A DNA stretch of 64,000 nucleotides from an uncultured Bacilli bacterium. GTDB taxonomy: Bacteria > Bacillota_I > Bacilli_A > RF39 > UBA660. Below are positions 1 through 64,000 of this stretch, piece by piece. The DNA lies in contig CANPXO010000002.1 in NCBI GenBank assembly GCA_947586205.1, forward strand, positions 397 to 64,396. The letters are read 5' to 3'. Under the pieces are notes generated by a model. That model saw only the letters and a list, made by a program, of their open reading frames with translations. It searched no databases and was not told where the DNA came from. The stretch's first letter is position 1; each line of letters opens with the position of its first letter. The position numbers and the translations under genes were made by a program.

Positions 1-369
1 AATAATAATGAAATCATTTATGTTTCCAACAGCGATATAAAAGAAAGTATTGCTAAAACAATTAGAAACAATGAACAAAAGAAAATAATAGCAGAGCATA
101 TGGAAGTCTTTTCCCATTTAGATAAGATTATCGAACAAGGAATAAAAATTGCAACTGCGAATGAAAGAAAAGGAAGGTATCAAAACCTCAATTGGGATTA
201 TTATGCTACACCAATAAAAATAGATGGAAAAAAGTATATTGTGGAGTTTGATACAGTTATAAAAAGTGAAGATAGTCAAAAACATTTCAGATTGCAAAGA
301 ATATATAGCTTAGAAAATGCCATTAAAAAACAGGCTGCTCCGACCGGTATGGTTGAAAACAACTATTAG
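1..369 (+). CDS. 3' end of an ORF entering from beyond the left edge; function not recognised
   Basis: The frame of the listed 100..369 ORF stays open back to base 1 (NNNEIIYVSNSDIKESIAKTIRNNEQKKIIAEH-MEVF...), so the ATG at 100 is probably internal. No catalytic motif recognised. Confidence 0.4.
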   Translation, partial: NNNEIIYVSNSDIKESIAKTIRNNEQKKIIAEHMEVFSHLDKIIEQGIKIATANERKGRYQNLNWDYYATPIKIDGKKYIVEFDTVIKSEDSQKHFRLQRIYSLENAIKKQAAPTGMVENNY

Positions 370-498
370 ACCGGTTTGTAGAACAACCTGTTTCTGATAA
401 TGATAATAGTACACTGTGAGCTTGTTGTCAAGAAAAACTTGCATTTTTAAAGCAAATGGTATAAGATATTGACTTGGAGAAAAGAGGTTTTTTTCATT

Positions 499-948
499 AT
501 GGAAAGAAAAGTTGGTTTTGAACATACATTGACTAAACAAATGAGTCTAGTACAGTATTTATTAGAAGAAAGTCCTAAAGAGTATACGATTGTCGGTAGT
601 AAATACATTCCGCCAAATAAAGTTGAAATTACTTATTCCAATATAAAGCCAGTTATAGTAGGAATAAATCCTAATCATTTTGGATTACCCGAGATCAGAA
701 AGACAATGAAGAAAACGGGAACATATTATGAAATGATTTATGTAGCCAAAGATTCTAAAAATAAGCCTACCATTCCTTCATGGGCTGAGTTTACAGGTAA
801 TGTGACTCCACTGAACGAATGGAGTGATGGTTATGAATATATGAATAAAGAAGATATTATTGTTACTGAAAAATTTTCTTTAGAAAAAGAAGAATATGAA
901 GTTCAAAAAATTGAACCAATGCCATTACAACGAAAAAGACTTAAGTAG
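499..948 (+). CDS. hypothetical protein (149 aa)
   Basis: ORF 469..948. The ATG at 499 follows AAGAGG. Candidate promoter TTGCAT-16-TGgTATAAG lies upstream. Hairpin AAGTAG..CTACTT plus a T-run follows the stop. No family recognised. Confidence 0.5.
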   Translation: MERKVGFEHTLTKQMSLVQYLLEESPKEYTIVGSKYIPPNKVEITYSNIKPVIVGINPNHFGLPEIRKTMKKTGTYYEMIYVAKDSKNKPTIPSWAEFTGNVTPLNEWSDGYEYMNKEDIIVTEKFSLEKEEYEVQKIEPMPLQRKRLK

Positions 949-1038
949 TAAATGAAAAGCTACTTATTTTTTTTGAGACATTAGAAAAAGCAGAAAAAAA
1001 TGTAAACCTGTGATAAAATAGAGTAGAAAGGTGATACT

Positions 1039-2113
1039 ATGAATAATGAATTAAAAACTTCTTTAAAAGAAATGGACCAAAAAATAAAAGATATAAGGAG
1101 GTCACTTTGACTTAGACAAGAAAAAAGAAAGAATAAGTGAACTTGAGTTATTAACAAACGATTCTAATTTTTGGAATGATATCGACCATGCAAATGAAGT
1201 AAACAAAGAATTAACATCTTTAAAAAAGATAGTGGATAAAGTAGAAAGTCTTGAAACAGAGATTAAAGATAACTTAGAACTTTGTGATATGTTAGAAGAA
1301 AGCGAGTTATCCACATTATCATTAACTGAAATTCAAAGCAAATTAGAAGAACTTGAAATATCTACATTATTAAATGGACCACATGACTCTTTAAATTGTT
1401 ATTTAGAAATTCATCCAGGAGCAGGAGGAACGGAATCGTGTGATTGGGCAAGCATGCTTCTTCGGATGTACAAAATGTTTTGTGATAAATATGATTACAC
1501 TTATGAAGTGATTGAAGAACAAAAAGGAGAGGAAGCTGGCATTAAAAGCGCGACTATCCTCATTAAAGGAAATTACCCATATGGTTATTTAAAAAATGAA
1601 AGAGGAGTCCATAGACTTGTGAGAATTTCTCCGTTTGATGCTGGTGCAAGACGTCATACTTCATTCGCATCTGTTTCCGTAATTCCTGAATACAATCAAA
1701 ATATTGAAATTGATATCAAAGAAAGTGATTTAAAAATTGATGTTTATCATTCTAGTGGAGCAGGAGGACAATCTGTAAACACAGCAAACTCGGCTGTTCG
1801 AATTACTCATATTCCATCTAAAATAGTGGTTACTTGTCAAACCGAAAGAAGTCAATTAAAAAATAAAGAACAAGCTATGAAACTTTTAAAAAGTAAACTA
1901 TATCAATTAGAAGAAGAAAAAAAATTACAAGAACAAAATAAACTTAAAGGAACTCTTTCTGATATTAACTTTGGAAGCCAAATCAGAAACTATGTTTTGG
2001 AGCCATATAAACTCATTAAAGATTTAAGAAGTGGTTATGAAACAAGAAATACCGATAAAGTATTAAATGGCGAAATACTACCATTGTTAGAATCTCTATT
2101 AAAAGGGGAATAA
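1039..2113 (+). CDS. prfB: peptide chain release factor 2, made by programmed +1 frameshift
   Basis: ATG at 1039 gives MNNELKTSLKEMDQKIKDIRRSL, then in-frame TGA at 1108. Shifting +1 (CTT TGA C read as CTT GAC) joins DLDKKKERISELELL... to the listed ORF 1232..2113. That ORF carries the SPF motif (RISPFD) and GGQ motif (HSSGAGGQSVN). Confidence 0.93.
1096..1111 (+). promoter_or_regulatory. RF2 autoregulatory +1 frameshift site (internal SD-like AGGAGG + CTT TGA C)
   Basis: Sequence AGGAGGtcaCTTTGAC matches the classical prfB recoding site: a Shine-Dalgarno-like element 3 nt before slippery CUU-UGA-C. Confidence 0.9.
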
Positions 2114-2115
2114 GT

Positions 2116-2979
2116 ATGAAAAAAAGAATAAAAAATTATGTAATCGTGTTACTAGGTGTATTAATCGTGGCAATCACTTATGATTTATTTCTTTCTCCAT
2201 ATCAAATTGTAGCAGGAGGAGTAGGTGGACTTGCCATCATTGTAAGAAAATTAATAGGTATGGAAGAAAGTACATTTATTTTTCTTGCCAATATTGTTTT
2301 GGTGGTGATTAGCTACATTTTCTTAGGAAAAGAAAAAACAAAAAATACAGTCATGGGTGCTCTGTTATTACCTATATTTATTAAATTGTTTTCGAATATC
2401 TCAAGTTTCCTTACATTTGAAATTGACCCGATGGTCGTTGCAATTTTAGGTGGGGCATTAAGTGGTTTTGGATATGGACTTGTCTTTGGTCAAAACTTTA
2501 CAACAGGTGGAACGGATATACTAAATCAGTTAGCCGAGAAATATTTTAAAATTCCAATGGCAAAATCTATTTTATATATTGATGGCTTTATTGTCCTTTG
2601 TAGTTTTGTAGTCTTTGGATTCACGAGCATGATGTATGCTTTAATTGCTTTATTTTTAATTAGTACAATTTCCAACCAAACTCAACTTGGAATAAATAAA
2701 AATAGAGTTTTTTATATCACATCAAAAAAATTAAAAGATATAAAAGAATTTTTAACGGAAAATGGATATGATGTTACCATTGTCGATTCTGTGGGAGGTT
2801 ACTCAAAAAAGAAAGCCAAACTTATAATATGTGGAGTCCATTCGAAAGACTATTATCGAATGAAAGAAGGAATAGAAATTATTGACCCGAATGCTTTTAT
2901 CGTAGTCGCGAATGCTTATGAAGAATTAAATGCCAATGTGAAAATAAGAGAAGGTGCTTTACATAAAAAAACATCTTAA
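2116..2979 (+). CDS. YitT-family membrane protein with C-terminal DUF2179-like domain
   Basis: Multi-TM N-terminus with QIVAGGVGGLAIIV. C-terminus VFYITSKK..VDSVGGYS..IICGV..IIDPNAFIVV is typical of the YitT/DUF2179 architecture. Confidence 0.8.
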   Translation: MKKRIKNYVIVLLGVLIVAITYDLFLSPYQIVAGGVGGLAIIVRKLIGMEESTFIFLANIVLVVISYIFLGKEKTKNTVMGALLLPIFIKLFSNISSFLTFEIDPMVVAILGGALSGFGYGLVFGQNFTTGGTDILNQLAEKYFKIPMAKSILYIDGFIVLCSFVVFGFTSMMYALIALFLISTISNQTQLGINKNRVFYITSKKLKDIKEFLTENGYDVTIVDSVGGYSKKKAKLIICGVHSKDYYRMKEGIEIIDPNAFIVVANAYEELNANVKIREGALHKKTS

Positions 2980-2982
2980 AGT

Positions 2983-3076
2983 TGCAAAAATCTCGATTTC
3001 GTGTATAATATGCAAAAAATAAATCTTGATTTCGTGTAAAATTGACCAAACAAAAACTTTGATTTTGTGAAAACTA
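2983..3076 (+). repeat. three tandem 28-33 bp direct repeats between yitT-like and tilS
   Basis: Units are tgcaaaaATCTCGATTTCGTGTATAATa, tgcaaaaaataaATCTTGATTTCGTGTAAAATt and gaccaaacaaaaACTTTGATTTTGTGAAAACta. Two units end in extended -10-like TGTATAAT / TGTAAAAT. Confidence 0.7.
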
Positions 3077-3238
3077 CATACTGAGTATCCTTTAATATAA
3101 AGCATTTCCAACGTATTAAATGGATTAAGATGCAATAAAAAAGTATTAAAATTATCACTCTAAACTTTAAAGTGCTAAAAAACTCTTGCAAAACGATATA
3201 GAATGATATACAATAGACTTGTTTTTAAAAGGTGATGT

Positions 3239-4567
3239 ATGAAAGAAGCAAGCGTTTTTTTAAAAAGTGTGTTAAAAGAAAATAGTTTATGTGTGGTAGC
3301 CTTTTCAGGTGGTCCTGATTCCATGTATCTTCTTCACTTATTACAAGAAGTGCAAAAAGAAAAAAAGATTCGTATTTTATGCGCTCATGTAAATCATAAT
3401 ACAAGAGCTGGAAATGAGAAAGAAGAAAAGTTTGTAAGAGACTACTTATTCACTCTTGAAATCCCATGTGAATTTTATAAAATTGAAAGCTATAAAAATA
3501 ATAAGTTTTCAGAAGAAGAAGGACGTGAAAAAAGGTATGCGTTTTTAAAAAAAGTCATGAAAGAACATCATGGAGACTACTTATTCACAGCCCATCATGG
3601 CGATGATTTAATTGAAACAATACTGATGCGTATTCTAAGAGGAAGCACTTTAAAAGGATATGCTGGTATTGAAAGAGTAAGTACTTGGGATGGTGTCACA
3701 TTAGTAAGACCATTATTATCTTTAAGCAAGAAAGAAATCAAAGAATATTTAGACAAAAATAATATTCCTTATGTTACGGATGAAACGAACGAAAGCAATC
3801 ATTACTTAAGAAATCGAATTCGCCATACCATCATTCCTTTTTTAGAAGAAGAGGAACCAAAGTACATTTCTAAATTTTTGAAATTTTCTAATACGTTATT
3901 AGAAAGTGAAAAATTACTTGAAGAAAAAACAGAAAACATCATAGAAGATAACAAAATCAATAAAGAACTATTTTTAAAAAAATCAGAACAAGAACAAAAA
4001 AGAATTCTAAAACATTATTTTAAGAAAGTTTATAAAGAAGAATTAAAAAGTATCACAGATAAACATACATCCTTAGCATTAGACATGATACGAAATGAAA
4101 AAGAAAGAGATACTCTTACATTTCCAAAAAAGAAAGAATTAAAAAAGAATAAAAATAGCATTTGGTTACAAGATAAGAAAGAAAGTGAACCATTTTTCAT
4201 AGAATTAAAAGATACTGTAACATTACCAGATGGAAGTGTGATTCAAAAAGAAAAAGAATATACCATGAAAAGTAACTACGAGATCCATTTAAACTCCAAA
4301 GATATCAAATTCCCATTATATATAACCACACGAAAACCCGGAATGAAAATGGAAGTGAAAAACTTAAATGGAAGTCGAAAACTCAAAGATATATTCATAG
4401 ATGCTCACTTAGAAAAGGAAGAAAAAGATGAAATTCCGATTCTAATAGACTCCAACAATACAGTACTGTGGGTGTTAGGTATGAAAAAATCGAAATACGA
4501 TTTAGAAAAATCAGAAAACTATGATATAATATACAAGTATATAAAAAAGGAAGGAAAGAAAAAATGA
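3239..4567 (+). CDS. tilS: tRNA(Ile)-lysidine synthase
   Basis: N-terminal PP-loop VAFSGGPDSMYL, HVNHNTR and AHHGDDLIETILMR motifs. Conserved position immediately upstream of ftsH. Confidence 0.9.
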   Translation: MKEASVFLKSVLKENSLCVVAFSGGPDSMYLLHLLQEVQKEKKIRILCAHVNHNTRAGNEKEEKFVRDYLFTLEIPCEFYKIESYKNNKFSEEEGREKRYAFLKKVMKEHHGDYLFTAHHGDDLIETILMRILRGSTLKGYAGIERVSTWDGVTLVRPLLSLSKKEIKEYLDKNNIPYVTDETNESNHYLRNRIRHTIIPFLEEEEPKYISKFLKFSNTLLESEKLLEEKTENIIEDNKINKELFLKKSEQEQKRILKHYFKKVYKEELKSITDKHTSLALDMIRNEKERDTLTFPKKKELKKNKNSIWLQDKKESEPFFIELKDTVTLPDGSVIQKEKEYTMKSNYEIHLNSKDIKFPLYITTRKPGMKMEVKNLNGSRKLKDIFIDAHLEKEEKDEIPILIDSNNTVLWVLGMKKSKYDLEKSENYDIIYKYIKKEGKKK

Positions 4568-6552
4568 AAAAAAACAAACAAAATACAATGAAAAATATAT
4601 TTCCGTATTTAATTTTAGTCTTAGTCATTTTTGGGGTATTATCTGTTTTAAATTTAAGTAGAACAGTAACCAATAAAATCACTACGGGCGAACTTATGAC
4701 GGAGATAGCAAATAAGAATGTGACGGAAATCACAATTACTCCAAGTGGAGAAGAAAGTGTTTTCTATATTGAAGGTAAATTAAATTCATATAAAGAAAAC
4801 GAACAATTTAAAGCTACGGTTGTCGAAGCTGAGATGGATAGTATCGTTAAATATGCCGAATCGAATAATTTAAAAGTATATGAAACCAATCCGGATCCAG
4901 GAAGTGTATCATGGCTTTATATCATTATTAATATTTTACCTTTAGTCATTTTAGTCGGGGCAACATACTTTATCTTTATGAAGATGGCGAATTCTAATAA
5001 AGGAAGTATGGACTTTGGAAAGAGTCGTGCTAAATTATCTAGTGATGGTGGAAAAGTCAAATTCAAAGACGTTGCCGGATTAAAAGAAGAAAAAGAAGAA
5101 GTTGCCGAGCTTATTGATTTCTTAAAGAATCCTAAAAAATTCCAAAAACTTGGAGCAAGAATTCCAAAAGGTGTCTTATTAGTAGGTCCTCCAGGAACAG
5201 GTAAAACTTTACTTGCAAAAGCAGTAGCAGGCGAAGCAAACGTTCCATTCTATTATATCAGTGGTTCAGACTTCGTGGAGTTATTCGTGGGTGTTGGAGC
5301 AAGTCGTGTTCGTGATATGTTTAAAGAAGCCAAAAGAAATGCTCCATGCTTAATATTCATTGATGAAATTGATGCCGTTGGTCGACAAAGAGGTTCAGGA
5401 ATTGGTGGAGGACATGATGAAAGAGAGCAAACACTAAACCAATTACTTACAGAAATGGATGGTTTTGGAGCGAATGAAGGAATTATTATCATCGCAGCTA
5501 CAAACAGACCAGATGTCTTAGACCCAGCCCTTCTTCGTCCAGGACGTTTCGATAGACAAGTTACCGTAAATTTACCAGATACCGAAGAAAGAGAAGCTAT
5601 TTTAAATGTTCATGCCAAAAATAAAATCTTAGCACCTTCTGTTAATTTAAAAAGTATATCTCAAAGAACTTCAGGTTTTTCAGGAGCAGACCTTGAAAAC
5701 TTAATGAATGAAGCTGCTTTACTTGCCGTTCGAAAAAATCAAGAGGAAATTACATTACAAGATATTGATGAAGCAACGGACCGTGTATTAATGGGACCTG
5801 CAAAAACATCTCGAAAAGTAAGTGATGAAATCAAATGGTTAACCGCAGTTCATGAATCAGGACATGCTGTCTTAGGATTAAAATTAAAAGATGCGATGGA
5901 AGTTCAAAAAATTACCATTGTTCCTCGTGGAATGGCTGGTGGTTATACAGCGTATACTCCAAAAGAAGATAACATTACAAGATATACAAGAAATGAAATG
6001 CTTGCCATGATTACTAGCGGTTTAGGAGGACGTGCTGCTGAAGAGTTATTCCTAGATGATATTACAACAGGTGCTAGTGACGACTTCAAGCATGCGACAA
6101 GTTTAGCAAGAAGTATGGTTACTGAATATGGTATGAGTGACTTAGGACCAATTCGTTATGAATCAAATTCTAGTGAAAATGTTTTCTTAGGAAGAGATTA
6201 CAACAAAACAAAAAATTATTCAGACCAAGTTGCTTTAGAAATTGACCAAGAAGCTCGTAAAATTATAATGGAATGTTATGAAAAAGCTAAGAAAATCTTA
6301 AAAGAAAATGAAGATTTAGTAATGCTTTTAAGTAATACCTTAATTGAAAGAGAAACAATTACCAAAGAACAAATTGATGAACTTGTTCGTACAGGAAAAA
6401 TCGAAAATGAAAATGATTTCAATATCGGAGATGCACCAACTCTTTCCAAGTTAAGAGAAGAAGCAAAAGATTTAAAAATTAAAGGCTATTCCAAAATGAC
6501 AAAAGAAGAGTTAGAAGCAGCGATTGAAGAAAAAGAAAATAATCATGAATAA
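4564..6552 (+). CDS. ftsH: ATP-dependent zinc metalloprotease FtsH
   Basis: Two N-terminal TM segments, Walker [19 protein letters not shown], Walker [33 protein letters not shown], and zinc site HESGHA. Confidence 0.97.
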
Positions 6553-6559
6553 CATAAAA

Positions 6560-6588
6560 CATCAGATTCAAAGTCTGGTGTTTTCTTT
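6560..6588 (+). terminator. probable intrinsic terminator of ftsH
   Basis: CATCAGA-ttcaaag-TCTGGTG hairpin (one G-U pair) followed by TTTTCTTT. Confidence 0.6.
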
Positions 6589-6701
6589 ATAAAAAATAGG
6601 AAAAATATAGGACTTTCGACACCCATAGACTCAAACTGACATGATTCGACAAAATAAATGGGCAAAAGTGCTAAATTTTGCATTTTTAGGCCAAAAACCC
6701 T

Positions 6702-6742
6702 GCAAATTTTCAAAATTTGCTAAGCAGATTTTCAAAATCTGC
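6702..6742. promoter_or_regulatory. two adjacent perfect 19-bp palindromes (candidate operator pair or hairpins)
   Basis: GCAAATTTTCAAAATTTGC (6702-6720) and GCAGATTTTCAAAATCTGC (6724-6742). Centres are 22 bp apart. The single difference is mirrored on both arms. Confidence 0.5.
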
Positions 6743-6830
6743 AAGAAAATGACCCAAAATAGAGCTTTTTTCGATTTGCATTTCTCTTGTCTTTTGTGAT
6801 TTAATGTCATGCAGAAAGGAGAGATTTGGA

Positions 6831-7214
6831 ATGAAAAATGAAAATGTTTTATGTTGCATCAATGATTGTCCATTATTTTCTTACAATCCTATTTCTCAAA
6901 AAGAAAACGTGATTAGAAGTCAAATCATTATAAACTTTGTAACAGAAAAATCTGCTTATAAAAAATGGATTTCAAAAGAAACAACATTCGAAAGCAACGT
7001 AGAATTTTATTATTATGAAATCAATGTCGAAGAAGCATTTCGATATCTAAAAGAAAATCATAAAATTTCTGGTAATTCTATCGAAAGATTTTGTCTTACT
7101 TTTCTAAACTATTTTTTACAAGATAGTCCAAAACCTTTGATAAACTTTCTTAGAAAAACTGGAAATTATTCTGACAAAGAACTAAAATCATTTGAAACAC
7201 TGTTTGCTTCATGA
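6831..7214 (+). CDS. hypothetical protein (127 aa)
   Basis: ORF 6804..7214. The ATG at 6831 sits 7 nt after AAAGGAGAG. No family recognised. Confidence 0.5.
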   Translation: MKNENVLCCINDCPLFSYNPISQKENVIRSQIIINFVTEKSAYKKWISKETTFESNVEFYYYEINVEEAFRYLKENHKISGNSIERFCLTFLNYFLQDSPKPLINFLRKTGNYSDKELKSFETLFAS

Positions 7215-7273
7215 TTGAAAAATGATAAGAACAAGAGTAAAATATTCTTAACGATTAGAGGAGTAGTTGTAGT

Positions 7274-7870
7274 ATGAAGTGTGAGTCCTGTAAAAAGAAA
7301 AATATGCGAAAAGCAAATTATTGCAAGAAATGTGGAAGAAAGTTTACTGAGGAAGAAAAAGCAAATGCCAAAAAATCTGGTATTGATGTAATTCTAGAAG
7401 CTTATACCACAGTCAAAGATTTTATAACGCTTGATATATTTTTCGACAGTAAACTTGTGAAAGCTTTCTTTGTTCTTCTTGTTTTAGGAATAGGAATTTA
7501 TATGGTTTGCACTATGGGTTGGAATTTAAGAGTGTTACAAGGAGAAGACTACATTGTCAAATACAACCAAGAAATAGACACTTATTATGTTCTCATTGAT
7601 AATGAGCTTCAAGAAAAACCTCCCAAAGAAGAAGTAGATGTTTCAGTCTATGTTCCAAATCGAGTAGAAACATTAGATTTAGAATATTATGATGAATCAA
7701 ATAATCTATTAGAAACAGAAGAGCATGCTAAAGAAGACCGTTATACATTAACAGTAAACCTTAAAGAAAATAATTATTATATTCTTTCGAATCATGACAA
7801 GAAAGAAGAAAAAGTAAAAATATATGTGTATTATGTTGATTATGGTGAGGAAAATGAAAAAGAAGAATGA
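7274..7870 (+). CDS. zinc-ribbon membrane protein
   Basis: N-terminal CESC-x11-CKKC zinc-ribbon pattern, one TM segment (AFFVLLVLGIGIYMVC), then an acidic ectodomain. Confidence 0.6.
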   Translation: MKCESCKKKNMRKANYCKKCGRKFTEEEKANAKKSGIDVILEAYTTVKDFITLDIFFDSKLVKAFFVLLVLGIGIYMVCTMGWNLRVLQGEDYIVKYNQEIDTYYVLIDNELQEKPPKEEVDVSVYVPNRVETLDLEYYDESNNLLETEEHAKEDRYTLTVNLKENNYYILSNHDKKEEKVKIYVYYVDYGEENEKEE

Positions 7871-8864
7871 GAAATATATTTATTGTTGGAAATGCGGAGT
7901 AAAAAATGATAAGAAAAACAAAAAATGTGTTGCCTGTGATGCCAAATTAAACGAAGAAGAACATCCGTTGTTCACATGGCTATTCGGGGAAATCAAAGAG
8001 GAAGCAGAAGATGGAATTTTTGATTATTTTTGTGAATTATTAAAATCCTTTTTTAGAAAACATTTATATGGAGTAATTGTAGGCCTTGCCGTTACTTTTG
8101 CCGCGGTTTCCTCTGTAGTGAATATCATGGAACCAGAAAATGCTGAGATTACTACTGAAGAATATTCAATTCCAAAAGTTGTCGAAACTGTTCCAAAAGA
8201 GGAACCTAAGCAAGAAGAGGAAGTATCAAAAGAAGAAACACCAGTAGAACCACAGCCTGAAACTCCAAAACCTGCAGCAACTCCAAAGCCTACTACTCCA
8301 CAACCAACACCAACACCTGAACCTCAACCAAGTACTCCGGAACCTGAAGAAAAACCAAAAGAACTTTATTGCCCAACAGGGTTCACATTAACAAATGAAA
8401 ACAAATGTGTAATTACGGAATATTTAGATGCTTGGATAAAGTATACATGTCCAGAAGGGTATGAATATACTTCTAACGGCGATGATAAATATTGCCTTAG
8501 TACAACAAGAGAACCTATGGAAACTGAGTACTTCTGTGCAGCAAATATGGAAGAGTACAAAAAATATTATGGCGATAGTCTTTGTGCATCAATGTCTGAT
8601 GTTGTAACAAGCACTTTAGATAGTGTAAATCATAAATGTTCCTATTCATTCTTTTATGCAGATGGAAGTTCAGCATCATGTATACTCGGTACACCACCAG
8701 ATGCTTTAACAAGAAGAAGTTGCCCAGCAGGAACAATGAACAATGGTGATTATTGCTATAAAAAGACAGATTATGCCATTAAATATTATTGCTTAAATGA
8801 ACAAGAAGAATTAGTGGGAAATAAGTGCAAAACAACTACAATACTAGAGCCATTGGAAAGATAA
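7854..8864 (+). CDS. zinc-ribbon membrane protein with Pro/Thr-rich linker and Cys-rich ectodomain
   Basis: ATG at 7854 follows GGTGAGG and overlaps the previous stop. It has a CWKC-x11-CVAC ribbon, a TM segment, the linker PQPETPKPAATPKPTTPQPTPTPEPQPSTPEPEE, and repeated C-P-x-G-x(6-9)-C modules. Confidence 0.6.
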   Translation: MKKKNEKYIYCWKCGVKNDKKNKKCVACDAKLNEEEHPLFTWLFGEIKEEAEDGIFDYFCELLKSFFRKHLYGVIVGLAVTFAAVSSVVNIMEPENAEITTEEYSIPKVVETVPKEEPKQEEEVSKEETPVEPQPETPKPAATPKPTTPQPTPTPEPQPSTPEPEEKPKELYCPTGFTLTNENKCVITEYLDAWIKYTCPEGYEYTSNGDDKYCLSTTREPMETEYFCAANMEEYKKYYGDSLCASMSDVVTSTLDSVNHKCSYSFFYADGSSASCILGTPPDALTRRSCPAGTMNNGDYCYKKTDYAIKYYCLNEQEELVGNKCKTTTILEPLER

Positions 8865-8867
8865 CAA

Positions 8868-8985
8868 TTATTCTTCAAACAACTTATCAATATTAACATC
8901 TAATGCTTTAACATTTATCAACAGAGTATAGAGAATATGCTCTTTTTCCTTTTGTAGACTCTACACGTCTTACAAATTTTTTGCA
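8868..8985 (-). pseudogene. decayed 3' fragment of an XRE-family regulator gene (paralog of 9345..9623)
   Basis: About 115 nt aligns base-for-base with the 3' end of the 9345..9623 gene (ttcttcaaa[c/t]aacttatcaat...gagtatag[a/g]gaatatgctctttttcc...ctacacgtcttacaaatt). The reading frame is broken (FVRRVESTKGKRAYSLYSVDKC*) and the 5' half is missing. Confidence 0.7.
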
Positions 8986-9014
8986 ATATTTTTATAAACA
9001 AAAAGAGCTAGTTA

Positions 9015-9200
9015 TCAACTACCTTTGTAGAATGCCAAGTAAAAACTAGCCCTTTTATCTTTACTACTTGATAATTTTTTTTTAGTATTTGTTTCCCATT
9101 TAAAAGGAATTACATCTTTTAAAGCCTCACTAGTAGTTATTGTTGGTCTTTTCAATTGAAAAAAACCTTTTGGAAATTTAGTAATCTCTTTTTTCTCCAT
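9015..9200 (-). CDS. small hypothetical protein (61 aa)
   Basis: ORF 9015..9287. ATG at 9200 preceded by GAGGAGG. Product MEKKEITKFPKGFFQLKRPTITTSEALKDVIPFKWE... has no recognised family. Confidence 0.4.
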   Translation of the reverse strand: MEKKEITKFPKGFFQLKRPTITTSEALKDVIPFKWETNTKKKLSSSKDKRASFYLAFYKGS

Positions 9201-9344
9201 ATCAATAACCTCCTCATATCTAATAATTATTATATCCAAAAAATATGAATGCAACAACAGGAAATTGAAACCTCTAACAATAATCAAAAAATATCGAGCT
9301 ATATAAATAACAGGTCTTATAATTCAAAAGTCATTAGAAAAAAA

Positions 9345-9623
9345 CTATTCTTCAAATAACTTATCAATGCTAACATCTAACACTTTAGCAATTTTATAAA
9401 CAGAGTATAGGGAATATGCTCTTTTTCCTTTGGTAGATTCTACACGTCTTACAAATTCATTAGATAGATCCGCATAATGAGCTAGGGCTTCTTGAGTTAA
9501 GCCTTTTTCTTTTCGATATTTTATAATATTCTTTACAATCGTTTCATTTATATTTTCGTTAAAATTAAAATCTTTTGGTTCATAAATTTTCATCAAAACA
9601 ATGTTCCTTTCTTTAAAAAACAT
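9345..9623 (-). CDS. XRE-family helix-turn-helix transcriptional regulator
   Basis: IKYRKEKGLTQEALAHYADLSNEFVRRVESTKG...IAKVLDVSIDKLF is a typical HTH_3 pattern. An alternative start at 9593 is possible. Transcribed divergently from 9734..11536. Confidence 0.8.
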   Translation of the reverse strand: MFFKERNIVLMKIYEPKDFNFNENINETIVKNIIKYRKEKGLTQEALAHYADLSNEFVRRVESTKGKRAYSLYSVYKIAKVLDVSIDKLFEE

Positions 9624-9672
9624 TCATTAATGTAATACTCTTCATAATTATTTCATAGCAAATTTATAAAAA

Positions 9673-9693
9673 ATGTAGTCACATTGACTACAT
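9673..9693. promoter_or_regulatory. palindromic candidate operator in the divergent promoter region
   Basis: ATGTAGTC-acatt-GACTACAT lies immediately upstream of the extended -10 TGcTATAAT (9697-9705). Confidence 0.5.
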
Positions 9694-9733
9694 TTATGCT
9701 ATAATGAAACCATAAATTAGAAAGAGGTTAAAT

Positions 9734-11536
9734 ATGAAACTAGAAAAATTTAAAGAGAAAGATAATAAAAAGATTGGAGTAATAGTGTTTACATTAATCT
9801 GTTTATTTCTGATATCAGTTGCAATTCTGTATAGAACATTTGCAATCTTTGAAGTGAAAACAAATCAAAATGTGATTAATGGTGAGGTTCAAGATATGGG
9901 AGACTTGAGATTCATGGTATATGTAGGTGATGAACTACAAAAAGATATACCAAATAAAGAGAGTGATTATAGTTTGGATACATCAAAAAGTTACTGTGAA
10001 GATATCACAGATTCCAGTAAAAGAAGTCATATCAGTTGGAACCAAGAAAAATGGAGTATTGAAATCAAAGATATTGGTACAACGAAAACAAAATGTTATT
10101 TATATTTTGATAAATTATATGTAGATAGTACATTAAATGGAGCCATACCAGATTTAGGAAATGAATTAGTAGCTATTACTTTTGATGAAACAAATGGGCA
10201 TGCGTTGAAAGCAGATTTAACAAAAGAATGGTATGACTATTCTAATCAAAAATGGGCCAATGCAGTTATATTAAAGAGTAAAGAAGATTATGAAGTAAAT
10301 GAAGAAATACCGGAAAGTAATATTGAAAGTTACTTTGTATGGATTCCAAGATATGAATATGAAATATGGAATGGGGAAGAAGAAACAAATAAATTTACTG
10401 CAATAGAAGCAGATTTAGGAGTAGTGGAGGATACAACTCAAAAAAAAGAATTAAATCATCAACAAGCAATTAATATAAGATTTGTAAATAAAAATGTGCC
10501 AATTGTAACAGGAAGTACAAAAGGTTCATGGCTTACCCATCCTGCATTTGTATCTTTTGATTGTAATGGATTCTGGGTCGGGAAGTTTGAGACAGGATAT
10601 AATCAAAATGATGATGTTACCAGTTTAGATACAAGTAACTGGACTAGTAAGGAAGCACAAAAAGATGTTATTGCTTCTGATAGAGTTATTATTAAACCCA
10701 ATGTATATAGTTGGAGAGGTATTAGGATAGCTCATGCTTTTTATACTACTTATAATTATAAAAGAGAATTAGATAGTCACATGATGAAAAATATGGAATG
10801 GGGAGCACTGGCTTATTTAGCAAATTCGAAGTATGGTTTATGTAAAAATATTCTCTGTCAAAATATTATGTTTAATAATAATGCAAATTTTGTAACTGGT
10901 TTTGCAGCTAAAAATCAACCAACTTGTGGATATACAGGGAATGATTTAGAATGTCATAAAACTGATAATGCATCTTTAAATAATAATGGTCAATATTCTT
11001 ATAATTACAATGACCCAAATAGTACAAAAGCAAGTACTACAGGAGATTATTATGGAGTATTTGATATGGCTGGTGGAGCTTGGGAATATGTCATGGGAGT
11101 CATGCAAACTAGTGCAAATGATTTAACGCCAACAAGTGGACGCAGCAGTAAATATAATTCTGGTTTTATTGGAAAATACAGTTGTTATAATTGTGATAGT
11201 ACCACTGACTCAGAAACTACTAATGGCTACCCATGGCCAAATTCTAATTACTATGATACTTATAATTATAATACAAAGGATGGTTACTATTTCATTGGAA
11301 AATTTGGTGATGCCACAAAAGAAGTTGGACCATTCTATCTAGTTACTTCTGCTAATTCTTCAAGGAAATCAAGTAGTTTCTATGGTGATATGGCTTATAT
11401 AGTAACAAGTGGTTATCCATGGTTTATTCGTGGTGGAGATTATCTTCATGGTTCTGGAGCTGGTTTGATGGCTTTTAGCAATACTTTCGGTCATGCCCAA
11501 GGATTTTATAGTTTTCGTGTCATTCTTACTCCATAA
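9734..11536 (+). CDS. membrane-anchored protein: family-specific N-terminal module + FGE/SUMF1-like (sulfatase-modifying-factor fold) C-terminal domain
   Basis: The N-terminal 125 aa is homologous to 28808, 30487 and 56873 (MKLxKFKExxNKxIG..TFAIFEVKTNQNVIxGxVQD..SYC..KC.LYF). C-terminal strings NMEWGALAYLANSKYG, YGVFDMAGGAWEYVMG and WFIRGGDY...GFYSFRVIL resemble the FGE-sulfatase signature (EWEYAAR / DMxGNVWEW / RGGSW..GFR). Confidence 0.75.
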   Translation: MKLEKFKEKDNKKIGVIVFTLICLFLISVAILYRTFAIFEVKTNQNVINGEVQDMGDLRFMVYVGDELQKDIPNKESDYSLDTSKSYCEDITDSSKRSHISWNQEKWSIEIKDIGTTKTKCYLYFDKLYVDSTLNGAIPDLGNELVAITFDETNGHALKADLTKEWYDYSNQKWANAVILKSKEDYEVNEEIPESNIESYFVWIPRYEYEIWNGEEETNKFTAIEADLGVVEDTTQKKELNHQQAINIRFVNKNVPIVTGSTKGSWLTHPAFVSFDCNGFWVGKFETGYNQNDDVTSLDTSNWTSKEAQKDVIASDRVIIKPNVYSWRGIRIAHAFYTTYNYKRELDSHMMKNMEWGALAYLANSKYGLCKNILCQNIMFNNNANFVTGFAAKNQPTCGYTGNDLECHKTDNASLNNNGQYSYNYNDPNSTKASTTGDYYGVFDMAGGAWEYVMGVMQTSANDLTPTSGRSSKYNSGFIGKYSCYNCDSTTDSETTNGYPWPNSNYYDTYNYNTKDGYYFIGKFGDATKEVGPFYLVTSANSSRKSSSFYGDMAYIVTSGYPWFIRGGDYLHGSGAGLMAFSNTFGHAQGFYSFRVILTP

Positions 11537-11662
11537 TTTAATATATCGAAAATAATCATAAATGAAATTTAATCACCATCTAAAAATATTTTTTGATTTT
11601 CTAAAGACAAAAATCTATTCTTATGATAAAATGATATTGACTTAAAATTAGAAGGTGGTATT

Positions 11663-12448
11663 ATGGCAAAAATTATTTCATTAGTAAATCAAAAAGGTGG
11701 TGTTGGAAAGACTACAACAAGTATTAATCTCGCCGCAGCATTAGGAAAAGAAAATAAAAAAACTTTATTAATAGATTTAGACCCTCAAGGAAATGCATCG
11801 AGTGGACTTGGGTTAAATAATAATGACTTTGAAAACGATATCTATGATGTTATCACAGGTGTTTGTCCCATTAAAAGTGCAATTATTAAAACTAAATTTA
11901 AAAATTTATCCATTATCCCAGCAACAATTAATCTTGCTGGTGTTGATGTAGAATTTGTGAAAAAAATGCTTGAAGACAACACATTTCATCAGAATGAACA
12001 ACTAAGAAATGCAGTTGCAGAAATCAAAGATAACTATGATTACATCATCATTGATTGTCAACCATCTTTAGGAATATCAACTATGAATGCTTTAGTTGCA
12101 AGTGACTCAGTAATCATTCCTGTACAATGTGAATATTTTGCTCTAGAAGGAATTACTCAACTTTTAAATTCAATCATTTTAGTTCAATCAAACATGAATC
12201 CCGACTTAAGAATTGAAGGTGTGTTACTTACCATGTTAGATGGAAGAACCAACATTGGATTAGAAATCATTGAAGAAGTAAGAAAATGTTTTAAATCAAA
12301 AGTATTCAATACCATTATTCCTCGACTTGTTCGTTTAGTAGAAGCACCAAGCCACGGAAAACCTATTAGTGATTATGACCCCACCAGTCGAGCTACACTT
12401 GCTTACGAAAATTTAGCAAAGGAAGTGATTAGTCGAAATGGAGACTAA
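11663..12448 (+). CDS. parA: chromosome partitioning ATPase ParA/Soj
   Basis: Deviant Walker A NQKGGVGKTTTSINLA. DLDPQGN, IIIDCQPSLG. Followed by parB. Confidence 0.93.
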   Translation: MAKIISLVNQKGGVGKTTTSINLAAALGKENKKTLLIDLDPQGNASSGLGLNNNDFENDIYDVITGVCPIKSAIIKTKFKNLSIIPATINLAGVDVEFVKKMLEDNTFHQNEQLRNAVAEIKDNYDYIIIDCQPSLGISTMNALVASDSVIIPVQCEYFALEGITQLLNSIILVQSNMNPDLRIEGVLLTMLDGRTNIGLEIIEEVRKCFKSKVFNTIIPRLVRLVEAPSHGKPISDYDPTSRATLAYENLAKEVISRNGD

Positions 12449-13325
12449 AAGAAAAGCTTTAGGAAAGGGCTTAGAACAACTCTTTTCCAATGAAGTCATT
12501 AATTTTGAAAACTTTGAAAAAGACATTGTATCCAGTGCCAAGAAAAGTGATATTTTAGAAGTAAAACTTGATGAGATTCGCAGCAATCCTTACCAACCAC
12601 GAAAAACGTTTAACGAAGAATCTTTACAAGAAATGGCCGAGTCTATCAAAGAACATGGAATCATCCAACCAGTTATTTTGAAAAAATCAATTAAAGGATA
12701 TGAACTAATTGCAGGTGAGAGAAGAACTCGTGCAGCACGTCTAGCTGGTTTAGAAACAATTCCAGCGATTATTCGTGATTTTAATGATCAAGAAATGATG
12801 GAAGTTGCTCTTCTAGAAAACATTCAAAGAGAAGATTTAAACCCAATTGAAGAAGCTCAAGCATACCAAAATATCATTAATCTAGAAAAATTTACCCAAG
12901 AAGAATTTGCTAAAAAATTTGGAAAAAGTAGAAGTTATGTTACCAATATGTTAGGCCTTTTAAAATTACCAGAAAATGTGAAAGAATCTGTAAAAAAGAA
13001 AAATTTGAGTATGGGCCATGCACGAGCTTTAAGTAAACTAGAAGATAATGAAAAAGTAGAAGACCTTGCTGACTTAGTCGTGAAAGAATCTCTAAGTGTA
13101 AGAAAACTAGAAGAAATCATTCAAGAAGAAAACTTACCAAAAAAACAAACACAAGTAAGAACTCATGAAACCAAAAACATTCGTGCATCTATTTATGAAC
13201 GTTTAATGAGAGAAAAAGTAGGAACAAAAGTTAAAATCAATGCTAAAAAAATAGAAATTCCTTATGATTCAGAAAAAGATTTAGAAAGAATACTTGAAAT
13301 TTTAGGAATTAGAATTGAGGAATAA
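12438..13325 (+). CDS. parB: chromosome partitioning protein ParB/Spo0J
   Basis: ParB-box motifs NPYQPRK and IAGERRTRAA, plus an HTH region. Overlaps the parA stop. Confidence 0.93.
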   Translation: METKRKALGKGLEQLFSNEVINFENFEKDIVSSAKKSDILEVKLDEIRSNPYQPRKTFNEESLQEMAESIKEHGIIQPVILKKSIKGYELIAGERRTRAARLAGLETIPAIIRDFNDQEMMEVALLENIQREDLNPIEEAQAYQNIINLEKFTQEEFAKKFGKSRSYVTNMLGLLKLPENVKESVKKKNLSMGHARALSKLEDNEKVEDLADLVVKESLSVRKLEEIIQEENLPKKQTQVRTHETKNIRASIYERLMREKVGTKVKINAKKIEIPYDSEKDLERILEILGIRIEE

Positions 13326-13326
13326 T

Positions 13327-14130
13327 ATGAAAGAAATTCTTGCTTTTCTATTAGATGAAAAAATAGTAACATCTGTGATTATTCTTGTTCTTGCCATCGT
13401 GGTTTCCAGGTTTTCTTGCTTTTTTATCAAAAAAATATTAAATCGAGGACATTCCAAAGACCAAAAGAAAAGAACAACTATCATGGAGTTATTTGCAAAA
13501 ATTATCAAATTCTTTATCTATGCCATCGCGATTATGATGATTCTAAACAAATTTGGAATTGATACCAATGGAATTCTTGCTTCTTTAGGAATTGCTGGAG
13601 TAGTTTTAGGTCTTGCTTTACAAGATACTGCTCAAGACTTAATGGGTGGAATCACAATCATTTTAGATAACTATTATTCTATTGGTGATTACATTAAAGT
13701 GAATGGTTTTGAAGGAACCGTTGTCGATATCTCTTTAAAAAGTACCAAAATCAAATCAGTAACAGGTGAGATTTATACTTTTGCCAATCGTAATATGTCT
13801 TCGGTAGAAAACTATTCTCAAAATGATGCCGGAGTTCTACTTGAAATTCCAACTGCTTATGAAGAAGAAACAAAGAAGGTAGAGGATGCCTTACAAGAAG
13901 TCATTAAAGAAAGCATCAAAGAAAAACTCATCTTTGATAATTCCGGTTATTTAGGAATAAATTCTCTTGACTCATCATCTATAAATTATGCTATAATAGT
14001 TTACTGTAAATCAGCCAATCGTTGGAGTACAAAAAGAATGATGTTAAAAAAAATAAAAGAGAAGTATGAAGAAAAAAATATCAAAATTCCATACAATCAG
14101 ATTGAGGTGCATAATGGAAAAGAAATATAA
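13327..14130 (+). CDS. small-conductance mechanosensitive channel (MscS family)
   Basis: TM segments followed by LGIAGVVLGLALQDTAQDLMGGITIILDNYYSIGDYIKVNGFEGTVVDISLKSTKI. ATG at 13327 follows GAGGA. Confidence 0.85.
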   Translation: MKEILAFLLDEKIVTSVIILVLAIVVSRFSCFFIKKILNRGHSKDQKKRTTIMELFAKIIKFFIYAIAIMMILNKFGIDTNGILASLGIAGVVLGLALQDTAQDLMGGITIILDNYYSIGDYIKVNGFEGTVVDISLKSTKIKSVTGEIYTFANRNMSSVENYSQNDAGVLLEIPTAYEEETKKVEDALQEVIKESIKEKLIFDNSGYLGINSLDSSSINYAIIVYCKSANRWSTKRMMLKKIKEKYEEKNIKIPYNQIEVHNGKEI

Positions 14131-14308
14131 ACTAAATGACCATGTTATCATGAAAAAGCCGCATGCTTGCAAGACAAACGAATGGGTCATTACTAGAGTA
14201 GGGGTAGATATCAAATTAAAATGTCTAAACTGTGGACGTGAAGTGATGTTAGACCGTCTAGAGTTTGAACGAAAGTTGAAAAAAATAATAGGTGATACAA
14301 ATGAGTAA
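14114..14308 (+). CDS. DUF951-family small protein (YyzM-like)
   Basis: MEKKYKLNDHVIMKKPHACKTNEWVITRVGVDIKLKCLNCGREVMLDR. The HAC...C-x2-C pattern and position upstream of ychF match the Bacillus yyzM neighbourhood. ATG at 14114 follows GAGGTG. Confidence 0.7.
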   Translation: MEKKYKLNDHVIMKKPHACKTNEWVITRVGVDIKLKCLNCGREVMLDRLEFERKLKKIIGDTNE

Positions 14309-15839
14309 AATGAAAGAAAAAATAACATTACATCCAATCATGACCTTTATGGTTTTAATTGTCGTGACGATTTTATTAAGTGGAATCTTAAATTTATTAG
14401 ATTTTGAAACAGAAGTTTATCATGTAAATTCAACAACTTTAGAATATTCAAGAGAACTAGTTAGTGTGGATAACCTATTAAGTTTAGAGGGACTAAAATA
14501 CATCTTCTCTGATACGGTTGCAAACTTTGTTGGTTTTACTCCACTAAGTACTTTAATTATTATCTTAATCGGTATTGGTGTTATGGAAAAGAGTGGTTTT
14601 TTAAAAACAGCTATTACTTGTGTAACCAAGAAAATGAAGAAAAACACGGTGACATTCTTACTTATTTTTGGAAGTATCTTCGCGAGTGTCTTTGGTGATT
14701 TAACTTATGTTGCTATACTTCCAGTGAGTGCTTTAATCTTTAAATATGGTAAGCGAAATCCTCTCATAGGAGTCGTCGCCGCCTTTGCAGGACTCACCTG
14801 TGGACAAGGGCTTTCGGTGATATTCACAAGTGTGGATAGTTCCCTTCTTAGTTTGTCGCTTGTATCAGCAAGAGTGATTGATATAGGATATCGAATGGCA
14901 TCTATAAGTGGAGTCTTCATCATGTTAGTCGCTGTGTTACTTCTTGCCGCGGTTCTTACATCATTAACCGAAAAATATATTGCACCGAAGTTTGGTAAAT
15001 ATGAAGTAGAGGAAGAAGAAGAGATTGAAGAAAGACCTTTAAATAAAAGAGAAACAAGAGGACTTGTTTTTGCTGGACTTGCTGCTGGTGTCTATGTCTT
15101 AATTTTCCTTTATAATATTATTCCAGGACTTCCATTCTCAGGAAATCTCTTAGACAACAGCCAAACACTTTATGTTGATAAGCTATTTAGTTACAATTCA
15201 TTCTTCTCTAATGGCTTTGTCTTTATCGTTACCATCTTCTTTATCATTTTAGGTTTATTCTATGGACTTGGTGCCAGAAACATCAAAAATCATAAAGAAT
15301 TTATAGATATGTTAGGACATTCCTTAGATGGAATTGGAAGAACTTTAGTTTTAATCTTCTTTGCATCTGTATTCATTAGTTTATTTCGAAAAACAAACAT
15401 TGGAACTATTATAGTTGGCTATCTTGCGAATATCTTCAGAGTATTAAGCTTCCAAGGTTTACCATTAATTTTACTTTTATTTGTCGTATCTTTATTAGCA
15501 ACGATTGTCTTACCATCATCGATTAGTAAATGGGCTGTTTTATCCCCAGTTGTCATACCAGTATTTATGAATGCTGGAATAAGTCCTGAATTTGTTCAAG
15601 TGATTTTCCGTTTTGGTGAATCAGTCACGATGGGACTTACTCCATTGATGGCTTACTTTGTGGTATATTTAGCCATGTTAAATCTATATGCAAAAGAAGA
15701 TGATACGATTGGTCTTTTTAAAGCTATTCGTTTCCAAGTACCTTATGCTGTTGTTACTTGTATCACTTTAGTAGCAATTTTAGTATTGTGGTATGTCGTT
15801 GGTTTACCATTAGGAATTAATGGTATCACTGTATTATAA
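14301..15839 (+). CDS. AbgT-family transporter (p-aminobenzoyl-glutamate transporter-like)
   Basis: About 510 aa polytopic membrane protein. The N-terminus (..LHPIMTFMVLIVVTILLSGILN) and length resemble AbgT/MtrF. ATG at 14301 follows AGGTGA. Confidence 0.7.
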   Translation: MSKMKEKITLHPIMTFMVLIVVTILLSGILNLLDFETEVYHVNSTTLEYSRELVSVDNLLSLEGLKYIFSDTVANFVGFTPLSTLIIILIGIGVMEKSGFLKTAITCVTKKMKKNTVTFLLIFGSIFASVFGDLTYVAILPVSALIFKYGKRNPLIGVVAAFAGLTCGQGLSVIFTSVDSSLLSLSLVSARVIDIGYRMASISGVFIMLVAVLLLAAVLTSLTEKYIAPKFGKYEVEEEEEIEERPLNKRETRGLVFAGLAAGVYVLIFLYNIIPGLPFSGNLLDNSQTLYVDKLFSYNSFFSNGFVFIVTIFFIILGLFYGLGARNIKNHKEFIDMLGHSLDGIGRTLVLIFFASVFISLFRKTNIGTIIVGYLANIFRVLSFQGLPLILLLFVVSLLATIVLPSSISKWAVLSPVVIPVFMNAGISPEFVQVIFRFGESVTMGLTPLMAYFVVYLAMLNLYAKEDDTIGLFKAIRFQVPYAVVTCITLVAILVLWYVVGLPLGINGITVL

Positions 15840-15859
15840 TTAGAAAGAGGGTTTGTTAT

Positions 15860-16960
15860 ATGTCATTAAAAGCAGGTATTGTAGGACTTCCTAATGTCGG
15901 AAAATCTACACTTTTCAATGCGATTACCAAAAAACACATTTTAGCCGCGAATTATCCGTTTGCAACCATTGATCCAAATGTCGGAGTCGTCACAGTTCCA
16001 GATTCAAGACTAGAATTTCTAGAAAGTCTTTATATTCCAAAGAGTACAGTGCCTACAACATTTGAGTTTACAGACATTGCTGGATTAGTAGAAGGTGCAA
16101 GTAAAGGAGAAGGTTTAGGAAATAAATTCTTATCTCATATCCGTGAAGTAGATTCCATTGTTGAAGTCGTTCGGTGTTTTAAAGATGAAAACATTATTCA
16201 TGTAAGCGGTAGTATTGACCCTGTACGTGATATGGAAATTATTAATGTAGAATTAGTTTTATCTGATTTAGAAATCATTGAAAGCAGGTTAGAAAAGATT
16301 GCCAAGAAAGCCGCGACTACCAAAGAAAAAGAAACGGTTTTAGAATATGAAACTTTAGTAAAATGTAAAGAGTCTTTACTTAAAAATGAACCAATTCGTC
16401 ATTTAGATTTAACTGAAGAAGAAAGTCTTGTGATTAAAAACTTTAGTTTTATTACCGCTAAGCCTATCATCTATGTCGCGAATGTAAATGAATCAGATGC
16501 TGTTTTAGGAAAAAATGAATACACAGAGCAAGTAAGTGCTTATGCAGAGAAAGAACATGCAAGTGTCATTGTCATGTGTGCCAAGATGGAAAGTGAACTT
16601 TCTGAGTTAGAAGAAAGCGAGAAAAAAGAATTTTTGAGTGAAGTCGGTATTCCTTATAGCGGGTTAGATAAACTTATTTTTGCAACGTATGACTTACTTG
16701 GACTTCAAACATTTTTCACAGCTGGAAAAGATGAATGCCGAGCATGGACATTTAAAAAAGGAATGAATGCCAAGAAATGTGCCGGACTTATTCACAGCGA
16801 TATTGAACGTGGTTTTATCAAAGCAGAGATTATGAAATACAATGACTTAGAAGAATTAAAAGATGAGAAAAAAGTTCAAGAAGCTGGAAAATTATATATT
16901 GAAGGAAAAGATTACTTAATGCAAGATGGAGACATTGTCTATTTTAGATTTAATGTCTAA
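15860..16960 (+). CDS. ychF: ribosome-binding ATPase YchF
   Basis: G1 GIVGLPNVGKSTLFNA, DIAGLVEGASKGEGLGNKFL, and C-terminal TGS-like FFTAGKDECRAWT...IHSDIERGFI. Confidence 0.95.
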   Translation: MSLKAGIVGLPNVGKSTLFNAITKKHILAANYPFATIDPNVGVVTVPDSRLEFLESLYIPKSTVPTTFEFTDIAGLVEGASKGEGLGNKFLSHIREVDSIVEVVRCFKDENIIHVSGSIDPVRDMEIINVELVLSDLEIIESRLEKIAKKAATTKEKETVLEYETLVKCKESLLKNEPIRHLDLTEEESLVIKNFSFITAKPIIYVANVNESDAVLGKNEYTEQVSAYAEKEHASVIVMCAKMESELSELEESEKKEFLSEVGIPYSGLDKLIFATYDLLGLQTFFTAGKDECRAWTFKKGMNAKKCAGLIHSDIERGFIKAEIMKYNDLEELKDEKKVQEAGKLYIEGKDYLMQDGDIVYFRFNV

Positions 16961-17040
16961 TCTTGCTTTTTATTAGCTTTGGAGATAATTTACAAACCTA
17001 CCGAATAATGATATAATAGGACAAGAAAAAGGAGGTTAGT

Positions 17041-17694
17041 ATGGATATAAAAGTTTTAATGTCAAAAGTTTTTGGTTGGATGTTTATAGGTTTAATGATA
17101 ACATTCGTAACAGGTATTGTTGTTGCATTAAATCCAAACATGATTATGAATGTATTTGCTTCAGGGTGGTTATGGGTTTTATTAATTGCTGAACTTGTTC
17201 TTGTAATTGTCTTATCAGCGCGCATCACAAAAATGAAACCTGTGTCAGCAAAAATTTGTTTTGCATTATATGCCTTTGTAAGTGGACTTACATTTTCAAG
17301 TTATTTCATTGTTTATGATTTACAATCCATTATTTATGTATTCTTAATTGCAGCAGTCTTGTTTGGAGTATTCGCACTTATTGGTTTTACAACCAAAATG
17401 GATTTAAGTAGATTTGGAACATTATTGTTCATGGCATTAATTGGCGTATTACTATGTTTCGTGGTAAATATCTTTACCCAAAATAGTACAGTGGAATTAG
17501 TTGCAACAATTATTTCGGTTATTGTCTTTATTGGATTTACAGCTTATGATACTCAAAAAATAAAATGTCTTGCAGACTCAGGACTTCCAGAAGATAACTT
17601 AGCTATTTATGGTGCATTACAATTATACTTAGATTTCATTAATTTATTTATAGATTTATTAAGAATATTTGGAAATAGTAACAGTAATGATTAA
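17041..17694 (+). CDS. BAX inhibitor-1/YccA-family membrane protein
   Basis: Seven predicted TM segments, with the characteristic FTAYDTQKIK and YLDFINLF C-terminal motifs. Confidence 0.85.
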   Translation: MDIKVLMSKVFGWMFIGLMITFVTGIVVALNPNMIMNVFASGWLWVLLIAELVLVIVLSARITKMKPVSAKICFALYAFVSGLTFSSYFIVYDLQSIIYVFLIAAVLFGVFALIGFTTKMDLSRFGTLLFMALIGVLLCFVVNIFTQNSTVELVATIISVIVFIGFTAYDTQKIKCLADSGLPEDNLAIYGALQLYLDFINLFIDLLRIFGNSNSND

Positions 17695-17737
17695 GGTGCC
17701 AAAAAGCATCTTTTCTTATGATTAAATTTAAGCTATA

Positions 17738-18472
17738 ATGAAATTGGAGATGAAAATTATGTTTTATATAATTCTAATTTTTCACATATTTATTTATATT
17801 GAAATTTTTACTTTAATGAAAAAGAAATTAAGAAAAACTGGAATAGTTCTTTTTGGCTTAAATTTAATTATGACAATCATAAATTTAATTGCCTTATCAA
17901 AAACATTTGGCATTCCTTATTCTTCCATCGTTTATTTAAAAGAAGAATTAAAGCTGCATCCAATTGCTAATATCTTATGGATCATATTAAATGGTCTTCT
18001 CATTCTTTATTTATGGTATGCAATCAAATTAGCAAGCAAAAAGCAAAAACAAGAAAAAATTTTAAAATATATTTTCTACATATACACTTTTATCATGTGT
18101 TATATTCCTGTGTTAACAGTAGTTCCGAAGCTATCTCTTCAAATTACATTTGCTTTATTAATAGCATTCTTAATCATCAATATAAGGAATTTTTTGAAAA
18201 CAAAACAGAATTACCCTATTTTTATATCCATTCTTATGGTATTTCTTCTAGGCTATTTTTATTGTACCAAGATTGGTTCAGCCAAATTATCCCTAATTTT
18301 AGGAGGCTATCCAATCCAAGCATTTGAAACAGGCTTTGAAGAATTAAAATATTATAAAGAAGGAAATATCACAAAATTTAATCCAATCGAAAAAATTCCA
18401 TTAAAAGATGGTCAAGTGGAAATTATTGAAGTAAAAAATATAGGTTTCATTAAGTTCAGCAAAATAAACTAA
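17738..18472 (+). CDS. polytopic membrane protein, unknown function
   Basis: Long ORF with several hydrophobic segments. The start is uncertain (ATG at 17759 follows GGAG by 9 nt). Confidence 0.5.
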   Translation: MKLEMKIMFYIILIFHIFIYIEIFTLMKKKLRKTGIVLFGLNLIMTIINLIALSKTFGIPYSSIVYLKEELKLHPIANILWIILNGLLILYLWYAIKLASKKQKQEKILKYIFYIYTFIMCYIPVLTVVPKLSLQITFALLIAFLIINIRNFLKTKQNYPIFISILMVFLLGYFYCTKIGSAKLSLILGGYPIQAFETGFEELKYYKEGNITKFNPIEKIPLKDGQVEIIEVKNIGFIKFSKIN

Positions 18473-18545
18473 ATACATACAATTTTGAGTTAAGTTTTAG
18501 AATAGTTGTACAGTGAATTAAATAAAAAAGTTAAAAGGAAGAGTT

Positions 18546-19043
18546 ATGTTAATGAAAAAAAACAAAAACATAGTCATATTAGTTATTATATGTATCATTA
18601 TATTAGCAACAGGAGTAATGATTATCAAAAATCCTATTGTTCACCATTTTTCTATGGATAAATTTACTACCAATATTAATGTTAATAATGCTTTAGAAGC
18701 TTTTAATTTAACTTTTCCTAAATATTTAGATGTGTACTGCGATTATGATAACGGGGAACGTTGTGTGAAATGGGTGTTCACTTTTTCAAAATCAGAAGGT
18801 GAGTACGTTTTAGAACAATTGATTCCAATGAGTCGAGATTTTAATTCTTTTATAAAAGAAATAGAATATATAAAAACTTCTATTCATCCTCCTTACTTTG
18901 AAGATGTTTTATCAGATACAATGATTAATCAAGATAATTATTATATTTTAAGAGAAACAAAGCATAATTATAGAATTATATTATATGATACAAAAACAAA
19001 TCAAATGTATTTGCTATATATTTCTAGAGTGGCAGGAGAGTAG
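18546..19043 (+). CDS. N-terminally anchored hypothetical protein
   Basis: Single N-terminal TM segment. The C-terminal YYILRETKHNYRIILYD..MYLLYIS resembles the next gene. Confidence 0.45.
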   Translation: MLMKKNKNIVILVIICIIILATGVMIIKNPIVHHFSMDKFTTNINVNNALEAFNLTFPKYLDVYCDYDNGERCVKWVFTFSKSEGEYVLEQLIPMSRDFNSFIKEIEYIKTSIHPPYFEDVLSDTMINQDNYYILRETKHNYRIILYDTKTNQMYLLYISRVAGE

Positions 19044-19049
19044 GTATCT

Positions 19050-19496
19050 ATGAAAGAAATATTAAAATATTGTTTGTTGATATTTGCTTGTTTTTTTAGT
19101 GTGATTGTGGCTTTTGCCTTTTTATATAAAGGTGATGATGTCATTTATAATATAGACAAACACTTGAACGCTAAACTACCATTTTTAGATTCATCAAAAA
19201 CTTTATACGAAGATGATCAAATAGCTATCTACTCTTATTCTGTATCTCCTAACGAAGACAAAAATATTACAATGGAATATATTAGAATTAGAAATAGTCA
19301 TAATTTTGAAGAACATTTGTCAAAAATAGAAAGTTATTTTACAGAAGAAGCCCAAAAAGTATTTGATGATGAAATACTACCAGTTTTTGATAACACAGGG
19401 ACTTATTACATATTTTTTGAAGAAAAAAACAATTTGCAGTTTTCTGTTTATGATTATATAAACGCGAAACTTTATTATATTCTGATAAAAATTTAA
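19050..19496 (+). CDS. N-terminally anchored hypothetical protein (distant paralog of 18546..19043)
   Basis: Same architecture as 18546..19043. C-terminal YYIFFEEKNNLQFSVYD..LYYILIK. Confidence 0.45.
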   Translation: MKEILKYCLLIFACFFSVIVAFAFLYKGDDVIYNIDKHLNAKLPFLDSSKTLYEDDQIAIYSYSVSPNEDKNITMEYIRIRNSHNFEEHLSKIESYFTEEAQKVFDDEILPVFDNTGTYYIFFEEKNNLQFSVYDYINAKLYYILIKI

Positions 19497-19601
19497 CATA
19501 TCTTTATACGCATTAAACTTCACCTATAGCAACAAATGTTTGCATTTGATTTAAAAATCCTTTATAATAAAAGTATGAAAAGAGAAAGTGAGGTAATCCT
19601 C

Positions 19602-20489
19602 ATGGAAGTTTTAAAAACTCGGACCATTATGACAAAGTCAGATCAAGGTTCTAGATGGTTTGGAATTGATTATCACATGAATTTATATAAAGGTTGTCCT
19701 TTTGGTTGCATCTACTGTGATTCTAGATGTGAAGCTTATCATATTGAAAATTTTGACAAAGTAAAAATCAAGGAAAATGCTTTAGAAATTTTAGAAGAAG
19801 AATTAAAAAGCAAAAAATTAAAAGGTGTGGTTTCCTTTGGAACTCTATCTGACCCATACAATCCAGAAGAAGAAAAACTAGAACTTACAAGAAAAGCTTT
19901 AGAATTAATTGCTAAGTATGGTTTTGGAGTATCGATTGATACAAAAAGTGATTTAATTTTAAGAGATATTGATTTACTAAAACAAATTAGCGATTCCAAC
20001 AGCGTGATTATCAAAATATCTATTACGACTTATGAAGATGAACTTGCAAGAAAAATAGAACCAAATGTTATTAGTTCCACAAGAAGATTTGAAGTCTTAG
20101 AAGAACTAAGAAAAAATGGAATTTATGCGGGTGTATTAATGACTCCTGTCTTACCATTTTTAACCGATACCGAAGAAAATATTTTGAACATGATTAGCAA
20201 ATCCAAACAAGCTGATGCCAAATTTATTTATACCAAAATGGGAATGACTTTAAGAACAAACCAAAGAGATTATTACTATAATGCTTTAGATATATTATAT
20301 CCTGGACTTAAAGAAGATTATCAAGCAGTTTATGGAAGTAAACATATTTGTAACACTCTTCACTTTAGACATCTTATGGAACTTTTCTTAAAAAGATGTA
20401 GTGAAGCTCATCTTCTTACAGATATGGATATGATTATCAAAGATTATAAAAAAGAAATTCCTCAAATAGAACAAATGACTTTATTTTAA
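19602..20489 (+). CDS. radical SAM protein (SPL/DNA-repair-photolyase-like family)
   Basis: CPFGCIYCDS matches the Cx3Cx2C cluster. ATG at 19602 follows GTGAGG. Length and layout are like the SplB-related COG1533 family. Confidence 0.7.
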   Translation: MEVLKTRTIMTKSDQGSRWFGIDYHMNLYKGCPFGCIYCDSRCEAYHIENFDKVKIKENALEILEEELKSKKLKGVVSFGTLSDPYNPEEEKLELTRKALELIAKYGFGVSIDTKSDLILRDIDLLKQISDSNSVIIKISITTYEDELARKIEPNVISSTRRFEVLEELRKNGIYAGVLMTPVLPFLTDTEENILNMISKSKQADAKFIYTKMGMTLRTNQRDYYYNALDILYPGLKEDYQAVYGSKHICNTLHFRHLMELFLKRCSEAHLLTDMDMIIKDYKKEIPQIEQMTLF

Positions 20490-20553
20490 AAATTCTTCAA
20501 AATTTGAAGTATTTTTTTTAACCTTTGCACCATATTAAAGATGGGTGAAAAAT

Positions 20554-20736
20554 ATGAGCGAGAAAGAATTATTATATGTTGAAGATGCACTAGGTCATTT
20601 AGAATATTTTAAAAGACACTTATGCATTAACAAAGAATGTGTTTCAGAATCAGACGAGACAAACATCTTAAAAAAGATGGAAAAGAAATGCGATAGTCTT
20701 TATGAAACATTTTATAACTTATTGAAAGGAGAATAA
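20554..20736 (+). CDS. small hypothetical protein (60 aa), partner of the CotF-like gene
   Basis: ATG at 20554 follows GGGTGA. There is only a 2-nt gap to the next gene. Confidence 0.4.
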   Translation: MSEKELLYVEDALGHLEYFKRHLCINKECVSESDETNILKKMEKKCDSLYETFYNLLKGE

Positions 20737-20738
20737 AC

Positions 20739-20996
20739 ATGGATAATAAAACAATGCTAGAAGGAATTCTATGGGATTTAAAATGTCTAGCAGATTTATT
20801 CCTTCATGGCACGATTGAATCAGGAACAAAAAATGTTCATCAAGCTTTTGAAGTTGCTTTAACCGAAACATTAACACTTCAAAACGACTTATACACATTA
20901 ATGAGTAATGAAAATATGTATACAGTAGAAAATGTTGCCGAGACAAAACTAACCAAAGCTCAAAGCAAATATAATCCAAGTTTAAAGAGTGAGTAA
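20739..20996 (+). CDS. Coat_F (CotF-like) domain protein
   Basis: MLEGILWDLKCLADLFLHGTIESGTKNVHQAFEVALTETLTLQNDLYTLMSNENMY follows the helical Coat_F pattern (L..K.....Y..a..E......f......q..ly..M....Y). Confidence 0.5.
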   Translation: MDNKTMLEGILWDLKCLADLFLHGTIESGTKNVHQAFEVALTETLTLQNDLYTLMSNENMYTVENVAETKLTKAQSKYNPSLKSE

Positions 20997-21085
20997 TCAT
21001 TCTTTTTTTGATGAAAAATGATTGAAAAATACTAGTAAATTATAAAATGCTTTGCTATAATATAAAATACGAGGAGATGTAAAAA

Positions 21086-21847
21086 ATGAAAAAGAAAATT
21101 ATAGGATTGCTAGCCATATTCATTACTTGTTTTGGGGTTTTTCTTACCAATGTTGAAGCGAAAGGAAAAGTAACAATTTATCTTTTTTCTCAAACTACTT
21201 GTCCACATTGTCGAGAAGCAAAAGCCTTTTTCAAAGAATTAAAAAAAGATAGTAAATATAAAGATATGTTTGAGCTTCGCAATATAACCGTGGATGATAA
21301 AAATCATAAAGAATATCAAGACTTATTTGAAAAGGCAGCAGAAAAAATGGGAGATGAAGCTGATGGTGTTCCTTATTATGTCATCGGAAATACATCATTT
21401 ACGAAAGGATATTCAAGCAAGTATGATGATGCAATCAAAGAAGCAATTGAAGAAGCTTATAATCTAGATAATTTTGTAAGTCCAATTGCCGACATTGTTG
21501 GTGAAAATGGTGAAATTCTTTACGAAGATGTGAAAAGTGATTTTCTGGCGCCTATTATTGTTTTAGTTATCGCATTAGCTATTATTGGAGGAACCATTTA
21601 CTTTGCAAGACAATCAGGAGAAGAAGATAAGAAAGAATTACCAAAAGAAGAAGAGAAAGAACAAATGCTTGAAACAAAAGAATCAGAACCTGTAAAAGTT
21701 GAGAAAAAAAGTCCATCAACTAAGAAAAAAACTTCAAAATCAACAACAAGTAAAACAACGAAAAAAACAACAACGAAAAAAGCCACAGCTAAAAAAACGA
21801 CGACTGCAAAAACAACATCAACAAAAAGAAATACAACCAAGAAATAA
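21086..21847 (+). CDS. secreted/anchored thioredoxin-fold protein with Lys/Thr-rich C-terminal tail
   Basis: Signal peptide (..FLTNVEA), CPHC redox motif, a TM segment (LAPIIVLVIALAIIGGTIYFA), then the tail KKSPSTKKKTSKSTTSKTTKKTTTKKATAKKTTTAKTTSTKRNTTKK. Confidence 0.65.
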   Translation: MKKKIIGLLAIFITCFGVFLTNVEAKGKVTIYLFSQTTCPHCREAKAFFKELKKDSKYKDMFELRNITVDDKNHKEYQDLFEKAAEKMGDEADGVPYYVIGNTSFTKGYSSKYDDAIKEAIEEAYNLDNFVSPIADIVGENGEILYEDVKSDFLAPIIVLVIALAIIGGTIYFARQSGEEDKKELPKEEEKEQMLETKESEPVKVEKKSPSTKKKTSKSTTSKTTKKTTTKKATAKKTTTAKTTSTKRNTTKK

Positions 21848-21853
21848 AAAATG

Positions 21854-21880
21854 ATCATTCTGTAAAAGGAATGATTTTTT
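21854..21880 (+). terminator. intrinsic terminator
   Basis: ATCATTC-tgtaaaag-GAATGAT followed by TTTTTT. Confidence 0.6.
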
Positions 21881-21917
21881 ATGCTCAAAAAAATTTATGT
21901 CATAAAAAAAGGAAACA

Positions 21918-22469
21918 TTATTTTTGTTTCCAAGTCTGATAAATATCGAGTAAAGAATAACAAATCATCGCTATACCAATAAACATGAATACCACGTTAT
22001 CAGCTAGAAGTGTATAAACACCTAAAGCAATAATGACAAATCCGACAATCACATCTGTAATAAATAAACTGGAATGAGTATCTTTTATCATGAATGCATC
22101 TTCTAACTTTTGAAGTCCCACAAAAATGAGCCATATTCCTGAAATAATTTGTATCATTGTCGCAAAGAAATTAGAAAATAAAATACAAATAAGTCCTAAC
22201 ACAAAACAAACAACCGAAACATACAAATAACTTTCATTAAAGAAATCAACAACTTCTTTGGCTTTCTGATACTGAACAAACTTATAAATTCCATATAGTA
22301 AAACCAAAAGACCAATCACACTGAAAACCATGGAGACAACTTCTTTAGATCGAAACAACAAGACAATTCCTAGAACTAACAAAACAATAGAAGAAAGATA
22401 GGGACTTGTATAATATGATTTTTTCTTTTTCTTCTTTCCTTTCTTTTGATTCACAACAGTAACTTTCAT
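21918..22469 (-). CDS. DUF308/HdeD-like membrane protein
   Basis: Repeated TM hairpins with the G-x3-G-I-Y/W pattern. ATG at 22469 is preceded by GGAGGA. Confidence 0.5.
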   Translation of the reverse strand: MKVTVVNQKKGKKKKKKSYYTSPYLSSIVLLVLGIVLLFRSKEVVSMVFSVIGLLVLLYGIYKFVQYQKAKEVVDFFNESYLYVSVVCFVLGLICILFSNFFATMIQIISGIWLIFVGLQKLEDAFMIKDTHSSLFITDVIVGFVIIALGVYTLLADNVVFMFIGIAMICYSLLDIYQTWKQK

Positions 22470-22629
22470 AACATTCCTCCTTTTCAAAATGAATTTGCTG
22501 CTATCATTTCAATTACATAATACCACAGATATAAAACATAGGTCAAGTTTTTTTCGAGAATTTTACAAGACTATACCACAAATGAAATCTTTATGATATA
22601 ATAGAAGACAAGATAAGGGGCAAAGAAAA

Positions 22630-24321
22630 GTGAAAACAGAAGAATTATTAAAAATCTTTCATAAATACGGCTTCAATTCTTACAAAAAAGAACCTTTTTT
22701 ATATGACGGAAAAGATGGAGTAGGAATTGTCTTTACAATAAAACACCCATTCTATGGCTCTCTAGATCGAGTATATTTACCAGGAACAAGTGAAGATGCT
22801 GAGAAATTTTTAGCCACTTATTATGACTATAAAAAAAATAAAAAGAAATTACAAATTGATTTAAAAGAATATAAATCAAAACTTCCTGATATTTACATTG
22901 AAAATGAAGAACCCTTAGAAGAATTAAATGTAGATGAGGTTGTAGCCTCTGAACAAAACTATATTAAAAAACTAAAAAGAACATTCTCTTTGCTGTTAAA
23001 AATTATTGAAGAAAAAATTGAAGTTCAAAACACCACATATGAAAATTTATTAAAATTAACCAATGAATATATTCAAAAACAAAATGAATATAATGAAAAA
23101 ATGAGTGAAATAGAAAAGAAACCATTTGAAAAAATAGAAGATTATCCAGAACAAATGAGCATTTCTTCTACTTCCATTGAAGATTGGCGAAACGTATTAC
23201 AAGAGACACAAGACAAGAATGTTTTAGAAACAAGCATTCATACTTTAGTAGACTTTATCAAAAATTTAGAATTAGACCAAGGCCTTTTAAAAAACAAATA
23301 TGAAATCATTAAACTTCCTTTAGAAATGAATTTAATCAAAGAAAAATTATCTTTATTAGAAAATCCTATATATAAAAGGAAAGGAATCTTTAGTAAAAAA
23401 GAAAAATTAGAAAATGCTATCAAAGAATTGGAAGAAAAAAGTACATTAAAGAATATTGTATCTTATGAACATTATGAAGAAAATGAACGTAAAAGAATTG
23501 AAGAAAAATATGCAATTATGCCTGATTTAGATATAAGAACAGTGGCTGATTACTTAATTGAATTTGATAATTTAAAAATTGAGGAGCCTCAAGTAGAAGA
23601 ATTACAAGAGGAAAAACCAAAGCAAGAAACAATAGAATATACTTTTGAAGATACAATGAAACATTTAGAAAATGCATTCTTAAGTCGTAAAAAAGAAGAC
23701 CAAGACCTCATTGTTGCCTTTGCTTATTTAACCAAAAACATTTTAAATCATCCAAATCCTGAAAAAGCAGTAGAAGCATTTTTAACCAGAATGCAAAATC
23801 CAAATAATATCATGATGCAAGTAAAATACTTTAAAAATATTGACTTTTCAAATAAAGAAAAATGTCTAGCATCTATTCAAAAATTAGTAGAAAGTGTATT
23901 AGAGTTAGAACCAACAAACATTTTAAGTGACATCAATGTTTTCTTTAAAGATAACAAACGAATTACCGCATCTTATATTTTAAAAACATCAACAAAAAGA
24001 CTTCTAGCTCCATATCAAAATCAAGGAGAAAATGATTGTACCTATATAGCAACATTAAAGAAAGACTCTGAAGTTTATTTTATTCCTGAAGAAATTGTAA
24101 CAGATATGAATGAAGATACATTACTCTTAAAAAAAGAAACACCATATTTATTTATTCCTTTACAAAATTATGAGATAAAAATGAGTGGCGAAGAAAGTAA
24201 TAAAGTGGTAGAATATGAATTAGAAAAAGAGACGAATAATAAAGTAACCATCGTCCATGATTTAAAAAGTGAGAAAGTAAATTTATATCAGTCAGTAACA
24301 ATAGAAAGGAAAGAACAATGA
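22630..24321 (+). CDS. hypothetical protein (563 aa), helical and charged
   Basis: Long ORF with GTG start after AAGGGG. No family recognised. Confidence 0.5.
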   Translation: MKTEELLKIFHKYGFNSYKKEPFLYDGKDGVGIVFTIKHPFYGSLDRVYLPGTSEDAEKFLATYYDYKKNKKKLQIDLKEYKSKLPDIYIENEEPLEELNVDEVVASEQNYIKKLKRTFSLLLKIIEEKIEVQNTTYENLLKLTNEYIQKQNEYNEKMSEIEKKPFEKIEDYPEQMSISSTSIEDWRNVLQETQDKNVLETSIHTLVDFIKNLELDQGLLKNKYEIIKLPLEMNLIKEKLSLLENPIYKRKGIFSKKEKLENAIKELEEKSTLKNIVSYEHYEENERKRIEEKYAIMPDLDIRTVADYLIEFDNLKIEEPQVEELQEEKPKQETIEYTFEDTMKHLENAFLSRKKEDQDLIVAFAYLTKNILNHPNPEKAVEAFLTRMQNPNNIMMQVKYFKNIDFSNKEKCLASIQKLVESVLELEPTNILSDINVFFKDNKRITASYILKTSTKRLLAPYQNQGENDCTYIATLKKDSEVYFIPEEIVTDMNEDTLLLKKETPYLFIPLQNYEIKMSGEESNKVVEYELEKETNNKVTIVHDLKSEKVNLYQSVTIERKEQ

Positions 24322-24956
24322 AAGACAAATTGATTTCAAACCTAAGAAATTCACTCGATATTTTAACGAGTGAAGCAAAAGAAGAAGAGATTCAAAAAAT
24401 AGAAGGTCAAATAAATCAAAAATTAGAAAGCGGGACAAGTGAAGAAGACGCCGTAAAAAGTTTAGGAGGAGTAGATGAGATAGTAAAAGAAATCTATCTA
24501 AGTCGTGGAATTGATGCAAGCAAAATTACAAAAAAGAAAGGCTTCTTTTATGGAAAGTTAGAAGAGTTATTTGAATCTATTCATAATGTTGTAGATACAA
24601 TGTCTAAAAATACATTCCAAGAAAATATTAAAATTATATTAGATTTACTTGTTTTAATTGTCATCATCTGTGCCATTAAAATTCCATTTTTATTCATTGA
24701 AAATATTGGAGATAGTTTACTAGAGGCTTTAGAAAATAATACTATAAATATGATATGGGGTTTAGTTATTGATTTAGCTTATATCATTGTAACAATTATG
24801 GTATTTATGAACATCTTCACAAAATGGTTTCATAATATTAAAAGTAAAACTCAAGTGAAAAAAGAAGAATCTCCAAAAATAGAAATGCCACAGAAGAAAA
24901 TAGAAGGTAAAGAATTAGAAAGTGTAAGTCTTACGGATAAAGTTGATAAACAATAA
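24318..24956 (+). CDS. DUF1700-like membrane protein
   Basis: The N-terminus SLDILTSEAKEEEIQKIEGQINQKLESGTSEEDAVKSLGGVDEIVKEIY resembles the DUF1700 consensus (..eer.eil.dyeehf.e....G.sEeevi..LG.p..iAkei). C-terminal TM segments. 4-nt overlap with the upstream gene. Confidence 0.5.
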   Translation: MKDKLISNLRNSLDILTSEAKEEEIQKIEGQINQKLESGTSEEDAVKSLGGVDEIVKEIYLSRGIDASKITKKKGFFYGKLEELFESIHNVVDTMSKNTFQENIKIILDLLVLIVIICAIKIPFLFIENIGDSLLEALENNTINMIWGLVIDLAYIIVTIMVFMNIFTKWFHNIKSKTQVKKEESPKIEMPQKKIEGKELESVSLTDKVDKQ

Positions 24957-24961
24957 AAAGC

Positions 24962-24984
24962 GAGGGATGTTCCCTCATTTTTTT
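24962..24984 (+). terminator. intrinsic terminator
   Basis: GAGGGA-tgt-TCCCTC followed by aTTTTTTT. Confidence 0.7.
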
Positions 24985-25149
24985 ATGTCTTGGCTTTTTT
25001 CTTTGCTCTAAAAGTTTAAAGGTAAAGATTTACGGTATACTGTAAAGAAATAGAAAATGACGCAAAAATTTACGTCACATCGTAAAAAAATTGACAAGTG
25101 TGCATAATTATATTATAATGAGTACAGAAAGAAAGGAAATGTGATTTTT

Positions 25150-26349
25150 ATGGTAAAACGTGAAAGATATTTAAAAGAAATAAGACCATTTTATAATCAA
25201 GAATTAATTAAAGTATTAGTTGGCATAAGACGTTCGGGCAAATCTGTCATACTAACTCAAATTATGGATGAGTTAAAAGAAGACGGAATAGACGAGAAAC
25301 ATATTATATACATGAACTTTGAAGATTTTGACTATGACGAATATACAAATCCAAAAGAATTAAATAAATATATAAAAGAAAAAATAACTGATACCAAAAA
25401 ATATTATATTTTCTTTGATGAAATTCAAAATGTAGAATTTTGGGAAAAAGTTGTAAATTCCTTAAGAGCTACGAAAAATACATCTATTTTTATCACAGGT
25501 TCCAATAGTGATTTATTATCAAGTGATTTAGCTACTCATATTGCAGGCCGATATGTAAGTTTCAGAGTAACGCCTTTTACCTTTAAAGAGGTATGTGAAC
25601 TTTTACACAAAAATAATAAAAAGGAATTAGATGATTTATTTAAAGATTATATAAAATGGGGCGGGATGCCTCAGCGATTTATGCAACAAGATGATACTTC
25701 TAGAAAAATTTATTTAAGAGATATTTATGATTCTATTATTATGAAAGATATTGTGAAAAGATTTAATATAAAAGATATTGATTTATTAAATCGAATTGTA
25801 ACGTATATTCTTACAACTCCTTCTCAAACATTCTCAGGAGAAAAATTAAGAAAATATTTTGAAAGTGATTCGAGAAGTGTTTCATTAGAAACTTTATACA
25901 ACTATATGGATTATTTAACAAGATCAAATTTAATATCCAAAGTAGAACGATTTGATTTAAGAGGAAAAAGAATACTTACTGGAAAATATAAATATTATTT
26001 AACTGATCTTGGGTTTAAAAATATATTAAGCGAAGGAAAAAGAGAACAAATTGGTGCTTATCTAGAAAACATAGTCTATAATGAATTGGTCGCAAGAGGA
26101 TATAAAGTAAATACAGGTAATATAGAAAATGGTGAGATTGATTTTATTGCCACAAGATTTAATGAAAAAATATATATTCAAGTTGCCTATGTTCTATCAG
26201 ATGAAACGGTGATAGAAAGAGAATTTGGAGCATTTAAAAAAGTGGAAGATAATTATCCTAAATATGTCATATCCACAGATAAATATGATTTTTCTCAAGA
26301 TGGAATCATTCATAAAAATATAATAGATTGGTTATTAGAAGAGGAGTAG
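25150..26349 (+). CDS. AAA+ ATPase of the AAA_14/DUF4143 (COG1373) type
   Basis: Walker A GIRRSGKSV, Walker B YIFFDEIQ, and a C-terminal region typical of DUF4143 proteins. Promoter TTGACA-17-TATAAT at 25091-25119. Confidence 0.75.
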   Translation: MVKRERYLKEIRPFYNQELIKVLVGIRRSGKSVILTQIMDELKEDGIDEKHIIYMNFEDFDYDEYTNPKELNKYIKEKITDTKKYYIFFDEIQNVEFWEKVVNSLRATKNTSIFITGSNSDLLSSDLATHIAGRYVSFRVTPFTFKEVCELLHKNNKKELDDLFKDYIKWGGMPQRFMQQDDTSRKIYLRDIYDSIIMKDIVKRFNIKDIDLLNRIVTYILTTPSQTFSGEKLRKYFESDSRSVSLETLYNYMDYLTRSNLISKVERFDLRGKRILTGKYKYYLTDLGFKNILSEGKREQIGAYLENIVYNELVARGYKVNTGNIENGEIDFIATRFNEKIYIQVAYVLSDETVIEREFGAFKKVEDNYPKYVISTDKYDFSQDGIIHKNIIDWLLEEE

Positions 26350-26355
26350 AATAAT

Positions 26356-26787
26356 ATGGAAAAAGTAAAATGTACCATCGCAGATATTCTTATGGATATT
26401 CACGATAGAGAATGTGTATTTTTGAAAACGGATACATTGGAAATAGTAAATCCATGGGATTATTTAAAAGAGTTTTTGCCTGAAAATCCTACAGAAGAAG
26501 ATTATGAAAAATTACCAAGTAAAGAATCTTTAAATATTTATCCTTTACCTAGTTATGAATTTATTGATCATAAAAATATTATGTCGGAGTTTACACATAA
26601 TATATATGATAATAAAGAAATTAGAAAAGAATTATTTTATATTTTAAGAAATTATGATTATATGGATAAATTTTATGAATGTTTAAAAAAACATGATCTA
26701 TATGATGAGTATCGCGATTATGCTTCTGATTATTATAATTATGTATTTAGAGAATGGTGCGATGAACATAATATTAAATTAGGTTAA
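26356..26787 (+). CDS. small acidic protein, UPF0158-like
   Basis: The C-terminus LRNYDYMDKFYECLKKHDLYDEYRDYASDYYNYVFREWCDEHNI resembles UPF0158 (..FrrFKd.l...gi...wy.f.......a.eWceeng). Confidence 0.4.
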   Translation: MEKVKCTIADILMDIHDRECVFLKTDTLEIVNPWDYLKEFLPENPTEEDYEKLPSKESLNIYPLPSYEFIDHKNIMSEFTHNIYDNKEIRKELFYILRNYDYMDKFYECLKKHDLYDEYRDYASDYYNYVFREWCDEHNIKLG

Positions 26788-26888
26788 AGGAAAAGATGGT
26801 TTTTTCAGTATAAGCTAATCGACTATCTATGTCTCAAAATTATCACTAACAATGGAAAAGAAATGATAAAATGTGAGGTGTGTTCTAA

Positions 26889-28481
26889 ATGAACGTAAAT
26901 AATTTAAATGTAAGTATTGATGGCAATGATATTATTAAAAATGTGACTTTTACTTTGAATTCTTCTGATAAAGTAGGTTTAGTAGGGGTAAATGGAAGTG
27001 GAAAATCAACTTTATTAAAAACTCTTGCAGGTGAGATTCCTTATGATAATGGAAATATTAATTATTTAGGACAATCTGTGGGGTATTTAAGGCAAGAAAT
27101 ACCACATATTTATGATAAGATGTCTGTTTTAGAATATTTTAAGCAGAGTACGGGCATTGATAAATTAGAATCAAATTTAAAAACATTAGAAGAAAATTTA
27201 AATGAACATAATATGGAAGAATATGGAGATATTTTAAATCAGTTTTTGGCCATTGATGGATACAATTTTAATGAAAATTTAACCATTATTTTAAATGGAT
27301 TATGTTTCTCTAAAAATATAGATACACCTATTTATGAGTTATCAGGGGGAGAAAAAATAAAAGTATTGCTTGCAGATTTATTACTATCTAATCGAGATAT
27401 TATGTTATTAGATGAACCAACAAATAATTTAGATTTACAAGCAGTAGAATGGCTAGAAAGTTATTTGAAAAAATCTACAAAAAAAATGATTCTTGTTTCT
27501 CATGATGAAGTTTTCTTAGATTCCATTGTAAATAAAATTTTTGAATTACATGATGGAGTGATAGATGTTTTTTCCATGACATATTCTACTTATTTATTAG
27601 AAAAAGAACATAAGTATCAAAGAGAACTAGAAGAATATGAAAAGAAACTAGATGAAAAAGAAAGAATTAAAAAACAAATGCAGAAATCAAAAGAATGGGC
27701 AAATAAAGGTGCAAATAAAAAAGCAAATAACGATAATGATAAACTTGCTAATAACTATGCCAAAGAAAGAACAAATACCACAAATATTTCTAAATTATCA
27801 CGTTTGTTAGAAAATTTAAAAATTTCAAAATTCGAAGAAAAAGAAAAAATTAATTTTTTCTTGAATTATGAATATGGTAAAGGAAAACAAGATATAGTAA
27901 TTGATAATGTGGTATGTGGCTATGATAATTTTCAAACTCCAGTTTTAAATTTGGAAATTCCTTTTGGTACGAAACTTTTAATATCAGGAAAAAATGGTTC
28001 AGGAAAAACCACTTTTGTAAAAACTTTGTTAAACCAATTACCTCCTAAAAGAGGAAACATTTACATTGGAAGTGATGCAAAGATTGGGTATATTTCACAG
28101 GATACATTGGATCAAGAATGGAATTGTACAATTTTAGAATATTTAAAAAAAGATAACGAAAATGTTGATCCATCATTAATCTTTATTCTATTAGACAAAT
28201 TTCATATACCTTATGAGGATAAAGATAAACAATATAAGAATTTGTCTCCGGGAGAAAGAACTCGTGTCAATTTAGTAAATATTGCTCTTCAAAAAACTAA
28301 TATATTGATACTAGATGAAGTGACGAATCATTTAGATAAAGAAGCACTCGATTTAATTTATGAACTTGTATCTTCTTATTCTGGAACAATTATTAGTATA
28401 TCTCATAACCGAAAATATAATGAAATATTACGTCCAGATATAGTACTCGATATGGATACTGGGAAGTGCATTTACTATTAG
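26889..28481 (+). CDS. ABC-F family ATPase (two ABC domains, no TM domain)
   Basis: Walker A GVNGSGKST and GKNGSGKTT. Signatures LSGGEKIK and LSPGERTR. Walker B MLLDEPTNNLD and LILDEVTNHLD. A long, charged inter-domain linker is present. Confidence 0.85.
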   Translation: MNVNNLNVSIDGNDIIKNVTFTLNSSDKVGLVGVNGSGKSTLLKTLAGEIPYDNGNINYLGQSVGYLRQEIPHIYDKMSVLEYFKQSTGIDKLESNLKTLEENLNEHNMEEYGDILNQFLAIDGYNFNENLTIILNGLCFSKNIDTPIYELSGGEKIKVLLADLLLSNRDIMLLDEPTNNLDLQAVEWLESYLKKSTKKMILVSHDEVFLDSIVNKIFELHDGVIDVFSMTYSTYLLEKEHKYQRELEEYEKKLDEKERIKKQMQKSKEWANKGANKKANNDNDKLANNYAKERTNTTNISKLSRLLENLKISKFEEKEKINFFLNYEYGKGKQDIVIDNVVCGYDNFQTPVLNLEIPFGTKLLISGKNGSGKTTFVKTLLNQLPPKRGNIYIGSDAKIGYISQDTLDQEWNCTILEYLKKDNENVDPSLIFILLDKFHIPYEDKDKQYKNLSPGERTRVNLVNIALQKTNILILDEVTNHLDKEALDLIYELVSSYSGTIISISHNRKYNEILRPDIVLDMDTGKCIYY

Positions 28482-28489
28482 GATTATCA

Positions 28490-28711
28490 TTAATTCTTTT
28501 TTTTATACTGAATAATATCTTCTACATTACAATTCAATGCTTCACAAAGTAAAGAAAGTACATATAAATCAATTCTAGAAATGGTACCTAAATAATATCC
28601 TTGAATAGTTTCAAAACGAAGTCCAGTAATTCGGCATAATCGACTCTTACTCATATGGTTCTTTTCCATAACATCTTTTAAACAAAAAACTATATTATGT
28701 GTTGAGTCCAT
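28490..28711 (-). CDS. XRE-family helix-turn-helix regulator
   Basis: MSKSRLCRITGLRFETIQGYYLGTISRIDLYVLSLLCEALNCNVEDII is an HTH_26/Cro-like pattern. ATG at 28711 follows GAAGGTG. Transcribed divergently from 28808. Confidence 0.75.
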   Translation of the reverse strand: MDSTHNIVFCLKDVMEKNHMSKSRLCRITGLRFETIQGYYLGTISRIDLYVLSLLCEALNCNVEDIIQYKKKN

Positions 28712-28754
28712 AGCTACACCTTCTTTAAATAAAGAGTATCATGAAATATCTACC

Positions 28755-28784
28755 TTGACATACTACATTAGAATGTAGTACAAT
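28755..28784 (+). promoter_or_regulatory. promoter TTGACA-18-TACAAT with a palindromic operator in the spacer
   Basis: TTGACA (28755-60), TACTACAT-taga-ATGTAGTA (28761-28780), TACAAT (28779-84). Confidence 0.55.
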
Positions 28785-28807
28785 GAGCTAGTAAGATAGG
28801 TGAGTAT

Positions 28808-30175
28808 ATGAAACTAAAAAAGTTTAAAGAAAGAGATAACAAACAAATTGGAATTATTATATTTACGATAACTTGTATTTTGTTAGTCAGTGGAGTCATG
28901 CTCTATCAAACGTTTGCAATTTTTGAAGTCAAAACAAGCCAAAATGTGATTAAAGGAACTGTACAAGACCCTGGAGATATTTATTTTGCTTATTATGTAG
29001 ATGATGTAATACAAAAGGATATGCCTCAAAAAAATGAAGGATATATTTTAGATGAAGAAAAAAGTTACTGTGGAGAATTAGGCTCAAAAGATGAATCTAT
29101 CATACCTACTTTAAATGAAGTAGATTGGTCAATTACAGTAAAAGGAATGAAGACATCAAGAACCAAATGTAATTTATATTTTAGAAAATATTATAAAGTA
29201 AAAGTAGATGAACAAGAATATCAAGTACAAACGTCATCTAAAGAATTAACGATAGAAACCTCAAGAAATATATTATTATGTAATAATGGAATAACTGCGA
29301 AAGAAGAGACAGATGGTATTCATTTAAGTAATATTACAAAAGATAGTACATGTAAATTTTACGGGACATCAGCGGAGGCTATAAATAATATGAATGATAG
29401 TAAAAATTACATTTTGTTTTTAAATGATGAAAGTATACAAAGTACTATGACTATTCCAGAAGAAAAAGAAGTTACAATTGATTTAAATGGACATACAAAA
29501 AACGGAACTATAGATAATTCGGGGACTCTATATTTAAAATCTAGTAATTTATCTGCAGGAAAAATTTTAGACGAGGAGTCGTTAATAACATTGGTAGATA
29601 ATATGTCGTATATGGAAATAGAAAATATGGAATTAAAAACAAAAGGTCATTGTATTTGGTTACATGATAACGCCTCTTCAAAAATAATTAATTCTAAAAT
29701 AAACGTTATTTATTCTAACACAACTCCAACAGGTCTTACTCTTAAAAAGAATACTGATGTAAATCTTATTAATTCTGCTATCGAGGCACCTTTTGGAATT
29801 AGAATTGACGAAAATGGTAGTATAATTATTCAAAATTCTAATGTTACTGGTACTTTTAGTAATGCACTTCAAAATACAGGCAACTATGTTAATGTGGTAG
29901 TAAAAGGAAGTTCTCAAATGCAAGGAAACAAACTTGGAATTTGGTTATCAAATGGTAATTTGACGTTAGATATTTTAGATAACCAATTTCCAATTATTAC
30001 GGCTGAAGAACAGGCAATATATCTTGGATATGGCTTTTTTGATTGGCAATATGGAGAGGCAAATGGAAAGTTTGAAAATGTCATACAAGGGGCTATATTA
30101 ACAAGACAAGGCACGACTTTAAAAACAGACAATAAAGATGGAATGTATCATACTTATTTACAAACTGTGTCTTAA
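28808..30175 (+). CDS. membrane-anchored surface protein: family N-module + parallel beta-helix-like repeats
   Basis: The N-terminal ~250 aa is nearly identical to 30487 and 56873. The central region has periodic x-I-x-N-S/T-x-I/V strands (TIDLNGHTKNGTIDNSGTLYLKSS, IINSKINVIYS, LINSAIEAPFGIRIDENGSIIIQNSNVTG). Family C-tail LTRQGTTLKTDNKDGMYHTYL. Confidence 0.75.
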   Translation: MKLKKFKERDNKQIGIIIFTITCILLVSGVMLYQTFAIFEVKTSQNVIKGTVQDPGDIYFAYYVDDVIQKDMPQKNEGYILDEEKSYCGELGSKDESIIPTLNEVDWSITVKGMKTSRTKCNLYFRKYYKVKVDEQEYQVQTSSKELTIETSRNILLCNNGITAKEETDGIHLSNITKDSTCKFYGTSAEAINNMNDSKNYILFLNDESIQSTMTIPEEKEVTIDLNGHTKNGTIDNSGTLYLKSSNLSAGKILDEESLITLVDNMSYMEIENMELKTKGHCIWLHDNASSKIINSKINVIYSNTTPTGLTLKKNTDVNLINSAIEAPFGIRIDENGSIIIQNSNVTGTFSNALQNTGNYVNVVVKGSSQMQGNKLGIWLSNGNLTLDILDNQFPIITAEEQAIYLGYGFFDWQYGEANGKFENVIQGAILTRQGTTLKTDNKDGMYHTYLQTVS

Positions 30176-30177
30176 AA

Positions 30178-30206
30178 ATGAGGAAAATATAAAATCCTCA
30201 TTTTTT
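30178..30206. terminator. bidirectional intrinsic terminator
   Basis: ATGAGGA-aaatataaaa-TCCTCAT is flanked by an A-run and a T-run. It sits between convergent genes. Confidence 0.7.
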
Positions 30207-30383
30207 GATGTTTTGATTTTTTCTTTCTTCTAAAAGTTCTTCTTGTTCTACGATAGTTTTTAACATATATTCAATTTGTTTATTAATGCTTCGATTATAT
30301 TTTGAAGCTAAATATTTGATATCTTCATATAAATCTTCTTCAATTCTTATTAATGTTGTAGTTTTATTTTCCATTGCTTTCAT
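30198..30383 (-). CDS. ribbon-helix-helix (Arc/CopG-like) DNA-binding protein
   Basis: TTTLIRIEEDLYEDIKYLASKYNRSINKQIEYMLKTIVE matches the beta-strand + two-helix RHH pattern. ATG at 30383 follows GAGGTGA. Confidence 0.6.
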   Translation of the reverse strand: MKAMENKTTTLIRIEEDLYEDIKYLASKYNRSINKQIEYMLKTIVEQEELLEERKNQNIKK

Positions 30384-30431
30384 GAAAATTCACCTCAAAA
30401 TAATGATATCAAAATGTTATCCAAAAAAATA

Positions 30432-30460
30432 TTTACAAAATGATAACGTTATGATAACAT
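30432..30460 (+). promoter_or_regulatory. promoter TTTACA-17-TGaTAACAT overlapping repeat and palindrome elements
   Basis: Direct repeat TGATAAC-gtta-TGATAAC (30441-30458) contains the perfect palindrome ATAACGTTAT (30443-30452). Confidence 0.45.
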
Positions 30461-30486
30461 ATATTAATATAAAGGGTGATTTTGTT

Positions 30487-31872
30487 ATGAGGCTAAAAAA
30501 ATTTAAAGAAAGAAATAACAAACAAATTGGAATTATTATATTTACGATAACTTGTGTTTTGTTAGTCAATGGAGTAATGCTCTATAGAACATTTGCCATA
30601 TTCGAAGTAAAAACAAATCAAAATGTGATAAAAGGAACAGTCCAAGATCCAGGAGACATTTACTTTGCTTATTATGTAGATGAGAAAATAAAAAAGGATA
30701 TGCCTCAAAAAAATGAAGGATATATTTTAGATGAAGAAAAAAGTTACTGTGGAGAATTAGGAGCAAAAGATGAGTCTATCAAACCTACTTTAAATGAAGA
30801 AGATTGGTCAATTACAGTAAAAGGAATGAAGACATCAAGAACAAAATGTAATTTATATTTTAGAAAATATTATAAAGTAAAAGTAGATGAAACAGAACAT
30901 CAAGTACAAACGTCATCTAAAGAATTAACGATAGAAACCTCAGGAAATATATTATTATGTAATAATGGAATAACTGCAAAAGAAGAAAGTAATAAAATTC
31001 ATTTAAGTAATATCACAAAAGATAGTACATGTAGATTTTATGAAACATCTACTGATGCTATAAATAGTATAGATAATACTAAAAATTATATATTATTTTT
31101 AACTGACGAAGAAACACAAAGTACCATGACAATTACAGATTTACAAGAAGTTACCATTGATTTAAATGGACATACAAAAAATGGAACTATAAGTAATTCA
31201 GGAACTCTATATTTAAAATCTAGTAAAGAGAATAAAGGAATAATAAATGGCACAATTACAACTAATAGTAATTCTCATACAGAAATTGAAAATTTAAAAA
31301 TTATAAGCACTAATCATAGTATTATAGCTAGAAATAATTCTTTTGTACATATTAAAAACATCGAGATATCGGTTTCAAATCCAACTTGGACTCCTGCTGG
31401 AATTATACTCTATTCAAATTCTAATGCAGAAGTAGTAGACTCTAAAGTCTATGCACCATTTGGAATTATTTTAGAAGGAAATCAAAATTCATTACTGGTT
31501 CAAAATTCTAATATAGAAACTTCTGGAAGTACCGCTCTTCAAGTTAGTAGTGGGATTGCCAATATCATGGTGGAAGGTTTATGTAAAATTTCTGGAAATG
31601 GAAATGGTTACGGAATATGGTCTAATGCAAACGCATCAAGTACTATAACTCTTAACATGCTAGATAATCAAATTCCGACTATTACTGCTGAAAAACAGGC
31701 AGCAATATATCTTGGATATGGAGTTCTTAATTGGCAATATGGGGAAGCATATGGAAAAAGAGCCAATAGTAGTACCCAAAGTGTCACATTAACAAGAAAG
31801 GGAACTTCTTTAACAACAGAAAACCAAGCCGGAACATATCATACTTATTTAAATCAAATAACTACAGAGTAA
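30487..31872 (+). CDS. membrane-anchored surface protein: family N-module + parallel beta-helix-like repeats
   Basis: The true start MRLKKFKERNNKQIG is at 30487, after AAGGGTGA. The listed ORF start at 30286 runs through the divergent promoter. Beta-helix-like repeats (IENLKIISTNHSIIARNNSFVHIKNIEISVSN.., LLVQNSNIETSGS). C-tail LTRKGTSLTTENQAGTYHTYL. Confidence 0.75.
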   Translation: MRLKKFKERNNKQIGIIIFTITCVLLVNGVMLYRTFAIFEVKTNQNVIKGTVQDPGDIYFAYYVDEKIKKDMPQKNEGYILDEEKSYCGELGAKDESIKPTLNEEDWSITVKGMKTSRTKCNLYFRKYYKVKVDETEHQVQTSSKELTIETSGNILLCNNGITAKEESNKIHLSNITKDSTCRFYETSTDAINSIDNTKNYILFLTDEETQSTMTITDLQEVTIDLNGHTKNGTISNSGTLYLKSSKENKGIINGTITTNSNSHTEIENLKIISTNHSIIARNNSFVHIKNIEISVSNPTWTPAGIILYSNSNAEVVDSKVYAPFGIILEGNQNSLLVQNSNIETSGSTALQVSSGIANIMVEGLCKISGNGNGYGIWSNANASSTITLNMLDNQIPTITAEKQAAIYLGYGVLNWQYGEAYGKRANSSTQSVTLTRKGTSLTTENQAGTYHTYLNQITTE

Positions 31873-32019
31873 AAAAAACAATATTTTAAAAAAAATACGC
31901 TACACCGTAAAAAAAGATTGAGTTTATAATTCAAAAGACTCCCTAAATGCAAAATCTACTTGAAAAAAGATAAATTTTGTTGTATTATCGTAAAAGTGAT
32001 TTGAGGGGAGAGAATTAAT

Positions 32020-33834
32020 ATGGATAAAATTATTAATATAGCTGTTGTTGCCCACGTCGATGCTGGAAAAAGTACTTTAGTCGATGCCTTACTAGAACAA
32101 AATGGGGCTTTTAACGAACATGATGAAATTGTTGACTGTGTCATGGATAGCGATACCATTGAAAGAGAAAGAGGAATTACCATTTATTCTAAAAACTGTT
32201 CCATTCATTATAAAGATTATAAAATTAACATTGTGGATACACCAGGCCATGCTGATTTTTCTAGTGAAGTAGAACGTGTCATTAAAACAGTAGATACTGT
32301 AATTTTAATTGTGGATTCAGCAGAAGGACCAATGCCACAGACAAGATTTGTATTAAAGAAAGCTTTAGAGCAAAATTTAAGACCAATTCTATTTATTAAC
32401 AAAATAGATAAATCAAATGCTCGTCCTGAAGAAGTAGTAGACATGACATTTAATCTATTTATGGAATTAAATGCAACGGATGAACAACTAGATTTTCCTA
32501 TTATTTATGGAATTGCCAGAGATGGAATTGCTCAGTATAGCCTAGATGAAAAAGGAACGAATATTGAGCCTCTTCTAGAAACAATTTTAAAACAAGTAAG
32601 TCCATATGAAGGAAGTGTGGATGACCCATTACAACTTCAAATTAGTAACCTAGAATATGATAATTTTTTAGGAAGACTTGGAGTTGGAAGAGTATCCAAA
32701 GGAATGATTAAGGTAGGAGAAACCGTTTCTTTAGTAAAAAACGATGGTTCTCTAGAGTCCTTCCGTGTAAATAAATTATTTGTAAACGAAGGAATTAAAA
32801 GAGTTGAAAAAAATGAAGTTTATTATGGAGACATTGTAACAATCGCGGGATGTGCGGATATTTCTATTGGCGATACTGTTTGTGATAAAGACCATCCAGA
32901 AGGACTTCCTCCTATTATGATTGAAAAACCAACCCTATCTATGAACTTTTTAGTTAACGATGGTCCATTTGTTGGAAAAAGTGGAAAGTTTTTAACAACA
33001 AGACATATTAGAGAAAGATTAGAAAGAGAATTACAAACCAATGTCGGTTTATTAGTAGAAGAATTGCCAGATTCAGATGGTTATAAAGTGAGTGGACGTG
33101 GAGAACTCCATTTATCCATTCTACTTGAAAACATGCGAAGAGAAGGTTATGAACTTTGTGTATCAAAACCAGAAGTTTTAATGGAAGAAAGAGATGGCAA
33201 AAAATATGAGCCATTTGAACGCGTCATTATTAATTGTCCAAGTGATTATCAAGGAACTGTTATCAGTGATTTACAAGAAAGAAAAGCAACTCTTGAAGTA
33301 GTATCCACAAATGCAGATGGTTATGCACATTTAGAGTTTTTAGCCCCAACAAGAGGACTCATCGGATATCGAAGTGCCTTTATTACGAATACCAAAGGCG
33401 AAGGTATTATGGTTCGTAGTTTTGAAGATTACAAACCATATGTTGGTCCAATTGAGGGAAGAAAAAATGGCGTTATGGTTTCTATGGAAAACGGAAAAGC
33501 TTTAGGTTATTCTTTATGGAACCTTCAAGATAGAGGAACTTTAATTATTGAACCAGCAACGGACGTTTATGTTGGTATGATTGTGGGAATTCATAACCGA
33601 GATAATGACTTAGATGTCAATCCTTGCAAAAATAAGAACTTAACAAACACAAGAGCAAGTGGTTCGGATGAAGCAATCAACTTAACAAAAGCAAGAAAAT
33701 TCTCTTTAGAAGAAGCGTTAGAATTTATTGAAAGTGATGAATATGTAGAAATTACACCAACAGATATTAGACTTAGAAAAGCAATACTAGACCCAAAAAT
33801 GAGATTTAGAAATAACCGAAATAGTGGAGAATAA
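32020..33834 (+). CDS. typA: translational GTPase TypA/BipA
   Basis: G1 AHVDAGKSTLVDALL, DTPGHADF, NKIDK, and EF-G-like domains. About 600 aa. Confidence 0.93.
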   Translation: MDKIINIAVVAHVDAGKSTLVDALLEQNGAFNEHDEIVDCVMDSDTIERERGITIYSKNCSIHYKDYKINIVDTPGHADFSSEVERVIKTVDTVILIVDSAEGPMPQTRFVLKKALEQNLRPILFINKIDKSNARPEEVVDMTFNLFMELNATDEQLDFPIIYGIARDGIAQYSLDEKGTNIEPLLETILKQVSPYEGSVDDPLQLQISNLEYDNFLGRLGVGRVSKGMIKVGETVSLVKNDGSLESFRVNKLFVNEGIKRVEKNEVYYGDIVTIAGCADISIGDTVCDKDHPEGLPPIMIEKPTLSMNFLVNDGPFVGKSGKFLTTRHIRERLERELQTNVGLLVEELPDSDGYKVSGRGELHLSILLENMRREGYELCVSKPEVLMEERDGKKYEPFERVIINCPSDYQGTVISDLQERKATLEVVSTNADGYAHLEFLAPTRGLIGYRSAFITNTKGEGIMVRSFEDYKPYVGPIEGRKNGVMVSMENGKALGYSLWNLQDRGTLIIEPATDVYVGMIVGIHNRDNDLDVNPCKNKNLTNTRASGSDEAINLTKARKFSLEEALEFIESDEYVEITPTDIRLRKAILDPKMRFRNNRNSGE

Positions 33835-33866
33835 AACTTCACTATTTTTGTGGGTTAGTAAAATTC

Positions 33867-33895
33867 TTGACAGAAGTGTACTTTTGTGATAGAGT
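33867..33895 (+). promoter_or_regulatory. promoter TTGACA-17-TGaTAGAGT
   Basis: It is duplicated almost exactly at 35717..35745, upstream of the paralogous gene. Confidence 0.6.
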
Positions 33896-33923
33896 AGACG
33901 TCATAAAAAAAGAGGGGGATGTT

Positions 33924-35666
33924 ATGAAAAACAAAAAATTGGAATTATTAAGAACTAAATTGGCTATGTTTGTTTTAGCAACAAGTCTAGGTGTTACAGC
34001 TCTAAGTAGATGTAATTCTGATAAAATATTATCTAGTGAAGAAATTGAATCTTGTATTGAAGAGACTCGTGATCTTGGACGGTATGCTGGTCTTTATAAA
34101 AAACAGGATGGAAACTGGGGAATTTATTTTACAAAAAATGATAAGCATTACGATTTTAAATCATATGAATATTTAAGTGAGCTCCATTTTCATACTATGC
34201 TTGATAGAGAACAAGAAGGCTTCGGTAGTTGGTATTCTTATTTGGTGGGGTATTTGCCTTTTAATAAGTGCAATTCTGATGTAACATACACTTTGAATGT
34301 CATAAACAATTTAACTGAGTCAGACATTGAAAAATTAAAAAGTGATTTTTTTGCAGAAAATAGTTTTCGTGCAAAGGATATTCAATTATTTTATATAGAG
34401 AAAATTGATGGAACAAATAAACAGGCAATTATAGGTTATCCTTTATCAGATACGGAAATTTTTAATATTGAAACTTGGCAGTCAGAAAATTATGAAGGAT
34501 ACGCGATTGTGAAAGAGTCTTGCGATTTTAATAACAGTTTTGTCTATTTGTCTGAAATATTAGGCTATCTAAATGAAAAAAAGAATAACATAGAAGTGTC
34601 GTCAATCGAAGCAGAAACATTTTCAACAGAAGATGAAGAAATTCAAGAAGAAATGGAAACAACTCAAAGTTTCGATAGTGTGAATATTTTAGAAGACATA
34701 GAAGCTATAAATGAAACGGAAGAACAATTTAAAGAAACTACTGAAGCAGAAACATCTTCAGTAGAAAACCAAGACAATCAAACAGAAATAGAAACAACTT
34801 CAAATTTAGAGAGTATAAATATTTTAGAAGAAACAGAAAACATAAACGAAACAGAGCCTTCATTAGAGGCTGAAAAAAATGTGGGATATGAAATTCACTC
34901 ACGAATGGCAAATTCGTATATTTACATAAAAGATAATTTGACGTCCGAAAATTTAACAGAAGAAGAAGTTCTTGATTTTCTCATAAATCAAAAGGATAAA
35001 ATAGATACTATAACGATAATGAATCTCACAAGTGACAATAATAAATCAAATATTGAAAAGATTTTAAAAGAGATTTCTAAAAATAATTATATAACATCCT
35101 TAAATTTCAGTGGATTTGAAAGCTTAAATCTTTCTGATGTTTTAACGATACCTCAGTTAAAAGATTTGCAATTAACATCATGTATTTTGGAAGATGATGC
35201 GCAATTAAATCAATTTACCCAATTGGAAAGTTTATATTTATATGATAATAATGTAAAGGATTTAAATATAATTTCTAACTTGACTCAATTACAAGATTTG
35301 ACTATTTTAAATAAAGGGACAGAATTAACTAATATAGAAATATTAAAAAAGTTTGAGAATTTAAATTATTTATGTTTAATGGATTGTAATCTTTCTGACG
35401 TTAGTGCATTATATGATTTAAATCACTTAATGTTTTTAAATTTAGAAGGCAATCCAATCCAAAATCTAAGCAAACTTACAAATATGAAATCTGCACCAAT
35501 AATTTATTTAACAGATAAAGCAAATTTAAGTGACTTAAAGTCTTGTATGGAAGAATTAACAGAAAAGGGAATAAACATTTATTGTGACTCTAATGGTAAA
35601 GCTAACTTAATAACAAAAGAATATTTAGAACAAAAAGAAGAGGCTCAATTAAAACTTAAGAAATAA
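33924..35666 (+). CDS. secreted leucine-rich-repeat (internalin-like) protein with acidic tandem repeat
   Basis: Start MKNKKLELL at 33924 after GAGGGGGA. Signal-like N-terminus. C-terminal 22-aa LRR periodicity (LxxLxxLxLxxNxIxDL..). The shared C-tail resembles that of 35775. Confidence 0.7.
   Translation: MKNKKLELLRTKLAMFVLATSLGVTALSRCNSDKILSSEEIESCIEETRDLGRYAGLYKKQDGNWGIYFTKNDKHYDFKSYEYLSELHFHTMLDREQEGFGSWYSYLVGYLPFNKCNSDVTYTLNVINNLTESDIEKLKSDFFAENSFRAKDIQLFYIEKIDGTNKQAIIGYPLSDTEIFNIETWQSENYEGYAIVKESCDFNNSFVYLSEILGYLNEKKNNIEVSSIEAETFSTEDEEIQEEMETTQSFDSVNILEDIEAINETEEQFKETTEAETSSVENQDNQTEIETTSNLESINILEETENINETEPSLEAEKNVGYEIHSRMANSYIYIKDNLTSENLTEEEVLDFLINQKDKIDTITIMNLTSDNNKSNIEKILKEISKNNYITSLNFSGFESLNLSDVLTIPQLKDLQLTSCILEDDAQLNQFTQLESLYLYDNNVKDLNIISNLTQLQDLTILNKGTELTNIEILKKFENLNYLCLMDCNLSDVSALYDLNHLMFLNLEGNPIQNLSKLTNMKSAPIIYLTDKANLSDLKSCMEELTEKGINIYCDSNGKANLITKEYLEQKEEAQLKLKK
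34608..34877 (+). repeat. in-frame tandem duplication, 2 x 135 nt (45 aa), acidic
   Basis: EAETFSTEDEEIQEEMETTQSFDSVNILEDIEAINETEEQFKETT versus EAETSSVENQDNQTEIETTSNLESINILEETENINETEPSLEAEK. Confidence 0.7.
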
Positions 35667-35716
35667 CCATAGGAATAAGCTAAATGCTCTGTTCCTTTTT
35701 TGATTGGTAAAAATGC

Positions 35717-35745
35717 TTGACAGGAGGGCGTTTCCGTGATAGAGT
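35717..35745 (+). promoter_or_regulatory. promoter TTGACA-17-TGaTAGAGT (copy of 33867..33895)
   Basis: cttgacaggagggcgtttccgtgatagagtaaaca aligns with cttgacagaagtgtacttttgtgatagagtagacg. Confidence 0.6.
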
Positions 35746-35774
35746 AAACATCATCAAAAAAAGAGGGGGATATT

Positions 35775-36914
35775 ATGAAAAATAAAAAATTAGAATTATT
35801 AAAGAAAAAAATAACAATGGTTGCATTAGCAACAAGTTTAGGATTATCATATGGGACTATTGCTCAAGCAAATACTTATAAAAAGAATGAGAAAAATTCT
35901 AAAGAAATTTTTGTGTTACCAGTAAATGAAACAAAATCTGTGGGCACTCCTAATAAAAATGTTTGTATTTATAAAGATTCAGACGAATATCTTATAAAGC
36001 TAAACATAGAACAGAAAAAATGTTTTATCACTTTGATGGAAGAAAACATTTCTGAAAAATCGCAAAAAGAAATATTAGAATTTTTAAATAAATATAATGA
36101 AACTATTTATTCGCTAGATATCGATGCAAATTGTTATATTACCAATAACAAGCGTGAAGCGAGAGAAGTAGATAAAGCATTTTTGAAAGAAATGGTAACA
36201 CTAGATAATTTACAAGATTTAGATTTGCATAGAATAAAAAATTTAGATATATCTATATTTAGTGATATACCTGTAAAATCATTATTTTTAGGTGGATGTA
36301 CATTTTATGATTGTAAGAAATTTTCGGAGCTTTCTCAACTTGAAACTTTATCACTTTTCAGTTGTGACATAAGTGATATTAAATCAATTACATCATTAAG
36401 TCAATTAACACAACTAAATATTTTTGATACAGCACAGTATAATAAACCATTAGAAAATATTCAAGAGATTAAAAATATGACCTCTTTAAAAATATTGGGA
36501 TTAAGCGGCAACAAAATAAAAAATATCGAAGCATTATCAAACTTGCAAAGTATACAAACTTTGGATTTATCAATGAATGAGATTTCCGATATTACCCCAT
36601 TATCTAAATTAAATCAATTAAAATATGTGAATTTAAGCTATAACGTCATTAAAAGCATAGAACCTTTAATTGGATTACAAGAATTATATGAAATTAGGCT
36701 TAATGAAAATCCTATTATAGATTTGAGTGTATTAAAAGATATGAAGTCTACACCAAAAATATATTTAAATGACAAAGCAGATTTAAATGATTTAAAGCTT
36801 TGCATAGAAGAATTAACTGAAAAAAATTTTATGATTTACGATGAAGATTTGAATGATATAACCAAAGAGTATTTTGAACGAAAAGAAAAACTTCAATTAA
36901 AACTGAATAAATAA
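35775..36914 (+). CDS. secreted leucine-rich-repeat (internalin-like) protein
   Basis: Signal peptide MKNKKLELLKKKITMVALATSLGLSYGTIAQA. LRRs (LSQLTQLNIFD.., LKILGLSGNKIKNIEALSNLQSIQTLDLSMNEISDITPLSKLNQLKYVNLSYNVIKSIEPL). C-tail KSTPKIYLNDKADLNDLKLCIEELTEK. Confidence 0.7.
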   Translation: MKNKKLELLKKKITMVALATSLGLSYGTIAQANTYKKNEKNSKEIFVLPVNETKSVGTPNKNVCIYKDSDEYLIKLNIEQKKCFITLMEENISEKSQKEILEFLNKYNETIYSLDIDANCYITNNKREAREVDKAFLKEMVTLDNLQDLDLHRIKNLDISIFSDIPVKSLFLGGCTFYDCKKFSELSQLETLSLFSCDISDIKSITSLSQLTQLNIFDTAQYNKPLENIQEIKNMTSLKILGLSGNKIKNIEALSNLQSIQTLDLSMNEISDITPLSKLNQLKYVNLSYNVIKSIEPLIGLQELYEIRLNENPIIDLSVLKDMKSTPKIYLNDKADLNDLKLCIEELTEKNFMIYDEDLNDITKEYFERKEKLQLKLNK

Positions 36915-37035
36915 ACCACAGGAATAAGCTAAAAGCTTGTTCCTTTTTCGTGTCTTAAAGATATGTATAAGAAAGACTTTCAAAAACATAAAATTTAATG
37001 TATAATAAGGATACAAAATTGAATTGGGTGAGTAT

Positions 37036-37530
37036 ATGAAAAAAATAAAAGATATTTGGGATAACAATCGAGTATTGTTTATTCTAAGCTTTATTATTCT
37101 AGCGTGTCTTGTTACAGTCGCGATTGTCTGTGTAACAATGTTTTTTGGAGGAACCAAATCTCCTTATGGTGATAGACTAGATGGTATGGAAGAATATGCT
37201 TTAAAAGACGAGGATAAAGAAGGAATTATATCTAAAATAAAAGAAAGTGATACAGTTACAAATGTGGATGTTAGAACACAAGGAAAAATCATTTATATTC
37301 GGATTGAATTTAATAATGTAACTATAGATAAAGCAAAAGAGGTTGCTGGAACTTCCTTAGAAGTGATAAATGACGACTATAAAAGCGTATATGATATCCA
37401 TTATACTTTAGTGTGTGCTGGAACAGAAGAAGTTGCCGGATTTACGATTATGGGAGCAAAAAACATCAATCGCTCCACCATTGTTTGGAATAATAATAAT
37501 CCAATGCCAGAACCTACGACGGAGGAATAA
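37036..37530 (+). CDS. N-terminally anchored hypothetical protein
   Basis: ATG at 37036. One TM segment (VLFILSFIILACLVTVAIVCV) followed by a ~120-aa soluble domain. No family recognised. Confidence 0.5.
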   Translation: MKKIKDIWDNNRVLFILSFIILACLVTVAIVCVTMFFGGTKSPYGDRLDGMEEYALKDEDKEGIISKIKESDTVTNVDVRTQGKIIYIRIEFNNVTIDKAKEVAGTSLEVINDDYKSVYDIHYTLVCAGTEEVAGFTIMGAKNINRSTIVWNNNNPMPEPTTEE

Positions 37531-37533
37531 TTT

Positions 37534-39552
37534 ATGAAAAGAAAAAAAAGCATTCTATTCACATTAGGAATATTAACAATTCTTGTTGGAGTTGTACTGT
37601 TTTTTGTTTTACAAGATAATGAAAATAAACTAACGACGGAAGAAAGACAATGGATTAGTAATAATGAAACCAAAGTACAAAATATCTCGATTATTAATAA
37701 CAGTAATTTATTTGGAAATCTTGGAGAAGGCATTTTCTATTCTTATCTTAAAGATTTTACTGCTGAATATGGTTTAAAATTAAACCCAATTACAGTAAGT
37801 CGAAATGAAACGTCGTCTGGTCTTTCATTGCAAGTGGGAAATGAATTATCTTCTTCTGCAATCGATTTTTATGAAGATCATTTTGTAATGGTAAGCAATA
37901 CAAAAGAAAAAATTTCATCAATAAGTGAGATGACGAATAAAAAAATAGGGGTGTTAGAAAGTGACACGAATAAAGTCAAAGCTTATTTAAAAAATGAAAA
38001 CATCTATACTTCATTTAATAATGAGGATGAACTTTTTAATGCTTTAGACCAAGGAACTGTTTCTTATTTAGTGATTCCAAGAATCGAATATATGGATCGG
38101 ATTTTATCTAAAAATTATACTATTAATTATCATTTTAGTGATTTAAAAAGATACTATTATATCGATGATTCTTCGAACAGTGTTTTGTTTCGCATTATGA
38201 AGAAATTTGCCAATCGTTGGATAAAAAGCAATTTAGAAAAATCTTTAACTGATGAAGAAAGAACATTATTTCAAACAAGTTTAAATATTTCTGATTCCGC
38301 TTTAGCGAGTTTACAAAAATCAAATATTACATTTGGGTATCTTGTACATGCACCATATGAAGTTTATGGAGATCGTAAGTTTGGTGGAATTTTTGCTAAG
38401 TACTTAGATGCTTTTCAAGCTTTTTCTGGTATGGAAATCAAATATACAAAATATAATAATGATAAGAAAATGGTAAAAGATTTAAACAATAATAAAATTT
38501 CTTTATATTCAAATTATGATACGTCTATGAATAATGGAGTTATGATTGATACTTCCATTCCTCTTGTTATTGCAATTTATGCTCATGAATCTAATCCAGT
38601 TGTTATATATTCGAGTGAAACATTGAAAAATTATACTCTTTATGTAGAAGAAAATACCCTTGTTTATCAATATTTATCAAATCAAGAAGGACTTCATTTA
38701 AAAACTTATAAAAAAGATAAAATAAGTGATGTATTAAAAGATAAAAAAGCTTTACTTGCTTTAGATAAAGAAACAGGAACATACTTACAACGTTCTACTT
38801 TAAATAATTATACTTCGAGATTTGAGGAAACAACAAACTCCACTTATGTCATTCGCTCCTTAGGAAGTGATACCTTAAACACATTACTTACAAAATACTT
38901 TAATTATTTAGATAATCATTCTTATATCGAAAAAGGTTTTCATGATGCTCTAGTCACAGAAAACAGAGGTTCTATCATGACATCTATTGCAAGATATGCA
39001 CTATATGGAATTCTCATCGTCGGACTTATTCTTTTACTCATTTATCGTTCTAGTAAAAAGGTTAGAATGCAAAAGAAAGTGAAAAAAGAAGATAGATTAA
39101 AATATATAGATCAATTAACATCTTTAAAAAATAGAAATTATTTAAATGAAAATTTGTCAAATTGGAATAAAAATACAATTTATCCACAAAGTATAATTAT
39201 GATAGACTTAGATAAAGTTCAAGAAATCAATGATACTTTAGGTTATGAAGAAGGGGACAATCAAATCAAAGCAGCTGCAAATAGCCTAATCAAAACTCAG
39301 CTAGATAATACGGATATTATGAGAACAGATGGAAATGAATTCGTAGTCTATTTAATTGGATACAATCAAAAACAGGTGACAAGTTACTTAAATAAATTAA
39401 AGAAAGATTTCAAAAACTTACCTTATGATTATGGAGCAACGGTTGCATATAGCATGATTGAAAATGATTTGAAATCGATTGAAGATGCTTTAAATGAATG
39501 TATTGAAGAAATCAAGAAAGCAAAAGAACAGAAAAAGGAAGAAGAAAAATGA
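37534..39552 (+). CDS. membrane sensor: two periplasmic solute-binding-like domains + TM + degenerate GGDEF domain
   Basis: N-terminal TM. SBP_bac_3-like stretches (KIGVLESDTNKVKAYL...LVIPRIEY). A second TM segment (YALYGILIVGLILLLIY). The GGDEF-domain pattern DQLTSLKNRNYL..IIMIDLDKVQEINDTLGYEEGD..MRTDGNEFVVYL carries DGNEF in place of GG[DE]EF. Confidence 0.75.
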   Translation: MKRKKSILFTLGILTILVGVVLFFVLQDNENKLTTEERQWISNNETKVQNISIINNSNLFGNLGEGIFYSYLKDFTAEYGLKLNPITVSRNETSSGLSLQVGNELSSSAIDFYEDHFVMVSNTKEKISSISEMTNKKIGVLESDTNKVKAYLKNENIYTSFNNEDELFNALDQGTVSYLVIPRIEYMDRILSKNYTINYHFSDLKRYYYIDDSSNSVLFRIMKKFANRWIKSNLEKSLTDEERTLFQTSLNISDSALASLQKSNITFGYLVHAPYEVYGDRKFGGIFAKYLDAFQAFSGMEIKYTKYNNDKKMVKDLNNNKISLYSNYDTSMNNGVMIDTSIPLVIAIYAHESNPVVIYSSETLKNYTLYVEENTLVYQYLSNQEGLHLKTYKKDKISDVLKDKKALLALDKETGTYLQRSTLNNYTSRFEETTNSTYVIRSLGSDTLNTLLTKYFNYLDNHSYIEKGFHDALVTENRGSIMTSIARYALYGILIVGLILLLIYRSSKKVRMQKKVKKEDRLKYIDQLTSLKNRNYLNENLSNWNKNTIYPQSIIMIDLDKVQEINDTLGYEEGDNQIKAAANSLIKTQLDNTDIMRTDGNEFVVYLIGYNQKQVTSYLNKLKKDFKNLPYDYGATVAYSMIENDLKSIEDALNECIEEIKKAKEQKKEEEK

Positions 39553-40373
39553 AATTAATAGAGAAAGCAAAAAGAGTCGTAAAACGGTTATTAAACATAT
39601 TAGTAAAACCTCAAATGTTAATACTACCTGGACAACTTGCTTTCTTTTTCTTGCTTGCCGTAGTTCCAATGATAACCTTAATCTTATATGGTGCATCATT
39701 TTTTCATTTTTCCTATGATTTTATTGGTAACTTCCTACTCAAAGCATTTGGAGGAGAAATCAAAGACCTCATCATGCCAATCATTGAAGAGATTAAATTT
39801 ACTCCCAACTTTATTATTCTTGTTTTTATTTCTTTTCTAGCTGCTAGTGCAGGCACAAGTTCTTTAATTATTACATCAAATCAGTTATATCAATGCGAGA
39901 ATACAAGTTACTTAAAAAGAAAAATTAAATCTTTAATTATGACATTCATCTTAATTATTCTAATTTTATTTTTGTTACTTGTACCTGCTTTCGGAGATCG
40001 TTTTATTGAAATGATAAAATACGTAAATATGAATGAAACTGTCACCGCGGTAATTACCTTTATCATTAATTTATCAAAAGGTCCAGTATCTTGGTTACTT
40101 ATTTTTTTACTCATAAAAATTATTTACACCATGGCTCCAGATACAGATATTCCAAGCAAGGCAACGACTAAGGGTGCGATTTTCACAACACTCGGCTTTG
40201 TCATCGCGACAGGACTTTATTCCTTCTATGTCAGTCACTTTGCCCATTATGATATTTTGTATGGAGGACTTTCTCATTTCGTGGTTTTAATGCTTTGGTT
40301 CTATATCATTGCTTATGTCATTGTCATCGCAATTGCCATCAATGCCGAGGAAGTAAGTGTTTGGAAAAAATAG
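39549..40373 (+). CDS. YihY/BrkB-family membrane protein
   Basis: QLAFFFLLAVVPMITLIL and a six-TM layout typical of YihY (formerly called RNase BN-like). Confidence 0.8.
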   Translation: MKLIEKAKRVVKRLLNILVKPQMLILPGQLAFFFLLAVVPMITLILYGASFFHFSYDFIGNFLLKAFGGEIKDLIMPIIEEIKFTPNFIILVFISFLAASAGTSSLIITSNQLYQCENTSYLKRKIKSLIMTFILIILILFLLLVPAFGDRFIEMIKYVNMNETVTAVITFIINLSKGPVSWLLIFLLIKIIYTMAPDTDIPSKATTKGAIFTTLGFVIATGLYSFYVSHFAHYDILYGGLSHFVVLMLWFYIIAYVIVIAIAINAEEVSVWKK

Positions 40374-40490
40374 GAATGATAAACCAAAAAGACACGGTTA
40401 CAATAATAATGGTGCACACCAGTATTAGTCGTGCATTATATTTTAACCGCGTATTGAAGAGAATATGGGCTTAAAGCTAATACTGAAGGT

Positions 40491-40520
40491 AAGGAAACGT
40501 TTTGAAAGTTTCCTTTTCTT
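40491..40520 (+). terminator. intrinsic terminator
   Basis: AAGGAAAC-gttttgaaa-GTTTCCTT followed by TTCTT. Confidence 0.7.
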
Positions 40521-40526
40521 ATGACA

Positions 40527-40556
40527 AAATAAAAAGAGTGAATTTTTCATCACTCT
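40527..40556 (-). terminator. intrinsic terminator of the SPFH gene
   Basis: On the minus strand, AGAGTGA-tgaaaaat-TCACTCT is followed by TTTTTATTTT. It overlaps the stop codon. Confidence 0.6.
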
Positions 40557-41340
40557 AATTTAAATTAAAAATAGATAGAATATCTTCTCCAGCATAATTC
40601 GTTGGTAACTCTCCATTCCATTTCTCAATGAATTTTTGAATTAAAACTTCTTTTGTTAAAGTTTGTTTTAATAAATCATTTACTTGCTTTGTTGCCTCTG
40701 CTTCCACTAATTTTGCTTCCGCTTCTAGTTTGGCTTTTTCTAATTGTTGTTCAGCAACTTGTTTGGCTTCAATAGCATTGGAATATTCTTCACTAAAGTT
40801 AATATTAATAATGTTAAATTCATCAATAATGATTCCATATTTTTCCACTTTTTCTTGTAAAGTTTTCAAAGCTAAATCCGAAACTTCATTTCTTTTTGTG
40901 ACTAGTTCTTCAGCGTTGTATTTAGAAATGACTGATTTTACAGATTCTTCAATCGTTGGTTGTAAAATAATATTTTCATAGTCTTTGCCAACATTCTTAT
41001 AAAGATTTACGACCATATCCGGATTCACTCGAAAATTTACAGCAAGAGAAGTAGATACATCTTGTAAATCTTTACTTGCAGAAGAGGTCTCAAGTTCTGT
41101 TTTTTGAACTTTGATACTCATTTTCACAATACTTTCAACATAAGGAATTTTTAAATTAAATCCCTCTTTCATATTGGTTTCAATGACTTTTCCAAAACGA
41201 ATTTTAAGACCAATCTCTCCTGAATTAATTGTTTGAAAACTACAAAGAAGAGTTACAAGAAGAACAAGGCAAATGGCTGTGATAATGACTATTTTACGAA
41301 CATCCACATTTTTGTTTTTGGCAACATAGGTATTTTTCAA
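40555..41340 (-). CDS. SPFH/prohibitin-family membrane protein
   Basis: N-terminal TM followed by the band-7 pattern (INSGEIGLKIRFGKV...NLKIPYVESIVKMSIKVQ...) and a coiled-coil tail (AEQQLEKAKLEAEAKLVEAEA). Confidence 0.85.
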   Translation of the reverse strand: MKNTYVAKNKNVDVRKIVIITAICLVLLVTLLCSFQTINSGEIGLKIRFGKVIETNMKEGFNLKIPYVESIVKMSIKVQKTELETSSASKDLQDVSTSLAVNFRVNPDMVVNLYKNVGKDYENIILQPTIEESVKSVISKYNAEELVTKRNEVSDLALKTLQEKVEKYGIIIDEFNIININFSEEYSNAIEAKQVAEQQLEKAKLEAEAKLVEAEATKQVNDLLKQTLTKEVLIQKFIEKWNGELPTNYAGEDILSIFNLN

Positions 41341-41393
41341 AATAACTCAAACTCCTTTCTTGGGTTTATTTTATCATAGGATCCCTTAAAATG

Positions 41394-41650
41394 AAAAGAA
41401 AAAAGGAAAAAGGATAACCATTAAAACCTTTTTCCTGTAATAGCAAGACTGTCTTCTTAGAAAGGATATATATTTTACTATATGTCTTGCTAATGTATTC
41501 CAAGTGTAATAGAAAGAAGGGCGAAATACTAATGCTTAACAGAAGAAAAAATTTTTCCTTGGAATACGAGTGTATATTCTACAACAGGGGGTATGTCGAA
41601 ACTTGTCGAAAAAGCGCGAATTTATCAAAAAAATGCAAAAAAATTTAGAT
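41394..41650. repeat. copy 1 of a ~260-290 bp structured intergenic element
   Basis: In order it contains hairpin GGAAAAAGG..CCTTTTTCC, hairpin TAGCAAGAC..GTCTTGCTA, hairpin GTATTCCAAG..CTTGGAATAC, then the conserved tail gagtgtatattctacaacagg.ggtatgtcgaaa.ttgtcgaaaaa. Confidence 0.7.
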
Positions 41651-41855
41651 ATTTTCATTTTTTTGCATGAAAAAGTCATATTTGAAACAATAAATTCCAG
41701 AAAAAAGAGATATTCATGAATTTAAAAAAAGATTTTAGAAATCTTATTACAGGAAACTATTAATATGTAGACAAAAATTTAGTAATTGAAGAACTATTGG
41801 ATAAGGAAAATAAAGTTGTATTATATCCAAGGCCAAGAAGGATTATGCGATAAAA

Positions 41856-42150
41856 AAAGAAAAAGGCCGACTTGAAAACCTTTTTCATTTGCTAGCAAGA
41901 ATTGAGATACATAATTCATGACATATAAGAGGTAAGTAGAAAAATTAATCCTTAGAAACAAATGAGTGAATTCTTGCTAGGATGTATTCCAAGGGAAACA
42001 AAAGGTATCGACAACTAAATACAGGAAAACAGAAATTTTAATAAATCAAAAATTTTTCCTTGGAATACGAGTGTATATTCTACAACAGGTGGTATGTCGA
42101 AATTTGTCGAAAAAAGTCGAATCTGTCAAAAAAGTGAAAAAAATTTACAA
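41856..42150. repeat. copy 2 of the structured intergenic element (500 bp downstream of copy 1)
   Basis: Same order of elements as copy 1: GAAAAAGG..CCTTTTTC, CTAGCAAGAATT..GAATTCTTGCTAG, GTATTCCAAG..CTTGGAATAC. The 64-nt core matches 41550-41613 with only 2 substitutions and one extra A at its end. Confidence 0.7.
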
Positions 42151-42235
42151 AATTGTCTAAAAAACGAACCATGATACCATTTGACGACTCAAACAAAAGT
42201 ATAGTATAATAACAATTGAAACGAGGTGTTCTGGT

Positions 42236-42916
42236 GTGCTAGCATTCGGAAAAAATGTTCTTTATATGACAAATCCTAAACAAATTCAAAAAGTTTATGT
42301 GAGTAAAAATAAGAAAGATGAAGAATTATTTCACTTTTTAAAAGAAAACCATATCCATTATCTTTTGGTGGAGCCCAATATATTAGATAAAATGTGTAAA
42401 CAAAATCATCAAGGAATTGTTTTTGAAAGAAATGACTTTGAATATCAAACTTTGGATTCTTGTTTGGATGAAGACTTTGTGGTATTACTAGATCATTTAG
42501 AAGACCCTCATAACTTTGGAGCTATCATTCGTACTTGTGAAGCAGCTGGAGTAAAATCGGTGATTATTCCCAAAGATCGAAGTGTCGATGTGACAGATAC
42601 CGTGATTAAAACAAGTGTTGGAACCACAGAAAATATAAAAATCATTAAAGTCACCAATTTAGTAGATGCGATAAAAAAACTACAACAAAACAATTTCTTT
42701 GTTTATGCCTCAGCAATGGATGGAAAAGATATGAATCAGATGAGATTTCCAGACAAAAAAGTTTTGATTATTGGAAACGAAGGAAAAGGAGTGAGTCCTA
42801 TTGTTCGTAAAAATTCTGATGAAGTCATTTGTATTCCGATGAAGGGAGAGGTAAACAGCTTAAATGCTTCCGTGGCAGCGGGAATCCTTATATATAAAAT
42901 GGGAGGTCTTTCATGA
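42236..42916 (+). CDS. rlmB: TrmH/SpoU-family 23S rRNA 2'-O-methyltransferase (RlmB/YacO-like)
   Basis: GTG start after GAGGTG. SPOUT motifs LDHLEDPHNFGAIIRT, LIIGNEGKGVS, IPMKGEVNSLNASVAAGILIY. Synteny with the following sigH-like gene. Confidence 0.85.
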   Translation: MLAFGKNVLYMTNPKQIQKVYVSKNKKDEELFHFLKENHIHYLLVEPNILDKMCKQNHQGIVFERNDFEYQTLDSCLDEDFVVLLDHLEDPHNFGAIIRTCEAAGVKSVIIPKDRSVDVTDTVIKTSVGTTENIKIIKVTNLVDAIKKLQQNNFFVYASAMDGKDMNQMRFPDKKVLIIGNEGKGVSPIVRKNSDEVICIPMKGEVNSLNASVAAGILIYKMGGLS

Positions 42917-43521
42917 ATTACAATGAAGAAGATGATACGCTTCTTATGGATATGGTTTGTGAAACCAATGAAGAAGCAAGAGACTCTCTTTATGAAAAAT
43001 ATAAACCAATTATCGATATGACAGTCAAGAAATATGCTCTTACCGCGAGAAAGTTAGGATTAGATTTAAATGATTTAAATCAAGAAGCAAACGTTGGATT
43101 TACAGATGCGATGAATCATTATGATTCAAATAAAGAAGCTTCTTTTAAAACATTTATTCAAATCTGTATTGAAAGAAAAATCATTAATTATCTTAAAAAA
43201 CATAAATCAACAAAATACAAAACATTTCAAGAAAGCTTATCCCTAGATTATGAGTATGATGAAGGAAACTCTTTAAAGGAAACTTTAGCCGATATTTCAT
43301 CAGATCCATCTATAAAACTCAGCGATGCTGAAACCATGAAAATAATTCAAACAAAAATAAAACAGGAACTTTCTGATATTGAATATGAAGTTTTTCTGTA
43401 CATGTTAGATAATTTGAATTATAATGAAATTGCAAGAATACTTGACAAAAGTCCAAAACAAATAGATAATACTATGCAAAGAATTCGCATGAAGTTAATT
43501 CATATATTGAATGAGGAGTGA
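42913..43521 (+). CDS. sigH: sigma-70 family sigma factor, SigH-like
   Basis: Region 2 (LYEKYKPIIDMTVKKY..DLNQEANVGFTDAMNHYD..SFKTFIQICIERKIINYLK) and region 4 (YNEIARILDKSPKQIDNTMQRIRMKL). Its position after rlmB/yacO matches Bacillus. Confidence 0.7.
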   Translation: MNYNEEDDTLLMDMVCETNEEARDSLYEKYKPIIDMTVKKYALTARKLGLDLNDLNQEANVGFTDAMNHYDSNKEASFKTFIQICIERKIINYLKKHKSTKYKTFQESLSLDYEYDEGNSLKETLADISSDPSIKLSDAETMKIIQTKIKQELSDIEYEVFLYMLDNLNYNEIARILDKSPKQIDNTMQRIRMKLIHILNEE

Positions 43522-43527
43522 GTAAAA

Positions 43528-44190
43528 ATGAAAAAGAAAGAATGGATTCGTTTAGCTTTAGTTGTGGGAGTAGGGATACTTTTTGTAATCGTTTTACTTG
43601 GAGTGATGAGTTTTACTAGGAAAAGAGAAAATATTGATTATACAGAAGATCCTTCTGTACCTGAAGAAATTAAATTTACAAATGCAAGTGATATGACTGA
43701 AAGTGAAATAAGAGAATTAGTGGAAGAAAAAAGAATAAATTTAAAAAATTTCTTTCATGATGCTCAGTATTACAATATTGGTGACGTTTCTGAAGATCAT
43801 ACAAGTGAAGATAACGATGACTATATGGTTGTAAATGAAGATTTCTTAAATGAATTAAAAACTTTGTTATCTTCTAGAGCTTATGATGATTATTATCAAT
43901 ATATGGCAGAAATTGAAAAAAGAAGTGATATCAATATAAAAGGTACTTTGTATATGGCACCTCGTGATTTATTTGATCGAATTTATATTACAAGTGCAAT
44001 TCCAAGTTATGATGTATCAGAAGAGTATCTTATTTTAGAATCTGCTACAAACGAACGAATTAAAGCAAGAGAAAATATTAAATTATGTAATGATGAGGGA
44101 ATTTGTAGTCGAGATGATGTATATGAGCTTGATTTAGTGAAAGAGGAAGATACTTGGAAAGTTGATGAATTCTTAACATTAATAGATTAA
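43528..44190 (+). CDS. N-terminally anchored hypothetical protein
   Basis: One TM segment (IRLALVVGVGILFVIVLLGVMSF) followed by a soluble domain. No family recognised. Confidence 0.5.
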   Translation: MKKKEWIRLALVVGVGILFVIVLLGVMSFTRKRENIDYTEDPSVPEEIKFTNASDMTESEIRELVEEKRINLKNFFHDAQYYNIGDVSEDHTSEDNDDYMVVNEDFLNELKTLLSSRAYDDYYQYMAEIEKRSDINIKGTLYMAPRDLFDRIYITSAIPSYDVSEEYLILESATNERIKARENIKLCNDEGICSRDDVYELDLVKEEDTWKVDEFLTLID

Positions 44191-44267
44191 GAGAAGAAGT
44201 AAGGAACACTTATTTCTTTTTTTTAAAAGTTATGATAAAATCATGAATAGAGAAAAGAGAGTCGATT

Positions 44268-45770
44268 ATGAAAAAAATATGTATGGTAGTAATGGACGGA
44301 TTTGGCTACAGTGATAATAAATTAGGAAATGCTGTTATGATGGCGCCTCCAAGAAATTTTTTAAAACTGTGGGAAAAATATCCTCATTCCCTTCTAGAAG
44401 CAAGTGAAGAAGCAGTTGGATTAGAGCACGGACAATTTGGGAATAGTGAAGTTGGTCATATGACAATTGGAGCTGGAAGAAAAATAAAACAAAGTATTGC
44501 CTTACTAAGTGAATTTTTAGATGGTGCTCCAATGGAAAATGAGAATTTTTCTCAAATGATCAATTACTTAAAAGAAACTGGGAAAAGATTACATGTTATT
44601 GGTTTACTAAGTGATGGAAAAGTTCATTCCAGTTTTGATCATTTTATCAAATTGATTTCTGTCTTACAAAAAGAGGAAATTAAGAATGTTTCTTTTCATG
44701 CCATTAGTGATGGACGTGATACAGAAACAAAAGCTTTATATAACTATATTCATCCATTAGAAGAAAAACTAAATGAAACAAAAGTCGGAACAATTGCAAG
44801 TATCTGTGGAAGATATTATGCAATGGACCGTGATAAAAACTGGGATAGAACAAGAAAATATTATGAGTTATTAACAAGTGGAGTGGGAGTTTCAACTCCA
44901 AATATTCCTTTAATGATTCAAAAATGTTACGAAAAAAATATCACTGATGAGTTTATCCCACCTTTAAAAACGAAAGATTTTGTACCTATTCAAAATGGCG
45001 ATTGCATTCTTTGGATGAACTATCGTACAGACCGTGCGAAACAAATCATCAGTGCGTTTACAAATGAGACATTTGAAGAGTTTCATCGAATCAAAAAAGA
45101 AGTAGCCGTTTATTCTTTTCTTCCTATTGACCCCAAGATTAAAACTAACTTTTTTCTAGAAAGAGAAGAAGTCACCAATCCTTTAGGAGTTTATTTATCA
45201 AACTTAGGCCTTACCGAAGCAAGAATTGCTGAAACAGAGAAGTATGCCCATGTTACCTATTTCTTTGATGGAGAAAGTAACAGTTCGTTAGAAGGATGTC
45301 AAAAATTTTTAATTCCATCTCCGAAAGTAGCTACCTATGATTTAAAACCAGAGATGAGCGCGATTGATGTGACAAAAAAAGTCATTCAATGTATGGAAAA
45401 AGATTATGATTTCATCCTAGTCAATTACGCCAATCCTGATATGGTCGGACATACGGGTGTTTTAGATGCTGCCGTGAAAGCTTGTATTACAGTAGATTTC
45501 TGTGTGAATGTGTTAGCCGAGAAAGCCGAAGAAAATTTCTATACCTTAGTGATTCTAGCCGATCACGGGAATGCTGACCAAATGATTGATGAAAAGGGTG
45601 AGCCTGTCACAACCCATACATTAAGTAAAGTACCATTCATCATCACAGACCAAAAAATAAAACTAGAAGAAAAAGGTGATTTAACAAACGTTGCACCTAC
45701 AGTTCTAGATTATATGGAAATTGCTGTTCCAAAAGAGATGCGTGAAACAAAAAGCTTAATCATAAAATAG
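44268..45770 (+). CDS. gpmI: 2,3-bisphosphoglycerate-independent phosphoglycerate mutase
   Basis: MVMDGFGYS, NSEVGHMTIGAGR, LLSDGKVHSS, ISDGRDT, NYANPDMVGHTG, LADHGNAD. About 500 aa. Confidence 0.93.
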   Translation: MKKICMVVMDGFGYSDNKLGNAVMMAPPRNFLKLWEKYPHSLLEASEEAVGLEHGQFGNSEVGHMTIGAGRKIKQSIALLSEFLDGAPMENENFSQMINYLKETGKRLHVIGLLSDGKVHSSFDHFIKLISVLQKEEIKNVSFHAISDGRDTETKALYNYIHPLEEKLNETKVGTIASICGRYYAMDRDKNWDRTRKYYELLTSGVGVSTPNIPLMIQKCYEKNITDEFIPPLKTKDFVPIQNGDCILWMNYRTDRAKQIISAFTNETFEEFHRIKKEVAVYSFLPIDPKIKTNFFLEREEVTNPLGVYLSNLGLTEARIAETEKYAHVTYFFDGESNSSLEGCQKFLIPSPKVATYDLKPEMSAIDVTKKVIQCMEKDYDFILVNYANPDMVGHTGVLDAAVKACITVDFCVNVLAEKAEENFYTLVILADHGNADQMIDEKGEPVTTHTLSKVPFIITDQKIKLEEKGDLTNVAPTVLDYMEIAVPKEMRETKSLIIK

Positions 45771-45836
45771 CAAAAAAAGATTTACAATGTCAAAACTATA
45801 GATTAAAATAGTAGGAAAAAATGGAGGAAAAAATAA

Positions 45837-47570
45837 ATGATAAATTATGAAGAATTAGAGAAACAATTAACGCGGGTAAATGAAGAATGTTATTCTTTTT
45901 TTGAAGAAATTTTAAATGACTATTACAAATATATTGTCGTATTAGATACAAAAACATTAAATTTGTTAAATCTTTATAAAGAGATTCTGTTAAATCAAGG
46001 AAAAATAAAGGAAGCAGAAGTACCAATTATTTTAACAAAAAATGCTTGGTATGCAAAGGCAAAAGAATATGCAGATGAATTACGACAATATAAAGAAATA
46101 CGTATTCCGACATTAATTATTGAAGAAGATATTTCTTTTGGAGATGAAGTAAAAGCTTTATTAGAAACTATGAATGAAAAAGTACAGAAAAATATTCCAG
46201 ACGTAGAAGCAAAACCAGATGTGCGTTTTATGTATAATTCTCCCCTTTTAATAGTCAAATCTATTTATATGTCTCGGCATGAAGGTAAAACAATACCTCC
46301 GTCATATCTTTCTACTTATCAACGCTTGAAATATAAAGTTAAGTACGCAGATAAACCTTATAATATGTTTTACGGTGCTGTAACAAGGTTACTTACTTTA
46401 GGAAGAGACGGAATTGTTTCACAAATTTCAAATTCAACTACATTTTCTATTGATAAAAAAGATGTAGAAGTCTTAGATAAAAATTTTATTTCTATTAAAA
46501 ATCCTCATTTTCATGACTCTATTTGGGTAAAAGAAATAAACGGTAGTATGGGTACAATTGGCTTTGAAACTCTTTATGGAGTGGAGGCAAAAAATGATAG
46601 GATAACAATGACTCCCTTTACTTTTTTTAGTGAAATTACTATGGATAAAAATAAAATGATTTCTGCTTTTAGTCAATTTTATTATGGATTAAAAGAAAAA
46701 GTAGAACAAGAATTACAAGATGAAAATAAAAAAGATTTACTAGTTGATTTATTATGTTTTTTGTTTAATCAAAATTTAATGTTACTTTTAAAAGAAAAAG
46801 TAGAACTTCATGATATAGATTATACTTTTTTGAGAGCTCAATACGAACCTATTTCATTTATGAAACAAATAGAAGAAAAAAATCAACCATGGATGTCTTT
46901 TGAAAATATGGAAAAAATGATAAGAGAGATTGTGAGCAGCAACTTATGTGAAAGGGAAAACATTACTGTAAATAATGGGAATATTAATTCCTCAGTTTTA
47001 GAAAAAATTGAAGATAAAATGTATTTACAAATTTGCAAAACAGAATTGATGAGAGCAAAAGTATATAAAAATGAACATTGGGAATGTCCAAGACCAGATC
47101 CATTAAAGGAAGAATTTTTAGAAAATAAAGAAAATATCCTAGAAGTTTTATATGTTCTTTTAAGATATATGAATTTGGGAGTATTAGAAACAAATATTCG
47201 AAAAAAAGAAAATGATAAATATGTAACATCTTATATATGGCCATCAGAATCTATTTTATTAAAACCAATAAGATATGGAAAGTATTTGCAAGTGTTGGAA
47301 TTTATTGCAAATGATTGGTATGGATTTGGTGACGAGGATATCGCAGAGAGGATAAATCGAGGCTTAAAGAAATTTTTTGATTCACCTGATGAAAAAGAAA
47401 TATTAGAAAAATTACAGGAATATGTAAGGGAAGTACATACAATGGGTCATAGTCTTAGGGAACTCAACAATCCTGAAATGATGTTTTTTGATTTGGAAAA
47501 TCAACAAGATACTATGCAAGGTGATATCATTTTAATGAGACGTTATATCGACAGATGTCATGAATGGTAA
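45837..47570 (+). CDS. hypothetical protein (577 aa) on an inserted segment; weak PRTase-like N-terminal signature
   Basis: ATG after GGAGGA. Own promoter TTTACA-17-TAAAAT (45781-45809). The N-terminal strings IVVLDTKTLNLLNLYKEIL and IPTLIIEEDISFGDEVKALL resemble a phosphoribosyltransferase fold loop. The rest is unrecognised. Confidence 0.6.
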   Translation: MINYEELEKQLTRVNEECYSFFEEILNDYYKYIVVLDTKTLNLLNLYKEILLNQGKIKEAEVPIILTKNAWYAKAKEYADELRQYKEIRIPTLIIEEDISFGDEVKALLETMNEKVQKNIPDVEAKPDVRFMYNSPLLIVKSIYMSRHEGKTIPPSYLSTYQRLKYKVKYADKPYNMFYGAVTRLLTLGRDGIVSQISNSTTFSIDKKDVEVLDKNFISIKNPHFHDSIWVKEINGSMGTIGFETLYGVEAKNDRITMTPFTFFSEITMDKNKMISAFSQFYYGLKEKVEQELQDENKKDLLVDLLCFLFNQNLMLLLKEKVELHDIDYTFLRAQYEPISFMKQIEEKNQPWMSFENMEKMIREIVSSNLCERENITVNNGNINSSVLEKIEDKMYLQICKTELMRAKVYKNEHWECPRPDPLKEEFLENKENILEVLYVLLRYMNLGVLETNIRKKENDKYVTSYIWPSESILLKPIRYGKYLQVLEFIANDWYGFGDEDIAERINRGLKKFFDSPDEKEILEKLQEYVREVHTMGHSLRELNNPEMMFFDLENQQDTMQGDIILMRRYIDRCHEW

Positions 47571-47588
47571 AAAGTATTTGATGACATC

Positions 47589-47666
47589 GCACCTACTGTA
47601 CTTGACTATATGGAAATTGCTGTTCCAAAAGAAATGCGTGAAACCAAAAGCTTAATCATAAAATAG
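47589..47666 (+). pseudogene. orphan second copy of the gpmI 3' end (last 25 codons + stop)
   Basis: It encodes APTVLDYMEIAVPKEMRETKSLIIK*, identical to the gpmI C-terminus at 45693-45770. It differs at 6 synonymous third positions. It has no start codon and lies directly after the stop of the 577-aa ORF. Confidence 0.8.
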
Positions 47667-47693
47667 CATAGGGATAAAAAGCGAAAAAAGTGG

Positions 47694-47722
47694 TTTACAA
47701 TCCTAGCAACTTATGCTAAAAT
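47694..47722 (+). promoter_or_regulatory. rpsF operon promoter TTTACA-17-TGcTAAAAT
   Basis: Hexamers are at 47694-99 and 47717-22. The -35 box and flank (gatttacaat / ggtttacaat) are duplicated at 45779-45788. Confidence 0.55.
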
Positions 47723-47800
47723 AATCGCGAGTAATGAAATTTACTCCTTGCTTTTTCTGAAAAATGAGAAAGCCATTAGACCATAAGGAGGTGTAAAAAA

Positions 47801-48091
47801 ATGAACAATTATGAAATTATGTTTATTGTAAAAGCAACAATGGAAAGCGGAGACGTAAAGAAAACTGCAGAAGGTTATAAAAAATTAGTTTCTGACTTAA
47901 AAGGTAAAGTTGCTGAGTACAAAGAACTTGGTGAAAAGAAATTTGCCTATCCAATCAAAAAAGAAATGAATGGATACTATTTTGTTATGCAAGTAGAAGC
48001 TGACAAAGATTGCATTGGTGAATTTGACCGTAAAATTCGTTTAGATGAAAACGTTTTAAGACATTTAATTATTCGTAAAGAAAGAGAGTAA
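47801..48091 (+). CDS. rpsF: 30S ribosomal protein S6
   Basis: MNNYEIMFIVKA... is typical of S6. rpsF-ssb-rpsR operon order. Confidence 0.95.
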   Translation: MNNYEIMFIVKATMESGDVKKTAEGYKKLVSDLKGKVAEYKELGEKKFAYPIKKEMNGYYFVMQVEADKDCIGEFDRKIRLDENVLRHLIIRKERE

Positions 48092-48094
48092 CAT

Positions 48095-48574
48095 ATGAAT
48101 AAGGTAATTTTAATTGGAAGATTAACAAGGGATCCAGAACTACGTACAACGGGAAGTGGAATGTCAGTCACTAGATTTTCTGTAGCCATTAACCGTCCGA
48201 CGAGTTCTCAAAACGGTGGACAACCTCAAACAGATTTCATTAACTGTGTCGCTTGGGCAAGACAAGCTGAGAATATTGCAAAATATTGTACTAAGGGCTC
48301 TCAAGTCGCTGTAGATGGAAGAATTCAAACAGGATCTTATACAGGACAAGATGGACAAAAGCATTATACAACCGATGTTGTCGCTTTAAATGTCACATTC
48401 TTAGGAAGCCGTAGTTCACAAGATGGAAGTTCTGCTGGAGGAAGTACGAGTTATTCTCAACCTATGCCAACTTATGATGAACCACAAGATTTACCAACAA
48501 CCGATATTACAGAAAATATTTTTAATGATTTTGGAAATGAAGTCGCATTAACGGATGATGACTTACCATTCTAA
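48095..48574 (+). CDS. ssb: single-stranded DNA-binding protein
   Basis: OB-fold N-terminus MNKVILIGRLTRDPELR, Gly/Ser/Gln-rich linker, and acidic tip DDDLPF. Confidence 0.95.
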   Translation: MNKVILIGRLTRDPELRTTGSGMSVTRFSVAINRPTSSQNGGQPQTDFINCVAWARQAENIAKYCTKGSQVAVDGRIQTGSYTGQDGQKHYTTDVVALNVTFLGSRSSQDGSSAGGSTSYSQPMPTYDEPQDLPTTDITENIFNDFGNEVALTDDDLPF

Positions 48575-48596
48575 GTGAGAAAGGAGAGAGTAGTTT

Positions 48597-48812
48597 ATGC
48601 CAGAATTTAGAAGAAAAAAGAAAAAAATTTGTCAAATGTGTGCTGGAAAAAGCGTTGATTATAAAGATGTTATGATTATCAATAAATATATTAGTGAAAA
48701 AGGTAAAATTTTACCTAGACGTATGACTGGTGCATGTGCAAGACATCAAAGACATATTGCTGAACAAGTTAAATATGCAAGATTTATGGGATTTATTCCA
48801 TTTGTAAAATAG
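48597..48812 (+). CDS. rpsR: 30S ribosomal protein S18
   Basis: KKICQMCAGKSVDYKDV..ISEKGKILPRRMTG.CARHQR is the S18 signature. Confidence 0.95.
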   Translation: MPEFRRKKKKICQMCAGKSVDYKDVMIINKYISEKGKILPRRMTGACARHQRHIAEQVKYARFMGFIPFVK

Positions 48813-48904
48813 ATGCTTTGAAAAAGTGTCTTTTTTATTTTGTACAGTATATACGAATTCTAAAATTTTTGATATAATAAATTCACTTAAAGGAGGTTTA
48901 AGAA

Positions 48905-49345
48905 ATGAAAGTCATTTTATTAAAAGATGTAAAAGGGCAAGGGAAAAAAGACCAAATTATTGATGTCAGTGATGGATATGCAAATAACTTTTTAATTAAA
49001 AAAGGTTTAGCCGTTCCAGAAACAAAACGAAGTAAAGAAGTTTTAGACAAAGAACTTTTAAATCGTCATTTAGAAGAAGAAGAAAAAGTAAGTGACCTTA
49101 CCAAAATGAAAGAAAATATCTTAAAAGAACATCTAGAGTTTCATGTAAAAACTGGAAAAGAAGATAAAGTTTTTGGAGTGATATCTAGTAAACAAATTAG
49201 TGATGAACTAAAAAAATTAGGATATAACATTGATAAAAAATGTATTCAATTAGACCATCCGATAGATACGTTAGGAGTTCATGAAGTGAGCATTGAATTA
49301 CATAAAAGAGTTCAATTTAAAATAAAGATAACAGTAAAGAAGTAG
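48905..49345 (+). CDS. rplI: 50S ribosomal protein L9
   Basis: MKVILLKDVKGQGKKDQIIDVSDGYANNFLIKKGLA is the L9 N-domain. Confidence 0.95.
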   Translation: MKVILLKDVKGQGKKDQIIDVSDGYANNFLIKKGLAVPETKRSKEVLDKELLNRHLEEEEKVSDLTKMKENILKEHLEFHVKTGKEDKVFGVISSKQISDELKKLGYNIDKKCIQLDHPIDTLGVHEVSIELHKRVQFKIKITVKK

Positions 49346-49353
49346 GTGAAAAT

Positions 49354-50706
49354 ATGGCAGCAAGGGAACTACCACAAAATATAGAAGCAGAAATGAGTGT
49401 ATTAGGTGTTGCATTTTTAGACCCTTATGCACTAGAAAGAATTTTAGATAACATTACAGAAGATATGTTCTTTAAACCAGAACACAAAAAAATATTTAAT
49501 GCCTTAGCAAGTCTTTATAAAGAAGGTTCGCCCATTGACCCGACAACAGTCAAAAATGAATTAGATAAGCAAAAAAACTTAAATGCTATTGGTGGATATG
49601 AATACCTAATGGAACTGATTGATTCGGTTGCCACTAGTGCAAATCTTGATTACTACATGGATATTGTAAAAGAAAAAGCAACAAGAAGACGCTTAATTAA
49701 TACAGCAACGAATATTATCACCGATGCTTATAACGAAGAAGATAACTTAACGCATCTTCTAGATCAATCTGAACAAAAACTTTTAAATGTCGTTCGGGCT
49801 AGACAAACAAGTGAATTTAAAACCATTCAAGAAGCATTAAGACAAGCTCAAGAAAACTTAGAAAGAATGAGTAAAAATAAATCGGCGATTACAGGTCTTC
49901 CATCTGGGTTTATAGATTTAGATAAATCGACAAGTGGATTTCATGAAGGAGAACTCATTATCATCGCAGCTCGTCCTGGTATGGGAAAAACGGCTTTTGC
50001 TCTTAATATTGCAACCAATGCCGCGGCTAAAACAGACAAAGCCATCGCGATTTTTAACCTAGAGATGAGTGCTGACCAATTAGTAAATCGTATGATTAGT
50101 TCCGTAGGACAAATTGAAAATGATAAATTAAAAACGGGTATGTTAAATGAAAACGATTGGAAACGTTATACCGAGGCCATGAGTGAGCTAGCAGATACCA
50201 ATATCTATATTGAAGACAATGCATCCATCACGGCTCCAGAAATTAAAGCCAAATGTCGTCGTCTCGCTGGAAATCCTAAAGGTTTAGGTCTTGTCATCAT
50301 CGATTACTTACAGTTAGTTACAACCGGTGGTAGAGTCGAATCTCGTCAAGTGGAAGTATCAGAAATTTCACGTTCATTTAAAACAATGGCCATGGAATTA
50401 AAGGTTCCAGTGATTGCTTTAGCCCAGCTATCACGTGGTGTCGAACAAAGACGTGAATCAAATCAACCTAAACTATCCGATTTACGTGAATCAGGTTCCA
50501 TTGAACAAGATGCAGACTTAGTATTATTTATCAATCGTCAAGATTACTTTGAAGCCAAAACTGCAGATAACAAACAAAACATTGTACCAGTGGATTTAAT
50601 TATTGCTAAACAAAGACGTGGTAGTACAGGCTTAATTCAATTACTTTTTGAATTAAATAAAAGTAGTTTTAAATCTTTTTCTCCAGCTGATGAAGGAGAA
50701 TTTTAG
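49354..50706 (+). CDS. dnaB: replicative DNA helicase
   Basis: N-terminus PQNIEAEMSVLG, Walker A ARPGMGKTAFALNIA, IIDYLQL, and LSQLSR-type motif ALAQLSRGVEQR. Confidence 0.96.
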   Translation: MAARELPQNIEAEMSVLGVAFLDPYALERILDNITEDMFFKPEHKKIFNALASLYKEGSPIDPTTVKNELDKQKNLNAIGGYEYLMELIDSVATSANLDYYMDIVKEKATRRRLINTATNIITDAYNEEDNLTHLLDQSEQKLLNVVRARQTSEFKTIQEALRQAQENLERMSKNKSAITGLPSGFIDLDKSTSGFHEGELIIIAARPGMGKTAFALNIATNAAAKTDKAIAIFNLEMSADQLVNRMISSVGQIENDKLKTGMLNENDWKRYTEAMSELADTNIYIEDNASITAPEIKAKCRRLAGNPKGLGLVIIDYLQLVTTGGRVESRQVEVSEISRSFKTMAMELKVPVIALAQLSRGVEQRRESNQPKLSDLRESGSIEQDADLVLFINRQDYFEAKTADNKQNIVPVDLIIAKQRRGSTGLIQLLFELNKSSFKSFSPADEGEF

Positions 50707-50718
50707 GAAGGAATTTGT

Positions 50719-52242
50719 ATGAAAAAAGAAGGAATTTATGCAGGGGTCATATGTGTCATCTTAATTATCGTATTTGTGATAAGTGGCTTTCATCCAATGA
50801 ATCGAACTCCAAAAAACGTTTATCAAATTTATTTGAATGGAGAAGTTCTAGGACTTGTTGAAAACAAAGACGAATTATTAAATCGCATTAATGAAGAACA
50901 ACAAGATATTAAAGAAACGTATCATGTGAGTCAAGTATATCCTCCAAATGGATTTAACATTGAAGAATATGTTACCTATAATGAGAAAGTCACATCAGCA
51001 AATAATATTTATGAACAAATGCGAGAAAAAAGTGACTTTACCATTGAAGGATATATGATTACGATCACGAGACCTAAAAGTGAAACCGAAGAAGAAAAAG
51101 TGACAAATATCTATGTTTTAGATGATGAAATTTACAAAGAAGCAGAGCATCGTTTTATTACCACATTTGTATCTGAACAAGAATACAATGCTTATATTAC
51201 AAACTCTCAAGAACCAATTCGTGATGTCGGATCTTTGATTAATCATATGGAATTTGAAGAAAGCATTGTGATTAAAAAAGCATACATTCCTGTCAAAGAA
51301 AAAATATTTACAAATGCAAGTGAACTTACTCAGTATCTTCTTTATGGAACAACAGAACCTCAAAAAAACTATACCGTAAAAAAAGGAGATACCTTAAGTA
51401 GCATTGCATCATCTAGTGACTTAAACGTTCGTGAACTTATGATTTTAAATCCAAAATTTCGAAGTGAAAATGCTGTCTTATCCATTGGAGACACTTTAGC
51501 AAACGGGATCATAAATCCAATTTTAACCCTTTATGAAGAAGTTCGTTCCACCGAAGATGTAGAACAAGCATTTACGAAAGTCACCGTAACCGATAATAAT
51601 TTGAGCTATAATACAAGCAAAGTTACTCAAGCTGGAGTGACAGGACTCGAAAGAATCACTCAAGAGTATCGTATTATTAATGGTGAACGTACACAAGATA
51701 CAACAGTTTTAAGTAAAGTGACCATTCGAGAAGCTGTTCAAGAAATTACAGCCGTAGGACCTAGATACTATCCAAATGTGAGTGGTGGAACAGCAGGTAA
51801 TATTAATACTGGTTTAAACTGGGTTTGGCCTACGAATAAACCTTATGTTATTACAACAGATTACGAACCAAGATGGGGTTCTTTCCACCGTGGTCTAGAT
51901 ATTTCAGGAACAGGATTTGGTTCTCCTATTTATGCAGCTCGTGGTGGAACAGTTGTCGAAGTGAATACTTCATGCGCAAACTATGGTTATTATGGAAGCA
52001 TGTGTGGTGGAAGTTATGGAAACTTTGTATCGATTCAACATGAAAATAACTACTACACTTTATATGGTCATATGAAGAGTGATATCATTGTTCATGTCGG
52101 TGATAAAGTAAGTGCGGGCCAAGTCATTGGTTACATGGGTAGCAGTGGTTCTTCTACTGGAACCCACTTACACTTTAGTTTAACGACGGGTATGCCAAAT
52201 CATGGGGGCGTTTGGTACAATCCATGGAGTTTGTATCGATGA
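50719..52242 (+). CDS. membrane-anchored LysM + G5 + M23 metallopeptidase
   Basis: TM anchor. LysM YTVKKGDTLSSIASSSDLNVRELMILNP. G5-like VTQAGVTGLERITQEYRIINGERT. M23 motifs HRGLDISG and GSSGSSTGTHLHFSL. Confidence 0.88.
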   Translation: MKKEGIYAGVICVILIIVFVISGFHPMNRTPKNVYQIYLNGEVLGLVENKDELLNRINEEQQDIKETYHVSQVYPPNGFNIEEYVTYNEKVTSANNIYEQMREKSDFTIEGYMITITRPKSETEEEKVTNIYVLDDEIYKEAEHRFITTFVSEQEYNAYITNSQEPIRDVGSLINHMEFEESIVIKKAYIPVKEKIFTNASELTQYLLYGTTEPQKNYTVKKGDTLSSIASSSDLNVRELMILNPKFRSENAVLSIGDTLANGIINPILTLYEEVRSTEDVEQAFTKVTVTDNNLSYNTSKVTQAGVTGLERITQEYRIINGERTQDTTVLSKVTIREAVQEITAVGPRYYPNVSGGTAGNINTGLNWVWPTNKPYVITTDYEPRWGSFHRGLDISGTGFGSPIYAARGGTVVEVNTSCANYGYYGSMCGGSYGNFVSIQHENNYYTLYGHMKSDIIVHVGDKVSAGQVIGYMGSSGSSTGTHLHFSLTTGMPNHGGVWYNPWSLYR

Positions 52243-53021
52243 AAATTGTTGTATTAGCAAGTGGTTCCGAAGGAAATTCTACTTTTATAGAAAGCAATGG
52301 GACCAGAATCTTATTTGATATTGGCAAAAATAATAAATACATTACAGATAAATTAAAAGAAATAGGTAGTGATGGTTCTTCCATTGATGCCATCATTATC
52401 AGTCATACCCATGATGACCATGTCAGCGCCCTAAAAGTATTTATTAAAAGAAATCACCCCAAAGTTTATGTAACAGAGAAAATGTTTTATGATTTAGATT
52501 ATTTAAAAGAATATGATAATGTTGTTATCTACGATGAATACTTCTTTATTGGCCCTTTAAAAATTGTATCTGTTCATTCTAGTCATGATGCAAGTGATGG
52601 AAGAAACTTTTTAGTCGATACAGGGAATGAAAAAATTGTTTATCTAACAGATACTGGTTACTTAAATCGGAAATACTTTAAAGTCTTAGAAGATGCCGAT
52701 TACTATTTAATGGAAAGTAATCATGATATTGAAATGCTCATGGATGGGCCTTACCCTAAATATTTAAAACAAAGAATTTTAGGGACTTTAGGGCACTTAT
52801 CCAATAACGATAGTAGCTTTTACTTAACAAAATTAGTAAGCGAACGGACTAAAAAAATTATCTTGATGCACTTATCAGAAACGAATAACACCGAAGAAAA
52901 AGCATTAGAAACCTTAAAAAATACATTTAAAGATTATGAAAAAACATTACCAGAAGTCAAATGTGCAAGACAAAGAGAGGTGACCATTGTCGTCGATGAT
53001 AAAGATATTGTGCGTGGGTAA
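52239..53021 (+). CDS. MBL-fold metallo-hydrolase (YycJ/WalJ-like)
   Basis: MKIVVLASGSEGNSTFIESNGTRILFDIG, HTHDDH. The ATG overlaps the preceding stop (ATGA). Confidence 0.85.
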   Translation: MKIVVLASGSEGNSTFIESNGTRILFDIGKNNKYITDKLKEIGSDGSSIDAIIISHTHDDHVSALKVFIKRNHPKVYVTEKMFYDLDYLKEYDNVVIYDEYFFIGPLKIVSVHSSHDASDGRNFLVDTGNEKIVYLTDTGYLNRKYFKVLEDADYYLMESNHDIEMLMDGPYPKYLKQRILGTLGHLSNNDSSFYLTKLVSERTKKIILMHLSETNNTEEKALETLKNTFKDYEKTLPEVKCARQREVTIVVDDKDIVRG

Positions 53022-53430
53022 ATTAAAAGAAAAATATTTGGTTGATTTAGTAAGTGATTATCAAAATAGAATTTCGAAATATCATCCGATTGAAATTATA
53101 GAAGTCAAGGATAGTAATATTGTAGAAGAAAAAAATAATTTGATGAAATATATCAGTGATAAAGATGAAGTGATTACCTTAGAAATTGATGGGGAACAGT
53201 TGACAAGTGAAGAATTTGCAAGTCGAATGGAAAAAGAGTTTATTTATCACTCAAACATCACATTTGTGATTGGTGGGTCTTTAGGACTTCATGAAGAGAT
53301 TCAGAAAAGAAGTAACCTAGCCATATCTTTCTCTCATATGACTTTTCCTCATGGTCTTTTTAGGGGGATTCTACTTGAACAGATTTATCGTTCATTTAAA
53401 ATAAGAAATCACGAAAGTTATCATAAATAA
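52996..53430 (+). CDS. rlmH: 23S rRNA (pseudouridine1915-N3)-methyltransferase RlmH
   Basis: MIKILCVGKLKEKYL, VIGGSLGL, ISFSHMTFPHGLFRGILLEQIYRSF (SPOUT knot). The ATG at 52996 is preferred over the listed 52987 start. Confidence 0.9.
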   Translation: MIKILCVGKLKEKYLVDLVSDYQNRISKYHPIEIIEVKDSNIVEEKNNLMKYISDKDEVITLEIDGEQLTSEEFASRMEKEFIYHSNITFVIGGSLGLHEEIQKRSNLAISFSHMTFPHGLFRGILLEQIYRSFKIRNHESYHK

Positions 53431-53433
53431 AAA

Positions 53434-54030
53434 ATGAAGGAAGTGCCAGAAATGGAAGAAAATTTTTTAGAAATTATTAAACAAAATACCGATTTAATGA
53501 AAGTGTTAGATTATTTAGAAGAATTAAAAGTTCCAAATTATTGTATTTGTACAGGTTCATTAAATCAAACTGTATGGAATTATCTAGATCATTTACCTTT
53601 AAATCATAACATTGATGATATCGATATTTTATTTGAAGATAATGATGATTTAAGCGAAGAAAAAGAGGAAGAACTAAAACAAAGATTAACGGATCATTTT
53701 GAAAAATTAAATATGTCTTATAAGTTTGATACGCATAATATTAGAATTATGAATGTATGGAAATCAAAAATTACCAAAAAAGAGTGCGAACCTTTTATAG
53801 ACATAAACGATTCAATAAAAAGATTATATGCTACAATCCAAGCCGTAGGTGTAACCAAAAGAAGTGGTGAGTTATTTTTATATGCACCTTACGGAGTAGA
53901 AGATATATTTACGAAGACAATACGACCTATTAAAAATAAAGAGAATTCTAAGGAGCAATATGAAAAAAAGGTAAAGGGTTGGAAAAATAGATTTTCTAAT
54001 TTAAATGTGATAGAGTGGGATGAAGAATAA
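53434..54030 (+). CDS. nucleotidyltransferase-family protein (NTP_transf_6/DUF925-like)
   Basis: CICTGSLNQTVWNYLDH..NIDDIDILFED resembles the GxxVRNxVWD..DxDxxYFD signature of this family. Confidence 0.55.
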   Translation: MKEVPEMEENFLEIIKQNTDLMKVLDYLEELKVPNYCICTGSLNQTVWNYLDHLPLNHNIDDIDILFEDNDDLSEEKEEELKQRLTDHFEKLNMSYKFDTHNIRIMNVWKSKITKKECEPFIDINDSIKRLYATIQAVGVTKRSGELFLYAPYGVEDIFTKTIRPIKNKENSKEQYEKKVKGWKNRFSNLNVIEWDEE

Positions 54031-54059
54031 AAAAGAATCTATAAGAAGGAAGTGTCAAA

Positions 54060-54725
54060 ATGATAGGAAATAGTTGGGATGAAAAATTAAAAAGTGTTTG
54101 GGAAAGCGAAGGTTTCAAAGAGTTTTATGGAATGATTGAACATGAATATTTATTACATACCGTTTTTCCACCAAGAAATTATATCTTTAATGCTTTAAAA
54201 CTAACACCTTATGAAAATGTCAAAGTAGTGATTATGGGACAAGACCCTTACCATGGAGAAGGAGAAGCTCATGGACTTTCTTTCTCGGTTCAAAAAGGAA
54301 TTAAAGTTCCACCTTCTCTGCAAAACATTTATAAAGAGTTAAAAGATGATTTAGGAATACCTATTCGTAGTGAAGGCGATTTAACGGGTTGGGCTAAAGA
54401 AGGAGTTTTACTGCTAAATGCAGTTTTAACTGTAGAAAAAGATAAGCCTGCTTCTCATCGAAACTATGGTTGGGAAAAACTAACAGATTACATTATCAAA
54501 GTAATCAATCTAAAAAAAGAACCGGTTGTCTTTATCTTATGGGGAAATTTTGCAAAAGAGAAAAAAGCATTAATTACAAACCCAATTCATTATGTCATTA
54601 CATCTCCTCATCCAAGTCCTTTATCAGCGAGTCATGGTTTCTTTGGAAGCAAACCATTCTCTAAATGCAATCAGTTTTTAGAGTCGAAAGGCATTACTCC
54701 TATTAATTGGGGAAGAATAGAATAA
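54060..54725 (+). CDS. ung: uracil-DNA glycosylase
   Basis: VVIMGQDPYHGEGEAHGLSFSV, GVLLLNAVLTV, HPSPLSA. Confidence 0.95.
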   Translation: MIGNSWDEKLKSVWESEGFKEFYGMIEHEYLLHTVFPPRNYIFNALKLTPYENVKVVIMGQDPYHGEGEAHGLSFSVQKGIKVPPSLQNIYKELKDDLGIPIRSEGDLTGWAKEGVLLLNAVLTVEKDKPASHRNYGWEKLTDYIIKVINLKKEPVVFILWGNFAKEKKALITNPIHYVITSPHPSPLSASHGFFGSKPFSKCNQFLESKGITPINWGRIE

Positions 54726-54816
54726 ATCGGAAAGTAAAATTTCTGATTTTTAAATGCTTAAAAATATTTTAAAAAAGCTTGATTTTTGTTAAAAAATAAT
54801 ATAATATAGCCTTATA

Positions 54817-54856
54817 AATTACAAAAAAAGCAAAAATTATGTATTTTTTGTAATTT
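54817..54856. promoter_or_regulatory. 13-bp perfect inverted repeat just upstream of the ATPase gene
   Basis: AAATTACAAAAAA-(14 nt)-TTTTTTGTAATTT lies downstream of a TTGATT..TATAAT-like promoter and 36 nt before the ATG at 54892. Confidence 0.5.
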
Positions 54857-54891
54857 TCACATAAAATAATAAAGAAAGGATAAGGTTAAAT

Positions 54892-56010
54892 ATGAAACTA
54901 TTAAAAGTAATTGCAAATAATTTCAAATTATGTGAAAAAAATTTTACCATTAATTTTATTCCTACTGCAAATAAGACAAAAGAGGATAAAGAATTTGAAT
55001 TACAAGAAATTGATGAAAATTTATTTACATTTAATACAATTGGAATTGTAGGAAAAAATGCTTCAGGGAAAACAACAACAGTTGAACTACTAAATTTAGT
55101 TTATAAAATGTTTTCAGAATTCCAAGTTGATATGGAAATGATAAAAGCTTATCAAGAACCTATAAATTTAAAAGTATACTTTTATCATGAAAAAAAATTA
55201 TATTATTATGTTACTGATTTAATAAAAGAAGAAAATGCTGGAGTTGTTTTTTTTGAAAATCAAAAAATTTTTCAAAGAAAATATCAAAAATCTTTAAGAA
55301 ATCTTTTTGACGATTCTACATATAAAGAAGTAGAAAGTGAATATAAACTTCCTGATAACATATCTAATCTATTTTTTATATTCCAAAAGATTCAAACAAG
55401 AGGAACATATTGCCAAAGCAATGATAATTACTATAAAAATTTTGCCAAAACTTATCAAATCTATAATTTGTTATATAAAAAGGCCGATTTAGTAAAATCC
55501 ATTTTAAAAATGTTAGATGAACATATTCATAATATCAAAAATTTAGAAGACAACAAATATCTTATTATTTATAAAGACAATACAGAAAAAGAAGTGAATA
55601 GCAAAGAACTTTATGAAGTTTTATCTAGTGGTACCTCTAAAGGATTAAGTTTATTTACTAATGTCGTATTTTCTTTACAAAGTGGATATGATTTAATTAT
55701 AGATGAAATAGAAAATCACTTTCACAAAGCTTTAGTAGAAAATCTGATTAATTTATATAAAGATAAATCAGTAAATAAAAAAAATGCAACTCTCATTTTT
55801 ACAACTCATTACTGTGAACTTCTAGATTTATTTACTAGAAATGACAATATTTATATTTGCAAATTTGATAAAAAGATAAGATTAGAAAATATGCATGAAA
55901 CTTATAACATTCGTCCTGAATTTTCCAAAAGCAATAAATATTATGAAAATTTCTTTGAAACCAATGTAGATTATGAAACATTGATGAATTTCAAGAAAGA
56001 TTTAATGTAG
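54892..56010 (+). CDS. ABC/SMC-type ATPase (AAA_21-like), candidate defence ATPase
   Basis: N-terminus LKVIANNFKL. Walker A GIVGKNASGKTTT. Signature-like LSSGTSKGLSL. Walker B DLIIDEIENHFH. H-loop LIFTTHY. Confidence 0.75.
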   Translation: MKLLKVIANNFKLCEKNFTINFIPTANKTKEDKEFELQEIDENLFTFNTIGIVGKNASGKTTTVELLNLVYKMFSEFQVDMEMIKAYQEPINLKVYFYHEKKLYYYVTDLIKEENAGVVFFENQKIFQRKYQKSLRNLFDDSTYKEVESEYKLPDNISNLFFIFQKIQTRGTYCQSNDNYYKNFAKTYQIYNLLYKKADLVKSILKMLDEHIHNIKNLEDNKYLIIYKDNTEKEVNSKELYEVLSSGTSKGLSLFTNVVFSLQSGYDLIIDEIENHFHKALVENLINLYKDKSVNKKNATLIFTTHYCELLDLFTRNDNIYICKFDKKIRLENMHETYNIRPEFSKSNKYYENFFETNVDYETLMNFKKDLM

Positions 56011-56012
56011 TA

Positions 56013-56537
56013 ATGAAATATTTAATAATGTGTGAAGGTACGAATGAAGAGGCTTTAATAAGTTTATTATTAGACAAAAATAAATTGAAATTTTCTAGAA
56101 GTGATTTAATTGGTTTAAAACCATATCATGCAAGACAGTTAACGCATCCTGTGATTATTACAGAACTAAAACATTACAATGGACCAACGACCATTCTAAG
56201 AATTGGTGATTCTCAAAAAGATGAATTAAAAATACCAAAAGATTTGCAACGAATTGTTTCAAAAAAGAATGTTATCAAATATTGTACAAAACCAGAACTA
56301 GAAATCTTATTAATAATAAATGAAAATGTTTTAAAAGATTATCAAAAATCAAAAATGCAGCCAAGCAAATATATAAAAAAATATTTTCATCAAAAGGGCA
56401 TAAATTATACAAAATCAAATGAGTTTTTTAAAGAGTATTATAAAAACATTCAAGATTTAATAAATAATTTAGAAGAATATAAACGTTTAAAAAAACACTC
56501 TAAAGATGAACTATATTTAGTAGATTTAATAAAATAA
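56013..56537 (+). CDS. RloB/TOPRIM-like small protein, partner of the ATPase
   Basis: MKYLIMCEGTNEEALI resembles the RloB/OLD TOPRIM start (ilIvcEGekTE). RIGDSQKDE is a candidate acidic site. KPELEILLIINE resembles the RloB NPcFElWlLLH motif. It starts 2 nt after the ATPase stop. Confidence 0.6.
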   Translation: MKYLIMCEGTNEEALISLLLDKNKLKFSRSDLIGLKPYHARQLTHPVIITELKHYNGPTTILRIGDSQKDELKIPKDLQRIVSKKNVIKYCTKPELEILLIINENVLKDYQKSKMQPSKYIKKYFHQKGINYTKSNEFFKEYYKNIQDLINNLEEYKRLKKHSKDELYLVDLIK

Positions 56538-56548
56538 AAAAGCTTAAC

Positions 56549-56779
56549 CTAATCTTTCGTAATGTGAGACTTAGGATAAGCTTCTTTTTTATCGGTTCGA
56601 TATAAAATATAATCGATACTTGTTTGATAATAATCAGCTAGTTTATTTAAAATATCTTCTGTTAAAGCGGTCATACCTGTTTCAAAATAACTGTAGTTGC
56701 GTTGAGTAATGCCTAAATCTTTGGCAATATCTTTTTGTAAAATATCTCTATCTTCTCTCATTTCCTTTAATCGGTTCAT
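56549..56779 (-). CDS. XRE-family helix-turn-helix regulator
   Basis: LKEMREDRDILQKDIAKDLGITQRNYSYFETGMTALTEDILNKLADYYQTSIDYILYRTD is a classical HTH_3. Transcribed divergently from 56873. Confidence 0.85.
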   Translation of the reverse strand: MNRLKEMREDRDILQKDIAKDLGITQRNYSYFETGMTALTEDILNKLADYYQTSIDYILYRTDKKEAYPKSHITKD

Positions 56780-56822
56780 TGTTTCTCACCAAGTATATTT
56801 AATCATAGATAAAAATTAACTA

Positions 56823-56851
56823 TTGAAGTTTAGACAAAATTTGTCTATAAT
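56823..56851 (+). promoter_or_regulatory. promoter TTGAAG-17-TATAAT with a 17-bp palindrome in the spacer
   Basis: TAGACAAA-a-TTTGTCTA (56831-56847) overlaps the -10 TATAAT (56846-51). Confidence 0.55.
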
Positions 56852-56872
56852 GAAAATAGAGTAGGTGGGAAC

Positions 56873-58222
56873 ATGAAACTAAAGAAATTTAAAGAAAGAA
56901 ATAATAAACAAATTGGAATTATTATATTTACGATAACTTGTATTTTGCTAGTCAGTGGAGTAATGCTTTATCGAACGTTTGCTATTTTTGAAGTAAAAAC
57001 AAATCAAAATGTGATTAAAGGAATAGTGCAAGATCCAGGAGATATTTACTTTGCTTATTATGTAGATGAAAAAATACAAAAAGAGATGCCTCAAAAAAAT
57101 GAAGGATATATATTAGATGAAGAAAAAAGTTACTGTGGAGAATTAGGATCAAAAGATGAGTCTATCATACCTACTTTAAATGAAGAAGATTGGTCTATTA
57201 CGGTAAAGGGAATGAAAACATCAAGAACAAAATGTAATTTATATTTTAGAGATTATTATAAAGTAAAAGTGAATGAAACAGAACATCAAGTACAAACGTC
57301 ATCTAGTGATTTAAAGATAGAAAAAGCAGGGAATATATTATTATGCAATAATGGAATAACAGCAAAAGAAGAAAATAATGAAATTCATTTAAGTAATATC
57401 ACAAAAGATAGTACTTGTAGATTTTATGATACATCAAATAATGCACTTGATAAGATAGATAATACTAAAAATTACATATTATTTTTAAATGATGAAAGTA
57501 TACAAAGTACTATGACTATCCCAGAAACAAAAGAAGTTACCATTGATTTAAATGGACATACAAAAAATGGAACTATAAGTAATTCAGGTATTCTTTATTT
57601 AAAATCTAGCAAAGAGGATAAAGGAATAATAAATGGCATAATCATGACTTATAGTAATTCTCATACAGAAATTGAAAATTTAAAATTAATAAATACAAGT
57701 AATCACACTATACGGGCTAATGATCAATCATATATGAAATTAGAAAATGTTGACCTAGAAAATACATCCTCTAGCACAGTTTGTGGAGTATTTACTTCTG
57801 AAACAGGCAAATTAGAAATAATTAATTCAAATATGAGAGCACCTTATGGAATCGGTGGAAATGGTGGCAATATACTAGTGAAAGACTCAAAAATTACTAC
57901 AACATTGCTAGTTGGAATTCAGACTAATGTTGATCACGTTGGCAACGTAGTAATATCTGGGAATACAACTATTACTGGTAATACATATGGAATATTAATA
58001 TATCAAGGAACTTTAGAGTTAAATGGTTCAATAGAAAATTATCCAATAATAAAAGGATTAGAACAAACTGGAATAAGTCTTGTTTATGGAATATTTAATT
58101 ATCAGTACGGTGAAATTTATGGAAAGCTAACAATCAATATAAAAGGTGCAACATTAACTAGACAAGGCACTACTTTAACTACAGAAAACCAGGCTGGAAT
58201 GTATCATACATTTTTACAATAA
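56873..58222 (+). CDS. membrane-anchored surface protein: family N-module + parallel beta-helix-like repeats
   Basis: The N-terminal ~285 aa is close to 30487. Central repeats (LEIINSNMRAPYGIGGNGGNILVKDSKITTT, VVISGNTTITGNTYGILIYQGTLELNG). C-tail LTRQGTTLTTENQAGMYHTFLQ. Confidence 0.75.
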   Translation: MKLKKFKERNNKQIGIIIFTITCILLVSGVMLYRTFAIFEVKTNQNVIKGIVQDPGDIYFAYYVDEKIQKEMPQKNEGYILDEEKSYCGELGSKDESIIPTLNEEDWSITVKGMKTSRTKCNLYFRDYYKVKVNETEHQVQTSSSDLKIEKAGNILLCNNGITAKEENNEIHLSNITKDSTCRFYDTSNNALDKIDNTKNYILFLNDESIQSTMTIPETKEVTIDLNGHTKNGTISNSGILYLKSSKEDKGIINGIIMTYSNSHTEIENLKLINTSNHTIRANDQSYMKLENVDLENTSSSTVCGVFTSETGKLEIINSNMRAPYGIGGNGGNILVKDSKITTTLLVGIQTNVDHVGNVVISGNTTITGNTYGILIYQGTLELNGSIENYPIIKGLEQTGISLVYGIFNYQYGEIYGKLTINIKGATLTRQGTTLTTENQAGMYHTFLQ

Positions 58223-58314
58223 TCTAAAATTGCACAGCAAAATTGTCTAAAACCGCACAGTAAAATCATCTAAAGTTGCACAACAAAATTGTCTAAAGTT
58301 GCACAACGGAAAAG
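58223..58314 (+). repeat. four tandem 23-bp direct repeats abutting a promoter
   Basis: TCTAAAATTGCACAGCAAAATTG / TCTAAAACCGCACAGTAAAATCA / TCTAAAGTTGCACAACAAAATTG / TCTAAAGTTGCACAACGGAAAAG, followed by TGaTATAAT (58319-27). Confidence 0.75.
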
Positions 58315-58354
58315 AATGTGATATAATTTCAACATAGAAAAGACGGTGAAACAT

Positions 58355-59644
58355 ATGTCATTAAAAAGAGATGGTTATCAAGAAAGACTAATCGATAAAC
58401 TGATTGATGAAGATTTAAAATTGTTCGGAGCCATATCTATTGAAGGCCCAAAATGGTGTGGAAAAACATGGACATCGTTAAATCATGCAAATTCAGGTGT
58501 ATATTTAGACGATAGTACAGAAAATTTTGATAAACGCGAAAAAGCAAAAATGGATGTCTCCTTAATATTAAATGAAGAACCACCAGAATTAATAGATGAA
58601 TGGGGAGAAGTTCCAGAAATATGGGATGCAGTAAGACATAAATGTGATGAAGATACAAAAAAAGGAAAATATATTTTAACAGAATCTACGACTTTAAGAA
58701 AAAGTGAAGATGAAGATAAAATACATCATTCTGGTGCTGGAAGAATAAATCGAATAAAAATGTACTCTATGAGTCTATATGAATCTCAAGATTCTATGGG
58801 TGAAGCTTCCCTTCAAGCTTTATTTGATGGAACTCAAAAAAATAAATCAACTAAAAAAACATCATTCGAAAAATTAGCGGTCCTAATTGTAAGAGGTGGA
58901 TGGCCAGAAAACAAAGATACAGAAGATCATCTAGTTTATAGAATGCCAAAAAGTTATTTAAAGGCCGTATTAGATTTTGATATAGATAAAGATGGAATAA
59001 AAAGAGACCGAATGAAAATGGAAATGCTTATAAAATCATTAGCGCGTAATGAAAGCACAGTAGTGAGTAATGCCACATTAATATCAGATATTGAAGATTA
59101 TACTACAGATAAAAATTATCAGTTATCAAGAAATACGATTGCTGATTATCTAAACGTTTTGCAAAAATTAAATTTAATTGAAAACCAAGAAGCTTATAGT
59201 TTAAATTTAAGAAGCAAATCGGTAGTGGGAAAATCTCAAAAAAGACACTTTACTGACCCTTCTTTAGCCTGCGCCGCATTAGATATTAATCCTGAAAAGC
59301 TTATGAATGATATAAAAACATTTGGACTTTTCTTTGAAGCTTTAGTAGAAAGAGATTTAAGAATATACATAGAATATCTAGAAGGAAAACTATATCACTA
59401 TCGTGATTCTAATGGATTAGAGGTAGATGCCATAGTAGAACTTCCAAGTGGAGACTATGGAGCTATAGAAATTAAATTAGGACCAAATGAAATTGAAAGT
59501 GCCAAACAAAATCTTTTGAGATTCTCTAAAGAAGTCAAAAAAGAGCCAACATTCATGTGTATTATATGTGGTTTATGGAAAGATGTAGTGAAAGACCCAG
59601 AAACAGGAATTTATATTTTACCTATCACAGCTTTAAAACCATAA
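58355..59644 (+). CDS. AAA+ ATPase of the AAA_14/DUF4143 (COG1373) type
   Basis: Walker A EGPKWCGKTW, Walker B LIDEWGEV, and a DUF4143-like C-terminal half. ATG at 58355 follows GACGGTGA. Confidence 0.7.
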   Translation: MSLKRDGYQERLIDKLIDEDLKLFGAISIEGPKWCGKTWTSLNHANSGVYLDDSTENFDKREKAKMDVSLILNEEPPELIDEWGEVPEIWDAVRHKCDEDTKKGKYILTESTTLRKSEDEDKIHHSGAGRINRIKMYSMSLYESQDSMGEASLQALFDGTQKNKSTKKTSFEKLAVLIVRGGWPENKDTEDHLVYRMPKSYLKAVLDFDIDKDGIKRDRMKMEMLIKSLARNESTVVSNATLISDIEDYTTDKNYQLSRNTIADYLNVLQKLNLIENQEAYSLNLRSKSVVGKSQKRHFTDPSLACAALDINPEKLMNDIKTFGLFFEALVERDLRIYIEYLEGKLYHYRDSNGLEVDAIVELPSGDYGAIEIKLGPNEIESAKQNLLRFSKEVKKEPTFMCIICGLWKDVVKDPETGIYILPITALKP

Positions 59645-59953
59645 CACTGAAAAAGACATATTTTCGTGGAAATATAAGAAAGGTATATCGAAAATGTATC
59701 TGTTTTAGATTTTCTATATTTCTATAAATAAGTAAGATACAGTTTAATTCATCAGACGGTGTCTGATGAATCTTAATAAGTTTAAAAGTATACTAGATTT
59801 GTACGCTGGTGAAGGGTAGTTTGACATAAATATAATTTTGTGACACATTATTTATGCAAGGAAAAAATGTTAAATCATTTTTGTATGGGGTCTATTTTAG
59901 GATAAACCCTTATTTTTAAACGTCAATCATTTTAAACTACATCAAATTTGTAC

Positions 59954-59982
59954 TTGACAAGCATATAATGAAATGATAAGAT
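59954..59982 (+). promoter_or_regulatory. str-operon promoter TTGACA-17-TGaTAAGAT
   Basis: Hexamers are at 59954-59 and 59977-82. Two leader hairpins follow (TTGATTT..AAATCAA and AAGGTTT..AAACCTT). Confidence 0.55.
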
Positions 59983-60078
59983 ATCATTGATTTTTAAATC
60001 AAGGTTTTACTTCGGTGAAACCTTATTTAAAGAAATGTTTGATACACCAGGATGTGTGTAAATGAGAAAGGAGAAAAT

Positions 60079-60492
60079 ATGGCTACAATTAATCAACTTG
60101 TTAAAAAAGGTAGAAGTAAAAAAACAAGAAAGAGTAAAAGCCCAGTTTTGAACGTAGGATACAATACAATTGAAAGAAAACAAACCAATACATATAGTCC
60201 TCAAAAACGTGGAGTTTGTACTCGTGTAGGAACAAAAACACCAAAAAAACCGAACTCAGCATTACGTAAATATGCCCGTGTAAGATTATCAAATGGAAGA
60301 GAAGTCGATACTTATATTCCAGGAGAAGGACACAACTTACAAGAGCACAGCGTAGTATTAGTTCGTGGAGGACGTGTGAAAGACTTAATCGGTGTACGTT
60401 ATCACATTGTTCGTGGAACACTTGATACTCAAGGTGTTGCAAAACGTATGCAAGGACGTAGTAAATACGGTGCTAAAAAACCAAAAAAATAA
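60079..60492 (+). CDS. rpsL: 30S ribosomal protein S12
   Basis: [12 protein letters not shown]..., [51 protein letters not shown] at 60079 follows AAAGGAG. Confidence 0.97.
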
Positions 60493-60510
60493 TAGAAGGA
60501 GGAAAAAAGT

Positions 60511-60978
60511 ATGCGTAAAAGAAGAGCAGAAAAAAGAGACGTTTTACCAGATGCGATATATAATTCCAAAGTTGTTACTAAACTTATGAATCAAATTATG
60601 TTAGATGGTAAAAAAGGAACAGCTCAAAAAATTCTTTATGAAGCTTTTGATATCGTAAACAAAAAAACAGGACGTCCTGCAATTGAAGTTTATACAGAAG
60701 CACTAGAGAATATTAAGCCAGCACTTGAAGTAAAATCACGTCGTGTTGGTGGAAGTAACTATCAAGTTCCAATTGAAGTAAGCGATGAGAGAAGTCAAAC
60801 ACTTGCTTTAAGATGGCTTGTAAATTATGCAAAAACAAGAAGTGGAAAAGGTATGGCTACAAAGTTAGCTAATGAAATTATAGATGCTGCTAACGGTACA
60901 GGTGGAGCAGTTAAAAAACGTGAGGATACTCACAAAATGGCAGAAGCAAATAAGGCTTTCGCACATTACAGATGGTAG
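60511..60978 (+). CDS. rpsG: 30S ribosomal protein S7
   Basis: [32 protein letters not shown]...[15 protein letters not shown]. Confidence 0.97.
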
Positions 60979-60990
60979 GAGGGCAAAAAT

Positions 60991-63066
60991 ATGGCAAGAG
61001 ATGTTACAATTGATAAAATTAGAAACATAGGAATTATGGCTCATATTGATGCCGGAAAAACAACTACAACAGAAAGAATTCTATTCCATACAGGAAAAAT
61101 TCATAAAATTGGAGAGACTCATGATGGAGCTTCTCAAATGGACTGGATGGAACAAGAAAAAGAAAGAGGTATCACGATTACTTCAGCTGCAACTACAGCT
61201 CATTGGAAAGGATATCGATTAAATATTATTGATACCCCAGGTCACGTAGACTTCACCGTAGAAGTTTCAAGATCATTAAGAGTATTAGATGGTGCAGTTG
61301 CCCTTCTAGATGCTCAAGCTGGAGTAGAACCTCAAACAGAAACAGTTTGGAGACAAGCAGATGAATTCAAAGTTCCAAGACTTATTATGTGTAACAAAAT
61401 GGCTAAGTTAGGAGCAGATTTTGCATATAGTCTTGAGACCATTTCTAAAAGATTAGGTGCAAATGCCAAACCTATTGAATGGCCTATTGGAGCTGAAAAT
61501 GAATTTAATGGAGTTATCGATTTAGTAACTATGAAAGCTTATCATTATGATGGTAAAGAAGAAGAAAATGCTACTGAAATTGAAATTCCAGAAGATTTAA
61601 AAGCAATCGCTGAAGAAAAAAGAGCAGATTTAATTGAATCTGTTGTTGAATTTGATGATGCTTTAATGGAAAAATATTTAAATGGTGAAGAATTAAGTAT
61701 TGAAGAAATTAAGAGTGCAATCCGTAAAGGAACTCTTGCAGTAAAATTCTTCCCAGTACTTTGTGGAGATGCTTTATCAAATAAAGGTATCAAATTATTA
61801 TTAGATGCTGTTATTGATTACATGCCAGCTCCAACAGATATCGAAGCTATTGAATGTTTTGATCCAAAGACAGGAGAAGACGTCTTCCGTCATCCAAGTG
61901 ATTCAGAACCATTCACAGCATTAGCATTCAAAATTATGACAGACCCTTTTGTAGGACGTTTAGCTTTCTTCCGTGTCTATTCAGGACATTTAGCAAGTGG
62001 CTCTTATGTACTTAATAGTACAAAGGGTGAAAAAGAAAGAATTGGACGTATCTTACAAATGCATGCCAATAATCGTACAGAAATTTCTGAAGTTTACTGT
62101 GGTGAGATTGCTGCAGCAGTAGGACTTAAAAATACAACAACAGCAGATACATTATGTGATGAAAAAAATCCTGTTATCATGAAAGGTATGGAATTCCCTT
62201 TACCTGTTATTGATGAGGCTATTGAACCAAAATCAAAAGCAGACCAAGAAAAGTTAGGAATTGCTTTACAAAAATTAGCAGAAGAAGACCCAACATTTAA
62301 GTATAAAACAGACCCAGAAACTGGACAAACGGTTATCAGTGGTATGGGAGAATTACATCTAGAAGTTTTAGTACGTCGTATGAAAGATGAATTTAATGTC
62401 GAAGCCAACATTGGTAGACCTCAAGTTGCATATCGTGAAACCATTAAACAAATGGGTGAATGTGAAGGTAAATACATTAAACAATCTGGTGGACGTGGAC
62501 AATATGGACATGTTTGGGTTCGTTTTGAACCAAATCCTGAAAAAGGATATGAATTCGTGGATGCAATCGTTGGTGGAGTTGTTCCTCGTGAATACATTCC
62601 AGTAACAGATAAAGGATTACAAGAAGCTATGGCTGGTGGTATTTTAGCCGGATACCCAATGGTAGATGTTAAAGCTACATTATTTGATGGTTCTTACCAT
62701 GATGTAGACTCATCAGAAATGGCATTCAAAATTGCTGCATCTATGGCTTTGAAAGAAGCTAAAAATAAATGTAATCCAGTATTACTTGAACCAATAATGA
62801 AGGTAAGTGTAACTGTACCAGATGAATATATGGGTAATGTTATGGGAGACTTAACAAGTCGTCGTGGACGTCCACTTGGACAAGAATCTCGTGGAAATGC
62901 CTTACAAATCACAGCTATGGTTCCACTTGCAGAAATGTTTGGTTATGCAACGACTTTACGTTCTAATACACAAGGTCGTGGAAACTTCGTAATGGAATTA
63001 GACCACTATGAAGAAGTTCCAAAATCAATCGCTGAAGAAATTATTAAGAAAAACAGCGTTAATTAA
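60991..63066 (+). CDS. fusA: elongation factor G
   Basis: [35 protein letters not shown]. 691 aa. Confidence 0.97.
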
Positions 63067-63132
63067 AAATAATACTTGAATTTATTTCAAGCATTAGATA
63101 AAATAGAATAAGTGAAAGGAGAAAAAAACAAA

Positions 63133-64000
63133 ATGGCAAAAGAAAAATTTGACCGTTCAAAAGAACACGTTAATATTGGTACCATTGGACACGTAGACCA
63201 TGGTAAAACCACATTAACAGCTGCAATTACAAAATTATTTGGACACTATGTTGCATATGAAGATATCGACAAAGCTCCAGAAGAAAGAGAAAGAGGTATT
63301 ACAATCAATACTGCTCACGTTGAGTATGAGACTGAAAAACGTCACTATGCTCACGTTGACTGTCCAGGACATGCCGATTATGTTAAAAACATGATTACAG
63401 GTGCTGCTCAAATGGATGGAGCTATCCTTGTAGTATCTGCTGCAGATGGCCCTATGCCTCAAACAAGAGAGCATATCCTATTATCTCGTCAAGTTGGAGT
63501 TCCTAAAATCGTTGTTTACATGAACAAATGTGACCAAGTAGATGACCCAGAACTACTTGACTTAGTAGAAATGGAAATTCGTGAATTATTAGGAGAATAT
63601 GATTTTGATTCAGATTGTCCTATCATTCGTGGATCTGCATTAAAGGCTCTTGAAGGAGACCCTGATGCTGAACAATCTATTCGTGACTTAATGAAAGCAG
63701 TTGACGAATACATTCCATCTCCACAACGTGAAACTGACAAACCATTCTTAATGAGTATTGAAGACGTTTTCACAATTTCTGGACGTGGTACTGTTGTTAC
63801 AGGCCGTGTAGAACGTGGAAAATTAAACCTTAACGACGAAGTTGAAATCGTTGGTCTAAGAGACACAAAGAAAACTGTTGTTACAGGTATTGAAATGTTC
63901 CGTAAATCACTAGACTTTGCTCAAGCTGGTGACAATGCAGGTGTTCTATTACGTGGTATTGCTCGTGAAGAAGTAGAACGTGGACAAGTTCTTGCTAAAC
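63133..64000 (+). CDS. tuf: elongation factor Tu (5' part; runs off the right edge)
   Basis: It is absent from the ORF track because no stop lies within the window. ATG at 63133 gives [58 protein letters not shown]. Confidence 0.96.

Follow-up and report, generated by a model that had tools for sequence, protein, structure and literature searches.

Two tandem genes, lying with their divergently transcribed small neighbors between positions 28,490 and 31,872, raise the question of what kind of protein they encode and whether the pairing of large and small gene has any meaning. In the window, by which we mean the whole analyzed stretch of 64,000 nt (30% GC), four plus-strand genes starting at 9734, 28808, 30487, and 56873 have an N-terminal module of ~125 aa in common (N-module). 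The initial annotation, whose statements about the sequence all hold on rechecking, described these genes as a four-member family. Members in fact number hundreds: a profile search matched 741 representative clusters at an E value of ≤1e-3 and 304 at ≤1e-10, some of them through the beta-helix part only, as the profile covered the whole protein (441 positions). With residues 1 to 241 as the query, 113 homologs were found, and the alignment was limited to the first ~128 aa in nearly all of them. The 218 genomic matches fall in a few gut Bacilli MAGs, of which one alone supplies about 20 of the 77 retained loci, and relatives are almost confined to a few animal-gut MAGs designated “uncultured Bacilli.” The module was unfamiliar to the initial annotation, and the profile and structure searches proposed there map it to no known family: it has no counterpart in Pfam, NCBIfam, PHROG, or PDB. 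In our view, the tandem genes are probably members of a large, lineage-restricted multigene family, found in AT-rich uncultured animal-gut Bacilli, whose Sec-exported products are built from the N-module and swappable heads. The family is real and undescribed, although families of variable surface proteins are a known theme, of which it is one variation.

Gene A (28808..30175, plus strand; 455 aa) was delimited by its open reading frame and alignment, and its protein is present in public data as an exact match (P0114). An AlphaFold2 model (pLDDT 88.4, pTM 0.79) has a helix at residues 10 to 41 and is all-beta from residue 58. The protein begins with a basic leader (MKLKKFKERDNKQ; residues 1 to 13), followed by a hydrophobic helix whose last residues are T-F-A (14 to 37), a conserved linker that is modeled with low confidence (38 to 57), a beta domain bearing C88 and C121 (58 to 126), a second beta domain (127 to 186), and a right-handed beta-helix from ~199 to ~400 that leads into a beta cap at the C terminus, where the conserved tail lies. 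Gene B (30487..31872, plus strand; 461 aa) matches gene A in the N-terminal ~245 aa and in the C-terminal tail, which enclose another beta-helix core. Its start was set at the ATG at 30487 by homology and a ribosome-binding site (AAGGGTGA), the mechanical open reading frame beginning at 30286. Gene A converges with the small gene that precedes gene B, and between their ends the sequence can be read as a hairpin, AAAATGAGGA-(10 nt)-TCCTCATTTT (30175..30204, assigned to neither strand), that is probably a bidirectional terminator; it was not called by a terminator scan accepting loops of 3 to 8 nt, the loop here being 10 nt. Gene C (56873..58222, plus strand; 449 aa) is the third beta-helix paralog and the only one to pass the Pfam Beta_helix cutoff (28.6 bits; cutoff, 25.9). 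Gene D (9734..11536, plus strand; 600 aa) fuses N-module residues 1 to 125, which alone it has in common with the other members, as previously noted, to a head of ~475 aa. The C-terminal part of this head is a divergent FGE-sulfatase-like domain of C-type-lectin fold, for which weak Pfam FGE-sulfatase matches were obtained in four of nine head homologs (best E value, 3.7e-4) and none in the window copy.

Each family protein would thus combine the conserved N-module with an interchangeable head, which in genes A to C is predicted to be a right-handed beta-helix. That fold had been proposed from strand periodicity and is borne out by the gene A model, its Foldseek matches, and the Pfam match of gene C. 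The Foldseek matches were right-handed beta-helix proteins only (lyases, epimerases, tailspikes, adhesins), and because all had E values of >1e-3, they allow no assignment to an enzyme family or a substrate. The three paralogs have a core that resembles known beta-helix proteins (Beta_helix PF13229; polysaccharide lyases/epimerases, NosD, tailspikes, pertactin-type adhesins) in its fold, predicted with high confidence, but differs from them in having no significant match to a specific lyase or hydrolase family. BLAST clustering of the heads gave 105 DUF6273-like, 17 LamG_3, 14 beta-helix, 11 FGE-like, and 1 Flg_new, assignments that Pfam and NCBIfam upheld; one distant member bears PARCEL repeats. 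The commonest head, DUF6273, is C-type-lectin-like and has been reported as a receptor-binding domain of that fold in phage “tentaclins” (PMC10743442). The heads thus appear to be of ligand-binding or glycan-active kinds, and this repertoire (beta-helix, DUF6273, LamG, FGE-like, PARCEL) supports the earlier suggestion of adhesins or proteins that bind or cleave glycans, in that the proteins would be exported with heads of such kinds.

How the heads would reach the outside is suggested by the N-module. The leader consensus M-K-L-x-K-F-K-E-x-x-x-K is followed by a hydrophobic helix of ~20 residues that terminates in a nearly invariant (T/S)-(F/Y)-A|x-(F/Y). Among 262 unique N-modules, T/S occupies position -3 in 99%, F/Y position -2 in 99%, A position -1 in 98%, and F/Y position +2 in 100%; G50 (99%) and G56 (98%) are similarly conserved. 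A linker with the consensus N-V-I-N-G-x-V-x-D-P-G-D leads into a small beta domain of ~70 aa, the last part of the module. The two conserved cysteines reported initially, C88 and C121, proved invariant across 34 diverse N-modules and may form a disulfide, which would agree with an extracytoplasmic location. The module would serve as a common export-and-stalk device that presents various heads outside the cell. The proteins had been called anchored, which was an assumption rather than an observation and is doubtful because a conserved signal-peptidase-like site closes the hydrophobic helix; a family protein may remain tethered through an uncleaved helix, or it may be cut after the invariant Ala and then set free or passed on. 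Conservation of the cytoplasmic leader and of the low-confidence linker goes beyond what a plain “Sec signal plus stalk” model explains.

In Bacillus, the XRE-type repressor SinR controls tapA-sipW-tasA, and the motif at the end of the helix looks like a TasA/SipW-type signal-peptidase site. The family could accordingly be imagined as TasA-like secreted fiber subunits, with a SipW-type signal peptide cut after the invariant Ala, residues 38 to 57 acting as a donor strand that polymerizes the beta domains, lectin or beta-helix heads decorating the fiber, and the XRE repressors in the role of SinR. We regard this as unlikely, although it is the alternative that fares best. In its extended form, (T/S)-(F/Y)-A|x-(F/Y)-(E/T/Q), the motif conforms to the -3/-1 rule with an aromatic residue at P2', as in TasA, whose cleavage requires the archaeal-type peptidase SipW (PMC10269814). 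Residues 38 to 57 are highly conserved yet have a pLDDT of <50 in both models, as might be expected of strand pairing between subunits, and TasA fibers are assembled by donor-strand exchange (PMC9674648). The regulators described below are of the XRE type, with SlrR among their weak NCBIfam matches. However, no SipW-type signal peptide or TasA/M73 domain was matched in NCBIfam or Pfam even in canonical-looking members, a search of the window and of 667 kb of related loci found no signal peptidase gene, whatever the type, and family genes have no recurrent accessory neighbor. The beta domain is already modeled complete and with confidence by itself, and structure searches with the N-module returned nothing above noise, TasA and other donor-strand pilins included. 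Likeness to the TasA/CalY (camelysin) matrix proteins lies in the signal-peptide end (small residue at -3, Ala at -1, aromatic at +2), a beta-rich, extracellular (here predicted) protein, and small XRE-type repressors; the family differs in having neither a TasA/M73 domain, a SipW-type HMM match, nor an adjacent sipW, in joining one module to many heads, and in pairing individual genes with a private repressor rather than obeying one master regulator.

Returning to exported proteins with swappable heads, the regulators form the second half of the arrangement. A small divergent regulator had been noted beside every member, and it is found at all four window loci: XRE-type proteins (Cro/C1 HTH), all three matching HTH_3 or HTH_26 above the cutoff, beside gene A (28490..28711, minus strand; 73 aa; Pfam HTH_26, 54.3 bits against a cutoff of 22, and HTH_3), gene C (56549..56779, minus strand; 76 aa; HTH_3, 46.7 bits), and gene D (9345..9623, minus strand; 92 aa; HTH_3, 39.7 bits), and an Arc/ParD-like ribbon-helix-helix protein beside gene B (30198..30383, minus strand; 61 aa; ParD_like, 24.8 bits against a cutoff of 23) that also matches PHROG Arc-like repressor families (E values of 3e-6 to 9e-6). 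The latter had been taken as a nonorthologous replacement of the regulator; the change of type at this locus is real, but it is a single case, with no homolog in 667 kb of related loci. Tabulation of neighbors shows that the pairing is statistically real beyond the window. A divergent XRE neighbor is present for 42 of 73 family genes in related loci, HTH_3 is matched by 36 of 43 divergent upstream small open reading frames, and 43 of the 51 XRE-like open reading frames in the 667 kb directly and divergently adjoin a family gene. About half of the family genes, including all four in the window, would therefore be two-gene cassettes with a private divergent regulator, usually an XRE helix-turn-helix protein and once a ribbon-helix-helix protein. 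A private regulator is missing from about 40 to 50% of family genes, so repression does not define the family.

A palindrome had been reported inside each intergenic promoter; it does lie in the best promoter-like site, and at three of the four loci it is significant. Gene A has the best promoter match in the region (TTGACA-18-TACAAT, 28755..28784, plus strand; 11/12), and its spacer is filled by a perfect palindrome, the presumed operator (TACTACATT-ag-AATGTAGTA, 28761-28780; 9-bp arms, shuffle p = 0.0065). The gene C site (TTGAAG-17-TATAAT, 56823..56851, plus strand) is overlapped across the spacer and -10 element by TAGACAAA-a-TTTGTCTA (56831-56847; 8-bp arms, shuffle p = 0.023), and the gene D palindrome AAATGTAGTCA-cat-TGACTACATTT (9671..9695, plus strand; 11-bp arms, shuffle p = 0.0045) overlaps the -35 element and spacer of a site ending in TATAAT at 9705. 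At the ribbon-helix-helix locus, by contrast, an imperfect palindrome (ATGATAACGTTATGAT, 30440-30455) inside the weak gene B site (TTTACA-17-TAACAT, 30432..30460, plus strand) is not significant against shuffles. In DNA this rich in AT, promoter-like matches as such are no more frequent than in shuffles. Perfect palindromes with p ≤ 0.05 occur in 8 of 42 related intergenic regions, a minority, against ~2 expected. The gene C palindrome recurs unchanged in a sister genome (L001), where a near-identical ortholog of its regulator holds the same position; the half-site GTAGTCA is conserved at the pair homologous to gene D in another locus (L031); and the half-sites GTAGTCA, TAGGTAAA, and TGTGAT each accompany the same regulator across genomes. 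These patterns support putative operators that sit in core promoters and co-vary or are conserved with their regulators. A predicted operator within the family gene's own -35/-10 region makes it most likely that the regulator represses its neighbor, gene by gene, and probably itself too.

Few small genes are as common as those for XRE and ribbon-helix-helix proteins, which typically serve as antitoxins or phage repressors. The loci could then be ordinary duplicated hypothetical genes beside unrelated regulators, the pairing and palindromes being coincidental features of AT-rich DNA or leftovers of toxin-antitoxin or prophage-immunity systems, a reading we consider decidedly improbable. The types of the regulators, their NCBIfam matches (which include HipB, MqsA, HigA, and RstR types), the lack of enrichment of promoter-like matches, and a defense-like AAA_21 gene pair adjoining one locus would suit it. 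The concentration of XRE genes beside family genes, the over-representation of palindromes, and the half-sites conserved with regulators argue against it, as do partner genes that have a signal/anchor helix and lectin-type heads and no toxin domains, the lack of PHROG matches for the family proteins, and flanks of housekeeping genes. Least probable are modular type IV pilin-like (pseudopilin) subunits with a leader cut by prepilin peptidase, the helix as filament core, and C-terminal modules as grafted adhesion domains. The short basic leader, ~30-residue helix, beta domain with two invariant cysteines, and large appended modules fit a pilin, and the N-module profile has a single PDB sequence match, to an archaeal pilin (6w8u_A, aligning the helix and “LYTTFA”), but that match (E = 0.5) is essentially hydrophobic helix on hydrophobic helix. 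Instead of a conserved Gly, any of G, S, E, F, K, V, and W can precede the hydrophobic stretch, and position +5 has no Glu. In the model, the helix is not packed against the beta domain and the linker is of low confidence, and no pilus-assembly gene lies in the window or recurs beside family genes.

Exported proteins with exchangeable heads can be compared with several known systems. The modular (bimodular) type IV pilins PilB and PilC of Streptococcus sanguinis have an N-terminal hydrophobic helix, a small beta domain, and grafted lectin-type modules, as the family does, whereas the family lacks their defining class III signal (Gly at -1, Glu at +5) and no pilus machinery was seen. The variable surface (lipo)protein families of Mollicutes (Vsp/Vlp/Vsa; PARCEL-repeat) resemble the family in having numerous paralogs in a small AT-rich genome, exposed parts that diverge behind a highly conserved N-terminal leader, and PARCEL repeats, present here in the one distant member. 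In contrast to them, the family has no lipobox (the helix Cys is not conserved and not preceded by A/G/S) and no invertase or repeat-tract switches were found, while variation is by exchange of entire head domains, and a private XRE repressor is present. Phage receptor-binding and DGR target proteins (tailspike beta-helices; C-type-lectin-fold DUF6273/FGE-sulfatase-like domains) have the same repertoire of head folds (beta-helix, DUF6273, FGE-like, LamG), but family genes are chromosomal, among housekeeping genes, and encode a helix for export at the N terminus where the phage proteins have a tail-attachment domain. Neither a DGR reverse transcriptase nor template repeats were found, and the family proteins have no PHROG matches.

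The near-identical N terminus, variable middle, and conserved tail described initially were confirmed by DNA identity in 60-nt windows. Genes A, B, and C are 65 to 66% identical overall. By window, DNA identity is 78 to 98% over the first ~740 nt of the coding sequence, after which it falls abruptly, 35 to 58% in the core, and 57 to 83% over the last ~150 nt. Similarity begins only ~11 nt 5' of the ATG and thus does not extend to promoters or regulators. Synonymous divergence is likewise mosaic (dS of 0.11 to 0.40 in codons 58 to 245 versus 1.1 to 1.3 in the core), which fits recombination or gene conversion. Such exchange among paralogs may homogenize the first ~740 nt and the last ~150 nt as the beta-helix cores grow apart. 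The initial proposal of recombining proteins used for surface variation is thus supported in its first part, but surface variation is unsupported: no switching device was found (repeat tracts, invertases, DGR reverse transcriptase, and template repeats were sought) and the gene C locus is 94% identical and syntenic in the sister genome. In syntenic regions of different genomes, whole cassettes hold differing intergenic slots between housekeeping genes.

The four genes in 28490-31872 form two tandem cassettes, each composed of a family gene and its own small divergent regulator: an XRE regulator gene (28490-28711, minus strand), family gene 28808 (28808-30175, plus strand, 455 aa), a ribbon-helix-helix gene (30198-30383, minus strand, 61 aa), and family gene 30487 (30487-31872, plus strand, 461 aa). 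The mechanical ORF start of the last gene is 30286; its real start was set at 30487 because of homology and a AAGGGTGA ribosome-binding site. Further loci of the same kind are found at 9345-11536 and 56549-58222, with family genes 9734 (9734-11536) and 56873 (56873-58222), so the four-locus family with divergent small regulators described in the initial annotation was confirmed at the sequence level. The remaining genes of the window are those of an ordinary chromosome (prfB, tilS, ftsH, parAB, ychF, an ABC-F gene, typA, gpmI, ssb, dnaB, ung, rpsL/rpsG, and fusA), with a GC content of 29.8%. Just upstream of the XRE gene at 9345-9623, a 65-nt segment (8914-8978) is 94% identical to 9393-9457 inside that gene. 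This segment resembles what is left of another copy of the regulator and is possibly a trace of an older cassette.

The proteins encoded by 28808, 30487, and 56873 (the beta-helix paralogues) are 65 to 66% identical overall. In 60-nt windows, DNA identity was 78 to 98% from the start codon to approximately nt 740, 35 to 58% in the core, and 57 to 83% over the last ~150 nt, while the 9734 protein had only residues 1-125 in common with them. These values bear out the near-identical first ~250 aa, the conserved tail, the differing middle, and the shorter similarity of 9734 that had been noted before. A repeat search placed the beginning of the similarity 11 nt before the ATG, so the promoters and regulators lie outside the repeat. 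Synonymous divergence among the window paralogues was 0.11 to 0.40 for codons 58-245, 0.5 to 0.7 for the leader (dN of 0.03 to 0.05), and 1.1 to 1.3 for the core. Because synonymous divergence differs along the genes, their parts differ in age, which points to recombination or gene conversion among the paralogues. Among 21 beta-helix-type proteins, the most variable stretch was residues ~245 to 320. A pattern of conserved ends and a variable core like that of the beta-helix paralogues is also seen in an unrelated family, a tandem pair of leucine-rich-repeat proteins (33867-35666 and 35775-36914) whose 5' ends, signal peptide included, are 83% identical over 87 nt, whose 3' ends are 82% identical over 57 nt, and whose middles differ.

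The four members proposed at the outset are real, but the family is far larger and extends to hundreds of proteins beyond the window. A protein search with residues 1-241 returned 113 proteins, nearly all of which align only over the first ~128 residues and then continue into other domains. When a profile was run against 1.84 billion representatives, 741 proteins matched at E ≤ 1e-3, of which 304 reached E ≤ 1e-10; this profile spanned the whole protein, and part of the matches cover the beta-helix region only. Scanning one genome per species gave 218 confirmed matches. The 77 best of these loci came nearly all from a few "uncultured Bacilli bacterium" metagenome-assembled genomes (MAGs) from rabbit and other animal guts, a single MAG supplying ~20 of the 77, and Candidatus Ventrenecus stercoripullorum was also among the sources. 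The sole named relative is placed in "Bacteria incertae sedis" by NCBI taxonomy. The beta-helix subtype is rare, with nine homologues among 5.8 billion proteins.

Clustering of the C-terminal parts, or heads, separated 105 DUF6273-like, 17 LamG_3, 14 beta-helix, and 11 9734-type sequences and 1 Flg_new sequence, in agreement with Pfam. The 9734-type head had a weak FGE-sulfatase match in 4 of 9 members, and PARCEL repeats were present in one distant family member. DUF6273 in phage proteins is described as a C-type-lectin-like receptor-binding domain (PMC10743442). On these assignments (DUF6273, LamG_3, beta-helix, FGE-like, and PARCEL), the heads are therefore all of ligand-binding or glycan-active kinds. 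No paper describing the family was found in the literature on DUF6273, SipW-type signal peptides, Ventrenecus, or RFN20. We conclude that the finding is real and that the family is undescribed, lineage restricted, and highly expanded; it belongs to the known theme of variable surface-protein families rather than being a system new in kind. With dozens of genes per genome given over to it, the family is probably the main interface of these uncultured, AT-rich gut Bacilli with the host, diet, or other microbes. The family also offers a natural set of C-type-lectin-like, LamG, beta-helix, and FGE-like heads for glycan-ligand screening.

Taken together with the regulator data below, we consider it probable that the common N-terminal ~125 aa (the N-module, comprising a leader, hydrophobic helix, linker, and small beta domain) is a shared export-and-stalk device that presents interchangeable binding heads, and that approximately half of the family genes are each repressed by a divergent regulator of their own, which would bind an operator inside the family-gene promoter. 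The N-module had not been recognized at the outset, and in the four window proteins and 20 relatives it had no match in Pfam, NCBIfam, or PHROG; structure searches found nothing above noise. As neither Pfam nor NCBIfam has a model for it, a definition of the N-module would allow the annotation of hundreds of "hypothetical proteins." Residues 1-57 (leader, Ala-x-Phe motif, and linker) are a separable unit, since an ordinary short signal peptide replaces them in six beta-helix relatives that have the small beta domain and the entire head (P0124, P0132, P0134, P0138, P0143, and P0147).

Across 262 unique N-modules, the cytoplasmic leader M-K-L-x-K-F-K-E-x-x-x-K was kept (L3, 98%; F/Y6, 99%; K12, 89%), and the hydrophobic helix ended in T/S at -3 (99%), F/Y (99%), Ala at -1 (98%), a variable residue, and F/Y at +2 (100%). 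This end reads as a classic -3/-1 signal-peptidase site in which P2' is occupied by an aromatic residue. That feature is also present in TasA, where it is the reported reason for the dependence of TasA on the archaeal-type peptidase SipW (PMC10269814). Because the helix ends in such a site, the supposed single transmembrane anchor may instead be a cleaved signal peptide; of the earlier term "anchored protein," the hydrophobic helix stands but the anchoring does not follow.

The same site raises the alternative, which we consider unlikely, that the family proteins are TasA/SipW-like fibre subunits. Against a firm SipW reading, 14 family proteins had no match in NCBIfam (E ≤ 1 to 10), or in Pfam, to a SipW-type signal-peptide model (such as TIGR04088, if included in the release searched) or to Peptidase_M73/TasA. 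No gene for SipW or another signal peptidase was found in the 64-kb window and 667 kb of related loci, which are partial genomes, by phmmer with an approximate SipW sequence and by motif searches. Nor does an accessory gene (peptidase, sortase, or secretion ATPase) recur beside family genes, as clustering of 600 neighbouring ORFs gave XRE regulators and housekeeping genes only. For these three reasons, both cleavage and anchoring are kept as readings of the helix.

The conserved leader and residues 38-57, which are highly conserved yet of low confidence in AlphaFold2 models, fall outside the export-and-stalk explanation and are unexplained by it. A bolder and rather improbable reading would make the N-module a polymerization and display device. 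A dedicated SipW-like peptidase would cut at the invariant Ala, and the freed residues 38-57 would serve the following subunit as a donor strand, inserted into its small, disulfide-bonded beta domain. A TasA-like fibre would form from subunits bearing interchangeable lectin or beta-helix heads, and the one-gene-one-repressor layout with orthogonal operators would let the cell choose the heads displayed. If this reading is true, reduced gut Bacilli would have a programmable adhesive surface. Three points could raise the importance of the family: the conserved leader, the Ala-x-Phe site, and residues 38-57. If the first two mark a dedicated processing route, the TasA/SipW theme would reach a new lineage and architecture.

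The assignment of the regulators to the XRE type at three loci and to the ribbon-helix-helix type at 30198-30383 held for all four, with profile matches above the cut-off. The XRE regulators 9345, 28490, and 56549 matched HTH_3/HTH_26 at 39.7, 54.3, and 46.7 bits, and the fourth matched ParD_like (24.8 bits versus a cut-off of 23) and PHROG Arc-like repressor families (E values of 3e-6 to 9e-6). The fourth regulator is a one-off, with no homologue found in the related loci. A divergent regulator accompanies each member at all four window loci, as claimed, but not every member beyond the window, where 42 of 73 family genes (those in related loci whose upstream sequence extends for 500 bp or more) were paired according to an HMM built from the divergent ORFs, including 10/10 of the FGE-like type. 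By position, 43 of these 73 have a divergent ORF of 50 to 170 aa within 200 bp; 36 of the 43 ORFs match HTH_3, some as a tandem double HTH. Conversely, the related loci (667 kb) contain 51 XRE-like ORFs, and 43 of them directly adjoin a family gene. The association of regulators with family genes is real, and a coincidental pairing of the two is very improbable.

Perfect palindromes were found at 9671-9695 (11-bp arms, shuffle P = 0.0045), 28761-28780 (9-bp arms, P = 0.0065), and 56831-56847 (8-bp arms, P = 0.023). The palindrome expected in each intergenic promoter is therefore perfect and significant at three loci, but the ribbon-helix-helix locus has an imperfect one only. Each palindrome lies within the promoter-like site that scored best on the plus strand ahead of its own family gene; at 28755-28784 (TTGACA-18-TACAAT), for example, the palindrome is the spacer. 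Perfect palindromes were also over-represented in the paired intergenic regions of related loci (8/42 at P ≤ 0.05). Across genomes, like regulators go with like half-sites and unlike regulators with unlike half-sites: GTAGTCA is common to regulator 9345 and its homologue at related locus L031, TAGGTAAA to L052 and L015, and TGTGAT to L018 and L046. Because half-sites track regulator identity, this co-variation is the pattern expected of private repressors, and the XRE proteins and their distinct palindromes are a collection of candidate orthogonal repressor-operator pairs. Approximately four tandem 23-nt units (CAAAATTGTCTAAA..GCACA) occupy 58215-58305, directly past the 56873 stop codon and ahead of the DUF4143 ATPase gene (58346). 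All of them hold AAATTGTCTA, which resembles the half-site of the palindrome TAGACAAAATTTGTCTA (56831-56847), and the units may be additional binding sites of the XRE regulator 56549-56779.

The AlphaFold2 models are confident, with pLDDT values of 88.4 (full-length 28808) and 86.2 (a separate model of residues 44-200). They have a helix at 10-41, low confidence at 37-55, a small beta domain (58-126) that contains the invariant cysteines C88 and C121, another beta domain (127-186), a beta-helix (short regular strands from 199 to ~400), and a C-terminal beta cap. The 30 best full-length Foldseek matches in the PDB were all beta-helix proteins (lyases, epimerases, NosD, tailspikes, and adhesins), with probabilities up to 1.0, a TM score of ~0.3, and every E value above 1e-3. 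Pfam PF13229 Beta_helix was matched by 56873 (28.6 bits versus a cut-off of 25.9) and by the homologue P0119; 28808 and 30487 did not reach the cut-off by sequence. Fold, structural matches, and the Pfam match of 56873 thus uphold the beta-helix core. No specific polysaccharide lyase or glycoside hydrolase family (CAZy) was matched significantly: the best Foldseek E value was 2.8e-3 at ~10% identity, and there was no PDB sequence match and no Pfam lyase family. PDB searches with the heads (single sequence and profile) gave no match. With the model of residues 44-200, Foldseek found no match below an E value of 1e-3 in PDB and viral structures, the top matches being assorted tandem Ig-like stalk domains at noise level (TM < 0.25).

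A pilin-like subunit is hardly credible, since the Gly(-1)/Glu(+5) signal is missing (the residue before the hydrophobic stretch varies among G, S, E, F, K, V, and W), the sole PDB match of the N-module profile (6w8u_A, E = 0.5) is nonsignificant and covers the hydrophobic helix only, and Foldseek gave nothing above noise. A bacterial lipoprotein was also rejected: there is no lipobox ([LVI][ASTVI][GAS]C) at the signal-peptide end, and Cys23 follows T, V, or I, is missing in divergent members, and has 14 more hydrophobic residues after it.

The paralogues had been described as recombining and used for surface variation. Mosaic synonymous divergence agrees with the former, but no switching device was seen, and the latter was not supported. 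No homopolymer or dinucleotide tracts lie within -200 to +150 of the four family starts, no invertases were found, and no recombinase recurs near family genes; a phase-variable surface gene family was rejected on the tracts and the recombinase. The DUF6273 and FGE-like heads prompted a reading as targets of a diversity-generating retroelement (DGR), which was rejected: the window showed neither a suitable template/variable repeat nor a gene for a reverse transcriptase, and no ORF in the 77 related loci has a reverse-transcriptase motif. Because repeat tracts, invertases, and DGR reverse transcriptases were not found, rapid switching is not supported, and the variation seen is on an evolutionary timescale. 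A sister MAG (L001) has the 56873 locus in synteny at 94% identity, regulator and palindrome included; in more distant genomes, the same ung-rpsL slot holds a family gene with only ~70 to 74% N-module identity. Other intergenic positions have a cassette in some genomes and not in others: locus L054 has one between tilS and the prfB-side gene, a position without a cassette in the window, and lacks the 9345/9734 cassette between ftsH and parA.

Other observations concern the surroundings of the cassettes. A two-gene block adjoining the XRE gene 56549 (54763-56526; a 372-aa AAA_21 [AbiEii-type] ATPase and a 174-aa protein without a Pfam match) is missing from L001, which is elsewhere 93 to 94% identical and syntenic; this 1.76-kb insertion/deletion looks like a defence module. 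Genes for AAA_14 + DUF4143 ATPases occur repeatedly near cassettes, at 25141-26349 and 58346-59644 in the window and five times in related loci (L002 3108-4403 and others). The 3'-terminal 85 nt of the gpmI-like gene (44268-45770) recur at 91% identity (45688-45772 versus 47584-47668), the second copy directly following an ORF of 577 aa without a Pfam match (45837-47570), which looks like a gene inserted in the gpmI 3' end with duplication of the displaced end. Finally, the long intergenic region 41340-42236 contains a 110-nt direct repeat (41547-41656 and 42048-42157, 86% identity) that could represent paired RNA elements or leaders.

Follow-up and report, generated by a model that had tools for sequence, protein, structure and literature searches.

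Accessory and defence-gene hotspots lying between conserved core genes are exchanged through flanking homology. Homology-facilitated illegitimate recombination (HFIR) and the single-crossover integration of a circularised fragment, two further routes by which DNA can be gained, were both shown experimentally in E. coli conjugation (PMC3240628). HFIR has also been described in Streptococcus pneumoniae, Acinetobacter, and Pseudomonas stutzeri, according to the primary references as cited in PMC5361080, and it has been put forward as the origin of naturally occurring orphan 3' fragments and immunity genes (PMC5361080). At Rhs, CDI, and T6SS effector loci, the orphan 3' fragments and immunity genes found downstream are explained by HFIR displacement (PMC5361080). 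Integrated ICEs, IMEs, and prophages, and their decayed forms, the CIMEs, for their part, have their attL and attR sites in the 3' ends of protein-coding or tRNA genes (PMC5704250).

The locus described here lies between gpmI and rpsF in a window of 64,000 nucleotides (the whole stretch of DNA that was analysed) from an uncultured Bacilli bacterium, and it can be set beside each of these systems. With HFIR it would share one homologous anchor, one illegitimate join, and foreign DNA beside the anchor gene, with no dedicated recombinase and with the resident DNA past the join kept; HFIR was established by experiment, however, whereas we infer the gpmI-rpsF event from a natural genome only. As in the Rhs, CDI, and T6SS loci, a module anchored in a conserved upstream gene appears to have displaced the old 3' end and left it downstream as an orphan, but the anchor is a housekeeping glycolytic gene rather than a polymorphic toxin, and there is one displacement, no array, and no evident toxin-immunity logic. 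The resemblance to attL/attR resides in direct repeats that correspond to the target gene's 3' end, an element-borne end that keeps the gene intact, and a native end that is orphaned; yet here and in relatives there is no integrase at the site, the cargo is a single gene, and nothing indicates excision or that the site, with this repeat, has been used more than once. Finally, the cargo in the gpmI 3' flank varies among relatives, and the block containing the inserted gene was exchanged between lineages, as at a hotspot, although no defence-system model recognises the inserted gene, and the only hints of such a role come from two homologues, the remote P0003, which has a weak match to PDC-M11B (8.8e-5, 21 bits; PADLOC models), and P0004, which adjoins an RdrB-like deaminase. 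The features of the locus are as follows.

44268..45770, + strand: gpmI (iPGM), intact, 500 aa (Pfam Metalloenzyme 1.9e-67, iPGM_N 3.9e-64)
45688..45772, + strand: first repeat copy, the functional gpmI 3' end with stop codon and 2 nt (repeat finder)
45781..45809, + strand: promoter-like TTTACA-17-TAAAAT 5' of x577 (read from the sequence)
45823-45827, + strand: GGAGG, ribosome-binding site of x577 (read from the sequence)
45837..47570, + strand: x577, 577-aa ORF, function not assigned, 27% GC (ORF listing)
47571..47583, + strand: junction spacer, 13 nt from the x577 stop codon to the orphan, presumed illegitimate join (homology boundaries)
47584..47668, + strand: second repeat copy, the orphan gpmI 3' fragment, a pseudogene (repeat finder)
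47669..47683, + strand: 15 nt without counterpart after the functional gpmI (alignment), probably the original gpmI-rpsF intergenic spacer
47684..47800, + strand: rpsF promoter and conserved leader (TTTACA-17-TAAAAT at 47694-47722)
47801..49345, + strand: rpsF-ssb-rpsR-rplI, forming with x577 a low-divergence block shared with the L008 lineage (dS)

An earlier note on this DNA had described a duplicated gpmI end bracketing a single gene and had asked for exact repeat boundaries. A repeat finder places the direct repeat, 85 nt long and 91% identical, at 45688-45772 and 47584-47668 (start-to-start spacing 1896), its 80-nt core scores E = 4e-28 in blastn-short, and x577 (45837-47570) is indeed the sole long ORF between the copies. 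The first copy takes in the last 83 nt of gpmI, whose product is by its Pfam matches 2,3-bisphosphoglycerate-independent phosphoglycerate mutase, 97% identical to that of L008 and 70-83% identical to those of other Bacilli MAGs from rabbit, chicken, and human gut. Between 45693-45770 and 47589-47666 there are exactly 6 differences, all 6 at third codon positions, and both copies of the coding part translate as APTVLDYMEIAVPKEMRETKSLIIK followed by the stop codon. The reported purely synonymous divergence is thus upheld for this stretch (P ~1e-4 under neutrality; P ~0.003 for the four orphan-specific synonymous differences taken alone), and, with 6 of 6 differences synonymous, coding constraint acted while the copies diverged. 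Immediately to the left, 5 nt (ACGTT versus ACATC) add 2 differences, one of them non-synonymous (V to I). Beyond these, similarity in the 40 nt left of each copy is at chance level (local alignment, P = 0.44), which confirms the left boundary of the repeat and removes the weaker upstream similarity once seen between LTNVAPT and FDDIAPT; the GpmI proteins of all relatives read LT[NEQ]VAPT. A mosaic or gene-conversion origin was considered for the clustered left-hand differences and rejected, the codons being four-fold degenerate and variable also between functional alleles.

The second copy is a decaying gpmI pseudo-fragment. Its nearest counterparts are gpmI ends from the same species complex (9 differences over 86 nt, versus 20-28 for other relatives; for scale, the gpmI alleles of the window and L008 show 6 differences in 86 nt), and it carries GTC and ACC as in L008 and GAA as in the L001 functional alleles, together with an orphan-specific haplotype, ACT GTA CTT GAC. 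By our arithmetic from the counts, the functional ends differ from it at ~7 of ~17 synonymous sites. No more than 2-3 changes can be placed on the orphan lineage itself, far fewer than in neutral sequence of that age, which argues that two gpmI alleles from different lineages were juxtaposed and bears out the proposal that both evolved as coding sequence in separate lineages. Decay is polymorphic, with the V-to-I change in one haplotype and a frameshifting 17-nt deletion in two others; the L001, L008, L088, and L108 haplotypes carry the deletion. As had been noted, the x577 stop codon lies 18 nt before 47589 in the orphan's frame; a read-through fusion of x577 and the orphan was nevertheless dismissed, the shared frame being a 1-in-3 coincidence that the deletion haplotypes break. 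In annotation, 47584-47668 is better called a gpmI pseudogene remnant than a gene or an att site. No further gpmI remnants hinting at relocation of gpmI were present in the 64-kb window.

The right-hand end of the insert is equally informative. Homology of x577 to the L096 allele stops at W577, and its C-terminus falls 13-30 residues short of the ends of L096, P0003, and P0004; homology to gpmI begins at 47584. This early end, 13 nt before the orphan, is consistent with an illegitimate join within the x577 3' end. We consider it somewhat probable that the whole structure is the scar of a single homology-anchored, partly illegitimate recombination event. The recipient genome would have had gpmI directly upstream of the rpsF promoter, the modelled pre-insertion order being gpmI codon 471, the orphan-type allele, CATAGGGATAAAAAGCG, and the rpsF promoter. 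Incoming DNA from a sister lineage would have contained all of gpmI or its 3' part and, beyond it, a promoter and x577. At one end it would have undergone homologous recombination in or upstream of gpmI, and the other end, broken inside the x577 3' end, would have been attached to the resident gpmI at codon 472 by an illegitimate join, a process that corresponds to HFIR. A topologically equivalent route would be circularisation of a 1,896-nt fragment by end-joining and a single crossover in the 85-nt homology. Either way, the outcome would be an intact gpmI whose 3' end adjoins x577, an x577 without its last ~13 or more codons, and the last 28 codons of the resident gpmI left as an orphan with the original spacer and rpsF promoter. 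The order of these events, the identity of the resident copy, and the way in which the DNA was taken up are inferred; the join is narrowed to 47571-47583, and no donor or empty recipient sequence was found in which microhomology or direction could be read. Against an HFIR reading, the geometry is equally expected of a site-specific element with a replacement gene end, and a repeat ending 2 nt past the stop codon would be just as typical of an attP imitating a gene end. The case is of an ordinary kind and opens no new mechanism; as an HFIR product, it would offer a clean natural example, beside a housekeeping gene, of foreign genes fixed by one-sided homology with a dated scar left behind.

The promoters add a complication. 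As earlier reported, TTTACA-N17-TAAAAT stands in both places (45781 and 47694), and it is found nowhere else in the window, where 0.13 occurrences are expected. From this it had been proposed that the insert captured the ribosomal-protein operon promoter. The identical and otherwise unique boxes speak for the proposal; the spacers, however, match at only 4 of 15 positions, which is chance level and has P = 0.006 if the spacer is as old as the coding repeat, and promoter capture is unproven. The boxes hint that homology may once have been longer than a simple HFIR model needs. Downstream, the rpsF promoter/leader region is kept in L011, L093, and L096, homology of L093 and L096 to the window ends exactly at 47684, and a 26-nt leader stretch is exactly conserved in distant genomes. 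No Rfam family matched the leader or the orphan region, and no terminator was predicted between x577 and rpsF.

More than 14 independent ENA, Logan, and NCBI assemblies share this junction, so the structure is not an assembly artefact, and wherever a contig of this rabbit-gut Bacilli species complex extends far enough upstream, it carries x577 at the identical junction. Exact look-ups among contigs sharing the same GpmI, RpsF, or RpsR yielded no empty site, and a scan of genome collections returned only relatives with a different gene order; measured against the refuting condition of the earlier note, the insertion appears to be fixed in the species complex as sampled. The suggestion that the slot is a hotspot fares better in one respect, as the gpmI 3' flank of relatives holds different small cassettes (an AbiEii toxin-antitoxin, an AAA_21 ATPase, a 192-aa ORF) and the genes listed there include pcrA, AbiEii, an AAA ATPase, an HTH protein, and pilin-like genes, but a second gpmI end is absent from all 15 relatives tested, whether they have other cargo or no cargo 3' of gpmI. 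As regards DNA uptake, a regex search of the window's six frames for a prepilin-type N-terminal motif returned nothing; L009 and L010 carry prepilin-like genes 3' of gpmI. No flanking duplications accompany the lineage-specific 457-aa gene of L011. The stated lack of an integrase or transposase is confirmed by precomputed Pfam annotation, which spans ~20 kb at this site (~9 kb upstream, ~10 kb downstream), and none of the relatives with listed downstream ORFs (ten of these ORFs were Pfam-scanned) has an integrase directly 3' of gpmI. Transposon traits are likewise missing: there is no transposase profile match, the repeat finder detects no terminal inverted repeats at the insert ends, and the repeat is 85 nt long and 9% diverged.

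These observations bear on three other explanations. The locus might be what is left of an ICE, IME, or prophage, a site-specific integrative element decayed to a CIME-like state, that had targeted the gpmI 3' end and supplied a replacement gene end, the repeat copies being attL and attR and the integrase and all else but x577 having been deleted. Such elements are classically recognised by direct repeats of the 3' end of a target gene that itself stays intact, the coding-type divergence of the copies is expected of an element-borne gene end, other small cassettes do enter the gpmI 3' flank in relatives, and CIMEs by definition lack integration and transfer genes and keep attL and attR (PMC5704250). 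We nonetheless regard this origin as unlikely, given that no integrase lies within ~9-10 kb on either side, that relatives have neither a gpmI-end duplication nor an integrase directly 3' of gpmI, that no contig of the species has an empty site or has the repeat around other cargo, and that a spacing of only 13 nt from an apparently truncated x577 to the orphan is unexpected with an attR arm in between. Of the two modes of arrival offered in the earlier note, homology-facilitated acquisition is the best explanation, while an active integrative element lacks its integrase, its empty site, and a second gpmI end in relatives; the insertion looks like a one-off acquisition later shared between sister lineages.

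It is also conceivable, but improbable, that the gpmI end, perhaps with its promoter, was duplicated in place in one genome, with independent insertion of x577, divergence, and partial gene conversion. The polymorphic states that the orphan shares with functional alleles of other strains could reflect such conversion, and the two promoters have identical boxes that occur nowhere else in the window. By our estimate, however, a neutral orphan of the age implied by the synonymous divergence of the functional copies would have accumulated ~20 or more changes, mostly non-synonymous, instead of 2-3; two events are required, not one; and the promoter spacers agree only at chance (4/15). It is very improbable that x577 itself acts as a recombinase or homing-type enzyme of an unrecognised sort, in which case the 1.9-kb unit would be a minimal mobile element of one gene, aimed at the gpmI 3' end and delivering that end in recoded form. 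A single gene of no recognisable family is exactly bracketed by the repeat, four consecutive synonymous changes adjoin the left boundary, and contigs with P0003 all break <=40 nt 3' of the P0003 gene. Yet searches of Pfam, NCBIfam, PHROG, and PDB sequences reveal no nuclease domain (LAGLIDADG, GIY-YIG, HNH, PD-(D/E)XK) and no recombinase motif or profile match, P0003 and P0004 lie in unrelated neighbourhoods without flanking duplicated gene ends, the L096 allele adjoins rpsF without any repeat, and there is a single insertion site, no empty site, and a decaying orphan.

x577 is a real, selected gene (dN/dS 0.32, indicating purifying selection) in a very sparse, unannotated family. It has no match among Pfam, NCBIfam, or PDB sequences, none at E <= 1 among PADLOC models, only two chance-level matches in PHROGs (E 0.037 and 0.085), and no tblastn hit in phage and plasmid collections, IMG/VR, or JGI metagenomes. 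Its only three relatives are P0003 (23% identity, E 1e-22), P0004, which resembles it in the C-terminal region only, and an L096 fragment (48% identity); a protein search with this 170-aa fragment for the full L096 locus returned nothing. An AlphaFold2 model from a 4-sequence alignment was unusable (pLDDT 36.8). A motif-level likeness between the N-terminal beta-alpha-beta region (LIIEEDISFGDE in x577, ILLMDEILLHGRT in P0004) and the phosphoribosyltransferase PRPP loop found no profile support and was dropped. That x577 is an accessory defence-type protein is a guess held with low confidence. It is a long shot that x577 founds a family of accessory, possibly defence or selfish, proteins that enter core-gene 3' flanks as single-gene cassettes without a known recombinase, the recoded gene end being a signature of insertion or catalysed by x577 itself. 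The family deserves a structural or defence screen.

The later history of the locus is recorded in its divergence. Between two sister lineages, dS is 0.03-0.09 across x577-rpsF-ssb-rpsR-rplI and 0.36-0.71 in the flanking rlmB, sigH, up220, gpmI, dnaB, and lysM (Fisher P = 1e-37 for block versus flanks), a drop indicating that the lineages, once separated, exchanged the block through homologous recombination. The history of the x577 block is younger than that of its flanks. In the HFIR scenario, x577-orphan-rpsF-ssb-rpsR-rplI would have spread in this way among sister lineages of ~93% DNA identity, with gpmI and dnaB as the flanks used. A single accessory gene and the adjacent ribosomal-protein operon can thus pass between lineages that are ~7% diverged. 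For comparison, the GC-matched control gene up220 has a dS of 0.57.

The gpmI gene is followed in the window by a 577-aa ORF (x577), by a second copy of the gpmI 3' end (hereafter the orphan), and then by the rpsF-ssb-rpsR-rplI-dnaB cluster.

44268-45770, gpmI, with Pfam Metalloenzyme and iPGM_N domains
45837-47570, x577, the 577-aa ORF

The repeat finder returned one strong direct repeat at this locus, 45688-45772 versus 47584-47668 (85 nt, 91% identical; E = 4e-28 with blastn-short), and no inverted repeats at the insert ends. Six differences fall within the 78 coding nt of the repeat and, as the earlier note had stated, every one is a synonymous third-position change. x577 is in frame with the gpmI fragment and has its stop codon 18 nt upstream of 47589. 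A weaker leftward similarity also described in that note (LTNVAPT versus FDDIAPT) did not survive alignment: the score is at chance level (P = 0.44) and GpmI of every relative reads LT[NEQ]VAPT, so homology begins at 47584. Identical structures recur in more than 14 independent assemblies, establishing that the arrangement is not an assembly artefact.

Under random substitution, the chance that all six differences would be synonymous is ~1e-4, and that for the four orphan-specific sites alone is ~0.003. The orphan differs from the gpmI ends of the window and of the related contigs L001 and L008 by 9 of 86 nt, and from those of other relatives by 20-28, so that its nearest counterparts are in its own species complex; the window and L008 gpmI alleles themselves show 6 differences, a similar distance. 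The orphan states ACT, GTA, GAA, and ACC are also found in outgroups, and only 2-3 changes are assignable to the orphan lineage. By arithmetic from the difference counts, about 7 of roughly 17 synonymous sites differ between the functional ends and the orphan, and a neutral fragment of that age would, by rough estimate, carry about 20 changes, mostly non-synonymous. The few, synonymous changes therefore indicate that the orphan functioned as a gpmI end until recently, and the same pattern places it in a different allele lineage from that of the functional end found beside x577 today, upholding the proposal that two gpmI lineages are juxtaposed here.

The source lineage comprises uncultured rabbit-gut Bacilli, with CANRDF01 (Lapin-026 bin92) as the closest GTDB representative (GpmI 97% identical). 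Exact-protein look-ups of x577, RpsF, RpsR, and GpmI in ENA and Logan samples yielded about 25 contigs, and x577 occupies the identical junction in every one with enough upstream sequence, two exceptions aside; the empty gpmI-rpsF site that the earlier note had anticipated was found in none. Three orphan haplotypes exist. The window type is intact, with a V-to-I change at the first full codon, and the other two carry a 17-nt frameshifting deletion, one in L001 and one, with an additional 3-nt deletion just downstream, in L008, L088, and L108; the gpmI fragment is therefore a decaying pseudogene. In both exceptions, contigs L096 and L093, homology to the window stops exactly at 47684. L096 (Logan DRR848886, 996 nt) carries a divergent x577-like ORF (48% identity over 136 aa) whose C-terminal tail is longer; this ORF leads directly to the rpsF promoter, the gpmI fragment being absent. 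L093 carries unrelated non-coding DNA upstream of the same promoter. Across L093 1-1647, RpsF is identical to that of the window, RpsR is identical to that of the relative L011, and the upstream region is different; this contig represents either a recombinant lineage or a chimeric low-coverage assembly (coverage about 2).

Comparison of the window with the L008/L088 lineage revealed a 3.5-kb block (45800-49350) whose synonymous divergence is 4-10 times below that of both flanks. dS is 0.61 for rlmB, 0.71 for sigH, 0.57 for up220 (a GC-matched control at 28% GC; x577, 27%), and 0.36 for gpmI on the left, and 0.38 for dnaB and 0.37 for the LysM/M23 gene on the right. Within the block it falls to 0.09 for x577 (zero across the last 470 nt), 0.04 for rpsF, 0.08 for ssb, 0.03 for rpsR, and 0.09 for rplI. 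With genes pooled, the block shows synonymous differences at 46 of 605 sites and the flanks at 428 of 1294 (Fisher P = 1e-37). Codon bias is a possible cause of low dS for the ribosomal genes; for x577 it is not. The drop therefore implies that, after the two lineages split, they exchanged the segment at about 45.8-49.35 kb, which runs from the gpmI end to the rplI/dnaB boundary, and the sequence comparison indicates recent recombination between lineages about 93% identical.

Varied small cassettes follow gpmI in relatives. In L011 (GpmI 77% identical), an unrelated 192-aa ORF separates gpmI from rpsF, the rpsF promoter and leader are conserved, and there is no duplicated gpmI end; prepilin-like genes come after gpmI in L009 and L010. 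Relatives with 70-73% identity have pcrA downstream, either immediately (L012, L018) or after a 212-aa ORF and an AbiEii toxin gene (L019, L020) or a 143-aa ORF and a split AAA_21/AAA_15 ATPase gene (L017). Small cassettes have thus landed repeatedly in the gpmI 3' flank, which bears out one part of the suggested hotspot; a second gpmI end was present in 0 of 15 relatives tested. Gene order is also permuted between L015 (119-3685: gpmI-rlmB-sigH-226aa-nusG, nusG being named from its N-terminal sequence alone) and the window (42236-45770: rlmB-sigH-220aa-gpmI), placing gpmI at a rearrangement-prone boundary in the clade. Between rpsR and rplI, L011 carries a 457-aa minus-strand ORF (7419-8792) with only a weak TPR match; it is missing from the window, has no flanking duplication, and is probably inserted in L093 as well.

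At the junction itself, just 13 nt lie between the stop codon of x577 and the base where gpmI homology begins. Aligned with x577, the L096 protein and the remote relatives P0003 and P0004 all extend 13-30 residues past the W577 position, and a break inside the x577 3' end would fit this sequence layout. On the right, the repeat stops 2 nt past the stop codon, followed by 15 nt without counterpart behind the functional gpmI and then the conserved rpsF promoter; orphan, spacer, and promoter therefore resemble an intact original gpmI-rpsF junction. The simplest single event giving this geometry, held here with slightly better than even confidence, is homology-facilitated illegitimate recombination (HFIR) or an equivalent circle integration, then block exchange and orphan decay. 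Sister-lineage DNA bearing gpmI, a promoter, and an x577 gene broken off inside its 3' end would have entered and recombined homologously at one end, in or upstream of gpmI, and joined illegitimately at the other to codon 472 of the resident gpmI. Equivalently, the 1,896-nt fragment, circularised by end-joining, could have inserted through one crossover within the 85 nt of homology. The block would later have moved between lineages through ordinary homologous recombination as the orphan started decaying. Both routes are experimentally documented (PMC3240628), and HFIR has been proposed as the origin of natural orphan 3' fragments and orphan immunity genes (PMC5361080).

The main alternative, a decayed CIME-type site-specific element (PMC5704250) that brought a replacement gene end, would account for the repeat equally well, yet it is an unlikely source: no integrase was found here or at the site in any relative compared, the same att site is not used recurrently, empty sites are lacking, and an apparently truncated x577 adjoining the orphan is an awkward fit. 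Precomputed Pfam annotation shows no integrase or transposase across a span reaching about 9 kb upstream and 10 kb downstream of the site, in agreement with the earlier note; with no second gpmI end in the relatives tested either, an active integrative element is not borne out, and homology-facilitated acquisition, one of the note's two options, holds on junction geometry and the two-lineage gpmI ends. Duplication of the gpmI end in place with gene conversion is improbable given too few changes in the orphan, and self-mobilisation of x577, for which positive support is absent, is more improbable still. The locus is a further instance of a known recombination-scar type, beside an unannotated orphan gene.

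The earlier note had also proposed that the insert captured the promoter of the ribosomal-protein operon. TTTACA-N17-TAAAAT occurs only at 45781 and 47694 within 64 kb (expected, 0.13), and both promoter-like sites share an A-tract, then TTTACAAT, 15 nt, and TAAAATA, a combination unique in the window. Aligned locally, the sequences that follow the two repeat copies score modestly above shuffles (P = 0.016). However, 4 of 15 positions agree in the 15-nt promoter spacer, which is chance level and would be improbable (P = 0.006) were the spacer as old as the coding repeat, and a 17-nt indel separates the copies between stop codon and A-tract. Capture is thus not sustained, and common ancestry of the two predicted promoters is possible. 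Just upstream of rpsF (leader 47723-47800), the 26-mer GAAAGCCATTAGACCATAAGGAGGTG has exact copies in metagenome contigs L099 (5308-5333) and L100 (1405-1430), where RpsF is merely 36% identical, which suggests a conserved regulatory leader overlapping the ribosome-binding site; no Rfam model matched it.

With a dN/dS of 0.32, x577 is a real gene under selection. It has no match in Pfam, NCBIfam, or PADLOC, and its only two PHROGs matches (E 0.037 and 0.085) are at chance level; PDB sequence searches with the family alignment and with P0004 returned none, and the AlphaFold2 model is unusable (pLDDT 36.8). A search of 5.8 billion clustered proteins yielded nothing beyond its own species cluster, and a full HMMER pass over 1.84 billion representatives recovered one full-length relative, P0003 (595 aa, 23% identity, E 1e-22), and one partial, P0004 (651 aa), similar only in its C-terminal region. 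The P0003 gene, from another rabbit-gut genome, follows genes for Ku, a LigD-like ligase, and AAA_14/DUF4143, and its product weakly matches PADLOC PDC-M11B (8.8e-5). P0004 is followed in L111 (861-8629) by a 950-aa ORF without family match and a 924-aa adenosine deaminase matching PADLOC RdrB (4.9e-29); these form a RADAR-like gene pair in which the large partner goes unrecognised as RdrA. Such surroundings only hint at a defence-type neighbourhood. P0003-type contigs from three independent assemblies all end ≤40 nt past the stop codon (L097 8206-8245, L098 7351-7368, L110 9788-9828), and a repeat or strain-variable region probably begins there.

Elsewhere in the window, an ORF-free spacer of about 900 nt (41341-42235), between a minus-strand Band_7 gene and a SpoU-type methylase gene, includes a tandemly duplicated stretch of about 500 nt. 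Its core is a 110-nt repeat (41547-41656 and 42048-42157, 86% identity), with more conserved blocks including hairpin-like GCTAGCAAGA...TCTTGCTAG segments. No Rfam family matched even at E <= 1; the spacer is conserved in L008 and may be a duplicated leader or non-coding RNA.
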